From the NCBI RefSeq assembly GCF_902459465.1, contig NC_047062.1:27838001-27902000 (forward strand): a stretch of 64,000 nucleotides of DNA, given 5' to 3'. The DNA is from Asterias rubens. Lineage: Eukaryota. The translations under genes and the position numbers were made by a program. This document shows, one piece after another, positions 1 to 64,000 of this stretch. Within the stretch, counting starts at the first letter, position 1. Each line of letters opens with the position of its first letter. The notes below the pieces were generated by a model. That model did no database searches and had not been told where the DNA came from. It saw nothing but the letters and a program-made list of their open reading frames with translations.

Positions 1-1600
1 CATTAAAAGGCAAAAAACACTAAACATTATTAAAAGCAAAACAAAGCAAAAACAGATGACATTTATAAAACATGGCAAAAACTTTAAAAAGTACAAAAGG
101 TACATGTACAATTCACAGCAAGAAATGCATTGATCAATCTATACACAAGAAATAAAAAGTCTAGTTATATTCAGATTTAAAAAGATAAGTTTTAAGTCTA
201 GATTTAAAAACAGCTATGGAGTTCACATTTCTTAAGTCTGCAGGAAGACTGTTCCACGACTGTTGTGCCACCGGGCAGAAAGCTCTTTCGGCAGCTGATT
301 TTAGACTTACTGCCGGGACCCTGAGTAGAGATGTATCTGAAGATGACCTATAAGTGACTGACCCAGGGATGAGTCGAAGACGATAACCTAGTGATGAGTT
401 GAAGACGATACCGAGGTAGCGATTATGGTCTTTGGGCAGGATAGTAGAGTTGGGTAAATCGATGCTTGGTTGATGAATCTTGGCACGTTGTTGGTGGGTG
501 CCAATGAGCAAAAATTCAGGCTTATTACTGTTGAGCTTGAGTCTGTTTAGCACCATCCACTTCTGAATCTTCCCAACACACTCTTCAGTTCTGTTCAAAC
601 AGGGAACGGTCGAATTAGATGAAAGTTTGAATGACAGGTAAAGCTGGGTATCATCCGCGTACAAGTGGTAACGAAGTCCATACTGCGTTACCAATTCTCC
701 CAATAGTGAAGTGTAGATGGTAAACAAAAAGGGGCCCAGCACGAACCATGTGGAACACCACAGGAGAGGGGAAATGGCAGCGAGAGCGAGTCATTCACAC
801 GTATTTGCTGCATCCTATCAGTGAGGTAGGAATGAAACCATTTTAGTGCGCTTGATGTTATTCCAAGTCTGTCTGACATTCGTTGAAGCAAGATAGTATG
901 GTTCACTGTGTCAAAAGCAGCAGACATATCTAAAAGGATCAAAGCAACTACCTCCTGCCTATCCATGGCCATGAGCACATCATATTGCACCGCCAAAAGT
1001 GCAGTCTCCGTACTTTGACCCACCCGGTTAGCCGATTGCTGGTCCAACACTGCTCGCTCGATCAATTTGGAAACATAAGGTAAGTTTGAAATAGGACGGT
1101 AGCTTTCCTTGACCAGTGGTAGCCCAGCTTTTTTTAGCAGTGGCTTGACAACAGCTAATTTGTAGTCTTGAGGTACACAGGCCGAGGTAAGTGAGTTGTT
1201 GATAATGGTAGTGATAGCATCCACAACATGGTTATCACAAAGCCTGAGTAGCCATGTCGGTAGAGGATCAAGTTGGCAGGATTTATTTGGAGCTTTCTTC
1301 ATGAGTTGACACACATCCCTTGTAAGCAACGGTATAAAGCAGGAGAGTTCGGTGTGAAACATCCTGCTCTCTGAGATTGGTCTAGTTTCAGTCAGAGTAG
1401 AGCAAATAGCCTGGTTTACTTGTTGATCAATGTTGCTAATTTTCAACTCAAAGTGTCCAAAATCATCAGCAAGCTCTTGATCACTATCATGGCAAGGGAA
1501 GGGGGAGTCGACTTTTCTGTTGAGAATCAAGTTCATGACTTTGAAGAGATTTTCTTGGTTTGTTAGCATTTTCAACCTTAAAGCCATTAAAAACGCCTTT
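1..1600 (-). mobile_element. 5'-truncated, degenerate L2/Crack-clade LINE (RT domain + 3' UTR running off the window start)
   Basis: ORFs 688-1587 and 161-742 carry RT motifs ([46 protein letters not shown]) and the L2 C-terminus ([18 protein letters not shown]). There is a frameshift and there are internal deletions. Confidence 0.9.
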
Positions 1601-2075
1601 TCTAAAAAGAATTACCGGCAATTACAGACAGGTAAAAAGGTCTAGAAAAGGTTGCTAACATATCCATTTTTGTGAAGTACGTAAAAGCCCTTTTATATGA
1701 TGAATAGATTCTTAAAATAGCTTATGTGGTTGATGAAATATGAACCTATGAAATATTGACGACTGTAGAAGAGACTGAACAAAAGGGAAATGTATGTTGA
1801 AAACGCCTAGAGAACCGACTACTCGAAGCTACATAGCAGGCTGTAAGGATGAGCACAGAAGCATGACTCTGCGCTACTGCACAAACTACACATTGTATGT
1901 GTGTCTCTTTGTGCACTACCAATGGGGAAATACGTAGTTTGAACAAAATGTCAAAGTCAAATGTTGATGAACTCTGTGTATTGTTTAAAGCTTTTTGTAA
2001 GACCTCTCCGATGAGGTATAAATTGTTGGAATAGCTTCTGTACTTCTTGAGTTATGATTTTTTTAAATGCATTGC

Positions 2076-2224
2076 ACAACACACAGGACTAACGGCTTTA
2101 CGTCACATCTGAAGTGTCTTGCTTAAGGACACCACGGCTGGGACTTGAACCCTCACTCTGCTGATAAGAAATACCAGAGTTTGAATCTGGAGCTCTTTTA
2201 AACCGCTAGGCCATGACACGCGGT
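2076..2224 (-). mobile_element. Truncated tRNA-derived SINE, same family as 6135-6557
   Basis: Minus strand has an A-box-like TGGCCTAGCGG, a B-box-like GGTTCAAGTCC and the core GTGTCCTTAAGCAAGACACTT. It aligns by eye to 6390-6555. Confidence 0.75.
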
Positions 2225-2261
2225 TAAGATATAATTTGAATTTGTTATTTTTCTTTTTCAG

Positions 2262-2436
2262 CAATTCATGCAAAGCCTGGCAAGACATCACCTCTTCTTG
2301 CTTACTGTGAGGCACTCATGGCCTCAGTACCAGCTGTAGCTTCATTACCTAATGCTGAAACATCATTAGAATGTGTTAAGAGTGCCTTAACAGAAAACAG
2401 GCTTGATCTTGTCATGCATTGGCTTGCGCAAAAAAG
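2262..2436 (+). CDS. CLHC1: CLHC1 orthologue, internal coding exon
   Basis: ttttcAG acceptor and GT donor at 2437. Translates IHAKPGKTSPLLAYCEALMASVPAVASLPNAETSLECVKSALTENRLDLVMHWLAQK, resembling human CLHC1 ..[25 protein letters not shown] (recalled). Phase joins the exon at 4379. Confidence 0.85.
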
Positions 2437-2606
2437 GTTTGTCATTTAATATAATTTTGTAGAGCATTAAGTTATTTTCCAATCATGGCTGCAAATCTGC
2501 AGGATGAAAGGTTAGGGGTTTGATTTATTGTGATTGGTGTGAAGTGTATGGTTTCACTGCTATACATGTAGGTCATTGGTCTTTTTCCCCAAATATACCA
2601 CAAAGT

Positions 2607-2776
2607 TCTGTATGTACATGTATGTGATTCTGATTGTACATGTATGTGATTCTGTATGTACATGTATGTGATTCTGATTGTACATGTATGTGATTCTGTA
2701 TGTACATGTATGTGATTCTGATTGTACATGTATGTGATTCTGTATGTACATGTATGTGATTCTGATTGTACATGTA
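2607..2776. repeat. 22-bp minisatellite with two alternating variants (44-bp higher-order unit)
   Basis: TGTATGTACATGTATGTGATTC alternates with TGATTGTACATGTATGTGATTC, about 7-8 units. Confidence 0.9.
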
Positions 2777-4378
2777 GGTCATTAAAAGTAAAGAAAGGTT
2801 TGCACATAATTGAACCAGTTCACATCTAGCACAAGCTTAGGCAACAAGACCAGTTCTGTATATAGTTGCTTTAAAAACAAAAATTGTTATGTGAATAAAA
2901 TGAAAAGATGCATTCAGCCACAAATTTCACAAAGAACACAATAGTTATCTTGGCTGGACTATTCCAATAGCCTCTTGACAAAAACCGTGAACTACGGATA
3001 GCTCCCTCGCTGAAAACTCGGAACTTGGGGGTTATTTTTGTTTCATCAATGACACTTAAGCCACACATCACAACAATGTCGTCTGTCATCATATCACATC
3101 AGGAAAATAGGTAAGATAACTTGCTCGTTTTCGAAGTTGGGTTCCTTCAATCTATTATTGATAGGTGGTTGAGGGAACCCGAAAAAAATAAAGCAAAAGA
3201 TTTCCAAGGATACGGAGTGGATTGGACCAATTTATGTGGCTAGTCCTGTGCCAGCTGTTTTGGCATTGTGTGGGACGCATAATGCTCCCAGACTGTAGGG
3301 TATAGGGTTTATCTTGCATCGTAATAGTGCTTCCTTAGTTGTGTTAACATAATCAGTTCAGGATGCCCAAAGTGGTGTGTATGAATTTACACTGGTTGCC
3401 ATGTATGTAGTCCCCAACCAATTATACGTTATTGTAGATGGGATTTGTCTACCGTATTTTCTTGTGGATAAGACGCGTCTTATCCGATTTAAAGGTAAAA
3501 AAAAGTCGCTGCTTTCTATTTTCTGATGCACTTTGTTTGATAACAATTGAGTTAGATTTGATGATAACTGAGTGAAATCTTACACTTATGCTGTAAAATG
3601 ATATCTTTATTTCGTCCAAGGTAATTGTACTTGTTGTTTACTTGTATCTTCAAATAAAGCCTGCACCATTAGTGTTGTGTAGTTTTCAAAAACTTTGAAG
3701 AACGACGTAACGGCACCGAAGAACTAAGTCACAACCGTGCTGCTGCTGCCCGCATAACAACAATAATGTTGGGCACAATTTAAAAAGATGGACTCTTTTG
3801 AAATTCGCGCAAGCTGCCATTTATTGCTCGCACGATCTTCGAAAGAATGCCATCTTCAAAGATTGCGCAAAGCGCCCTCTAGCATTCGCTGTCTCTTGTA
3901 GCTTACAGTCCATTTATTTGGAAATGTAGGGAAAACGTTCATGTCTGCGCGCTCGTTGTGTGACAATAAAAACTATAAAACTATGGTTTTGGAAAAATCT
4001 TTAAAAAGAAAATGAAAAAAAAAAAATGAAAAAAAAATAGTAATGATGTTTTATATCATCGTGATAACAAAATTACAATCCCTTTACGTTAGTGACCCCC
4101 GTATGTGTTGAAAATGTTGTTGTGTATGCAGTGAAAGGGATCCTATAACTAGCAGAAATGAAAAATTGCGATACGGCAAGCCTACGTTAGTTAACATGTT
4201 GCGTCTTGTCTTGCGGGGGCGCCTTGTACATTGGACATTAAAAAAAAAATCTGTAATTTGGGGTACTGTTTTGTTTGTCGAGCATCTTATCGGCCGAGCA
4301 TCTTATCCGCAGGATATTACGGTTTTTACTTTCCATATCAACTTGGATAATAGAAATTTTGTTGTGTATTGGTTTCAG

Positions 4379-4581
4379 ATTGACGTGTTCAGAACCTCTT
4401 GGTCATCTTCTCTATAATTACACTCAGGGAAAGAATACAGTGACTGTAGGTCAATGCCTTCCATTGGCTGAAGCTGTATATACCATTGTTGGAGCACACA
4501 TACAAGCCGCTGTATGTATGTGCAAACAGGGTAAAGTGCAAGCCATGATGGATTATGCAACTAACGCTGACTTTGGCAAAG
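4379..4581 (+). CDS. CLHC1: CLHC1 orthologue, internal coding exon
   Basis: ttcAG / GTAAGC boundaries. Translates (R)LTCSEPLGHLLYNYTQGKNTVTVGQCLPLAEAVYTIVGAHIQAAVCMCKQGKVQAMMDY, similar to CLHC1 RLTFSEEAG..CLALAQIVY..AILCLCKQG. Confidence 0.87.
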
Positions 4582-4669
4582 GTAAGCTCAATTTGCTCAA
4601 AATTGTTTAAAATCTATACCACGGTTAATATCTTATTAAAGGTTTTAAAACTTACTTGTTGGTCTACAG

Positions 4670-4750
4670 GCACAAAGGAAAATAAGATATTTTGTTTGCA
4701 TGCTGTGATAACATGAAAAAAAAAAAATAATAATAATAATAATAATAATA
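4670..4750 (+). mobile_element. 3'-terminal stub of R4/Dong-like LINE followed by (TAA)n
   Basis: GCACAAAGGAAAATAAGATATTTTGTTTGCATGCTGTGATAACATGAAA matches the 3' end of the RLE element at 12837-12885. Confidence 0.6.
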
Positions 4751-5482
4751 ACAGGGATGCCAGTTTTCCAGTTATTGCCGGGATTCCGGCTTTTTAAAAT
4801 TTTCCCCGAATTTTTGACACCATGGGGCAAGATTAATGTTAATATTAGCAAGGAGTTAACTTTTTGTGAAAAACTGATAGCATTATTAATAATTAATAAT
4901 ATTAATAATTAGTATAATTATTAATATTATTAATTATTAATAATTACATATTAATAATAATATTAATAGCATGGCGACGAGACAATGAACACTGCTTCAG
5001 ATCGGCTCTCTATGTTATAGAAGATAACTATTGTTTCCTGCTATCAGTTGTTCACCAAAAGTTAACTCCTTGTTGGTACTACTTGGTAGACACCACAGGG
5101 TAAGTTTGAAGACAACTAAAAACATCGTGTTGCTGTTTTGGGAGGAAAAACGTTGAATATTTTCGTATTTGGAAAACTTTGGAAGACTACACAGTGTGTA
5201 TTGAATCAGTGAACAGACGCGCATGTCATCCGCGTCCTTTGGAACTTCTTGATTACAACCAGTGTTTAGTGGTCTCCGTAGGGTTGGATCTTCTACAGCG
5301 TTGCTGTATGTAGTTCTGAAATTACAAACTGTCTCACAATAATTTATGATGTTCATGATGAGTGCTAATGAGCTTATACTCAACGGTGAAACAGTGACAA
5401 ACTCCCAGAGAGGAAGTCCTTCACCCGATCTGGTTGGTATGCCTGAGCAGGTACTACCAGACCAGATACAAACTGCTCACAA

Positions 5483-5720
5483 CAGGGCCCAATTTCATAG
5501 AGCTGCTAAGCATGAAAATTTGCTTAGCATGAAATTTCTTCCAACCAAATTACCAACCAAATTTCCATTTCTTGTATATCGCTTGTTACTGGTGTTCAGC
5601 TATTGTTTGCTTCTCCTGAAAATCATGTGGAAAGTTGGTTGGTAATCCTGTTTTTATCAAGGCGACAATTTCATGCAAAGCAAATTTTTGTGCTTAGCAG
5701 CTCTATGAAATTGGGCCCTG
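5483..5720. mobile_element. MITE, PIF/Harbinger-like
   Basis: ~30-bp TIR CAGGGCCCAATTTCATAGAGCTGCTAAGCA / TGCTTAGCAGCTCTATGAAATTGGGCCCTG, with CWG flanks. Confidence 0.75.
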
Positions 5721-5759
5721 GATTTGCGTTGCAAGAAGGAAATGGAGTAAGAACGTTAC

Positions 5760-7000
5760 CAAAATAGCGATTGAATGTTATCTTAATAGTGAACCGGACA
5801 AGAGAGGATATAGAAGGAGAATGATAAGCCTATGGCAAGATAAAAGAATGTTTGAGATTAGTGAGCAGCGTTTTGAGACCAGATAAATACTATCAAACGG
5901 TAATAGTGGTTTACAACCGTGGAGATTGAGGATATGAAGAGGATAGTACAAGCTGAAAGGGAAAGATTGGAGGTTGTTGCCACCAAGTACCGGAGGAGGC
6001 GGCTGCTGCTAGCTCGCAGAGTGAGGATGAGGTGGAACAGCCAGGGTTGCCTGAAGGTCAGGAAGAGGAGGGTAGTGCCGAAGCGAATGGTGTAGAGTTG
6101 ACGGAGGAGGAGGCACAGATTAAGGACAGGCTTCATAATAATAATAAAAATAATTTGAAGTCTTATATAGCGCACATATCTACCAAACAAGGTACTCAAG
6201 GCGCTGAGTATATACAAACTTCCAGAAAGATAGGTTATTACAGTGATGAATTCTGAGACCCTATTATTTAGCACATTATAAGGGTTTACAAGGTGCTACG
6301 GCGCATTAAGCAGCCACAGCCAGGAACACCGGGCGTACCCCTTCTCTTTTCCATAAGTGCACTGGGTTCTTTTACATGCGTTACACAACACATGGGACCA
6401 ACGGCTTTCTGTCCCATCCGAAGGACAAAGCAATGGTTAAGTAAGTGTCTTGCTTAAGGACACAAGTGTCACGGCTGGGGATTCGAACCTACACTCTGCT
6501 GATCAGAAACACCAGAGTTTGAATTCGGTGCTCTTAACCGCTCGGCCACGACACTTCCATGAGGTGATGGAAGCGACAAAAGAGTCAAACGGGTGGAGTA
6601 TCCCAGCTTTGTGCCGGGTCCCAAGGAAAAAGCCGGGCAAAGTGTCAGCCGTGGTAAGTAAAGTCCTTGGGTCGGTCTATCGGATACTGTGAGCAGATTT
6701 TTATCTTCCGAGGTTGGAGGGCAGCAGGGGGTTGCTGAGTAAGGTAGACAGTGTCAACATCGAGTGCAGGAGTTTGTATTGTCATGGAGAACTGAGGAGA
6801 ACTTGTTAAAAGTAGCACAGAAATACTTGAAAGCGGACGAAGTTGGGCCGAATGAGTACAAGACCATCTTGATGTTGCGCTGTGAGGCTGCACTCTCAAC
6901 TGTGCTCTGCAAAACTTCACAATTTTATAAGCACCAGGCACTTCAATTGAATAAATTTGTCATCATGTTGATTGTTAATCATCAGTGATTCTTTGGGCTA
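5760..7000 (-). mobile_element. Highly degenerate CR1-type LINE fragment (APE C-terminus + linker) interrupted by a SINE
   Basis: Minus-strand motifs LLLTSSP (APE LDLxxT), LFPWD..SWD and FNRYFGNVLT occur in colinear order across the SINE insertion. Confidence 0.55.
6135..6557 (-). mobile_element. Full-length tRNA-derived SINE (V/Meta-like core, L2-like tail)
   Basis: A box TGGCCGAGCGG, B box GGTTCGAATCC, core GTGTCCTTAAGCAAGACACTT, 3' tail AGCGCCTTGAG...GCGCTATATAAG followed by (ATT)n. Confidence 0.85.
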
Positions 7001-7110
7001 ATTCCTGATGTGAATCTGGATTGGACATCACTCTTATCTTTTAGATTCTCGTTTTGCATTCTATCTTCTGCACTACTTCATACAGTAATCACTGATACAG
7101 CCATTTTACC

Positions 7111-10100
7111 ATGCCCATGGTCAACAGTTGGACAGTGACCACCATTGTCCTATTGTGTGTACTCCAATTGTCATCCAACCACCTCTTCATGGAGTTTCTT
7201 AAGCAACCCACTCAAGCACGGACCTATACAAGAAAAGCACTCTTACTTATCAATGACACTGTGAAACAACAAAGGCACCGACATCCACTACCCTATGATG
7301 CATTTCAAACTGCAAGATCTCTAGGCTTACTGAATGTTAAGCCCACAAGGAGAGGAAAGAAAGCTGGACTGAAACATAAAACAAAACTACAAACACGAGC
7401 CAACCAATACTGCAACGGTCTTTCCCTGTTTTCACTGAACTGTCAGTCGGTTAAGAGCAAATCCACCCATGGAATTATTTCTGACATTGTAGTTGAACAT
7501 GACATCGACATCTTTGCCCTCACCGAGACCTGGCTTGCTGATGATGAAAGTGATGAATTTTACATCAAATCACTGACACCCAAAGGTTATGATCTCTTTA
7601 ATGTCCCACGTGGAGGCGGCGACCCGCATGGAGGGATTGCTGTACTTTATAAAAAAGGCATTAAAGTCGTGTCCACATCACCACATCAAAGCAGCCCAAG
7701 TGATCGGACTATCAAGAGTTTTGAGCACTGTGAAATTGTGTTCTCCTCAGGATCTAAGTGTTTCACACTTGTGGTAATCTACAGACCTCCAACTTCTGTC
7801 AAAAATCAACTCACTACAGGAATGTTTTTTGAAGAATTTTCAGAAGTCATGCAAGATTTCACTGTTGCTAAAGGGGATTTGGTTATCGTTGGCGACCTAA
7901 ACCTCCATTTGGATGACCACCATGACCACAACACACAACGCTTCAACGACCTAACAGAATCTTCTGGTTTTGTGCAATCTGTTGTTGGCCCTACCCATAG
8001 TCGTGGACATACGCTCGACGTTGTGATATCCCGAGACTCCGACTCTTTAGTCAAGAACATCCATGTCCTGGATCAAATCTCCGACCATAGACTCATTGCT
8101 TGCTATCTTGATATTGCTAAGCCACTGCCAGTTATGAAGACCATTACATCCAGGAAGTTCCGATCTCTCAATCTACAGTCCTTCCAGGATGATATTCTTA
8201 CCTCAGAGCTCATGGCGTCTCCTGCCTCTAATGTTTGTGACGCTGTAGAGCAGTACAACAATGTTCTCACCAACCTGTTGGACAAATATGCACCTGCATC
8301 CACTAGGTCAGTGCCAGTACGTCCCAAGCAACCCTGGTACTCTGATTCTCTGCATCTGGCTAAACGTAATCGCAGAAAAGCTGAAAGAAAATGGCTACTT
8401 ACTCGATCTAACGATGACCTCTGTCGTTACAAGGCAGTCAAGAATAACTACAACCAGCTACTATACAAATCCAAATGTAGCTTCTTCAATGACAAGATAA
8501 TCAACTGTGGTAATGATTCTAAGCAGCTATTTGGCATCATCAATGACATCCTTCATAAGAAGAAGCCATCTAAGCTCCCAGATCATGTCTGTCCTGAGGA
8601 ATTGGCAGAACGATTCTCAACATTCTTCAGTGACAAAATTCAGTGTATCAGAGACGGCCTCTCTTCTGCCACATCTGTTGCAGTTCCACGATCCAGATTA
8701 GGCTCGTCCTTGGATTCCTTCACAACAACTTGCGACGAAGAAGTAGGCGAGATTATTCTGATGTCACCTAGCCCATCTTGTGTTCTAGACCCAATACCAT
8801 CTTGGCTGGTTAAGCAGATTCTGGACACTCTTATACCTACCATCAGTAGTATTGTGAACGCATCCCTCAAATCAGGTGTAGTTCCATCTTGTCTTAAATC
8901 TGCAGTTATCACACCGTTGCTGAAGAAACCAAGTTTGGATGCCAATACTCTAAAGAATTACCGCCCTGTCAGCAACCTGACCTTCATATCCAAAGTACTT
9001 GAACGAGTTGTCGCTAAAAGCTGACCAACTACATGAGTGATCACCATCTTCATGAGCCCATGCAGTCCGCATACAAGCGCTTTCACAGCACCGAAACAGC
9101 ACTCCTTCGGGTTCACAACGACATCATGTGGACCATGGAAAAGCAAGGTATCACCATTTTAGTTCTGCTTGACCTCAGTGCCGCTTTTGACACGATCGAC
9201 CACAAAGTGTTACTAGCTCGGATGGAAGAACTGCTGGGAGTGCAGGATATTCCACTGAAGTGGTTCGCTTCATACCTGTCTGGAAGAACGCAACGTCTCC
9301 ATATCAACAACCATTTTTCGCAACCTCGTGAGCTACTGTCTTGTGTTCCACAAGGTTCAGTCCTTGGCCCCCTGCTGTTTTTGATATATACTCTTCCTCT
9401 TGGACAGATCATTCGTAAACCTGGCTTGGAACTACACATGTACGCAGACGACACTCAGATTTACACATCTATCTGCCCTGTCAAGTCTTCTGAAGTCCTT
9501 CAAAATGTATCAAAAGTCGAAGACTGCATAACTGAGGTACAGGCCTGGATGTCAACTAATTTTCTCAAACTCAACGCTGACAAGACCGAGGTAATAGCGA
9601 TCGGTTTCAGAGCCCAACTCGCCAAGTTTCATCTTCAATCAGTTAAAGTTGCAGGAGTTGATGTCTTAGTCGAAACCAAGCCAGTCAGAAATCTTGGAGT
9701 CATGTTTGACCCTGCAATGACTATGTCCGCGCAAGTTTCAAGCATCATCAAGACTGCCAACTTCTACCTCACTAACATCGGCAGGGCCCGCAGACTACTG
9801 ACTGTCGACGCAACCAAGCTTGCAGTGCACACTTTGGTCACTTCAAGACTCGACTATTGCAACAGTCTTCTGATTGGAATCAGCCAAAAACTCAAAAGGA
9901 GGCTAAATAATGTGCAACGAACAGCTGCCAGACTCATCACAAAGAAGCGCAAGTTCGACTCTATCACCCCGGAACTCATCAAACTACACTGGCTCCCAAT
10001 CCATCAAAGGATCGACTTCAAGGTCATCGTTCTCATGTTCAAGGCCTTACATCAACAAGCCCCTCATTACATCATAGACATTCTGCAAGTTGGTGCTGAA

Positions 10101-10392
10101 CGGAGACTCCTTCGGTCAAACAGCTCCTGTTCACCATACTTTGTAGTTCCAAGAACAAGTCACATCACTTTTGCCGATAGAGCCTTCTCGGTATATGGAC
10201 CCAAACTCTGGAATAAACTCCCCAATCACATCAGGGACACAACATCACTCAACACATTCAAGGCACTTCTTAAAGCCCACTTGTTTCAGGAGGCCTACCA
10301 TCAATGACTTGTTATTTCTTCTGTGCCTTCAGCGCCTTTGAGCAAACTTTTGATTTAGGCGCTATACAAATTACGTTTGATTGATTGATTGA
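7111..10392 (+). mobile_element. Near-intact L2/Crack LINE: APE endonuclease + RT ORF of ~1065 aa broken by one -1 frameshift at ~9020
   Basis: ORFs 7111-9024 and 9033-10307 carry FALTETW, GDLNLH, LDVVI, SDH, YRPVSNLTFISKVLE, LDLSAAFDTIDH, PQGSVLGP, YADD and WNKLP. The 3' UTR has the stem-loop AGCGCCTTTGAG..TAGGCGCT and an (ATTG)n tail. Confidence 0.95.
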
Positions 10393-10450
10393 AGGAGAGA
10401 AGAAAGACACCAAGATTGGCAGAACAAACCACTTCATGTAAGGTTTTTAA

Positions 10451-10783
10451 AGGAACACGTTGCCTTGGATCGGTCGAGTTGGTCTTTGAAAAGCGTTTGT
10501 AACCGTTTGTTATAAAATGCATATGATTGGAAAGATGTTTTAAAAGTAGAATATAATGATCCACACAAGCCAGCCATTTATGGGAGTCAAATTTTTGACT
10601 CCCATAAATGGCCGACCGTGTTAGTTTGCAAAGTAAAAGGAAAACCACGCAATTTTGAGGCAAATTTGTGTGGATCATTGTATTCTAATTTTATATCATC
10701 TTTATAACCATATGCATTTTGTAACAAACAGTTACAAACGCTTTTCAAAGACCAACTCGACCGATCCAAGGCAACGTGTTCCT
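10451..10783. mobile_element. Kolobok-like MITE family B (palindromic), inserted at TTAA in the Dong element
   Basis: TIR AGGAACACGTTGCCTTGGATCGGTCGAGTTGGTCTTTGAAAAG; flanks TTAA / TTGA; central palindrome ATTTATGGGAGTCAAATTTTTGACTCCCATAAAT. Confidence 0.8.
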
Positions 10784-11134
10784 TTGAGGTGTACTAAAGA
10801 AGTGGCCTGCAGCAAGTGGAATTGGCTGAAGAGCGGAGAGTTGAAGAAGGAAACCGAGGGCTTGATTACTGCGGTGCAAGACCAGTCTCGGAGGACAAAT
10901 GTAATTAAGGCAAGGATAGAGAAAGCGAACGTCTCTCCTATGTGCAGAATGTGTAACAAGGCGGAGGAGACTGTCTTTCATATTGTCAGCAAGTGCAGTA
11001 AGATGGCCCAGACGGAGTACAAAGGTAGACACGACAAGTTGGGAATTCATTGGGATCTGTGTAAGAAGTGGGGTGTCCAAGTGAAGGCAAAATGGTACGA
11101 CCATGTTCCAGAGTAAGTTGCAGAGACCGACCAG

Positions 11135-12445
11135 GGGCCGATTTCACTAACGTCTATGTTTGCGATCACAAACCTCAAATCCATCGCAATTGCGATGTCG
11201 CTAATTTTGCGTTTCACTAAAGCCATCGCAATTGCGATGACGTAAAAAGGAAAATAAAGTTTTTGTACGAGGCTAAAAGTAGTGACCTTTGACATAACCC
11301 GCAACAAAATCGTCGGTCGTCGCTGGAAATGAAATGGCATATAATTAAGTGCAGTTTGTGTAAATCGGTGTCATGTTTGTGCATGTGAACTAACAACTAT
11401 TGTGGACGATGTTTAAATTCTAGGCATTCATTTACAAAGAGTTTAGACTACATTAAATAAAATTTATAGGCCTATGACCTCTATTATAATTCTAGATTTT
11501 AATAAACAATTTTTGTAAATCTGTTATAACGTTGGGATTGATGAAAACTCTGACATGTATTATTCTGTAAATATCTGTCTCATAATACTAAGCTTTACTG
11601 CCTTCCAGCATTGTACGAACGTCAAAAGGGAAACGACATAACTAATTTTTGAATGCCTGATTGTCAAAAGTGTTGCCACTGAAAAGTGGTAGGGCTATAA
11701 GCTCCTACATGCAGTGATATTAAATCGGAAAAGACATTTATTGGCTGCAATGTCAATTTGCCTAGGGCTAGGCCCACACATTCCACATTTTAGTCAAAAT
11801 GATGGTTAAAATAATCAAACCCAGTATCTCCTTTTTACCGATTTTAAGCTCTCTTTGCTGCAGGTGCGTTGCTGATAGTTGTCATCGGCAATCTGAGTCT
11901 ACCAGGTAAAAGACCGCAAGGCTAAATATAGCGCCAATATACTCTTGAAATCACGGAACAGCTAGGATCCTGAGAAAGACCCTCGAGATCTAAAGCTTTA
12001 AGCTGAGCCTGATTCGAGGAGTTACCAGCAAAATAATCAAACCCAGTATCTCCTTTTTACCGATTTTAAGCTCTCTTTGCTGCAGGTGCGTTGCTGATAG
12101 TTGTCATCGGCAATCTGAGTCTACCAGGTAAAAGACCGCAAGGCTAAATGTAGCGCCAATATACTCTTGAAATCACGGACAAATTATACGTCAAGACGTA
12201 CACCAATATAACTTAGCACAGAATGGCGCAATGTATCATAAGTTTGCGATGAACTTTTACTTTGTGACCACTAACGAGTCATCGCAAAATTGTCATCGCT
12301 AACTAAAACTTTGCGATGAGTGTTCTCATCGCAATGTTTAAGTGAAAGCGCTATCAAAAATCCATCGCTAAGTAGCGATGGATTTTGGATTTAGCGATCG
12401 ATTTCGGCGTTTGCGATGATTGCAAAGCGTTAGTGAAATCGGCCC
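11135..12445. mobile_element. PIF/Harbinger-like MITE with CAG target duplication
   Basis: TIR GGGCCGATTTCACTAACG / CGTTAGTGAAATCGGCCC, with CAG on both sides. Excision restores the Dong reading frame. A second copy lies at 42353-43077. Confidence 0.85.
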
Positions 12446-12894
12446 CAGGTCAAGATCCTCTTGGACTGATCTTGTTATAAAACATAGGCGTCCGGATGTG
12501 GTAGTCTTAGAAAAGGCAAAGAAGATGTGTCATCTTATAGACATAGCTGTGCCGGGATATTTAAGGGTAGCTTTGAAGGAGATGGACAAGATCCAAAAGT
12601 ACCAAGACCTGGTCAGGGAACTTCGTAAGATTTGGCAGGTGAAAGTGAAAGTAGTACCCATGGTAGTTGGAGCACTCGGCATTATTCCGAAAACACTGGG
12701 GAAACATCTGGCAGAACAGGAACGGATGTGAGGATAGATTTGTTGCAGTAGGCGGCGCTTTTGGGAACAGCTAGGATCCTGAGAAAGACCCTCGAGATCT
12801 AAAGCTTTAAGCTGAGCCCGATTCGAGGAGTTACCAGCACAAATGAAAATATGATCTTTCTTTTGCATGCTGTGATGAGATGAAATAATAATAT

Positions 12895-13045
12895 TAATAG
12901 TAATAGCAGCTTCTTATTAAGTGCGCATATCTCCACACAGTGACGCTCTTGGTAAGGTAAGAAAGTTGCGTAAGTTGTTTTTAAGTGATTTTGTGCTTGT
13001 AAGAATGAGTAATTCTAGGAAGTTAGACAGGAAATGGAGGGACCT
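12895..13045 (-). mobile_element. 3' end of an old L2-like LINE
   Basis: Minus strand reads AGPSI..NFLELLILTSTKSLKNNLRNFL, then GAGCGTC..GATATGCGCACTTAATAAG and an (ATT)n-like tail. Confidence 0.5.
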
Positions 13046-13580
13046 GCAGTCTTGCTATCCTGCCCGAGTCCTCTGGGGACTGCACCGGTGACACTATGTT
13101 GCCTCAGCCGGCAGCAGACTTCTGGTCAGCTCCCCTAGCCACTGTGGGTCGCTGAAGCTGATTGACCTGCTGCAATTGAGGGACCCCACAGGCCCTTTGT
13201 CTCCTGCTAGTGTTCATGAGTTAAGGCAACCTTGCCCTAGCAAGGTAAAGAAAGGTCTGTTACAGGGGCTATAAAGTTAGCTTGGGTGACTATAGTACTA
13301 CTAGTGTCAAAGTGACAACTATTGATAGCTATGTTGAGCCCCGACTACCAGGTTAATTCTAGGGAGTCAAGTAGGACAGGTTGTGTCAGAAATAAATGGA
13401 CCTTCATCCCTCCAGGACAGCCTGAGTCCTCTGGAGACTGCAACCTGTGACACTACTTCGCCGCGATAGCAGCCCTCCGATCAGCTCTCCCAGCCACTGC
13501 TGGCTGATGGAGGCTACAAACACACTGCTGAGTGAGGGACCCTACAGTCCCATTGTCTCCTGCTAGCATTCATTAGTCGA
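13040..13580. repeat. Two diverged ~180-bp direct repeats of unknown origin (13040-13220, 13398-13580)
   Basis: Shared blocks GAGTCCTCTGG(G/A)GACTGCA, GTGACACTA, CAGCT..CC.AGCCACTG, GAGGGACC..CAG.CCC.TTGTCTCCTGCTAG. Confidence 0.65.
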
Positions 13581-13699
13581 CCCAATCGAAAAGGAAACGC
13601 TCGACAAGACAAAGCAAATGGGCTGAATTCATAAAAAATAGCAATTGCTTTGTCTAGGCTTTTGCTTACATCTTCTATACTTTAACGATGCTTAAATCG

Positions 13700-14700
13700 C
13701 ATGGGCGCCGCCATGTTTTTTTCACGTCAAGTGGTGCCTGTACCCTACTGAAATGATGCATCCTGGGGTCAATTTCGGGTACCCGTGGTTTGGAGGTTTG
13801 TGTTGTGTGTGACATCACAGTCAAAGCCTTTTTGGCAATCCTTGGGTTGTCAGGGGGTCTGTGTTATTTCATCCCTGTCAGGCGCCCTTTGTGATGTCAC
13901 AGTCATAGCGCGAGCGTCCAGTAGTTTCGCACGTTCAGTGGAAGCAAAGAACAATGCAGGGGATCACCACTGGGATCGGAAATAACGGAGGCACGACAGA
14001 GCTGAAGGTGGGGGTTATTAGAGGACGTGGGACAGGGAGACGGAAGGGGCACAGTGTGGTACGTCTGTGGGAAGGGGAAAGAACCTCTAGCAGGAAAACA
14101 TAAGTTATGGGCCGGCAAACAGTCCATGCAAAAAACAATCAACGCACGCGATCACCGGGACAAAGGCGCGAGTTAGATGTGGGACTGGAGAGGAGGGAGG
14201 GGCACACAGTGGTACGCCTGTGGAACGGGGGACGGGGGAACAGCAAAAAAAAAGATGGGTAAAAATCAGGGCTGGGGTGTAGGGAAAGGAAAAAATAAAA
14301 AGGGACTATGATGATATGGGATATGGGACAGAAAAATATTAAACTGAACTGGGGGGAACAAACCGTTAAACGGAGAAAGAACCGCCTCAAGCGGGACCTG
14401 CACAAAATTGGAGAACATTACAACGGGTATTAACGAGACTGGGAAAGAACCAGTCGCGGGACCTGCACAAAACTTGAGTTATGGGCAACAGTTGCAAGCA
14501 AAGAACAATGCCAACGCACAGGATCGCGGGGATGGGTCGGTACGGATGCACAGGTTAGATAATGGAACGGGAAAGGGAAAGAGCACAAGGTGGGACAGGG
14601 TAGGGGGGAGGCCAGCAAAAAAATTATCGGGGCCGGGAATATCATACGGGAAAGGGGAAAAAAAAACTTAAACTGAACTGACTCATTTTTTCAGTCCAAG
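13700..14700. repeat. Unclassified interspersed repeat, purine-rich on +; second copy 57215-57760
   Basis: Shared ATGGGCGC.GCC.TGTTT, CAAGTGGTGCC, GATGCATCCTGGGGTCA, TGTGATGTCACAGT, GCAAAGAACAA, GTACGTCTGTGGGA and AAACTGAAC. Confidence 0.7.
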
Positions 14701-14761
14701 TGTTGATTTAGCTGATTTTAGCGCCAGTGATTTGAACTAGTCCCACTTTAGAGATGTACTT

Positions 14762-15916
14762 CCACTCAGTGGTCATTGGGTTTCCAGCTCACCATCAAAG
14801 TTGGGGGCAAACCTCTGTCGATGTTCTATGTGACTCAGCTTATTGACGTTAAGAGATGGCCTGACAACCCTGGGCTTCATATGGTGCATTGGGATTATGT
14901 GCAGTGCGAGGGAAGATCTTACTAGACGGTGCACGGCTCCACGCATGGTCCTTGTGATCTTCACATCACCAGTTTCCCTCGTGCGTAAGAAAACAAAGAT
15001 GCCATTGTTTAGATCTTGGATGCATCCAGGTTGTCTTATATTTGTCAGCAAGCCTGAAGAACCGTTTGATAATCGAAAGGTCGTTTTCTGCACACATGGT
15101 CAATAGTAGAAGGCCATTTTCATTCATTTCCCCAATGCCATGTTGCCCAAGGATCCCTTTCCAATTTCTGTAGTCGCTGCCAACTCTGTTGTTGAAATCG
15201 CCAAGACGGAGAAATTTGTCACCAGGTGGCGTTGTTTTAATTATACAGCCAAGGTCCCTGTAGAAACCTTCTTTTATTTCAACGCTACTAGCCAGAGTGA
15301 GTGCGTATGCACTGATGATTTTTACATGACGAGATGTGTTGAGGGGGGGATGCGGAGTTTAATGAGTTGCTCACTGATGCCCAATGGAAGGTCTGGAAGT
15401 TGGTGTAGGTGGGTGGTTTTGATGGCTAACCCCACTCCATGAATTCTGGCTTCATTTTCACCCTTGCCTTTCCAGAATAAAGTGTATCCTCCTTTCAGCT
15501 CATTGAGCCTTCCTCTGCAAGCCGTGTCTCGCTAAAGGGCAGCTACGTCAATATTGTAGCACCCCAGCTCTCTTGCAGCGAGCGCTGTCCTCCTCTCTGG
15601 CCTTGTAGTGTTTTCTCTATCCATGAGTGTTCGGACATTCCATGCTCCAAAATTCCGTGTTCCAATCATTTTATTTGTCTGTGTGTTTCGTCCGCTATCA
15701 GATAGGACAAGCAATGTTTGAGACACCTGTTCGCTTAATCCATGGATTATGCGATCTGGTTTTAAGACGCCAGAAACCCGCCTGCACACCTCTGCCCACA
15801 GTTCGCAACGGGGATTGTCACGTGAAGCCAGGCAGTAGGAGTTTGACTAGGAGAGGCTGTTTCAGACGCAGACCATATAGGACATTTCATGGGTGGGAAG
15901 TGGCTCAATACTCCCC
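14762..15916 (-). mobile_element. 5' portion of an RTE-clade LINE (5' UTR + degenerate APE domain)
   Basis: Minus strand reads GAWNVRTLMDRE..RPERRTALAARELGCYNIDVAAL, GYTLFWKG, HGVGFAIK, LGDFNNRVG, NENGLLLL and TTWMHPRSKQWH. Confidence 0.9.
15792..15916 (-). ncRNA. Candidate HDV-like self-cleaving ribozyme in the RTE 5' UTR (degenerate)
   Basis: P1 GGGGAGT/AATCCCC, long J1/2, P2 CCTACTG/CTGTGGG, P3 GGC/GAC, L3 TTCACGT, then GT and J4/2 CGAA. There are several mismatches and P4 is nearly absent. Confidence 0.45.
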
Positions 15917-15969
15917 ACAATCTCCGGTCATTCCTAGCCCTTTGACCCCCCTGTTTTGCATGCCCAAAA

Positions 15970-16272
15970 TGCCCTTTCTTGAGAAAGCTATGGAAAGGGT
16001 TATTAAAGAAGTAATAAAGAAGAGCAGGGTGATAAATGAGGACCCAAGAAAGAAATCAAGAGTGCAGGATATTATTAAATCCATTACATCAAAGAATTGG
16101 AGATGAGCAGGTCACCAAGCAAGAAGGCATGACAACACAGGTGGGCATGCAAAACAACCAACTGGAATTGCATGGACACAGACAGCCCAGGATAGAGTGA
16201 AATGGAGAATTGGTGAAGAGGCTTTCCTCCTGCAGTGGAGTGATATGGGCTAGATAGAAGAAGAAGAAGAAT
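15970..16272 (+). mobile_element. 3' fragment of an RTE-clade LINE with (GAA)n tail
   Basis: Reads ..KNWR*AGHQARR..W..TAQDRVKWR..EEAFLLQW, followed by AGAAGAAGAAGAA. Confidence 0.75.
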
Positions 16273-18751
16273 TGCTTGTGCATGCACAGAAATGCATTGT
16301 AGGTTTTGAAGGTGAGAATTTTCTAAAATAGAATAGAAAATCCCTGTGGATTTGTAGAGAATGTGGCGAATATCACCGCGCATCCAAACAAGCATTTACA
16401 CAACGCGGCCCAACGAGCCGTACTTTTAAGTGCGTGCTGTCTACTTGCAAAAAGGTGGGCAAGATATGGGGATTTTACGTGGTGAGTACCGCCTCGGTAC
16501 GGATTTTGGAGCACGCAGGACGCCGTAGCACTTTTAGTGCATGAGGAACTTTCGCTGCGTTCGGGCTACGAGTTCACCCCCAGTACGGGTGACGCGCGTG
16601 CCCTCTACAGCCAATGAGCGCACCACGCACTGACGGCGTGAGTCTTAAATTTGGCCAACGATCACTTGCTCCACTGACGGCGCACTAAGCACGTGCGTGC
16701 TGTGCGTGGTCTGTGCTTACTCGGCACTTCCCCAGTTCAGCTGTCCAATGAGCACGCATAACTCACTTGAACCGTACCGAGTAAGCAAGTGCTCCACACT
16801 TACAACACACGTTGTGCGCACTGATATCCGCAGTATACAAAACCGATGGACGAGTGCCATCATTTTGTCTCCAAGATGTCGAAGAAGACACAGAAGAAGG
16901 GGTCGCTGCATCTACAGCACAAAAGGCAGTGGATACGGCCAGAGAGGCCCAACAGAAACGGGCCGCGGAAGATGAGAGGGCCAGAGAGGAAGAGGAGAGG
17001 AAGAGCGAAGAAGAGTCAGATGGTGACGCCAGAGAGTCTGATCATGAGAAGGGTGCTGCTGGTGGATCGGAGAGTGGGTCACAATAAGAACAAAAACAAA
17101 ACCATTTTATTATTTGTTTGACACAATAAACTTCACACATGAATACATAAAATTAAATAATGAATTCATGGAATGTCCCCAGAGTTCATAAAATTAAATC
17201 ATGAGTACCATGAGTTCATGTGCTCAAACTCGCTGCTCTTGCCACTCCCCACGTTTTCAGAAAAACGTGGCGGCCGTGGCCTCCCCAAAAAACGTACTGA
17301 CTAAAAACACGCACGGTGGGTTGTGACCGAGGCCTAAATTTGTGATGGGAGGCGAGCACAAAGTTCTTAGGGTTTTGTAGTAACCGGAAGCTGAGGTCAA
17401 TTTAACTTTTGGGGTTTTCTTCAAGATATTTTAAAAATTAATTTACATTAATATTTGTTATCACTAAGTATTACATTCCTTACAACATCTGTAATTTTCA
17501 TGGCCATAAGCTACGTTAAACTGAAATACTTGATGAAAAACAATCTCTCCTGTGTAAAATTCCATATGGTTGTAACCACAATGATCATTATTGTTTTTTA
17601 ATTGTTGACTGAAAAATGCAATGAAAACTGGCATGGGTTTTAGGATAGAGGGCGCACTACTAACCCGGAATAGAATCAATCTATCCGGAACTTGTCAAAT
17701 GGCTGGCGTTACATTTCCCATTGTTTCTTCAAAACCATTTGCCAATGGATACTTCATGAGTTTCATGACATGTTTAGTTAAACTGTTGGACTCTATTTTG
17801 TGTAAGTCAAGAGATTGCAATAAAAACAATGTGAATTCAAAAAGTGATCCAGAACTTCTTATCGCATATCATCTAGGCAGCCATTTTTCAAAATGGCGAT
17901 ATTTCACATCATAAACAAAAATCGTGAAAATCACAAATTAACATAAAACTTACTAGGTCTAATGATGATGATAAAAGAAAACATCCCATGAAATATTATT
18001 GTCTGAAATGTCATATTTGTTGAGAAATAAATAATCTTATTTCGTGTTTGGAGTTTATCGCTCAGTGAGCATTTTATTCATTTTTCTTTTTGCATCGATG
18101 TCGTGCAAAAATGTAAATCGTTTTCTCGAGACCCAGATGGCCGATCGATCTCAAACTTCTACAGGTTTGTCAGTTTACATATTTGGTGGGTTACATAAAG
18201 TGCTTACACTGCTAGCATCTGTTTTGTCAGCAAAACCAATTCTGTAATGTTCCTTTAAGGATGTATGAGGTATAAAAATCCACATTTCGGTGTCTTTACT
18301 TGTTCATGTGTATAAGTTTGCAGGTTTTATATAGAGCTCAAAAAAGTAAGTATCAAATTTTAAGGTCTCCCATTTCAGTTAGCTTGCCCAGGTTGACTAG
18401 ATTTTGCTCATCTGGGTGAGCTCTAGACAAGAGCCAACTTCCTATAGCATTTATACCTGTACATCTTGGACAACTGACTGAAAATATTTTCATTGTGTGT
18501 ATCACTTCCAGTAGAGTTTGCTTGTCAACATGGAGGCATCTAATATTTCTGGTTTCTGTGATGTCTTGCGAAAACTATAATAAGGCTTGTGCATCTCCAA
18601 CCCTATCATCCAGCTTGCACACACAAAATGCACATTAAATGTGCTAATTGCTGTAACTGGTAACTTTTATATGTTGGTTATTTGTCAGACTTTTTTGGTG
18701 AACAGATACAGTTGGATCGGTCATTGCATTGGTCTATTGTGACATACTATT

Positions 18752-19143
18752 TAGGGAATAACAGTGCAGGGACCTGGTCTTCATTGCCTGGTAATGTCCG
18801 GGTTGATGGCTGGTCGCTGTTAACAGGATTGGAAGATAGCTGTTTTTTGTTGTGCGTAAAAATGTGCGCGTGAGCTCAGCGTCCCTGTAGCGTGTTGCGT
18901 TATGCAAGGGGTCTATTGATACATTTTCAGCGCGAACGTGTATGTGCGTGAAGTACCAATGAAACTAAGATGAATAATCATACAGCGCAAAGCGCAGACA
19001 CTAGTTGTACAACGTCAGCTGGTTTAGGGGCCATTTATTCGCTAGTTTCCAGAGCAGGTCTTTTATCACTCGTTAAATACATCCCCACCTGATCAGGTTT
19101 TGACCAATCAGAGTCTGTAAACTGTCTAAGGTATTTATTAATT
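18752..19143. mobile_element. Internally deleted copy of the palindrome+arm element at 43567-44243 (Crypton-like)
   Basis: Starts TAGGGAATAACAGTGC..GTCTTCA..GCTGTTAACAGGA and ends TTTTGACCAATCAGAG..AAGGTATTTATTAA, as at 43567-44243. Confidence 0.6.
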
Positions 19144-19192
19144 ATTAATTATATGGTTGCTAACATGATAAAGTTAATGTAATTTATTTCAG

Positions 19193-19378
19193 ATATGTAT
19201 ATTGGTGTTCTATTAGCATGCCCATCACTGGCTGTAGCTGAAGTCTTAATTGAGCCAAGAGGTCTATACCAGAAATCAGCTTTATCAGTTGGGACAGTTG
19301 TGAATCAAATACTACACACTGAGAACCATGAAATTGGGGTTCAGCTTCTACACAAATTACAACAAATGATCAAATCAG
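19193..19378 (+). CDS. CLHC1: CLHC1 orthologue, internal coding exon
   Basis: tttcAG / GTGAGT boundaries. Translates (D)MYIGVLLACPSLAVAEVLIEPRGLYQKSALSVGTVVNQILHTENHEIGVQLLHKLQQMIKS. Phase 1/1, consistent with its neighbours. Confidence 0.85.
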
Positions 19379-19821
19379 GTGAGTTCTAATAAAGTTGTTT
19401 CCCATCAACAACCATTTTTAAGGGTTTATGATTTGAGGATCAGTTGTGTTGTATAGAACTTCATTTACAGACAAATTTAAATGTTTGTGATTTTCGATCA
19501 ATGACGCCATCGCAAATTGGAAACAAAATATGCGGCGAGAGTGATGTGTTTAGAAAGGAAATGACTCGCCCGTTGCTTAAAAAGTGGCCAATTGCTTTTT
19601 TGCTTTCAAAGGACCGCCCGTGAACGATTTGGTTTGTTGAACGTGTCACCCATTTAATAAGTTATAAACCACAAGGGAAACTGACGGTGTTTTTGTAATG
19701 AAAAATCCTACTGGAGTATTTCCTTTGAGATGCTGCGTCACCAGCAGGGTCATCACAAAGACACTTCTTCCTGTACCGACTGTCTGGCGTATGCGATGGG
19801 TTCACGAACACAAATGTTCCT

Positions 19822-19890
19822 TGGCTGTAGCTGAAGTCTTAATTGATCCAAGAGGTCTATACCAGAAATCAGCTTTATCAGTTGGGACAG
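19822..19890 (+). other. 69-bp intronic duplicate of part of the preceding CLHC1 exon (19229-19297)
   Basis: Identical except one substitution (GAG>GAT). Confidence 0.9.
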
Positions 19891-20073
19891 GTCCTTTGAA
19901 AGAAAAAAAGGCAAATGGCCACTGTTCTGCCGCCTAAGTAAAATTTGATTTTCCGTTGTCTGAATGGAGAAGAGGAGATGGCCACTTTTCGGCCGCCAGA
20001 GTAAATTCTGCTTTTCAGGTGGCAGAAAAGCAGAAAAATAGAAACTTGCATTTACACAAATGTTTTTATCTGC

Positions 20074-21017
20074 TTTTTGGCGAGCTGCAGAGCAGTGCGA
20101 GCCTATGTAATACCAATTTCCGTGCGGCGTCCGTCTGCCTGGCCGTCCGAGTTAAAAAATTTAGAAATGTTAAAGTTTTTGGTTTAAGTTTAAGTCTTTG
20201 AGTTGAGTTGTTTTGGTATCAACAAGCCCAAGCTAAATTATTATATATAATTGCCAGTAATGTTTGGGTAACTTTCAGCTACATGTATGTTTTCAAATAT
20301 TGTTGAAGTTTTTGGAATAATTTTTCGTTAAAGTTTTTAGGATAAACAAAATTTCAGGCTGAAACATTGACATCTGGATAAAAAATTAAAAAATCAAATT
20401 AAAATCTAAAAAGTTTTAAATAATTTGTTTTAACAAAAATCAAACTCTCTGTCACTTGTTCCAGTTAAATAAGCTGAAACAATCAAAAACATCAACGGTC
20501 ACAACTCCTGATTGTAATGATGTACTGACTTGAAACTTAAGTCAAATGTTGCTTCTTCCATGTAGATTAATATGAACCGATAAAACTCAAAGAATTAATC
20601 AATGGTTTCAGTTGAGTGAGCTAAAACAATGAAAACCTTGAATAGGCATAACTCCTTTTTGCAATGATGTACTGACTTGAAACTTAAATCAAATATTGCT
20701 TTGTAGGCCTACATGTAAATTCACTTGAAAAGATTAGACTCAAAGAATGTATCACTTGTTCTAGTTTAATGAGCTAAAACATGATAAATATTGCTTCTTA
20801 AATGTAGATAATATGAAAAATATATAAATATCAAAGAGTTTATCACTGGTTCCAGTTGAATGAGCTAAAACAATGAACACCCTAAATGGTCATTACTTCA
20901 TACTTGTCAATTTCCCCACCCCTGTGACCATCAGTTGATCAAATGATTGGTTTTTCTGTCAGTCATTGGTTCTATCTGGTGATCAGCAGCTCGCCATGGC
21001 AGCTTCGCTGTTCTAGT
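20074..21017 (+). mobile_element. Complete Helentron-associated non-autonomous element (HINE/DINE-1-like)
   Basis: 5' poly-T + subTIR TGGCGAGCTG, GCGTCC-type microsatellite, diverged ~140-bp core repeats (GATGTACTGACTTGAAACTTAA..GAGCTAAAACA), 3' subTIR CAGCTCGCCA, stem-loop CAGC-TTC-GCTG and terminal CTAGTTT. Confidence 0.7.
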
Positions 21018-21261
21018 TTACTATTCTGACAGCAGAAAAGCAAATGCATTTTCTTTAAACGAGGGCAGAAATTTTGGGATACTTTAAAATACTTTTTGAA
21101 AATTGTTTGGATTGACGTGGGCTACTGAAAAACTGTGCTAAGTAGGATTTGAAACTTTGCATGGTGGAAATAAGATATAGAAGAGTTTGCGGTAACACCA
21201 TTTAATAACAATCTCTAAATGAGTTGGGGTGGTTCTGAAAAGAACTGTTGGATCGTTGGAT

Positions 21262-21308
21262 TAACTCGACGTTTCGATCAGTATGCTCTGATCGTCTTCT
21301 GGAGAATG
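21262..21308 (-). ncRNA. Minimal hammerhead-like motif in the PLE pseudo-LTR (core variant CAGAAGA)
   Basis: CTC-CAGAAGA-C-GATCAG-agcata-CTGATC-GAAA-CG-TC-GAG on the minus strand. Confidence 0.5.
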
Positions 21309-23244
21309 CTGGACTCTGTCGCTGCATGCTGCTTAAGTACTGGGCAGCGGATCAGCGGTGATGCACGAAGGCGGGAAATACAGGCGGGAAGTGAACTCGA
21401 TGATGCGTGGTGAAACCTGTTGTGGAGCTTTGGGTGGTGTGTGGGGGGTGTGTGCTCACTGAACCGTGTCAGTAGGAACAAGCACAGGGGATAGTGAGGG
21501 TGTGGGGCCTAGGTGACTGAGGGTATAGATGACCCAAAGCAGTCTAATGGTTGGGGGCCTAGGGGGTGACCGTGGATATAGAAGATCCATTGGTCGGGAG
21601 GAGGGGGAGCCAGATGTCGCTGATGTGGAAGCCGATGTCTTGGGGTACGGTGTCATGCTTGTGGATCTCGATGGCCTCTCTGATGCGTCTAGGGTGCCGT
21701 GCCTGGATTGGAGCGATGATTTCTGCTGCTTCCCAGTTCACTCGGTGGTCAGTGATGTGGGAATGCTTGACGATGGCCGATTAATCGAAGTCCCCCCTCC
21801 TTCCGTGTGCTCGGTGTTCCTTAAGTCTAGTGGGAAGGTTACACCTGGTTTCCCCGACAAAAACCTTACCACATTCGCATGGAATGCGATAGACTCCGGC
21901 ACGGGTGGAGGGGTCCTTCTTGTCCTTGTGCGATTGGAGAGAGCCATGGAGTTTCTTCAGGGCGGAGTGATACACCTTGATTCCTGCTTGCTTGAAGATG
22001 CGTTGGAGGCGATGAGAGGGGGGACCTACATGTAGGTATGGTAAACTAACTGTGGGTGTGTGTGTTTGACCTTGGGTATAGGAGACCCTTTGGTCGGGGG
22101 GGGGACGGGCTTGCTTGTCTTGACTTGCTTGGCGTTGTATCCATTCCGCTGTAGAGAAGTGGTGATGTGCTGCAACTCATGCTGGAGGCTGTCCGGATCA
22201 CAAATGATAAGCCTGTTGAACCAGCGCACGGTTGACTGACGACTTGATAGCTGGATGATGGAAAGACCGCTGATGCAGGTAACGGTCGGTGTGGGTGGGT
22301 TTCCGGTAAATGCTGTGGTGGAGGGTGCCGTCGTGGTTTCTTGTGATGAGAACATCGAGAAAGGGTAACTTTCCGGAATGTTCTTGCTCCATAGTGAACT
22401 TGATACTTGAGTGTTGTTGGTTGAGGAACTGCAGAAATTCATGGAGAGAGTCCTGACCGTGGGGCCACACGACAAAAGTGTTGTCCACATAGCGGAGCCA
22501 CAGGCTGGGTCGGAGGTCAGCGGAGAGGAGTGATGAGGACTCGAACTCTTCCGTGAATATGTCAGCTAGAACCGGGGATATAGGGGATCCCATGGAGGTC
22601 CCAGCTGTCTGCTTGTAGTACTATTGCCCTGGAATTGAAAACAACTGGAGGAAACACATGTGTAAAGCAAATCATGAATTTGGTCAGGTGAAAGACAGTA
22701 CGATCAGGGAGGGATGGGTCATGTGATAATCTCTCCTTGGCCAAGAAGCAAGCTTCATCTGTAAGCACGTTGGTGAAGAGAGATTCCGCATCAAAACTTA
22801 CCAAGATATCAGTGGGTTGTAGGGTTAGGTTGCGGGTAATGTCAACAAACTGGGTGGAATTGGAAACATGGTGTTCTGTGAGACCCACCAGGGGTCGAAG
22901 TACTTTAGCTAGGTACTTGGCAGTGTCGTAGGTGGGGGAACCCCTCGAGGCAACTATGGGGCGGAGGGGAACTTCCGGCTTGTGAATCTTGGGATTGCCG
23001 AAGAACCTGGGACAGGAGGAGCTGGATGGGCGGAGCCTACGATAGAGTGGGACGGAGAGAGCTCCAGACCGGTGGATGGAAAGGAGTTTGCTGGCAACCC
23101 TCTTCTCGATGCTAGGGGTGGGGTCCTTAGGGAGGGGGCGGTATGAACCAGATGATAAAATGTTGCTTACCTTGTCAGTGTACTCCGTGCAGTCCATGAT
23201 GACTGTGGCATTCCCTTTGTCAGCATGGAGCATCAGAGTCCAGC

Positions 23245-23290
23245 ATTCTCCAGAAGACGATCAGAGCATACTGATCGAAACGTCGAGTTA
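23245..23290 (+). ncRNA. Second, identical minimal hammerhead-like motif in the inverted pseudo-LTR
   Basis: CTCCAGAAGACGATCAGAGCATACTGATCGAAACGTCGAG at 23248-23287, sense to the CLHC1 pre-mRNA. Confidence 0.5.
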
Positions 23291-23699
23291 ATCCAACGGT
23301 TCTTTTCAGAACCACCCCAACTCATTTAGAGATTGTTATTACATGGTGTTACCGCAAACTCTTCTATACCAACAATGTTGTTTAACTCGTTGGCCCAGCG
23401 AGTGCAAAACTAGTTGAGGGAATCCCCAGTTTATTGATGATCAACCTTGTTCTTTTTGAGATATGAGTGTAACAAGGTTGACTAATTAAAGATTCAAATT
23501 GCTAATACATGGCTAATTAAATAATAATTTCAAACATAACTGAATTTAATTGAATGTCATACAACTGTATAACAAGCTTCAATTTGATATACATTGTAGG
23601 ATCTAACTATTTCATATTAATACTTTGGGATATTAGGAATATTGGGAGGATATTGAGAAAATAAGGCAGAAACAAATGTTTAATAAAAAATCATAAAAA

Positions 23700-26600
23700 T
23701 CTCGATGGAAACAATACCTGTTGTGTTCCGACAGTAAGTCGATAAAATTCTTGACGAAAAACACTACTTGTTCCGACAGTAGGTCAGAACAGCTACAAAT
23801 AATAATAAAAACTAGATGGATATAGTAATTGTAATCAACAGTTACAGAGCTGTTCTGTGTTGTTTTGCTTGGATTATGTGCTTCAATGACCAAGGAGTCT
23901 ATAACTGAAAACAAGGTTTTTTAAATGTTGTGTAGTTCTTGGTATATGGTCCCACATCCGGTTGACCCGTAAGTAAAGGTCAACATGGGGTCACGGTTAC
24001 CTAAGGTTAATCTCTTATGCCTAAGGATTTTTTTTTTTTATTACTGAAAAGTTTTGAAAACGGGTGTGTACTTCTTAAAGGCAGTGGATACTATTGGTAA
24101 TTATCAAAGACTAGCCTTCACAGTTGGTGTATCTCAACATAAGCATAAAATAACAAACCTGTGAAAATTTGAGCTCCATCGGTCATTGAACTTGCGAGAT
24201 AATAATGAAAGAAAAAACACCCTTTTCACACAAAGTTGTGTGCATTTAGATGGTTGATTTCGAGACCTCAAGTTCTAAATCTGAGGTCTCGAAATCAAAT
24301 TCGTGGAAAATTACTTCTTTCTCGAAATCTATGGCACTTCAGAGAGAGCCGTTTCTCACAATGTTTTATACCATCAACCTCTCCCCATTACTCGTCACCA
24401 AGAAAGGTTTTATGGTAATAATTATTTTGAGTAATTACCAATAGTGTCCACTGCTTTTAAGTTGAATTAAGAAAAACACATTAAAGTTTTAATTTCCGTA
24501 ATTTGACACCTGATGAAGTCACAGTTACAAAAATGTGTTTTTCATACAAACTAATTTGATATTAAAGGTATGTGTGTGTACACGATGGTGTGTAACTTAT
24601 CACAATCCAATGCCTTTTTCAAAAACTGTATTAAAAAACCCTAAAAACCCTAAACCTTTGTAGGAATAAAAATGTATTGGTGAGAGTACAAATCCCATGG
24701 AGTACATGTATGTACAAAGTAATGGGTCCAGAACCCGGTTAGAAATCAAATAAAACTAGACATCAAGTGTTTGTGAACAAACACAGAGCTGTTCCTTTTT
24801 AATTTCCAAGGTTCAAGGGGTCTATAATTGAAAAGAACCTGAAGATCGGTTGCATGGTTCTTGAGATATGGTCCCACTTCCGGTTGACCCGGAAGTAAAG
24901 GTCAATTTGGGGTCAAGGTAATCCAAGTTCAATCTTTAGAGCTCAAAGGGTCTATAACTGAAAAGAACTTGAACATTGGTTGTGCAGTTCTTGAGATAAG
25001 GTCCCACTTCCGGTTGACCCGAAAATAAAGGTCAACATGGGGTCATACCTACCTGATGCGATTGTCCAATGCCTAAGTAGTCTGAAAATCGGTTGTGTAG
25101 TTCTTGAGAAATGGTCCCACTTCCGGTTGACCCAAAAGAAGAGGTCAAAATGGGGTCACGGATTTTCCCCAACAAAATTTAATGCCTTAGGAATCTATAA
25201 CTAAAGAAAAAAATTAAATCGGTTGTGTAACTCTTCAGATTTGGTCCCACTTCCGGTTGACCCGGAAGTAGAGGTCAAATCGGGGTCACGGTTACCCGAG
25301 GCAATTCTCCTATGCCTAATGAGTCTAATACTGAAAAAAACTTTGAAATCGGCCGTAAACTTCTTGAGATATAGTGCTGCAAAGAAAAACTCATTAAAGC
25401 TTCTAATTAGCATAAATGAACATGTGATGACGTCACAGTCTTAAAATTGTATTTTTCGTACTAATAAATTTCATAAGGTACACGATGGTATGCAACTTAC
25501 CCCAATGCAATGCCTTTTGCAAAATCTCAATTTTGTATTGCATTAACCATGGAGAAGCTATTGCAATGCGTTGAAAGTGACTGCATCCAGTTAATGAGGT
25601 ACTACGTTGTACCCATGATGCCAAGATTTTTAATTTATTGTTAATTATAGACGTACTTTGATTGATTTTAATGGACTAAAACATCTCTTATTAGAATCAG
25701 TTACTCCAATCCCCAAGGAGTCTATATCTACAAACAGTCTGTTAAACGGCCGTGTACTTCTTGAGATATGGTGCTACAAAGATTTCCCAATTAAATATGC
25801 AAATATGGGTCACATGGTTAATTAATTACGAATAAAAAAAAAAAAATGGTCCGTGGTTTGATGTTTGATCTAGTACAAGTTGATTTCACAGAACTCTTAA
25901 CCACCAAACTCTGCGCTTATGATCAGCATTTTCGGCTTACTGTGTTTTTAAACATCATATCATGTCATGCATGCACACAGGTTATGTTGGGCTTACAATT
26001 GAGAAAAAGAAAAGGCAACACTATCGATATAAAGATAAGAATCTAACTTAAATATTACAAAAAGAAATATTTTTTTAGTTTTGGGGATAAAAAAAAACGT
26101 TATTTTCATACGGAGATTCAAACTCACTAGTATCAGATAAGTAAGCGCGACTGATGACCACTAGGCTATAAGGGCCAATGCTTTTTTCATGGGTTTACAT
26201 GTATATATATTAACAGGGGGGATTATGATCCAGCGAAATAATTCTCGTTTCATGATTTTGCGAACATTGTCACTAAATATGAACTGCTAACGCCTATAAC
26301 TATTAAGTAGGGTTGAAATGTAGTATTAGATGCCTTTAGGAGTTTTTGACGACGTCGTCAAAACCCCTATTCAATTACGCACATTCGTCCACGGACGACG
26401 CCACCTCGGAGTCTAAGTTTGACATTTTTTCACTCATTTCTCAAAAACTACAACACCACAGCAGGTAATATTTTAAGGGAAGCTTTCAACTGTCATTATC
26501 TTCAAACTGTTGAAGTTTAGTGTAATTCTGTGGACACCATGGTATGTCGCCGTCGTCAAAAACCCCTATTTATATACGCACGTTCGTTAAACGAAAACCC

Positions 26601-29554
26601 TAAATTTTCGTGTACTAAGTATATTGGCCCAGAACTCGGTTAGGAAACGAAGAAACAGAGACTGTGCTGTGGTCCAGAACGTATGTAGAAAAACAAGAAA
26701 AAGAGACTTGAGTAGACTCCTCTCAAGAAGTCACAACTCATGATAGGTACATACTGAATTGCATTTACCATAGAGAATGTTTAACAATAACATGGAAGTG
26801 ACTGCATCCAGTTATGTTCAAACGCCTAGACTCATCTCAAGAAGTCACAACTCATGATAGGTACATACTGTATGGCATTTACCAAAGAGAATATTTCACA
26901 ATAACATGAAAGTGACTGCATAAAGTTTACAAATTAAAAATTCAAATGAAGACCACGTGGTTAATTAATGAAGAATTTTTACACTTTTTTATTAGAGTAA
27001 AGCTTAGGCTCTAAGCTTCAATTTGATATGATTTAACTATTTTATCCTAATACTTTAGGAGTAGGGGCCTGAACAAAAACGCTGTACAAACGCTATGGGG
27101 TTTTAGGCGGAAACAAAGAATAATAATAATAACTAGACATCAAGTGTTTGTGAACAAACACAGAGCTGTTCCTTTTTAATTTTCAAGGTTCAAGGGGTCT
27201 ATAATTAAAAAGAAACTGAAAATCGGTTGCATGGTTCTTGAGATATGGTCCCACTTCCGGATGACCCGGAAGTAGAGGTCAATTTGAGGTAACTGGTTTT
27301 GCAAGTTATCTCCAATCCCCTAGGAGTCCGTAACTACAAACAGTCTAAAAATCGGCCATGTACTTCTTGAGATATGGTCCCACTTCCGGTTGACCCGGAA
27401 GTAGATGTCAACTTGAGGTGACGGTTTTTCAAAATTAATCTTTAACGCCCAAGGGGTAAAAAAATGAAAAAAGTTTGAAAATCGGTAATATAGCACTTGA
27501 GATATGGTCCCACTTCCGGTTAACCCGGAAGTAGAGGTCAACTTGAGGTCACGGGTTTTCAAAATTAATCTTGAATCCCCAAGGAACCTATACCTACAAA
27601 CAGGGTAAGAATCCGCCGTGAACTTCTTGAGTTATGGTGCTACAAAGATTTCCCAATAAAATATGCAAATGAGGGTCACGTGGTTAATTAAATAAGAATT
27701 TTAAAACTTTTTTGTTAGAGTAAAGGTTATGTTCTAAGCTTCAATTTGATAATATGATTTAACTCTTTTGACATTATGGTTTAGGAGCTAAGGAATAAAC
27801 AAAAAATGTGTACAAATGCTATGGGGTTTTAGGCGGAAACAAAGAATAATAATAATAATAATAATAAAAACTAGACATCAAGTGTTTGTGATCAAACACA
27901 GAGCTGTTACTTTTTAATTTTCAAGGTTCAAGGGGTCTATAATTGACAAGAAACTGAAGATCGGTTGCATGGTTCTTGAGATATGGTCCCACTTCCGGTT
28001 GACCCGGAAGTAGAGGTCAATTTGAGGTAACTGGTTTTGCAAGTTATCTCCAATCCCCTAGGAGTCCGTAACTACAAACAGTCTAAAAAGCGGCCGTGTA
28101 CTTCTTGAGATATGGTCCCACTTCCGGTTGACCCGGAAGTAGAGGTCAACTTGAGGTGACGTTTTTCAAAATTAATCTTTAACGCCCAAGGGGTCTAAAA
28201 CTGAAAAAAGTTTGATAATATAATAATAATAAAAACTAGACATCAAGTGTTTGTGACCAAACACAGAGCTGTTCCTTTTTAATTTTCAAGGTTCAAGGGG
28301 TCTATAATTGAAAAGAAACTGAAGATCGGTTGCATGGTTCTTGAGATATGGTCCCACTTCCGGTTGACCCGGAAGTAAAGGTAAATTTGGGGTCAAGGTA
28401 ATCCAAGTTCAATCTTTAGAGCTATAAGGGTCTCTAACTGAAAAGAACTTGAACATTGGTTGTGTAGTTCTTGAGATAAGGTCCCACTTCCGGTTGACCC
28501 GGAAATAAAGGTCAACATGGGGTCATACCTACCCGATGCGATTGTCCAATGCCAAAGTAGCCCATAACTGAAAAAAGTCTGAAAATCGATTGGGTTGTTT
28601 TTGAGATAAGGTCCAACTTCCGGTTGACCCGGAAATAAAGGTCAACATGGGGGTCTAAGTTTTCAAAGTTAATATTTAATGCCTAAGTAGTCTATAACTG
28701 AAAAAAAGTTTGAAAATCGGTTGTGTAGTTCTTGAGAAATGGTCCCACTTCCGGTTGACCCAAAAGAAGAGGTCAAAATGGGGTCACGGATTTTCCCCAA
28801 CAAAATTTAATGCTTAGGAATCTATAACTAAAGAAAAAAATTAAATCGGTTGTGTAACTCTTCAGATTTGGTCCCACTTCCGGTTGACCCGGAAGTAGAG
28901 GTCAAATCGGGGACACGGTTACCCGAGGCAATTCCCCTAAATTGTATTTTTCGTACTAATAAATTTCATAAGGTACACGATGGTATGCAACTTACCCCAA
29001 TCCAATGCCTTTTGCAAAATCTCAATTTTGAATTGCATTAACCGTGGAGAAGCTATTGCAATGCGTTGAATGTGACTGATAATAAAAATAATAAAAATCG
29101 CGACGAACCCGGAAGTAGAGGTCAACTTGAGGTCACGATTTTTCAAAGTTGATTTTTAACGCCCAAGGGGTCCAAAACTGAAAAAAGTTTGAAAATCGGT
29201 TATATAGCACTTGAGATATGGTCCCACTTCCGGTTAACCCGGAAGTAGAGGTGAACTTGAGGTCACGGGTTTTCAAAATTAATCTTCAATCCCCAAGGAG
29301 TCTATACCTATAAACAGGGTAAGAATCCACCGTGAACTTCTTGAGATATGGTGCTACATAGATTTTCCAATTAAATATGCAAATGAGGGTCACGTGGTTA
29401 TGTAACTAAGAATTTTAAAACTTTTTTGTTAGAGTAAAGCTTATGTTCTAAGCTTCAATTTGATATATGATTTAAATCTTTTGACCTTACGGTTTAGGAG
29501 CTAAGGAATAAACAAAAAACATGTACAAATGCTATGGGGTTTTAGGCGGAAACA

Positions 29555-29595
<41 letters not shown>

Positions 29596-29760
29596 TAATA
29601 AAAATCTCGACGAAAACAATAGCTGTTCCGACTGGATCGGAACAGCTAATAAAGTTTGATAATATAATAATAATAACAATAATAAAAATCTCGACGAAAA
29701 CAATAGCTGTTCCGACTGGATTGGAACAGCTAATAATAAAAATCTCGACGAAACAATGAA
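23700..29760 (-). mobile_element. Cluster of head-to-tail HINE/Helentron-type modules carrying a ~130-bp internal satellite (17 cores)
   Basis: HINE 3' ends (revcomp CAGCTCTGTGTTTGT-TC-ACAAACAC..CTAGTTT) at ~24757, 27130, 27870 and 28235, with a related AACTAGA end at ~23812. 5' subTIR hairpins AGCTGTTCCGA-N5-TCGGAACAGCT at 29620-29735, (AAT)n tracts, and core GGTCCCACTTCCGGTTGACCCGGAAGTAGAGGTCAA at ~130-bp period. Confidence 0.75.
24079..24456. mobile_element. Kolobok-like MITE family A
   Basis: TTAA flanks; TIR AGGCAGTGGA(T/C)ACTATTGGTAAT. Related copies at 34096, 40242 and 49955. Confidence 0.85.
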
Positions 29761-29950
29761 GCTTGTTGTATGTTCTTTGCAGCTATATATAAAACCCAAT
29801 AACTCAATTGTCCCCCAAGTGACTAATTTTTGCAGAGCCCATCACAATTAATAGACTCCTCAAGGAAGTCCACACCGTAATGCATAAGTCATGGAGAAGC
29901 CCTATATAGGACTCTTTCTCTGTACACAGATACAGAGTCCTAACTTTTAA

Positions 29951-30533
29951 GGCCCGTTTCTGGGGCGGAAAATTTTCAAAGCTTCATAACTCAAATCTTA
30001 CCTGCAACAAGCCACTAATTTCAACAGATTCACAATCCATGGCGGCATACATTTTTCTGCGGTGGGTTTTGGTCGTCATATATTCTTCACAAATCAGTCA
30101 TTTTCGTGAAATAATGCAGCTCCCAACGTTAAAAAATTCCCGTTTTTGATCGTTTTCTCACAGTGTTGTTTGCTGCCATGCGTACACGTATACACACGCG
30201 TGCAAGACGCAATATGCAAGACGCATGAATTCTTGGTCACCGTATCTTGACTGCACAGCGTTAACACGCAAACGCAACGTAATATTTGCACGTGGTGCGT
30301 CTTGCGTACATGTACGGCAGACTGAGAATACAAAAAAAAATAGGAATTTCTTAATGTTTGGAGCTGCATTATTTCATTAAAATGTAAATTTGTGAAGAAC
30401 ATATGACGATCAAAACCCACCACAGAAAAATATATGCTGCCATGGATTGTGAATCTGTTGAAATTAGTGGCTTGTTGCAGGTAAGATTTGAGTTATGAAG
30501 CTTTGAAAATGTTTCCGCCCCAGAAATGTACCC
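29951..30533. mobile_element. Long-TIR (~190 bp) MITE
   Basis: 29951-30140 is inverted at 30340-30533 (TTTCTGGGGCGGAAA..TTTCAAAGCTTCATAACTCAAATCTTACCTGCAAC); flanks TTAA / TTAT. Confidence 0.85.
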
Positions 30534-31469
30534 TTATATCCAGGACGTCACTGTAGTATAATACAAAAGTGTAAGACCACCAGGGCTAGGAGAAGGTATA
30601 CCAATGTCATGTAAGTGACTGCATCTGGTTTATGAAGTACTACGTTGTACCCATTATGCCCAGATGTTCACTTAATCGTTAATTATAGACGTACATTGAT
30701 TGCTTTTAATGGACTGAAACAACCATTATTATAATCAGTTAATTTTTCATTACAGAATATGAAATTTAGGAAATGAACAGATAAATTATTTTCAAGTTAT
30801 TGTGAATTATTGTGTTTTTGACCAGTAAAACGTTTCCACTTTTAGGGACATATGTTTTGTACACTAAAAAGATAACGCGCAAACGTATGACGTCATGATG
30901 ACGTGACCAAAAATGTTAAGCCAGAAATCACATCTGCAATACAATACAAGTCTATAACTGAAGAAAGTTCAAGGATTAGATGTTACTTCTTGGGATATGG
31001 TGTAAACAAGATCGGCTAATTAAATATTCATACCGTTGGCACGCAAATAATTAATTAAGAGTGTTAATCTAGTTACATGTATGTCTACAATTTAAGTCCG
31101 GCCATAAGCTTAACTATGGTATATGATTTGTCAACTTCTGATATTTCTATAAGAGGGACATTTGACACTAAGAAAAGTCAAGTGTTAACGATTTTAGGGA
31201 AAGAAAGAAAAATATAAAAAAATCAAAAAAATCTCGCTGATTACAATAGCTGTTCCGACGGAAGCTAATAACAAATATTTAGACGAAAACAATACCGTAG
31301 GTCGGTCTAAAATTTCAAACCCATGACCTTTGCCATTTTAGAGTTGATGTCTTACCAAATAGACACTGAGATTGCCCAGTAGCTAGAGGCAGTTTGAACA
31401 TAATTTAGCAGCGGGTCCTGCAACAATTTAATAGATGTTAAATTTGCATCGGGATAAAGAATATTATTA

Positions 31470-31640
31470 AATACATTGGACAGCTAATAATGCTGATTGG
31501 TCAACACTCGATCACATGGGCATGTATTAACAAGTGATAAAGGACCGGCTCTGGAAACTAGCGAATAAATGGCCCCTAAACCAGCATACATTGTGTAAAA
31601 CTAGTGTTTGCGCTTTGCGCTGTATGTTTATTGAATTTAT
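31470..31640. mobile_element. Isolated terminal arm of the Crypton-like family
   Basis: ATTAAATAC..GCTGATTGGTCAA..CTGGAAACTAGCGAATAAATGGCCCCTAAACCAGC is the inverse of 18990-19140. Confidence 0.55.
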
Positions 31641-32287
31641 TTAAACATTGGTTCTTTGCACACTCGACGTATGCACTGAAAATGTATACATTTTGATGTA
31701 ACGGGTGTGGACGGACGTATAAACCCATATGTCGATATATGGTCGTGTTTATATATGGTAGAGCTCACAGTTGACAAAAAAAATGTGGCCCTTGAACTTG
31801 AGTACAACAATAAAAGCAAACGCATATGATTTGAGGCATTGCATGGTGAGGTATCAATATATCGTAGGAGGTCCCGTTTTAGAGGTGTCCCTAAAATCGT
31901 GGCAAATCTTTTACCTCTCTGTGCGCGATGTAAACAGTCCCTAGATAAAAATTGTGTGGTTTTATTTGCCAAGCAAAGAGTCTCCTCTCCCTTGACCAAA
32001 ACTTAGAAACACGTAAGGCTCCACTGGATATTTGCACTTGTAAATGCAAAAAGTTTGGTATTTTAAGCATTTCTACAAGGTACAAAAATATGTCATAATG
32101 TTGAGGCCATATAAAAATATTTGCCCACCGAAAAAGTTTCATCAAACACTATTTCAATTCACAATTCATGTTGATCAAATCATGTGACTGAATATTTTGC
32201 TGAGCATTCTGGAAAAAAAATACAGAGGCTTAAAGAAGCCATGTGCCTTATATCATTTTCTAATATTTTTGGAGATTTTTTTTTTAA

Positions 32288-32650
32288 AGCCATTGGACCC
32301 TTTCGGTTCAGAAAAAAAATAAAAGTTCACAGATTTACAAATAACTTACAGGGTTTACAGAAGGCAATGGTGAAAGACTTCTCTTGAAATATTATTCCAT
32401 GAAATGCCTTACTTTTTGAGAAAACAGCAAAACAATATAAATTCTCGTTAACGAGAATTACGGATTTATTTTGAACATGTCATGACACGGCGAAACGCGC
32501 GGAAACAAGGGTGGATTTTTCCGTTGTTTTCTCCCGACTCCTATGACCGATAGAGCTTAAATTTTCACAGGTTTGTTATTTGATATAGAAGTTGTGGTAC
32601 ACAAAGTGTGGGCCTTGGACAACACTGTTTACCGAAAGGGTCCAATGGCT
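32288..32650. mobile_element. Kolobok-like MITE family C
   Basis: TTAA|AGCCATTGGACCCTTTCGG ... CCGAAAGGGTCCAATGGCT|TTAA. Confidence 0.85.
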
Positions 32651-32809
32651 TTAAGCCTCCGATCAATATTATTATTTATATTAAAATTTAAACGATCAGC
32701 TTGTTGATTCAATTATCACTGTTTATTTATACGCTTTATTATAAATTTTAAGAGTAAAAAAAAGGGGAAATAAATAAATAAAAATCAGATTTGAAAGCTA
32801 AAGTAGTAG

Positions 32810-33000
32810 TCCCAGCCAATTTTCTATATTCTCCGCCCGGGTAGTAGTTAAAAAGCAGGACAGTTCTTTTCAGAACTGAGAAGTCTCCCGAACATCCGAT
32901 AAATCTACTCCGCGGTAGTAGAATAAAGAAAGACAGTTCTCCAAGAACAAACTCTACCTGGCAAGTAGATACACACTATCATGACTATACTGCAAACCAT
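32810..33000 (-). repeat. Short interspersed repeat; inverted copy at ~62495-62700
   Basis: GTGTATCTACTTGCCAGGTAGAGTTT..GAGACTTCTCAGTTCTGAAAAGAAC is present in both copies. Confidence 0.75.
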
Positions 33001-33071
33001 ATATATAATAAAGCAAAGCAAAAGTTTCACACTTTGACAAGTTTAACAAAAAACAATTTCATAAAAAGGAA

Positions 33072-33250
33072 TTTATTAATGGGAATAAGAGTGCAAGGAC
33101 CGGGTCTTCACTACGGGGGAATGACCGGGTTGATGGCTGGCTGCTGTTAACGGACCACACCTCCAGCTTAGTCCGTTAACAGTGCCAGCCACGAAACCGG
33201 TCATTCCCCCATAGTGAAGACCGGGTCCTCACACTGTTATTCTTTAATAA
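33072..33250. mobile_element. ~180-bp palindromic element (hairpin of the Crypton-like family)
   Basis: Arms AATAAGAGTG..GACCGGGTCTTCACTA.GGGGGAATGACCGG..CTGTTAACGGAC and their reverse complement; same as 43567-43740. Confidence 0.75.
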
Positions 33251-33284
33251 TTGTGGGTTTTACCTGTACATTATTACCCTTAAA

Positions 33285-34020
33285 TGGTCTAGTTGGTAAG
33301 ACATCTGCTCTAGAGTATCAAAGATCGTGGGTTTCAATCCCACCCGAGTGATAATGCCTATCGTGGGTTTCAATCCCACCCGAGTGATAAGATCGTGGGT
33401 TTCAATCCCACCCGAGTGATAAGATCGTGGGTTTCAATCCCACCCGAGTGATAAGATCGTGGGTTTTAATCCCACCCGAGTGATAAGATCGTGGGTTTCA
33501 ATCCCACCCGAGTATCAAAGATCGTGGGTTTCAATCCCACCCGAGTGATAAGATCGTGGGTTTCAATCCCACCCGAGTGATAAGATCGTGGGTTTCAATC
33601 CCACCCGAGTGATAAGATCGTGGGTTTCAATCCCACCCGAGTGATAAGATCGTGGGTTTCAATCCCACCCGAGTGATAAGATCGTGGGTTTCAATCCCAC
33701 CCGAGTGATAAGATCGTGGGTTTCAATCCCACCCGAGTGATAAGATCGTGGGTTTCAATCCCACCCGAGTGATAAGATCGTGGGTTTCAATCCCACCCGA
33801 GTGATAAGATCGTGGGTTTCAATCCCACCCGAGTGATAAGATCGTGGGTGTCAATCCCACCCGAGTGATAAGATCGTGGGTTTCAATCCCACCCGAGTGA
33901 TAAGATCGTGGGTTTCAATCCCACCCAAGTGATAAGATCATGGGTTTCAATCCCACCCAAGTGATAATGCCTATCGTGGGTTTCAATCCCACCCGAGTGA
34001 TAATGCCTGTGATTTTGTTC
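33285..34020 (+). repeat. tRNA-derived SINE head whose T-arm/B-box region is amplified into 21 tandem 32-bp units
   Basis: A-box-like TGGTCTAGTTGG at 33285, then (GATAAGATCGTGGGTTTCAATCCCACCCGAGT)n, resuming AATGCCTGTGATTTTG. Confidence 0.9.
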
Positions 34021-34095
34021 ACAGAAATCTTCGATGTAAGGGTAAAAACCAAAATAAATTTTCTTTATCCCAAATGCAAATTATAAATTTATTAA

Positions 34096-34481
34096 AGACA
34101 CTGGACACTATTGGTAATTGTCAAAGACCAGTCTTCTCAGTTGGTGTATCTCAACATGTGCATAAAATAACAAACCTGTGAAAATTTTAGCCCAATTGGT
34201 CGTCGAAGTTGCGAGAAAAAAATGTTCGAAAAAACACCCTTGTCACACTAAGTTGTGTGCTTTCAGATGCTTGATTTCGAGACCTCAAATTGTAAATCCG
34301 AGGTCTCGAAATCAAATTCGTGGAAAATTACTTTTTTTCTCAAAACTACGTCACTTCAGAGGGAGCTGTTTCTCACAATGTTTAATTCCATCCACCTCTC
34401 CCCATTACTCGTACCCAAGTAAGGTTTTATGCTAATAACTATTTTGAGTAATTACACATGTACCAATAGTGTCCACTGCCT
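34096..34481. mobile_element. Kolobok-like MITE family A
   Basis: TTAA|AGACACTGGACACTATTGGTAATT ... CCAATAGTGTCCACTGCCT|TTAA. Confidence 0.85.
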
Positions 34482-34614
34482 TTAAATAGTAAATAAATAA
34501 AAATCCACATTAAGTATTTCACTAATTTTAAGAGTTGTTTTATGTTGTAATTTTCAGTTACCGTGAATCAATATTCTATCCTAACATGGTGTCTGTCTTC
34601 TTTTGGATATCTAG

Positions 34615-34796
34615 GTTCATCGACTACAAGCATTAAGGATGTGGTGTTATGTGATGCTGATACAGAATATGAATCCTGGATGCAGATCATATACAAATGT
34701 CAAGACAATGGTTTGTATGACGTAGGACTAGAACTTTTAGCTGCTGTAACTGTGCTCCAAGCAATTAGAAAGGCTTCAGAAACAATAACTAAGTAA
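34615..34796 (+). CDS. CLHC1: CLHC1 orthologue, probable terminal coding exon
   Basis: atatctAG acceptor, phase 1. Translates GSSTTSIKDVVLCDADTEYESWMQIIYKCQDNGLYDVGLELLAAVTVLQAIRKASETITK*, similar to CLHC1 ..[23 protein letters not shown]. The AA|GTAAT at the stop could alternatively be a donor. Confidence 0.8.
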
Positions 34797-36204
34797 TTTG
34801 CTGTGTTATATAAGCATCACATGCCTTAACAGTTGATACCATACTGATGTTGGACAGTACTTCATTGTACAATGGTAAAACTAAGAAATAGTCATGCACA
34901 CTTAACTTTGTACATTTTGTTTGTAGTTTTTCTAAGGCACTTAATGTTGCATGTCTGCTTTTATGTTATTAACCGTATTGCCACCAATCCTTGTGTCGAA
35001 CTCCGACAATAAGAAAAGTAGTTCAGTATTATTTTAATTATCAATATCAACCCAAAAAATTATTATTTTAATTGGTACATTAGGTACATGTACATGTTCA
35101 TGAAGTGTTCTGTAAAAGTAGAATATTTGGTTGAATACATGTATACATACATTTCCACATGGTCAAGGATTAGAGTTTTAATGAGCTTGATTTATTTGCA
35201 TTCCCATTCTTTCTTTATCAGGGATGAGATTCTGAAAAACTTAAAAAGACTGAAAATTTGTCACATTGCGGGAGGAGCACATGTAAACTAAATTCCCTTA
35301 ACTATTTTTTTTCACTTGCTGGCTGGATGATTCAAACAATTTGTGGGTCGCTTGCAAGTTTGTTACAAAGCAATCAATTTTGGAAACTAACACGAACAAA
35401 TTTGGGCATTTTTTTTAAATAACTTTTTTTTCCAAATTAATTTCTGCCCTTGTAAAAGGTTTTTTCATCAACAACCATTTTCATGGGGTCTTGATGTTAG
35501 GTTCGGTTGTATTAAAAACTTCTTTTGCAATAAAATGTTCATGATATATTGCCGATATAACAGGAACTGGAAGGTTGAGATGAGACCCAGGAAATTCAAG
35601 TTTTGTTTCCCTACTTGCCTGAAAGAAGGGCGTACTTGTGCATGCAATTGTTTAATAAAATAAACGATCATGCACGATCGCAAACTCATTAAATATAGCG
35701 CAAATCAAGACTCAAACCATTTTAAGAAACTTCAAAACAATCTCTCTTTGGGAATTTATTACCGTATAACTTGATTATTGTGACATGGAACATTTTTTGG
35801 ACTCGCCAGACAGACTAGAAAATAAAAGATATGACTCTCCCGCTGTCGCATCAAAAGTAAATTTTTGCTAAAGTCAGAGATCTTATAAAAAGTCTGAATT
35901 TAAAACAAAAGACAAAAAGACGGAATTTCGCCAAAAGGCAGAAGAATCTCATCCCTGCTTTATATATTAACAAATGTTTTTTCCATTTTAAATGTTCATC
36001 AGCCCTCATTTTGACCTGCTAGTATGTATAGTTGATGCACTGTCTTCTCTACTTTCCATACAATTATAATCCACACAAAAAATCTTTATGTGATCCTTCA
36101 ATTTTTTTAAATTTTCCTTTCAGAGTCAAGGATAAATAGAAAGGAATTTTTGGATAACCAATATGCATAGACCTTTTGGCAACTACCCATTGGGCAAGTG
36201 CCAA

Positions 36205-36574
36205 TACCCCGTTCACACAGCCCTACGACCTTATGAAGACCATGCTGATCATCGCCATCTCAAAAATGTATCAAGTCAGGACACAATCGGCGTCAAAATC
36301 AAGCAATAATGCAAATTGAAGATCTCACCACGATGCATTAACACTGCTTGTGCGATAATGACGTTCCCATTACGACTTTTCCCCGCTTATTTTCAACATG
36401 TTCAAAATTAGCGTGGGAAGAGAATGCATGCAGCTTCCCAACCTTGGAGATCCCACCCTTTCAAACCAGCTCGTGGAGGTCCTCCTACGTTTGGCCCAGA
36501 TTGGTCCGTGATTGGCCACACTCTCGGGCACTTGTCCACTGTAGTAGAAGCGGCGTCTATGTGTGAACGGGGTA
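36205..36574. mobile_element. PIF/Harbinger-like MITE
   Basis: TIR TACCCCGTTCACACA / TGTGTGAACGGGGTA; flanks CAA / TAA. Confidence 0.7.
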
Positions 36575-38669
36575 TAACTGTTGAATGAGTTGCAATGCTG
36601 TATGTACATGATAAAATAATGTATGGGTAAAACAGAAGACTACACACTTTTAACAGCCACTTTCATTTTCATGTATGAGTATGTTTTAAAAATTGTTTTT
36701 TTAACGTAAATGACAATAAGCGATTGCCAATTTTTTATTTTGTGTGTTTAAAAATGTTCCTATTGCAACCCATGTTTGCCTACAAATGGCTTTGTCCACA
36801 GATGGCTTTATTCTGTCTGCTTGACTAAAGCTCCAGAGCATGATTAAAGGCAAAAACCACAACACTTGAAAAAGTGATGTGTCTTCTTTTTCCTAAAATC
36901 TATTATCTGACAATTTGTTTACTTGACCAGGGGTGGCATTCTTACATTTATCAACTTTAGATTTTGTCACTTGATGTTTAAAGATCAATATTTTGATACC
37001 TCTAAATTTAACTGTTGAAACAAGCTCAACAAGTGTTTAAAAATTGCTGGCAAAATCTGGTTTCCTACTTTTGAAATCAATGTCTCGCTCAAATAATACT
37101 ATGTGTACATACAGTAACAAGGTTTACATCATTTGTATAATTACAAAGGGGAAAAAAAAAACACTAACATAGTGCTCAGGGCATGCAAGGGTTAAACACA
37201 CATGTAACATGCTATTAACCCATTCAAGATTTTATGCAATTGATATTTAATCTTAATTGCAACAAAATTAATAAAAACACTTGAGAAGGCAAACTAAAAT
37301 CCTTGTTCGGCATGACTCCATTTTTAATGCAATTATGTTTATGGTTGAACTCAAAACAAAAACACCAACACATTAATTCAAACTTAACAATGTTGATTGT
37401 TGCTCCTTAAAACACTCCAATGTATTACTCACTAACTGCTTAAGTGTATTATTATCCAGGTATTAGTCCCCTATGTATGAGACTGTCCACAAAACACCCA
37501 CAATATTTGTATGTTAAAATGTTTTTTTTAAATAAAATAAATTTGTGTACTACACATTGTATTGTCTACAGACAACGTAAATTGTATGTTATGCTTTTTG
37601 TTACTAGTATTTGTTGAAATTTAAGTCTCATCGTTTGTAATGTTAATGTAATTTTTAACCTGTAAATATTATTTCAGTTTCAAGAGCACAAAAAGTGATA
37701 ACTACATGTAGATGGCCTGTGAACATCTCTGTAAATCTAAAGACAATTACATGTACTTAACAAGTTTGCAAACTCTTTAAGGTTCATGTTTAAGATATTT
37801 ACACAAATAGAAGCAAGAGCACCAGTGCATGGTGGGATATTCAAGGTCACTTTGCCAAAATAAGCAATTTATATTACTTCAACACTATACTACATGTACA
37901 TGTACAAAAGGTCTGGAGGTATATTACATCAAATACAAAAATTACAACAAAATCTTTCAAATTTGGGTTATAGTAATACCCTTGTACTGTATAGTCACAA
38001 AAATGGTTTTAAAAATGACATAAAGCGTTGAACTTAACGGTTAGTTTAACCATGGAAGAAGGAAGAGGAGTTCGAACGAAGGGACTTCAAAAGTTGAACC
38101 CGTGGTACCGCAGTCGTTTAACGACACCTCGTAATCACCCACATACCTTATACAAACAATGGGCGACCTGGCGTATGTGAGTTTGCACTCGGTTCTTCAC
38201 GCAACTATGGCGTTGTACATAATGTTGCATGGGTATAATAAAGAAAATATTTTTTGAGACCTGGTAAATTTTGTGTACGCATTCGCCCACTAAAACGAAA
38301 AACATAATTGAATACCAACCACCCTCTGGTGCTAATACCCAAACTTTGAACCACCGCTAGTGACCGGATAGTCGCAAAAAATGTAAAAAATATACTATGA
38401 TATGACGGTAAATGAAGAAGTCAATCACAACTCATCACCTTCTGCATCTCCGATTTTCATGTGAAAACAAAACAAATGAACCGGAAAATAATAACGCAAT
38501 CGTTTGTACCATGTGCGCATCCATGAAAGACAAAGAAAACACACTGCGCATGCAAAAACTGTGTACTTTTGCAATTCTTGTCTCCAATGATTCATCTTTA
38601 CACGCAGGCAACAGTGCAGAGTGGCGGTACCACAGGTTCTGTACAAAGAGATCTAATCCCGCTTGTTAA

Positions 38670-39000
38670 AGATGCTATGTAAGATTTTTGGTCGATTTGG
38701 CCCAAAAATTATGATTTAAAATTCAATAGGTATTTTGATGGGAGTCGAGAAAGTTACAAGCTTTCATTTGAGCCATTGCTCGAAAAAGTCTGCCAATTAT
38801 TAGTAGCGACAATATATCACGTGACCAATTCTTAAGTGTTTTAAAAGAAACGATTAAAATTTTTGTCGTGGTTCCTGACCATTAAAAGTAAAAGTTAAAC
38901 TTTTTTTTGTTAGAGCGGGTGATACTCTTTGAAATACCATTCACTAAAAAAATAAAAAATATTTTTTAATGTTTGGGGCCAAAAGTCTGACATAGCATCT
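38670..39000. mobile_element. Kolobok-like MITE family D
   Basis: TTAA|AGATGCTATGT.AGA..TTTGG ... CCAAAAGTCTGACATAGCATCT|TTAA. Confidence 0.8.
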
Positions 39001-39189
39001 TTAATCGGCCATCCAGCTGGATGTCTCTTATCTTTTTCCACTGATCAGAAAGGGGCATTGTCAGGGTTTTCTTTTGTTACTCTGCGGTTAGTCTCGTCGT
39101 TCGAACTCCGACGAACTCCTGACGTGAAAGTGTCATGCCCTGAAAGCAACTAAGACAACAATAATATGACTGTTAATGCATGATGATAC

Positions 39190-39428
39190 TTAATGAGGTC
39201 TACCTTTACCTCCACTGTTATTATATCTAGTCTGATGGGCTTCATCATGATTACTACCTCGTTGATAATGACCTTGATGGGGTACATATGGTACTTGATG
39301 TTGGAGTTGGTACTGTCCTCTCTGATGACCCGCTTGGGTAGGGTTGGTTTGGCCTGCCCTTGTTCCACCGTTACTTGGGGATATGTTGGTATCAGAGTGG
39401 ACGTAGTTTCGCTGTCGTCTGTTTGGTG
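39190..39428 (-). CDS. LRRC9: LRRC9 orthologue, probable terminal coding exon (Q/H/G/Y/N-rich tail)
   Basis: tttactctcAG acceptor; phase 1 matches the exon ending at 46232. Open for 78 codons (PNRRQRNYVHSD..GGKGRPH*). There is no recognisable homology, so the assignment rests on splice signal and phase. Confidence 0.6.
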
Positions 39429-40241
39429 CTGAGAGTAAAGCATAGAATAAATAATGTGAATGATAAAGTGAGATGAGATATAAATAGCTGGCAACAGTGT
39501 TTCTGTGGAAACAGGGAAATTATGGTAAGTTGTTTTCTACACCTTCTGTGTGATGGTGAAATCCAAGTAATGTCATTGCTTTGCAGAAAACATGTACAGT
39601 GTACATTACAAGCAAGTTTCACATGTTTAATTGCACGATTTTGTTTACTAAATTGAAGATGGTGTGACAACATACAATCTTAAGTTTAAAAAACCACTGT
39701 CAGATAAAGTGTATGAAAAATCAAGAATTTCAAATCAAAAAGAATGAAAACTAGACTTAAGTTTTTGTCATAACAAAAACAATGTGTTCGGCTAACGGGA
39801 GTACAAAAATACAACCCTGGTGGACAATTAACAAAAGAAAAAACCCATGAAATTTAGTCTTTTCAAAGCATTTACATGCAATTCCGGTATAGACAGGTCA
39901 AAAGGTCAAGAGAAGGTCACCAAGATTCCATATTTGTGAAGAACGTGAAACTCTTTCATATGATGTGTAGATTGTCAAAATAGCTTTTGTGGTTGAGGAC
40001 CTAGGAACTTATGAATAAGTGAACCACACAATCAACGTGTTGAGTCGGTTATTTTACTAAGCCATCACAATATTACATTTTGGCGACGAGCGGGATTTTG
40101 TATATCCCACAACATCATCATTTCTTAGTTCTTGTATCATAATTCGTCGCTGCCATCTTTCCAGTCGTTCCATGTAAGCAGTGAACGGACCAACTGGGAA
40201 AAGTCTGTCAAGAGGATTGGAACGATGTTTATCGTCTTTAA

Positions 40242-40450
40242 AGACACTGGACACCTTTGGTAATTGTCAAAGACCAGTCTTCTCACTTGGTGTATCTCAA
40301 CATAGGCATAAAATAATAATAATGAAAGAAAAAACACCCTTGTCTCACGAAGTTGTGTGCTTTCAGATGCTTGATTTCTAGACCTCAAAAATCTAATTCT
40401 TAGGTCTCAAAATCAAATTTGTGGAAAATTACTTCTTTCTCGTAAACTAC
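40242..40450. mobile_element. Kolobok-like MITE family A, right end truncated
   Basis: TTAA|AGACACTGGACACCTTTGGTAATTGTCAAAGACC; body matches 34096 onward. Confidence 0.75.
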
Positions 40451-40451
40451 A

Positions 40452-40657
40452 TTAATAAATACCTTGGACGGTTTCAAGTCTCTGATTGGTCAAAACCCGG
40501 TCACGTGTGGGAGTGTTAACGGTGGTATAAAGACCGGCTTTGGAAAATAGCGAATAAGTGGCCACTAAATCAGCATACATTGTGAATCCCTTGCGCGTTG
40601 CACTGTATCGTACGCTTATTTATATCCCTATTAGTTTCATTGCAACTTCGCGCACTA
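40452..40657. mobile_element. Inverted terminal arm of the Crypton-like family
   Basis: Reverse complement of 44040-44243 with scattered mismatches. Confidence 0.75.
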
Positions 40658-40929
40658 AAGCGTCAAGTCAAAGTATACCACAAAGTCTCCCTCTACCTCA
40701 GGTGCAGTTGAGCACCAGCAACAGCCAATGCTACACCAGCCCTACACACTCACAGCATCCACAGCCAAGGCTACACCAGCCCTACACACTCGAAGCATCC
40801 ACAGCCAACGCTACACCAGCCCTACACACTCACAGCATCCACAGCCAACGCTACACCAGCCCTACACACTCACAGCATCCACAGCCAACGCTACACCAGC
40901 CCTACACACTCAAAGCATCCACAGCAATG

Positions 40930-42104
40930 AGGGCGCCCTTTGAGAGGCAGCAACATGGCATTTTGTGCTCAGTGAACTTTTACAGTTTTAGCTGTTTTAC
41001 TCCTTTTTTGATATCGATGTTTGCATCCATTTTGTGATTTGTGACTATAACTGTGACTGTAAGTACCCTGTGACCACCAACACTTCTTTTTGAACTTGCA
41101 CTGTGATTTTATAGAGTTTTTCTATCATCAATTTGCACAACTTCTTGCCATCAATTTTTGGAAGAGTGACTCCAGATATTGCTATTGTGACAGAATCCTG
41201 GGTGAAGCCTACCACAGCACCAGACCAATACAATATTGCCAATTTCAACGTGTTCAGCAAATGCCGACAAGATAGACCGGGAGGTGGCATTCTCATCTAC
41301 ACCAAGGACAACCTTAGAGCAGAACCAATAGAGGAAATTATTGTTCCCCCTGAGCTGGAAGCAACATGGATGTTGGTGACGCATCCCAAACTACCAAGAG
41401 CTGTTCCCTACATTGCAGTTGCCGCAGTGTACATTCCTCCACAGTCGCCTCACCAAGATCTGATGATGAACCACCTGATATCATCCGTGGACTATCTACG
41501 AACTCATAAAGCTCAGGCTGGTATAATGATAACGGGAGACTTTAACCGGACTGAAATTAAATCACTTTGTCTGGGAAATGGATTGAAGCAAGTTGTCACT
41601 CTACCAACAAGAGGCGATGCAGTGTTGGATTTGATCATCACGAATGTTCACAATCTATACTGTATCCCTTCTGTCAAAGCTCCCATGGGGTGTAGTGATC
41701 ACAACTGTATCAGCCTAGAGCCCAGGCAATCCACACCACTTAACATTATAACAACTAAATCTGTTCAGCCTATTACTGAATCAAAGGTAAATCAGTTCGG
41801 AAGATGGATTCAAGACCAATCATGGTCCGATGTTTACAATGCAAATGATGTCCAGTCTAAGGCAGATGCCTTCTACCATGTGCTCGATGAGGGTATTGAT
41901 CTATCTTTCCCAAGAAAGACTGTCCGTTTACATGCCAATGATAAACCGTGGATGACTGACAGAGTTAAGGCCCTCATTCGGCATAGGCAGAAGGCGTTTG
42001 CATCAGGGGATACACAGATGAGGAAGTCACTGAGAAGCCAGGTCATAAAAGAAATCATGAAGGCCAAAAAATCCCACAACATCAACAAGGTGAGATATTT
42101 GCAA
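40930..42104 (+). mobile_element. 5' part (UTR + APE endonuclease + linker) of a CR1-group/REX1-like LINE, 3'-truncated
   Basis: ORF 41133: IVTESW, GGGILIY, VYIPP, ITGDFN, TRGDAVLDLIITN, SDHNCI, NDKPWMT. No RT follows. Confidence 0.85.
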
Positions 42105-42352
42105 ACACTACACCAGCCCTACACACTCACAGCATCCACAGCCAACGCTACACCAGCCCTACACACTCACAGCATCCACAGCCAATGCTACACCAGCCGT
42201 ACACACTCACAGCATCCACAGCCAACGCTACACCAGCCCTACACACTCACAGCATCCACTGCCAACGCTACACCAGCCCTACACACTCACAGCATCAACA
42301 GCCAATGCTACACCAGCCCTACACACTCACAGCATCCACAGCCAACGCTACA

Positions 42353-43077
42353 CCGATTTCACTAACGTCTATGTTTGCGATCATCGCTAACACACTTGCG
42401 ATGAGATCGCAAACCTCGAATCCATCGCAATTGCGATGTCGCCAATTCTGCGTTTCACTAAAGTCATCGCAATTGCGATGATGTTAAAAGGGAAAAATCG
42501 TCGGTCGTCGCTCGAAATGAAATGGCATAAGTGCAATTTATATGTAAATCGTTGTCATGTTGGTGCATACGAACTATTGTGAACGATGTTTAGGCATTCA
42601 TTTACAAAGGGTTAAAGCATTTATAGGCCTATGGCCTCCATTATAATTTTAGATTTTAATAAACAGTTTTCGTAAATCTGTTGTAACGGTGGGATTGATG
42701 AAAATTCTGACATATCTGTTTAATAATACTAAGCTTTACACTGTCAATTTGCCAATACATTACCCATTTTTTCTAAAAATGATGGTGAAAATAATCGAAC
42801 CCATATAGTATCTCCTTTTTACCGATATTAAGGGGCTCTTTGCTGCAGTTGCGTCGCGGATAGTTGTCATCGGCAATCTGAGTCTACCATGTAAATGACC
42901 GCAAGACTAAAATGATGTAGCGCCACTCGCTTTACTCTAAATCACGGACAATTTATACGTCAAAACGTTTTAGTGAAATCGTCGGCTAAAAATCCATCGC
43001 TAAGTTGCGATGGATTTTAGATTTAGCGATCGATTTCGGCGTTTGCGATGACCAAAACGCGTTAGTGAAATCGACCC
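42353..43077. mobile_element. PIF/Harbinger-like MITE, second copy of the 11135-12445 family
   Basis: CCGATTTCACTAACGTCTATGTTTGCGATC ... CGTTAGTGAAATCGACCC; inserted at the CAG of a minisatellite unit. Confidence 0.85.
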
Positions 43078-43566
43078 CTGCCCTACACCCTCACAGCATC
43101 CACAGCCAATGCTACACTAGCCCTACACACTCACAGCATCTACAGCCAACGCTACACCAGCCCTACACACTCACAGCATCCACAGCCAACGCTACACCAG
43201 CCCTACACACTCACAGCATCCACAGCCAACGCTACACCAGCCCTACATACTCACAGCATCCACAGCCAACGCTACACCAGCCCTACATACTCACAGCATC
43301 CACAGCCAATGCTACACCAGCCCTACACACTCACAGCATCAACAGTCGCCGCATAGTAAGGATAATTCTTGCGGTGGATGTCGCAACTGCGGTGGTCGGT
43401 ATCCCCACCCCCAAGAAAGAGGCTGTCCTGCCAAAGGTGTCACGTGTCATTCGTGCGATAAAAGCATTGCCTGATTACTGCAAAACCTCAGCACGGTACC
43501 ACCACTAGTGTGAATGAAGTTAACATGACCACTGAGCCAACACCAACCGTTCCGTCAGTTGTGAAT

Positions 43567-44243
43567 TAGGGAATAACAGTGCGAGTACCCGGTCTTCACT
43601 GCGTGGGAATGACCGGGTTGGTGGCGGGCGCTGTTAACGGACCGAGCCAGAGGCGAGGTCCGTTAACAGCGCCAGCTACCAACCAAGGTCATTACCACGC
43701 AGTGAAGACCGGGTACAAACACTGTTATTCCCATTAATAAATACCTTTTTTAACGAATTAAACGGCTACATTTGTCAAAATTTTGTGACTTTTCTCTCGG
43801 CGGTACTTCCAGACATGTTCAGGGGCCATATTTGAGCTTTTGATGGTTCCCATCTCTTTCATGCGTTTAAACAATGATCTGTTCAGCGCCTTCACTCTGG
43901 TCAAAGGAGGCAAATGATTGGACGATACCTGTTCCTTGTGCATTAAAACGCACGCATGAGCTTGGCGTCAGTTTATACGCGCGCACATGTTCTTGCGCGC
44001 ACTCAAAATTGATACATTTTCAGCGCGCGTATGTGTAAGTGCGCAAAGTTGCAATGAAACTAACAGGGATATAAATCAGCGTGCGATACAGTGCAACGCG
44101 CAAGGTTTACACAATGTATGCTGATTTAGTGGCCACTTATTTGCTATATTCCAAAGCCGGTCTTTATACCACCGTTAACACTCCCACACGTGACCGGATT
44201 TTGACCAATCAGAGACTTGAAACCGCCCAAGGTATTTATTAAT
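43567..44243. mobile_element. Palindrome+arm non-autonomous element (Crypton-like) inserted in Gypsy gag-pol
   Basis: Removing it restores GTT GTG AAT GAG GAA TAC CTC TTC (VVNEEYLF), with AAT at both junctions. It has a 175-bp hairpin at the left end and ends TTTTGACCAATCAG..AAGGTATTTATTAAT. Confidence 0.7.
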
Positions 44244-46231
44244 GAGGAATACCTCTTCCATCTACACTCCCCAGCAACAACCAAACACGTCTGCCCGTCG
44301 TAACTGTGAGTATCAATAACACTCCTGTCCAAGCCATCATCCAAACAGGAGCATCTGTCATGTTGATGAGTCTTAATGCTGTGAAAAGGATGCAACCCCG
44401 TCCCCAGTTGCAGTCGCGAACCATCCCCATATATGCATACAGTAGCGCCACCCCAATCGAAGTCATTGGTTCTTTCATCGTCTGTCACGACACATGTGTT
44501 TGTCACAACAAGTTCGCTGCCACACTCTCAACTTTTCCACTGCAACCACTCTTGGATTTGTTAACAATGCGTATAACTTACAATCTGGTGCACCAACAGC
44601 TACACCAGATTTCTTCACTGCCTTTGCTGATCCGTTTCAAGGCATTGGTAAATTAGCATCGTTCCAATGTAAGCTCCATGTTGATCCATCCGTCTCCCCA
44701 AAAGGGATCAACATGCCATATCAATTGCGTACCATCAGTGTGTGCAGTTTGCATGCCGTGGCTTCATAGGCTAATATAGCCAAAGCCTATGAATGGTCCA
44801 CAGCCTAGGTGCATAAGTTAGATCTATAAGTAGTTGGTTTTACCAGAAGTTTGTGTAGCTTTGTACATTTAAGAAACTTGAATAAAATTCCCCCTCCAGG
44901 GGAGAAAAAAAAAAAAAAAAAAAAAAAAGTCTCCATTCCAACAAGGGCCGCAATTCTGAGTCAAATCTATTCAAGTCTGTGTGTGAACTCTATCATCCTT
45001 CAGCCAATGGTCCAGCTGAATGATTCTTGTGAGTGCTCTGCAATATGTTATCCACTTACGTTTACAACAATCAAAAGAAATGTTCATCTTCCCGGGCCCT
45101 TACTCACGTCGGTGTATTGTACAGAAGTTGATGTAAGGTCATGAAACACATGTACCAATTGACTTGCTTCTTGGAGGCCCAACCCGAAAACATGGCAATA
45201 ATGGTGACTATGCTATCGCAATTGGAGAACGGATGACAACAAATATATGACATTGTCACTGAAAAATTAGGTCAGAAAAGAGACCACGACACAAGGATTT
45301 CCCAACATAACTATGACATGGGAGATCTTGTCTATGTTATTGATTTGACAAAAACACCTGCATCATTCCAAAGAAACCTTAGTGATTTGCTCTTTGACAT
45401 TTGGTTCAAACACAAAGGGCAAATCTATAATCCCCTATCATGACCATCTGAAGGGATTCTTCATGATGAATGTTCCCCCCATGGATGAGAACAATGCAAA
45501 CAACTTTGAAAGTCGCTAAAAACAAATTTCCCTAATAATACTCCCCACTCCACCAGTGTGAGTTCTGATGTGACCCCTATTCGACCCCATCCTTCTGCAT
45601 CAAACACTGTGAACAATCCTCCTACTCACAGACCAAGTCTACACACTCCACTTATCCCGGCTAGATTTTTGCTTTAGCCCGACCGTATCCTCACTAAGGT
45701 CAAGGAGAAACACTTTCCCAATGTTTTGGTGGATTGGTCCCCCGCTATACCCCCATTCATCAAAGTTATTGCCCTCCACACTCAAATGAACTATAAGAGA
45801 ATACAGCTGCTGTTGTCAACTGGTATTCCATCCCAGAATCCCAACTGCTGGATTTGTGCCTTGTGTGCAATTCCCAATAGAGAACAAGGAAGTGTCCTCC
45901 AGAGGGCATATCCGAGAAATGCTAAAACTTTGTTTCATTATGAATCCCCCCTCGACTTCGTGGACCAATCACTGTATGACACTACAAGTGTAAGGGGTGA
46001 TCTCTTTGTTTAAAATAACACCACTTTTAATGAAATCACCCCAAAATGGGTCTCTTTCGATTAGTGAACAGTCGGATGCAAAATGTCATAACATACATGT
46101 AAGTTCACTCTGCTGTGCAGCTCGCAATATTGAGAAATAAGACAGTGTATTGAATGGTCCCATCCAAAGGAGAGTCTGAGGGAGCACTGAAATCATGCCA
46201 TATATCCTAAACATCCTACATGTAAATGTAC

Positions 46232-46424
46232 CTCTGATGTTATCTTGTTGGTATCCCATAGCATCCTCAACAGTAGTATACTGAACAGTTTGACCCCAGT
46301 TATGTCTCTCTGTTGGTGCTCCTTGTAATTGGACATTAGTTATCTTAACAGGTGCAGCTTGGTTCTTGTATGGCGAGATACCAGGTAGAGTAGTTTCCTG
46401 AGTAGTAGTCACAGTTGATGCTGG
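46232..46424 (-). CDS. LRRC9: LRRC9 orthologue coding exon
   Basis: ctgcAG / GTACAT boundaries. Reads PASTVTTTQETTLPGISPYKNQAAPVKITNVQLQG.., cf. human PPIEITNVLLPSG (recalled). Phase 0/1. Confidence 0.72.
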
Positions 46425-46689
46425 CTGCAGGTAATAAGAATAATATTTATTTGGTTTGTAAGGTGCACAATTGGTTTCAGCTTTAAAGAAATCCACAATA
46501 ACCAGGGACAGATTTAGGGGAATACATGGGTGTATTCGTTAATGGGCCGAGACGCCACGCTTCATTGTGGGTCACCTGTTATGAGTATCTGCCCCTTTCC
46601 CATACCTCGGATCGGCCTTGACATTTAAACCCTCAATATCATAAACATGGATTTTTTTTCGCACCAAGGCACCAAGTCTTGAATTTCAC

Positions 46690-46990
46690 AAGTTACAAGT
46701 CTGACTTTTGCTAATGTGCCCATAAATTCCTTAAAGTTCTTTGAATTAGTGAAGGCGCTAAACGCAGGAGATTTTTCTTGGTGAGTACATTTATTAATAT
46801 CTTGTTTGCCTAGTATAATTAAATGGTTAATGATCGAATCCAGGTCATAAATATTGTAACCAAACGTAATAGAATACTCTCTTAGAAATATGTTTATCCT
46901 AAGCATAGAAGTAAAACAAAATTTGGATGTAACAAATCCCAACTAGGATACATGCAGAGTTTGAGCTTGAAGTTATTCTGTTTGTAAGAG
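46690..46990 (-). mobile_element. Tx1/L1-clade LINE 3' fragment
   Basis: Reads SITFGYNIYDLDSIINHLIILGKQDINKC..PAFSAF, the typical L1/Tx1 C-terminus. Confidence 0.6.
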
Positions 46991-47551
46991 TCTTTAGAGA
47001 GGAGATTTGGGAGATTTGTTGTTTCAAAATATTGAACTCAGACTAACTTGAATGGTTACCGTTATTATAATATATCAGAAAAATTGATGATTAAACATTT
47101 TAGCTCAAGAAAAAATAGATCTTTTAAAACTACACTTCAAGGTGAAATGCTCCTCTTAGATGGGACTGATGATTGGATATTTTCATTGCCTCATCCATAG
47201 ATTACTGGTTTTATTTAAACAGGTCACCTGCATTTAGACTTTGAGATTACTGAAAATTATCAAATTTGAAATGCCCTGAAAATCCTGGATCTGCACCTGA
47301 TAACCTGACTATTCTATGTTTGTTGCTTTATTTAAAGTCCAAAAATATTGTACAATAATGACACACAGTTATTATCAAGTTATCACTATGGTGAATAAAG
47401 TAGCACCACAATGAATGCACTTTCAGCATAAATTGTCCAGTTCAGTTCAAAATTTAGTTCAATGCCTATGAGCTTGAACAAAGGTTACTAAAAATACAAA
47501 ATATAGCTTTTTAGTAAATATTGATGAATTTTTAACAAAAATTCTACACAC

Positions 47552-47677
47552 CTGTTGTTCCAGAAAGTACATCTCTGCTTTTGTACGCTCCTCTGGGCTG
47601 ACTGGAATTCCATCAATACATAATAGATTGGGCTGTCTAAATACCAGCATTGGACGATGCATTAACCTTCTGGATAC
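47552..47677 (-). CDS. LRRC9: LRRC9 orthologue coding exon
   Basis: ggttAG / GTGTGT boundaries. Reads VSRRLMHRPMLVFRQPNLLCIDGIPVSPEERTKAEMYFLEQQ, cf. human [35 protein letters not shown]. Confidence 0.9.
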
Positions 47678-47827
47678 CTAACCATTCAGACAAAACACAT
47701 CAGTCAAATATCATTATTAAAGTGGCTCATACTTTGATCGTGAAAGCTTTGTTATGAAAATGTCAGTAAGTAGCCTGCAAAGCTATTTTGTTTGATGTGC
47801 CCCTTGATTAGCAATCAATACAATATA

Positions 47828-48835
47828 ATAATAATAATAATACTATTTATTCGGGCAATCACATTTACAGGCACATGTACATACATTAAACATATTTAAG
47901 AAAACAAAGTAAAACAACAGTGGGGTGCCCAGGAGAGCATAAAAGTAAAAAAAAATAACTATCGCCAAAAGGCGTATGTCTCCTAAATCCCCCAAAATAC
48001 ATTAAGGCAAGAGAGGGCATATAAAAAAGCACAGAAGATAATAACAATCACGAATGACAATAAAAGGCAAACAAGCAGAGATATACACAATAATACACAC
48101 AATCCTAAAAGGATATTCGTTAAAATCAGGACAATACAACAAAATGGTTAAGAGCAATACATAAAAACTCCGGTAAGGGGATACAAATGAAATAACATTG
48201 TTAACAGGTTAGACTTTCGGACAAGTCGACAAATCCGCCCCATGCGCCGAGACAGCGCTCCCGGGAGACCACCGCTCCCGCGCGAACCAATGGCTCCCCG
48301 ACCCCTCATTAATGAGGAGACGAAATCGGGGTGCCACCAGCCCGCGCGAGAGCAGCGATCTCGCGAGAGCACCATCCCAGCGCGCAGGGCCGACCTAACG
48401 ACCCGTCCACAAGTCGCATTGACACAAGAAAAGAAAAGGTCCAGGAACTGGTTCCATGTGGCGTCAACACCTCCAGAGTAAGCTGTGTCCCAGGGGCAAC
48501 GTCTTACCAGCTCACGTAGGTACGAAGTGTTGCACTTGGCATAAAGATAATGCCGATTCAATGTTCTAGACATGACCCGTGGAGACCGGCGAATGCAGAA
48601 ACTGATCATGGAATGATCAGATGTAGAAAATGGATCATGAACAGAAATGTTAGTCACTTTTGATGGACTTGTAGTAAAAACCAAGTCCAATAAGGTAGCA
48701 CGATTGTTAGCCATGGTGTGAGTAGGATCATTGATGAGTTGACGGAGACTATGGGCAGTGGTGAAATTTTTCAACTGAAACAAAAGAGCGTGGTCTTCCA
48801 TCCAGTTTATATTAAAATAGAAGAACACCTAAAGT
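47828..48835 (-). mobile_element. CR1-type LINE derivative: APE C-terminus joined to a GC-rich segment and 3' UTR, RT absent
   Basis: Reads LRQLINDPTH..LLDLVFTTSP..FSTSDHSMISF..PWD..WNQFLDLF; tail ..GCCCGAATAAATAG(TAT)n. Confidence 0.75.
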
Positions 48836-49128
48836 TTGAAAGATGGCCATAAGTCGGCTTTCGGAGATTCAAATTTCTGCGGTGTCCATTTGTGAATGCT
48901 ACATGGCCAGTGATGTGGTTGGTACCCATGGTCACCTAATAACCAAATGGGGATGGATTCAATGTACGTGTTTCTCATTGTATTCTCATTCAGTAGACAC
49001 TCTATGAAGCAGAAACTTTAACAAATGACTTTAAAATGTTTAAAGGGACTCAACTGTTCAAAAGTGACACATTTTTTCTGTCCATAATAGAAAAAAGCAG
49101 TAGCTGTTAATGCATGCCAATGTATGCA

Positions 49129-49560
49129 CATGACCCAAAATGCCATCAAACAGCAGGATTGCTCCCATGCTAACACATGACCCAAAATGCCATCAAACAG
49201 CAGGATTGCTCCCATGCTAGCTAACACATGACCCAAAAAGCCATCAAACAGCAGGATTGCTCCCATGCTAACACATGACCCAAAATGCCATCAAACAGCA
49301 GGATTGCTCCCATGCTAACACATGACCCAAAATGCCATCAAACAGCAGGATTGCTCCCATGCTAACACATGACCCAAAATGCCATCAAACAGCAGGATTG
49401 CTCCCATGCTAACACATGACCCAAAATGCCATCAAACAGCAGGATTGCTCCCATGCTAACACATGACCCAAAATGCCATCAAACAGCAGGATTGCTCCCA
49501 TGCTAACTCATGACCCAAAATACCATCAAACAGCAGGATTGCTCTCATGCTAACACATGA
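49129..49560. repeat. 47-bp minisatellite, 9 full units
   Basis: Unit CATGACCCAAAATGCCATCAAACAGCAGGATTGCTCCCATGCTAACA; one unit has a 4-bp insertion. Confidence 0.95.
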
Positions 49561-49954
49561 CACAACCACTTATGTACACACGCCACTGTATCACTCAGTT
49601 CTCAGGTCAAAAACAAGTAGAATTAATACCCAATTATTGCGCTGCTTATGGCAGATTTTGTGCTTTACAGGTAAGCCTAGCAAGTTTGTACTTTCATATA
49701 GCCTCAATAAGCATTTTTGGCTTACAGCGGAAAGCAAGCAAAAAGGAGCCTTTAAGCCTCTATTTTCAGCTTAAGCCTCTATTAGCCCCTGCTTAAGCAT
49801 GGCCTTATTTTTTATACTGTAATTCACACAAAAATGACGGTGATTATTCACTGAATACGTCAAGGTCGTGAACAAAATTATTCAGTTGAAAGACAGCGGC
49901 TGGTTTTTTGCGACGGGAAAAATATCCCCTTGGCTTGTTGCAGTTGTGACTTAA

Positions 49955-50534
49955 AGGCAGTGGACACTATTGGTAATTGTCAAAGACTAGCCTTCACAGT
50001 TGGTGTATCTCAACATATGCATAAAATAACAAACCTGTGAAAATTTGAGCTCAGTCGGTCATTGAAGTTGCGAGATATCAATGAAAGAAAAAACACCCTT
50101 GTCACACGAAGTTGTGTGCGTTTACATGGTTGATTTCGAGACCTCAAGTTCTAAATCTGAGGTCTCGAAATCAAATTCATGGCAAATTACTTCTTTCTCA
50201 AAAACTATGGCACTTCAGAGGGAGCCGTTTCTCACAATGTTTTATACCATCAACCTCTCCCCATTACTCGTCACCAAGAAAGGTTTTATGCCAATAATTA
50301 TTTTGAGTAAATACCAATGGTTGGCCATTTATGGGAGTCAAAATTTTGACTCCCATAAATGGCCGACCGTGTTAGTCGACGAGGTAAAAGGAAAACCGTG
50401 CAATTTCGAGGCATGTTTGTGTGGATCATTGTATTCTACTTTTACAACATCTTTTTACCCATGTGCATTTCATAACAAACGGTTACACACGCTTTTCAAA
50501 GACCAACTCGACCGATCCAAGGCAACGTGTTCCT
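49955..50534. mobile_element. Chimeric Kolobok-like MITE (family A left part + family B right half)
   Basis: TTAA|AGGCAGTGGACAC..(A body to ~50315), then the B central palindrome..GCAACGTGTTCCT|TTAA. Confidence 0.85.
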
Positions 50535-50963
50535 TTAACATGTGTGTGTGTGTGTTGTGCAGCAAGTACATGTAAACTTTTGCCTAACATGTTTCAGAAA
50601 TGTTATACAATGTTTCTTCTTGTTAACTATCAGGCGTCACCTTTATCAACAAAAGGGGCGCTTTGTTGAACCATTACAACTAAATAAAATACTTCAAGTT
50701 GCTCAAATTTGCACAAATTTACAGTGCACTTTCTGATGAATTAATTCCCATACACTAATTTCCATTTAGCACATCATTCGACCAAGCTGTGAAAATGGAC
50801 GGGGTGCTCTATTAAGTCATATTAATTATGTGGTCTGTGTGACTATTTCATTAACTTTAACAGTCACATCAAAAACCATGGTCAGCTAACTGAGTTACAA
50901 CTCAACAAAGTATGCACAACTCAACAAAGTATGCAAACAAGAGATGTATGGATTTTTACTCAC

Positions 50964-51032
50964 TGGATTACTGATGACAGAAAGTTCTATCAGATTAGGT
51001 AATGCCTCAAGCTTCTCCAACTCGCATACATC
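50964..51032 (-). CDS. LRRC9: LRRC9 orthologue coding exon
   Basis: cttacAG / GTGAGT boundaries. Reads DVCELEKLEALPNLIELSVISNP, cf. [23 protein letters not shown]. Confidence 0.9.
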
Positions 51033-51077
51033 CTGTAAGATATTAATACACTGACTTAAATCAATGGTTTATTATAC

Positions 51078-51720
51078 AAATAATGAATGTCCATGAGTGC
51101 AATGGTGCGAATATTTTCATGAGTTGAAGGATGAAATGTTCTGTTCAATGAGGCGGAGCCGTTGCATGGAACATCCCATCATTCAACAAATGAAATTATT
51201 CGCACCATTGCATGAATGAAAAACATTCATTATTTATTTTAAAGCCTAACATCCAAGTAGATCTTTGTCATTTTGATTGGAGGATACAACTTTCAAAACA
51301 AACAAAGCGTAGGCCTACAATTTTTAATTGTAAAATTACACTGGTTTCTTTTGGGTTGGCCTGTTGGATTCAACAGTGACAATGTGCGTTCTTTACAGCT
51401 ATTTTGACACCTGCAGACACCGAATGTAGTATGTGACCTGCAGTAACACTGCTGCACTACCAAAGACGCGATTGCAGTGATGTTTTACGCACCGTGCAGT
51501 AGTATTTATCGGATGGAACAAAAAAATGCACAGTGAATGGAACAAAAAAATTCACAGTGAGTGACATAGCGTCAATAGTACTTATATTTGCTATCACGTG
51601 ACAGACAATCCTCCAATCAAAAAATTCACAGTGAGTGACATAGCGTCAATAGTACTTATATTTGCTATCACGTGACAGACAATCCTCCAATCAAATGGCA
51701 AAGATCTGCTTGGGTGTTAA
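51078..51720. mobile_element. Second palindrome+arm element family (Crypton-like) with an internal ~75-bp tandem duplication
   Basis: Hairpin 51078-51236 with core GAGGCGGAGCCG; inverted repeat AACATCCAAGTAGATCTTTGTCATTTTGATTGGAGGA (51249) vs 51680-51718; duplication 51545-51693. Confidence 0.55.
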
Positions 51721-52204
51721 ATCAAATTTGATATTTTAGTCAGAAATCAAACTTGTTACCCAAAAATCAAGAACAAAAATTTCAACCTCAAACTGCCCCC
51801 ATTCCCCATTTCTATCCTAAAATCCGAAAAAATCAGTGAATACTGTTTCAATGGATCTGCATGCACAGATCTCTACTATGTGTACCAGTTATAAGTATGC
51901 ACCTCTCTGTACTGTTAGCATATATTTTCAGACATAGTTATACACTGACCTATAACATAAAAGAGGTTCACATACATGTAGGGACTACACACATCCACGT
52001 AGTGTTATTTAATATGGAAATGAAGTACAGGATTTTCCTCAAGTGTCAGAACAAAGGAATGTCCATTCAGTGAAGGCAACACAGAGCTATGTGTGTCTAA
52101 CCATGAGTGTAGAGAATAGTCCAGTCTCAGCAAATATAGCTTATGTTTTGACCAAGGTGCTGACAGTGGTTTGTTAACTGTTCAGATAACATGAAGATGA
52201 AGGA

Positions 52205-52257
52205 AATACAAGGAAAACGGGCCAGTCCGGCGAACCTCGTATTAACGGAGTCGACTG
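52205..52257. mobile_element. Terminal stub of the Tigger/pogo-like MITE at 61123-62462
   Basis: GGGCCAGT.CGGCG.ACCT.GTATTAACGG.AGTCGACTG|TA. Confidence 0.7.
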
Positions 52258-52293
52258 TACAAACAATAATTTGAATAGCTTATTGAACAATAC

Positions 52294-52511
52294 CTGTAAT
52301 CTATTACTTCCAAGGTAGAGTCTTTGAAGGTTCTCCAGATACTGAAAGTGAGACAGTTCACGTAGTCTGTTTTCTTCCATATGAAGCTCAACGAGGTTCC
52401 ATTGATTCATGAAGGAATATTCAGAAAGTCCTTTAATTTTGTTGCGGTCCAAAACAAGCTCCCTTAGATCTTGTAGGCTCTCCAGACCTTCTACCTTGCT
52501 GATTTCATTGC
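52294..52511 (-). CDS. LRRC9: LRRC9 orthologue coding exon (LRRs)
   Basis: caccAG / GTA boundaries. Reads GNEISKVEGLESLQDLRELVLDRNKIK..LVELHMEENRLRELSHFQYLENLQRLYLGSNRLQ, cf. human GNEISQVEGLDNL..LHLEENRLREL. Confidence 0.93.
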
Positions 52512-52741
52512 CTGGTGAAACATCAAGAAATTTTGAGTACAGAGCAGCCTCAAGAACTAGGCACACTAATTTGGACCCCATCAAAATTTGGAAATGGAAT
52601 GCCACATTTTTTTCTAACAAGGATGATAGTACAAGTAACTACTGCGTAACTCTAAATGGTGTTTTGCAACCAGTGATGTTTAGCAACCAGTGATGCTTAA
52701 ATGTGCTAGTACAATTATAAGGACCATTTTTCTTGTGGAGT

Positions 52742-55068
52742 AATCCCCCCCCACAGAAGTGTGGATGGGGTCTACGAACGAATACTTACCGGTAGAGTCG
52801 AATTACTAATTTGCATATTCCCTATGCCGCGATGCAATAATGCTAAGACTTTCACACACAATAGCGCCCTCCACCGTCCTACCCACAACGGCCCCGCGAC
52901 ATGCCCGTCACGGAGTCGTCCTCTTTTCGATGAGCCCTACTAAATGTAAGCACCCAAGGACCGAGTATGTGGGGAAGGAGGGAGGGATACTCTACCGGTA
53001 AGTATTCGTTCGTAGACCCCATCCACACTTCTGTGGGGGGGGGGGGGGGGGAGTCTACTTCACTCTACTTACCGGTAGAGTCGAATTACTAATTTGCACA
53101 GACTCGCACCGAGGAAAGGCGATGGGTATACGCGGTGCTACTGCATGTCTTAAGGACCCCGGCGCGCTCAAAAAATTCAGAGAACGCTTCACGGCCGCAA
53201 GGCCCGATAGTGGTCCATGCCCAAAACGTACAGAGGGTGTCGTCCCACGGGTGAACAAGACATTATAAGTATTGTTAGCACTGTAACACCGTGGAAAACT
53301 CACCTAAACACGTGACTGACGAGGTGGAGCTTGTTCTGGCTTCGCAGCTTGGCTGGCCGCCTGTAACACCGCTCTACCCGCTCTCCCATCCACCTGCAGG
53401 TAGCAGTCGGAGAACGTGGACGGGCTCTTCCAGGAGGCCGCCCTTGCTATGTCACTCATGGAGACCCCTTTAAAGAAAGCCCATGAGGCCGACACTCCCC
53501 GTACCTGGTGGGCATGAACCGGACCATCGGTCGCTGGCCATCCGCCTGACACCGAGCGGATGGCTGTAACTATCCAACGCGCGATTGTATCCAGGATGCT
53601 GGTCGGAATGGTGGAACCGTGGACACGAACAGCTGTTCGTGGCCGGTTCGGATTCACTTCCGCCACGCCCCGGGATACCGGAGGGCGGACGCACGAAAAC
53701 CACGGCTCGACTGGGCCCGCTGTTGGCCTTAAGCCGGCGTGCATGCGTTCGTCAGTCCTTGGTTCCCACGAAAACCACCACGGGCGGGTCTCTGTGGGCG
53801 CCTACATGGAATCACAGAGGGGGGGGGGGGGGGGGGGGGGGTCGGATACACTCAATAATTGTTCACCCAAAGGTAGGGCTGTGCCTAACCAATCATGGTG
53901 CTCTGCATCCCGATAGGATACAAAGGACCCCGAAGGGTGTATGCTAATCCCCGTCTGGGATTGTGAACGTGCACCCGTTCGTGACCGCACATCACCCTGA
54001 TCCACCACACCCCATGCAACCTCCTTTGCGGTGACCGTGGGACGGTGGCTGGGAGGGGAGGCCGGTGCCCGGCTGACCGTGCACGGTATGCCGCCTTGAT
54101 CCTGGAGCACCCAGCCATGACCGGACTGGTCGGGCTGGGTGTACGGTCCTGAAAACTGGGAAAATTCCTGGACCTCGCGCCGACCGGATTTTGAGGCCGC
54201 TAAGGTCTGGAAAGCCGTGAGGAATTCTTCTTGGGATAGTGGCTCGCTACCCCGATGACGTTTCCCATGGGTGTCAGGCGAGGAGTCGTCAGACGACCGC
54301 AGATGACGATCTTTTCTGGTCTTCTGTCTCTTGTTCGGTACCCGCTCACGGGACGAATCCGAGGCTCTCTCTGAGGAAACCTGAGTGACAGGGATGCCCG
54401 AACAACGGGTGAAACCCGAAGACGAGGGCGGGCCCTGTGAGTTGGGTATCCCGGGGGAGTCCCAGGTACCCGACTCAGCACCCACAATCCTTCTCCCCAT
54501 GGCCAGCGCCTCACAGCCTATGGCGTGGGCGGGTGCCTTGTGGGTTGGAAAACCTCGCAAAAGGCCGTCACCAACCGTCGTTGGGAAATCCACGGTGTCG
54601 GTGCGGGCCGGGTATTCTGAGCCGTGCGGCTTCAGTGACCCCGAGGCGGTGCTGGGAGAGTGGGCGGTGCGCTCCGGAACGGAGCCACCTTTTGTCCTGC
54701 CTCTCATGGTCACTGCCCCGGCACCGGTTTTCTTGGCCTTGCCGGGGCGTTTGACCTTCGACTGGGTCGACCCACGTACACTGACCGAGGAGGGGGAGCG
54801 GGAAGCAACCCCTCTTTGATCGGTGGGTACCCCGGCCGACGCAGCCGACAGCGGCTGCGTAGGCCGGCTGGAGGACTGCAAGCTCAGACTGTCCCGGCTA
54901 AGACGAAAGAGGATGACTCCGTGGCTGGCAGGCATGTCGCGGGGCACTGTGGGTAGGACGGTGGAGGGCGCTATTGTGTGTGAAAGTCTTAGCATTTTTG
55001 CCTTGCGGCATAGGGAATATGCAAATTCGTAATGCGACTCTACCGGTATGTAGAGTGAAGTAGACTTG
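52742..55068 (-). mobile_element. Internally deleted DIRS1-type tyrosine-recombinase retrotransposon (~2.3 kb) with intact ITRs and ICR
   Basis: ITR 52781-52925 vs 54900-55050. The ICR at 52995-53098 is complementary to both termini. There is a gag-like ORF (54995-53802) and a YR C-terminus EQLFVS..TIARWIVTAI..AHQVRGVSASWA..AASWKSPSTFSDCY. No RT/RNase H. Confidence 0.88.
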
Positions 55069-56258
55069 AATGTTTTTTGCTTTTTTTACAGAATTTGGGG
55101 AAGTACTGAATTTACAGTGCTTTATACACATGGTTGTATGGAAGTGTTTCGGTATCCACAATGCAGCAAATTTAACACCCATTACACTTGTATCACTTAG
55201 ATTAGAAGATGATTAGAAGATAATCATTCCATATTGTTACTTTTACATAAATTTGATTACAAATTCCCTAACCCTTGGCAGCCCAATTTGATCTAACATT
55301 CCTTGAAAAGAGTATTACGCTTTAAATTTACTACATATATTTACTCTCAACTTTAAATTAACAACACTTTTCTTTAGAACACAGCTCAGATAATAACCTT
55401 TGTCAAACTGTGATCAAAATCTATGCCATTTGTGATGTTCAGTGGAAATGCAAATTACCATGAATATCTCAACCTGACAACAAATATTCGGTATACAATA
55501 TTATATCAAGGGTAATTCAATTAGATGACTTTACAAGGATTTTAAACTAATGAAAATAGACTCTTGTGGATAATACAACGTCATTACCCTGGGAGATTGA
55601 TCGCAATGGCTTGACAAATCATTTGTTATACGGGTGTGACACTGGTGGTTGTTGATTTGAAACAACTTTGTACATCATTTGTTCTTATTTTAAAAACACC
55701 GTATTGTAAAATGCAAACAATCTTTTGGTCAATCAAGAGGACTCATTAGTGTATAGTGTGTGAACATCTACAGCTTCATCAACATTTTATTTGTACACTA
55801 CAATTGTAAACCATTGCGTCCTTTCTCTTTCTTTTGAGAACGTTTGGAATTGTTAATTTATTTAAGTAATTCACCAAATCTTTTTGTTTGTAAATATTCA
55901 GATAACAAAAATAAATTCCAGAAAAGTTTGTTTCTTCCACAACGACAGAACATTTAATTTAAGTGTTTTGATAGTTTATCAACAATAAAACTGTGTATCA
56001 GAAATATCAAAGTGAATCAGAATTGTTTTCTAGTGTGTCCGCCTGGCTAGAGCACTGAATTTCAGGCTATGTTGAGCTGTAATGTCTGGAGGTTTGTCCT
56101 TAATCACAAAAAGCGCTTAAGTCTGGGAAATTCAAGTTCAAATACACACTTGTGACTAAGCAAGTCAATGTAACATCATTTAATTTGAACTTGCATACAT
56201 GGTTCATTATGTTGGCAGTGTTTTTGATGCTAGCTAGCATCTCCAAGTCTTGTCTTAC

Positions 56259-56332
56259 CTTGAAGGAATAATGCCTTGAGGGATGGTAAGCGACTGATCT
56301 GTAACTTGATTAGATCACTGATTCCATTGTAC
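56259..56332 (-). CDS. LRRC9: LRRC9 orthologue coding exon
   Basis: aaccAG / GTAAGA boundaries. Reads (G)YNGISDLIKLQISRLPSLKALFLQ, cf. [25 protein letters not shown]. Confidence 0.92.
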
Positions 56333-56747
56333 CTGGTTAGTATGAAATTAATAGCATTATCAAATCATTTGGACAAATAACATTAGCACTGTTCACTATT
56401 TATTAGGGAGGAATGTTAAATTAAAGTAACTCAGGTTGAAGCTCACATAACCACATTGTACCTTGGGAAATACAGGGTAACACGAGTTTCAACCAAGAGT
56501 TGACAGTACATAATTGTACATAATTGTAGATACAGCAGGGTTACTATACAGGACACTATGCATTAGTCATTCTTGTCATAAATAATGATACACCTTTTAT
56601 TTGACCTTGATATTATATTGTTGTAATATTAATACAATAGAAAAATTCATTAAAAAGTGCCATAACACACTTTCTGCTAGTTCAAAAATGTAAAATCACA
56701 AGCAAATTTTTCCAAAACACACACATTTCATTGTTGTTCAATCTCAC

Positions 56748-56908
56748 CCTAAATGAAGAACTTCCAGATTTTCCAGGATAGGAGTGAAGTTTCCTGGACT
56801 GTAGAGATCGGCCTGGTCTTCTTTGAATCCTTTATGATTACTCTTAGGTCCAGTTCCCTTCAGGCGCGGTACAATACATTCAACATGATTGTGGTTCAAG
56901 CACAAAAC
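56748..56908 (-). CDS. LRRC9: LRRC9 orthologue coding exon
   Basis: gattAG / GTGAGA boundaries. Reads VLCLNHNHVECIVPRLK..PILENLEVLHL, cf. VLCLNYNHIESIMPRLK..PPIMHSLEVLHL. Confidence 0.92.
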
Positions 56909-57048
56909 CTAATCACACATAAACGTCAATAATAATGTCAAAATAAGGCTGACCCTTTGTTGCACTAACCAATTAACACCAAGGATTTTCCATATCAGGC
57001 AGTTTATAAGAATCTGTATAATCTGATTTATGTTACATCTCTACTATG

Positions 57049-57201
57049 ACCCTTTTCCAAACCAAGGCTTCAGCTTTGGATTCGGCTTGAGGCTCCGTTC
57101 TCTAGTCTGAAACCCTGGGCGCTTATACACAAAGCACGCGGAATTGTCAAAACAAGCCTGAGCCGAATTCAAAGCCAAATCAAGTCGTTTCGATAAAGGC
57201 C
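57049..57201. mobile_element. Short degenerate MITE
   Basis: Imperfect TIR CCTTTTCCAAACC..GGCTT..GCTTTGGATTCGGCT vs AGCCGAATTCAAAGCC..GTTTCGATAAAGG. Confidence 0.45.
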
Positions 57202-57214
57202 TCGAATGATCTTG

Positions 57215-57760
57215 GAATATGGGCGCTGCCTTGTTTGAACATCAAGTGGTGCCCGCACCCTGCTGCATTGATGCATCCTGGGGTCACCTTCGAGGTACGC
57301 ATGGGACCAGCCAATCGCCCTTTGTGATGTCACAGTCAAATGCGAGCCTGCAGTAACTTCGGGGGCTGGGGGGGGGGGCCTACCGTTGGGTTGTCAGGGG
57401 TCTGCATTGTTTCATACCCGTCAGGCTCCATTTGTGATGTCACAGTAGCGCGAGTGTCAGTAACTTAGCGCATACACAGTGTATGCAAAGAACAAAGCAC
57501 AGGATCGCCACGGGGAACGGAGGTACGATGGAGGTTTACAGCAAGTGGGACATGGAGAGGAAGGGGTACACAGTGGTGTACGTCTGTGGGAGGGGGTCAA
57601 GGAATTGCAAACAATTACGGGAACAAATTAGCGGAGCTAGGGAAATTATACGTTAAAGGGAAAATGGGAGAAAAAGGACTAATAATGATATGGGACAGGA
57701 AAATAATAAACTGAACAGGGAAAACATCCATGAAACGGGGTATTGTGACTCTGAGTGCCC
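57215..57760. repeat. Second copy of the unclassified 13700-14700 repeat
   Basis: Same conserved blocks in the same order and orientation. Confidence 0.7.
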
Positions 57761-58255
57761 CTTCCCCCCTTACACCACACTACATTCAAAATTCTATATG
57801 CAATGATTTCTAGCAGGTGCCGCCGCTAGTGTTAATAAATGATGTTGTGTGACTGTGACTACAAAAAAACATTTTTATTTATTTTAAAACATGCTTAGAA
57901 CCAAGTGACTAGTATACAGATTTGTATAGCATCAACTGTAGCAAAATTACATCATTGTCGAATATGAGACAATTTTTTCTAACATGAATACACCTTAATT
58001 ATGATACTTTTTAGCCTAGATCTCTCTACTTAATTTGTGTTGTTGTGAACCACTCTTTCAGTGATATCAATGAAATATGAATGTTTTTCTACTGTACAAC
58101 TAACAGTTAAATGGTGTTCATGGTAAGCCAAGCCATATAATTATGCCCTAAATCAGCAGAAATTCCAGGTTTGGCACTCGTAAAACTCACTACTTTGATT
58201 TGCTTGAGTTTTCGCTACTGTTTTACTTGCTCTCTGAGCAAGTTTAAGTACTTAC

Positions 58256-58319
58256 CCTAAGGTTCACCAAATACACAAGACCACTGAAGGATTGCAAGTT
58301 GTTGTGCTCTAGATTCACA
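58256..58319 (-). CDS. LRRC9: LRRC9 orthologue coding exon
   Basis: tttctacAG / GTAAGT boundaries. Reads (S)VNLEHNNLQSFSGLVYLVNLR, cf. [21 protein letters not shown]. Confidence 0.92.
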
Positions 58320-58519
58320 CTGTAGAAAAAAAGCCAACAGACATTCAGAACATTGGAGTTATCTACATGTACCTACACATAAGAATATTCCTCATTGGAT
58401 GGTTTTAGCTCTATTCAATGATTATCTTGTAAAACATATACTGTCCTCACCCACTTTGATCACCAATCAACTTGTTTGGTATTTGTATTCACTCACCAAG
58501 TGTAGTATACATGTCTTAA

Positions 58520-58833
58520 AGGAACACGTTGCCTTGGATCGGTCGAGTTGGTCTTTGAAAAGCGTTTGTAACCGTTTGTTATAAAATGCATGATTTGAGA
58601 GATATTTTAAAAGTAGAATATAACGGTCGGCCATTTATGGGAGTCAATTTTTTTACTCCCATAAATGGCCGACCGTGTGAGTCCGCAAAGTAAAAGGAAA
58701 AAGTAAAAGGCACATTTGTGTGGATCATTGTATTCTACTTTTAAAATATCTTTCTAACCATATGCATTTTATAACAAATGGTTACAAACGTTTTTCAAAG
58801 ACCAACTCAACTGATCCAAGGCAACGTGTTCCT
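58520..58833. mobile_element. Kolobok-like MITE family B
   Basis: TTAA|AGGAACACGTTGCCTTGGATC ... GATCCAAGGCAACGTGTTCCT|TTAA. Confidence 0.88.
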
Positions 58834-59428
58834 TTAAAATGTATTTCAGGAGGGATGGATTTAAATATACATGTACATGTAACGATCATTATGTCACTCA
58901 GCAGTATTGTTTAAGTTTGTGTTCCTAAAAATAACAAGATAAGTCGTGTTTGAAAACACAAATGCCCTGCAAGCCAGTCCGCTTTTTGACATTTGACAAA
59001 CATAGAACAGAGTGTGTTTTTTCACAAATAACGTAAGCCAGTCTTTTGCAATGTTGTGCTGCGGATACTCTGCCATATAGGTTGGAAAAACACTCATTCA
59101 CACTACCTACTACAAAACCTCACCCCCCCCCCCCCCCAATTTTCTATCAAATTTACATTGAACTTGAAGACTACAAATTAAATTGACAGAAAACAAAGCA
59201 GAATTCCGGTTTAAACCGGAGATTTTCATGCCAGCTGGGAACAACAGACCATGTGGGAATTCCCTGACAAAATTCAAGATTCAGTTTTTACTTATTGGGA
59301 CCAAACAAAGACCAGACTTGCACAGTGTATGTTGTGCTTATTGAAATAAAATATATGTAAAGAAACAAATGTAATAATGAAGAATAACATCCTAAAAGTG
59401 GACTAAACTCTTAACTGCGATACACTAC

Positions 59429-59604
59429 CTTCTCAAGTTAATGAAGTGTTCTCCAGTTCCTAGGTCTACTTGTCTCAAGATACTCTGGGGAAAGTCCAGC
59501 TCCCGTACCTCATGAAAGTTAGAATGACCTAACTTCTCTGCAACAAAGTCTTGAGTCAAACGACCTCCAAATTTATCCTTAGCAGTACCCCCTTCAGAAG
59601 ATTC
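59429..59604 (-). CDS. LRRC9: LRRC9 orthologue coding exon
   Basis: ttatAG / GTAGTG boundaries. Reads ESSEGGTAKDKFGGRLTQDFVAEKLGHSNFHEVRELDF.., cf. [23 protein letters not shown]. Confidence 0.92.
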
Positions 59605-60311
59605 CTATAACATTAATAACACAAAATAAAAGAAGGAAACAAATGTGTAAGAAAAGATATTCAAATGAGAAATATTTATCTTTTGAGAAAGACTCTGCTA
59701 CAGTAGGTTCGAAATGTCAGACCATTAACTATTTTTGCAAGAAAGTTTACATGTATATATACATTCTTAAGAAGTAAGAAGGTTGTACATTTCTGGCAAG
59801 ATGTGACAATAAGAACATTGTACATTTCTGGTAAATGCACCAGACTCATGTTCTGGTGGCAAAGATTCTTGCTCATTTTCGAACAAATGAATAAAAGTAT
59901 CTTTCGCGGCGGCTATCTTTATAATGGGGAAAAAAGAATTGGGCATTATGAATATTGATACGCTGTGTGAAGATTCTTGTGCATTTATCCTGAAAATGTA
60001 TATTCGCTACTTTTTATAGGAGCTGGGGACCGAGAAAAACTCCTCTTTTATATTGTATTTATTAATTGTTAATTGTTATTAATTGTAACTTTGGGTGTGA
60101 TCCCTGGCTACAGGGAGGTTAACAAATGTTTGTGTATGGCTTCTGACTGGCACCCAAACACTGATAATGACACGATAGGAGGATTGCTAACACAGCGCTA
60201 GAGAGCTCAGTGGGTAGAGCTCCAGCAGGTTAAAGTTGAGTCAATTTGTCTTTGTTTAAACCACAATTATTTTCCAACAATAATATATATCAAATATGTA
60301 AACAGGTTTAC

Positions 60312-60431
60312 CACTGCAATGCCATCCAATGCCTTTAGTGTCTTGAGATGATAAACGACAAACAACCTGTAATTATCCACTGAGGCTACAGGGTTACCAC
60401 ACAGATCTAAGATGACAAAGTTTGGCAGATT
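60312..60431 (-). CDS. LRRC9: LRRC9 orthologue coding exon (most 5' exon recognised in the window)
   Basis: ttttcAG / GTAAAC boundaries. Reads NLPNFVILDLCGNPVASVDNYRLFVVYHLKTLKALDGIAV, cf. LVILDMCGN..NYRLFVIFHLPELKALDGI. Confidence 0.9.
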
Positions 60432-61122
60432 CTGAAAAAGAAGATGTATTAAATAAGTAGCCAGTTTAGCTCTTCAAATCCTTAATGTTGTTTGCAATTA
60501 CTAACAGACGGGATGTGTGGTTTGATTAATGTGACTAGCTGTTTACCATGTACATATATATACATGTACACGTATTGCACATCCAGGCCAATCAGAAATA
60601 AAGGAGAGAGTTAAGGGTACAATCAGACTCCAACTCAGTCAATGGGTTACAACTTATTTGCATATCATGTACACTACATGAGTTTCAGGGTGGCATATAA
60701 AGATATACTTTTGTGCATTCAAACTAGTTTATGAATAAGTGCTTCCCTGGGCCCCGGTCTGCCCCTGGTACGTTCAAAAAGCTTTGACGTTATTCCAGGG
60801 GCTCACCCAGGTCAGCCCCAAGTGCCCTGCTTGTGGAACGGGTCACTTAGGGCTGGCCCCAGGTGCATGACGTCACAACGAGAGGGTGAGTGATTGTTCG
60901 TTTAGCACATCCGGGTGTTCATTATTAACTCTGTAATCAAAACAACATAAATATGCATGTATAATGCATGTACTAAACAATTGATGCATGCTGAGACGGG
61001 CGGGGTCCATGGTATTTTTGTACACCCGAGGGAGGAAATGGCACCCGAGGCGAAAGTGCCATTTTCCCCCGAGGGTGTACAAAACTTTTCTAAAAGTTAT
61101 TTTGTCATCTTCAAACATTATA

Positions 61123-62462
61123 CAGTCGACTCCCGTTATTACGAGCTCGCATATTATGAGGTTCCGGTTACTACAAGGTTTTTTGCCGGTCCCGAACTGC
61201 CCCATGCGTGTTTCAATGCATTAAAATATTGATTATACGAGCACGGTAGTAGCGAGAACACGGTTATAACGGGGTACTTTGGGCGACCCATTACGAGATA
61301 ACATTGTTAAAAACCCTTTTATAACGAGAACAATACAAAAACCAACAAAGAAAATACCTGTACAGACTGTAAAGTTGTTATTTGTGGCTTTTACAAGACA
61401 TGCAAAAGAGATGTTTTGTTAAGTGGACGCTACCGCTAATCCGAAATCGGGAGTCACGATCGAGTCAGCAATTGCTAATTCCAAACTCCGGACAATGGAG
61501 GGATTATGAGGTTTCCATGGTTCAAACAATCCAGAAATCTTTAGAAAAGATACTGTTCCACTGAGTGTAAACGCACATAAGCATTTTCAGAAGAAAGAAA
61601 CCACCCTCACCTTACACGCAAAACTAGTTGCGTGATCAATATTATTGAATGCAAAGCAATATTTTACCTGGTATCCCACACTGGCAATGAACCATCTAAC
61701 ATGACACAGGTGTTTACCAATGAAAATGAAGATTCTGTTTTTTTTTGGTTAACTGCTAGTTGCAACTAGGTGTATTGCACGTGCACACACATACATGAGG
61801 AATATAACACGGAACAGCAAGATCTTCCCTGGTATCTCGCGTTAGCAATGAACCATCTATTATAACATTAGTGGTTACCAATGAAAATTCAGCTTTTATT
61901 TTATTGACTGCTACGGGCGAAGTTTTTCACAGCGTGTGCAATACGATTGCAGCAGCAAGATTTTCCCTGGTATCTCGCAGTAGCAATGAACCATCCAGCA
62001 TTAAATAGGTTTTTACCAATGAAAACCAAGACTCTATTTATTGCATTGGCAATAAACTGCCGGCGACCAAAGTTTTGCAAGGGAAACTTCCCAAATTATG
62101 AACGCAAGTTAAAATCTCACACATTTTTTCAATCTTGTGAAATGTTAATTGATTTTAAAATTGAATTTAAAACTTAACTAAATTAGTTAAATAGTTTTAT
62201 TAGCCCAATTTTGTGTTTGTTTGTGCAGTACATCGCACACTCTACTCTATGCACACAGTAGTCAATTGCAGCTCTGCCATGCATCTGTGTACACACGTGC
62301 AGTCGTTATGTCATGTACATGTACGTGTACATGCAAGTACACGTGTTGTGTGCATGCACAGTGATGACGTATGTATCTATATTTAGCGCGCTGCGTTTAA
62401 GACGAGATAATACAAGAAAAAAGGGCCAGTTCGGCGGACCTTGTATTAACGGGAGTCGACTG
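61123..62462. mobile_element. Tc1/mariner (Tigger/pogo-like) non-autonomous element
   Basis: TA|CAGTCGACTCCCGTTATTAC ... GTATTAACGGGAGTCGACTG|TA; three internal diverged ~145-bp repeats at 61660-62020. Confidence 0.8.
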
Positions 62463-62789
62463 TAGCGACATTATAGTATGCATATATAGGATTTGAGGCA
62501 TTACATGGTGAGGTATCAATATATATATGTATGGCTTGCGATAACACAATGTGTGTATCTACTTGCCAGGTAGAGTTTATTCTTAGAGAACTGTCTTGCT
62601 TTATTCTACTACCGCGGAGTAGATTGTTCGGGTGTTCGGGAGACTTCTCAGTTCTGAAAAGAACTTTCCTGCTTATTAACTTTTACCTGGACGAATGGTA
62701 TAGAACTGTACTACTGCGGAGTCAGTTCTTGGGTTTGGTCTCAACGTTTGGACTAGCTTGCTCTAGTCATCGTCAGGAGACTTGTTTTA

Positions 62790-64000
62790 GAAACCCCTCG
62801 GGTGTAGTGAGGCGTGTCAGTATGTGGGGGTTGTTCGGGATAGGATAGTGTGCCAAATACTGCTGATGAAATAGCCGATATCTTGTGGCACAGTGTCGTG
62901 TCTGTGTATTTCGATAGCTTCCCTTATACGCCTTGTATACCAATGTCTCCCAGGTGCTATGATTCGAGCCTAATTTGTTAATGGTCTCTTTAAATCCAAT
63001 GATAACAAACAGCATTTTGGGGCTTTTGTCCGCAGTAGGAAACAAGCTCCAGCCCCTCCTTCATTTAATCATGGCCCAAATGTTTTAAGTAAACCTCTTG
63101 ACATAGCCAATGCTTTTAATGATCACTTTGTTCCTGTTTTCTCTCCATCTGTTACTGTCAGTGATGAACCCCCAAATTGTGATTTTCCTATTCCTGAGTT
63201 TTCCTCTGTTCAATTTACCGTCGGTGATATTCGTAACATCATCAAGTCCCTTCCTGTGGGGAAGGCCCCTGGTCCTGATGGTATTAGCGCTGCGTTTTTG
63301 CGTAACACTATAGATCCTTTATCACACATACTACATAAAATATTCCAGATCTCTCTTGTCATCGGCCAACTTCCTAAAAGTTGGAAACTTGCTAATATTT
63401 CTCCAGTTTTTAAGTCAGGTGATTGTTCCCTTCTAGCTAATTACAGGCCTATTGCCCTCACCTCATTGGTAAGCAAGTTGATGGAGAGAGTATTGTCTAA
63501 TAGTATGAAGATGCATCTTGGTGACAATGGCCTTTTAAACGAAAGCCAACATGGTTTTGTTGCACAAAGATCATGTGTGAGCCAGCTTTTAAATGTTCAC
63601 CATGCTTGGGCTTCTGTTCTTGACCAGCGTAGTCCACCCAGGATAGATGCTGTCTTTCTAGACATGTCTAAAGCCTTTGACCGTATGCCTCACCATCACT
63701 TGCTTACCAAATTTAGTACTATGTTTAACATTAGGGGTCCTCTTTGGAGATGGGTCAAAGATTGTCTGATCGGCCGTCAACAACGGGTGCACTTTCTTGG
63801 GGAAACATCTAAATGGGCCAATGTTCATTCAGGCGTACCACAAGGGAGTGTTCTCGGCCCCTTGCTCTTCAACTTGTTTATTAATGACATTACATTTGGA
63901 TTAAATTCTAGTTGTGTATTATTTGCTGATGACATATTAATCTATCGATCAATCAAATCTATTAATGATGTAACTGTTTTACAACAGGATCTAGACAACC
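62790..64000 (+). mobile_element. CR1-clade LINE RT, open to the window end (missing from the ORF track because there is no stop in the window)
   Basis: Frame from 63001: ANAFNDHF, KAPGPDGIS, WKLANISPVFKSG, NYRPIALTSLVSKLMER, QHGF..RSC, FLDMSKAFD, GVPQGSVLGPLLF, FADD. Confidence 0.92.

What the first reader, a model, noticed from the sequence alone, without database searches (positions are those of the whole stretch)
23950..29270. Satellite of 17 composite nuclear-receptor elements (ER8+DR5) overlapping an ETS dyad
Seen: every ~130-bp unit has the core ACTTCCGG-TTGAC-CCGGAAGT (8-bp-arm palindrome, two ETS-consensus sites), which embeds TGACCC-N8-AGGTCA-N5-RGGTCA. Nine units have a perfect DR5 (AGGTCA at 23977, 24899, 25029, 25142, 25272, 27535, 28509, 28770, 29119) and seven have all three half-sites perfect. 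The spacers vary (N5 = acatg, atttg, aaatg, aatcg, acttg; N8 = ggaagtag, gaaaataa, aaaagaag), yet spacing is invariant in nearly all units, even where the ETS/hairpin arm has decayed. Known: RGKTCA-N5-RGKTCA is the canonical RAR/RXR element, TGACCC-N8-AGGTCA is the everted-repeat type of the gammaF-crystallin RARE, and CCGGAAGT is the ETS/GABP consensus. Inference: a Helentron-borne satellite that spreads dense clusters of hormone/retinoid response elements. It could act as an enhancer, as a receptor sink, or as the TE's own expression switch. Caveats: several units are recent duplicates and so not independent, and GGTCA-rich cores are common in marine-invertebrate HINE satellites.
Basis: partly seen in the sequence, partly recalled or inferred. 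Interest (0 to 1): 0.75.

Follow-up and report, generated by a model that had tools for sequence, protein, structure and literature searches.

The report
Transposon-borne satellite with constrained GGTCA/ETS core
The 17 repeats are real. They are the internal tandem repeats of a very abundant non-autonomous rolling-circle transposon (Helentron/HINE type) in a sea-star-like genome, and their receptor-like motifs are kept in the transposon lineages that spread but not protected in resident copies, so hormone-response function is unproven.

Summary
**Observation: confirmed.** There are 16 full units and one truncated unit of about 130 bp at 23954-29246.

**What it is.**
- The units are the central tandem repeats of a HINE, a non-autonomous Helentron, lying on the minus strand.
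- The window holds at least six nested or head-to-tail copies.
- All HINE modules are present, and one complete single copy lies in metagenome locus L017.

**Tests on 83 units** (16 from the window, 67 from 17 independent metagenome contigs):
- The half-sites (3-5% off consensus) are much better kept than the N8 and N5 spacers (12-15%).
- A 26-bp motif-free-plus-ETS block upstream is kept just as well.
- Substitutions on shared (internal) tree branches: 0.47 per column in half-sites against 2.75 in spacers. Private changes do not differ (1.65 against 2.17).
- In recent window duplicates, half-sites change as fast as non-core DNA (3.4% against 3.9%).
- Spacers take indels at the background rate, and N7 and N4 variants have spread.
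- The right ETS arm and the palindrome decay, with no compensatory changes.

**Reading.** The core looks like a protein-binding platform selected at the level of the transposon lineage. It does not behave as a spacing-dependent RAR/RXR element. No binding or expression data exist.

The scan has noted HINEs elsewhere in this genome, but not this motif.

The parts
23893..24060 (-). Oldest, diverged element copy: one unit (core at 23954) plus the start of a second unit, which is cut by an unrelated insertion
24072..24484 (.). Unrelated MITE-like insertion with terminal inverted repeats, splitting a unit; other copies at 34089-34513, 49950-50321 and 40238-40449
   Evidence: (72-94% identity)
24754..24795 (-). 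Right flank (RF) of copy A: 3' subTIR GGAACAGCT, an 8-bp-stem palindrome, and about 13 nt ending in CTAGTT
24816..25375 (-). Array A: 4 full units (cores at 24876, 25006, 25119, 25249) and one partial proto-unit
25382..25583 (-). Alternative internal segment 'T2', shared with 28925-29078 and 24469-24627
26916..27132 (-). Internal segment 'T1' (variable segment between microsatellite and array); its array-side end is a proto-unit that shares unit columns 1-60
27131..27172 (-). RF of copy B
27193..27643 (-). Array B: 3 full units (cores at 27253, 27382, 27512) and a proto-unit
27644..27866 (-). T1 of copy B' followed by an (AAT)n microsatellite
27869..27910 (-). RF of copy B' (two substitutions)
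27931..28187 (-). Array B': 2 units (cores at 27991, 28120)
28234..28275 (-). RF of copy A'
28296..28936 (-). Array A': 5 units (cores at 28356, 28486, 28616, 28747, 28876)
29107..29357 (-). Array C: one truncated unit, one full unit (core at 29226) and a proto-unit; 93% identical to 27393-27870
29358..29605 (-). T1 and an (AAT)17 microsatellite
29601..29757 (-). Left flank (LF) modules, two full and one partial: 5' subTIR AGCTGTTCCGA plus its complementary IR (12-bp stem, -13.3 kcal/mol, z -7.5) and an inner conserved 20-mer

Best explanation
The units are the central tandem repeats of a high-copy non-autonomous Helentron (HINE) that lies on the minus strand of the window in nested, head-to-tail copies. 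Each unit holds a core of about 57 bp (alignment columns 44-100). It consists of a 26-bp block that ends in a perfect ETS-type site, followed by three GGTCA(A)C motifs: one inverted and two direct, the direct pair 11 bp apart. The spacers between these motifs are free to vary. Shown here: changes in these motifs are rarely passed on to descendant units, yet they arise at about the normal rate in resident copies. Inferred: the core is a set of protein-binding sites needed in cis by element lineages that keep amplifying, for example to recruit a factor that favours mobilisation, replication or accessibility in the germ line. It is not a hormone-response element kept by the host at each locus. 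The binder is unknown. It could be a host ETS factor or nuclear receptor, or a Helentron-encoded protein. The fixed spacing that RAR/RXR dimers would need is not under detectable constraint.
For: HINE architecture. The 5' subTIR plus IR palindrome, the (ATT)n microsatellite, a variable segment, the array, and the 3' subTIR plus palindrome ending about 13-18 nt before a common CTAGTT terminus are all present. They appear in the window and, in the same relative order and orientation, in metagenome loci; RF next to the array is seen in 9 loci. L017:553-1214 is one complete copy with unique flanks. The RF stem keeps pairing through a double change in L002 and L016.

Copy number. 2500-6085 contigs were laid in each of three DNA runs carrying three organism labels.

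Constraint (fraction of units departing from consensus). Half-sites 3-5%, columns 44-69 3-5%, spacers 12-15%, rest of the unit 12-23%. Half-sites against spacers: p = 4e-4 to 7e-4.

Parsimony counts on the unit tree. Internal-branch changes: 8 in 17 half-site columns against 33 in 12 spacer columns (p = 4e-7). Terminal-branch changes: 28 against 26 (p = 0.19). Contrast of internal against terminal, half-sites against all unconstrained columns: odds ratio 0.33, p = 0.005.

Seven recent paralogous unit pairs in the window. Half-sites 4/119, spacers 1/84, non-core 17/436.

Indels per column per unit. Columns 44-75: 0.001. Spacers: 0.009-0.010. Unit 5' part: 0.0105.

Ascertainment. No undetected units lie inside the arrays, so this bias is small.
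Against: Only 83 units were sampled out of thousands. With such sparse sampling, 'terminal' branches still contain propagated history. Core columns as a whole (half-sites plus columns 44-69) show about half the terminal changes of the rest (p = 6e-7). Some in-situ constraint, gene conversion among units, or detection bias therefore cannot be excluded. The metagenome loci were found with an anchor inside columns 43-62, which inflates conservation of that stretch in that set; the window set, found without the anchor, shows the same 5%. The recent-duplicate comparison rests on 6 core differences. No function is known for HINE central repeats. The autonomous partner was not found, and no binding, chromatin or strand-specific RNA data were available.
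Confidence: 0.68

Rival explanations
1. One reading: the units are true composite nuclear-receptor elements (DR5 plus ER8, RAR/RXR type) with an ETS dyad. Spread by the transposon, they act at many loci as retinoid- or hormone-responsive enhancers, or as a receptor sink.
For: All three hexamers fit RGKTCA, in spacings known for RAREs (motif definition in PMC8834484). The hexamers are conserved and the spacers are not. Starfish have RAR and RXR, and retinoic acid triggers their metamorphosis (PMC5910596). Transposons are known to seed such sites: Alu DR2 elements (PMC1785376) and Helitron heat-shock elements (PMC6927752).
Against: Spacing is not protected, and N7 and N4 variants spread. A propagated subfamily carries AGGTTA, which is outside RGKTCA (9 units). 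The 18 bp upstream of the left ETS arm hold no receptor or ETS motif and are conserved equally well. Recent resident copies lose half-sites at the neutral rate. Any two half-sites within about 10 bp can be named DRn, IRn or ERn, so the match is less specific than it looks. It is not yet known whether echinoderm RAR/RXR recognises RAREs (PMC8834484).
Confidence: 0.14
2. The core is a structural signal: a hairpin or cruciform formed in the single-stranded rolling-circle intermediate. Two stems are possible: ACTTCCGG/CCGGAAGT, or GTTGACC/GGTCAAC, the latter being the same sequence as the 'ER8'.
For: The consensus forms an 8-bp stem (-9.1 kcal/mol, z -2.0). The second stem has at least 6 of 7 pairs in 74 of 83 units. 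The LF and RF of the same element do use hairpins. The unit palindrome and the LF palindrome share 8-bp-arm, 5-nt-loop geometry and a TTCCG...CGGAA core (my own comparison, weak).
Against: There are no compensatory double changes in either stem. Hairpin 1 is complete in only 28 of 83 units, and its two central pairs are Watson-Crick in 57-67% of units. Changes on one arm are not matched on the other. A unit with a decayed arm folds no better than shuffled sequence (z -0.3). The third GGTCA and the upstream block lie outside any stem.
Confidence: 0.07
3. There is no function. The uneven conservation comes from concerted evolution (gene conversion among units that favours the most similar stretch), from the history of a few founder unit types, or from sampling.
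For: The units fall into a few types that recur across loci, so the number of independent events is modest. Arrays are prone to homogenisation. The anchor and the profile used for detection favour the core.
Against: Conversion tracts would carry the 5-8-bp spacers along with the hexamers, so they cannot explain a sixfold contrast at that scale. The left-arm CpG is 93% intact, against 59-72% at the three other CpGs of the unit. Arrays contain no undetected units. The window units, which I did not select, show the same pattern.
Confidence: 0.11

Closest known systems
HINE / DINE-1-like non-autonomous Helentrons carrying satellite-like central repeats (Thomas et al. 2014, PMC4067079; Cg_HINE of the Pacific oyster, PMC7492417)
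   Same: The modular build is the same: 5' subTIR with complementary IR, a microsatellite, a variable segment, a short array of 2-9 units of 130-180 bp in fixed orientation, a 3' subTIR plus palindrome, and no coding capacity. Copy number is high, and insertions into other repeats are frequent.
   Different: The subTIR is shorter (9-10 bp, against 11-15). The microsatellite is (ATT)n. Most copies are joined head to tail at the microsatellite and lack an LF. The LF module is itself multiplied, from 2 to 5 times. Motif-level constraint inside the central repeats has not been described in the papers I read.
Helitron-borne clusters of heat-shock elements in Caenorhabditis (Garrigues et al. 2019, PMC6927752)
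   Same: A rolling-circle transposon carries dense, repetitive clusters of a transcription-factor motif and scatters them through the genome.
   Different: In that case HSF-1 binding and gene induction were shown by ChIP and expression data. Here nothing is shown beyond sequence. The element superfamily also differs (Helitron against Helentron).
Alu DR2 retinoic acid response elements and Alu HNF4alpha sites in primates (PMC1785376, PMC3252374)
   Same: RGKTCA direct repeats are carried by a very abundant non-autonomous element.
   Different: Alu is a SINE with one set of sites per copy. The spacing is DR2, and receptor binding was tested. Here the sites sit in a tandem array of a DNA transposon, and the spacing is not protected.
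gammaF-crystallin everted-repeat RARE (ER8) and the class I ETS site ACCGGAAGTG (recalled from memory, not checked here)
   Same: The hexamer orientation and 8-bp gap match. The reverse complement of the left arm matches the 10-mer exactly.
   Different: The resemblance is in sequence only. The ER8 is equally well described as a 7-bp inverted repeat.

Membership tests
HINE (non-autonomous Helentron) | 5' subterminal inverted repeat accompanied by a nearby complementary IR | tested here: met
   AGCTGTTCCGA(C), a 3-9-nt loop, then its complement. Found in the window at 29621-29647 and 29705-29731, five times in L009 and twice in L017. The loop varies and the stem is constant. DNA fold -13.3 kcal/mol, z -7.5.
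HINE (non-autonomous Helentron) | 3' subTIR complementary to the 5' subTIR, 38-60 bp from the 3' end | tested here: met
   (C)GGAACAGCT is the reverse complement of the 5' subTIR over 9-10 bp, shorter than the 11-15 bp reported. It starts about 42-46 bp before the common CTAGTT terminus.
HINE (non-autonomous Helentron) | Palindrome 8-35 bp from the 3' terminus | tested here: met
   An 8-bp stem ends 13-18 nt before CTAGTT in 13 copies. A compensatory double change is seen in L002 and L016.
HINE (non-autonomous Helentron) | Microsatellite and central tandem repeats in a fixed orientation | tested here: met
   (ATT)n follows the LF. Arrays have the same orientation relative to the RF in all 9 loci and 4 window copies that contain an RF.
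HINE (non-autonomous Helentron) | T-rich (TT) target with no target-site duplication | tested here: inconclusive
   Unique flanks in L017, L009, L010 and window 24754 are compatible (..AATT | element | ..CTAGTT). No empty site was available.
HINE (non-autonomous Helentron) | Autonomous partner with Rep/helicase/endonuclease sharing the termini | not tested
   The window has no Rep/Hel ORF; its ORFs are non-LTR APE/RT.
Retinoic acid / nuclear-receptor response element (DR5, ER8) | Two RGKTCA half-sites | tested here: met
   Window: 9 of 17 units for DR5 and 12 of 16 for ER8. Independent units: 42 of 67 and 38 of 67.
Retinoic acid / nuclear-receptor response element (DR5, ER8) | Spacing that is fixed and functionally constrained | tested here: not met
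   The indel rate in the spacers equals that of unconstrained unit DNA. N7 and N4 forms recur in several loci.
Retinoic acid / nuclear-receptor response element (DR5, ER8) | Receptor binding and ligand-dependent transcription | not testable with these tools
   No binding, chromatin or reporter data. All runs are stored as contigs only, and the one 'RNA?' run is a guess.
ETS-binding dyad | Two GGAA-core sites kept as a palindrome | tested here: not met
   Left site intact in 64 of 83 units; right site in 39 of 83; both with the 5-nt gap in 28 of 83 (10 of 16 in the window, 18 of 67 in independent units). The right CpG is 59% intact against 93% for the left. A single conserved ETS-type site remains possible.
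Classical satellite DNA | Long homogeneous arrays | tested here: not met
   Arrays hold 1-5 units in the window and up to 9 full units (10 counting one partial; 11 profile hits in all) in L016. Units within an array differ by 20-25%.

The most novel reading that the evidence does not exclude
The central repeats of this sea-star Helentron derivative are selected platforms for host transcription factors: an ETS factor plus a GGTCA-reading nuclear receptor. The non-autonomous element needs them to be mobilised. As a by-product it has seeded thousands of receptor-type sites, tying a rolling-circle transposon to retinoid or other hormone signalling in an animal whose metamorphosis is retinoic-acid dependent.
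Probability: 0.12. Interest if true: 0.75.

Novelty: new member of a known kind. Interest (0 to 1): 0.4.

Why it matters
HINE central repeats are usually treated as passive satellite-like cargo. Here the pattern of inherited against private substitutions suggests that short motifs inside the repeats matter for the success of the element lineage. That gives a concrete, testable handle on what these repeats do. If the binder proved to be a nuclear receptor or an ETS factor, this would be an invertebrate counterpart of the Alu DR2 and Helitron heat-shock-element cases. It would also provide a large natural set of candidate response elements in echinoderms, where PMC8834484 states that RARE recognition by RAR/RXR is still unclear. 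If not, it remains one more HINE family.

Tried and rejected
- **Rfam**, permissive, 22000-35000: nothing in the units, so no tRNA, 5S or snRNA origin.
- **Literature search** for three core strings: no paper holds them.
- **Read laying** was meant to give a genome-wide per-position variant profile. It showed very high copy number in three organism labels, but only 40 of about 500 variant rows are printed, so no profile could be built. All runs are contigs and the 'RNA?' label is a guess, so nothing can be said on transcription.
- **Coding origin** rejected: 130 is not a multiple of 3, and no ORF is present.
- **Pol III A/B box**, compared by eye: no fit.
- **Hairpin covariation** tested and not found.
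- **Similarity of the unit palindrome to the LF palindrome** (shared TTCCG...CGGAA, same arm and loop lengths): noted, but too weak to use.
- **Organism**: earlier agents of this scan call the genome the starfish Asterias rubens. I could not verify this, because the window holds only transposons and run names are coded.
- **The big protein searches, structure tools and further collection scans** were not used. No protein is at stake here.
Full report

Yes. The 21-nt core occurs 16 times (0-3 mismatches), all on the + strand, between 23954 and 29246. A 17th unit starts abruptly inside the core at 29107. The composite TGACCC-N8-AGGTCA-N5-RGGTCA has 7 perfect and 6 one-mismatch matches, where 100 dinucleotide shuffles give none.

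The units do not form one satellite. They form five short arrays of 1-5 units, separated by other modules of the same element family and by an unrelated MITE-like insertion at 24072-24484.

**2. What it is**

Self-comparison shows element-sized paralogues:

| Pair | Identity |
|---|---|
| 24752-25583 and 28232-29078 | 82% |
| 26922-27482 and 27644-28219 | 89% |
| 27393-27870 and 29107-29583 | 93% |

Read on the minus strand, every copy has the order described for HINEs (PMC4067079; PMC7492417):
- a left flank with a subTIR (AGCTGTTCCGA) and its complementary IR, forming a 12-bp stem (-13.3 kcal/mol, z -7.5);
- an (ATT)n microsatellite;
- a variable segment, which I call T1 or T2;
- the tandem array;
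- a right flank with the complementary subTIR (GGAACAGCT) and an 8-bp-stem palindrome, then 13-18 nt ending in CTAGTT.

A scan of JGI metagenome contigs used an anchor that lies just upstream of the receptor and ETS motifs. It returned 21 contigs, 17 of which carry arrays.
- Nine of them show the same right flank in the same orientation next to the array.
- L017:553-1214 is one complete element with unique flanks.
- In L002 and L016 the right-flank stem keeps pairing through a double change.
- In 8 of 13 right flanks, CTAGTT runs through (ATT)n straight into the T1 of a next copy. Head-to-tail multimers are therefore the usual state.
- The LF module itself is multiplied, 2 to 5 times.

Contigs of three DNA runs under three organism labels gave 2500-6085 matching pieces each, with a fifth at 99% identity or more. 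The family is very abundant. Earlier agents of this scan name the genome as the starfish Asterias rubens; I did not verify that. The window around the arrays holds only other transposons.

**3. Is the core constrained, and where?**

I aligned 83 full units to a profile: 16 from the window and 67 from the metagenome contigs. No units inside the arrays went undetected.

| Part of the unit | Units departing from consensus |
|---|---|
| Three half-sites | 3-5% |
| Left ETS arm | 3% |
| 18 bp upstream of it (no receptor or ETS motif) | 5% |
| N8 spacer | 12-15% |
| N5 spacer | 15% |
| Rest of the unit | 12-23% |

- Half-sites against spacers: p = 4e-4 to 7e-4.
- Half-sites against the upstream block: not different.
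- Spacers against the rest of the unit: not different.

The conserved object, however, is a 57-bp core (columns 44-100) in which only columns 76-77, 83 and 91-95 are free.

The CpG of the left arm is intact in 93% of units. The three other CpGs of the unit are intact in 59-72%.

**4. At what level does selection act?**

I counted changes by parsimony on a tree of the 83 units.

| Column class | Internal-branch changes (inherited by two or more units), per column | Terminal-branch (private) changes, per column |
|---|---|---|
| Half-sites | 0.47 | 1.65 |
| Columns 44-69 | 0.88 | 1.79 |
| Spacers | 2.75 | 2.17 |
| Rest of the unit | 2.78 | 3.43 |

- Half-sites against spacers: p = 4e-7 on internal branches, p = 0.19 on terminal branches.
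- Contrast of inherited against private changes, half-sites against all unconstrained columns: odds ratio 0.33, p = 0.005.
- Seven recently duplicated unit pairs in the window: half-sites differ at 4/119, spacers at 1/84, non-core columns at 17/436. Four of the six core differences hit a half-site.

Mutations therefore arise in the motifs but are seldom carried forward. This is what selection on the amplifying element lineage predicts, and not what host-level maintenance of each site predicts.

The caveat is sparse sampling. Core columns as a whole still show about half the private changes of the rest. Gene conversion, residual lineage history in the terminal branches, or some local constraint remain possible.

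**5. Tests specific to the receptor/ETS reading**

- *Spacing.* Indel events per column per unit are 0.009 (N8) and 0.010 (N5), the same as in the unit's unconstrained 5' part (0.0105). Columns 44-75 show 0.001 and the third GGTCA shows none. N7 and N4 variants recur in several loci, so they were propagated. Dimeric receptors depend on spacing, so this counts against a DR5/ER8 mechanism. Binding to single extended half-sites would not be affected.
- *Palindrome.* It is complete in 28 of 83 units. There are no compensatory changes in it, nor in the alternative GTTGACC/GGTCAAC stem, which is the same sequence as the ER8. A decayed unit folds no better than shuffled sequence.
- *A subfamily outside the consensus.* Nine units forming a propagated subfamily carry AGGTTA.
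- *Look-elsewhere effect.* The same elements also carry an octamer-like ATGCAAAT and a CRE-like TGACGTCA. Transcription-factor-like words are easy to find in these transposons.

**6. Comparison and verdict**

The structure belongs to the HINE kind. Five structural features were tested and met, the target site is inconclusive, and the autonomous partner was not tested.

As a hormone-response element it meets the half-site criterion and fails the spacing criterion. Binding cannot be tested with these tools.

The closest functional analogues are:
- Helitron-borne heat-shock elements in Caenorhabditis (PMC6927752);
- Alu DR2 elements (PMC1785376).

Starfish do use retinoic acid at metamorphosis (PMC5910596). 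Whether echinoderm RAR/RXR reads RAREs at all is still open (PMC8834484).

My reading is an ordinary kind of element with one feature worth following: motif-specific constraint in its central repeats at the level of the transposon lineage. The binder is unknown. Probability that it is a nuclear receptor or ETS platform in the strong sense: about 0.12-0.15.

Noticed in passing
window 23293-23339 (+): Rfam histone 3' UTR stem-loop match above the gathering score (35.6 against 34 bits, E 2.5e-7). It lies next to a minus-strand ORF (22562-23233) that looks RT-like by eye but has no Pfam hit. There is no obvious histone gene beside it.
   Followed up: no
window 24072-24484; also 34089-34513, 49950-50321, 40238-40449: MITE-like element of about 410 bp with terminal inverted repeats of about 24 bp, inserted inside a satellite unit. 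Copies are 72-94% alike.
   Followed up: partly
window 25425-25440, 28939 region, 30880-30900: The alternative internal segment T2 carries a CRE-like palindrome, TGATGACGTCAC. The same words appear as a genome-wide loose-end consensus in the laid contigs.
   Followed up: no
window 29601-29757; L009:244-512; L017:556-652: The 50-bp left-flank module (subTIR-IR hairpin plus inner 20-mer) is itself tandemly multiplied 2 to 5 times. The stems are constant and the loops vary.
   Followed up: partly
L002:1033-1061, L016:3495-3523: The right-flank palindrome of a sister subfamily keeps its stem through a compensatory double change (T to A paired with A to T).
   Followed up: partly
window 27583-27700, 25716-25830, 29296-29400: At the array edge there is a proto-unit. 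It shares the first 60 or so unit columns, then has a different core containing ATGCAAAT and GGGTCACGTGG. This suggests the array arose from the element's own sequence.
   Followed up: partly
window 7111-10307, 688-1587, 48148-48828: Non-LTR retrotransposon ORFs (APE endonuclease and reverse transcriptase). The window is transposon-rich, and I recognised no host gene.
   Followed up: partly
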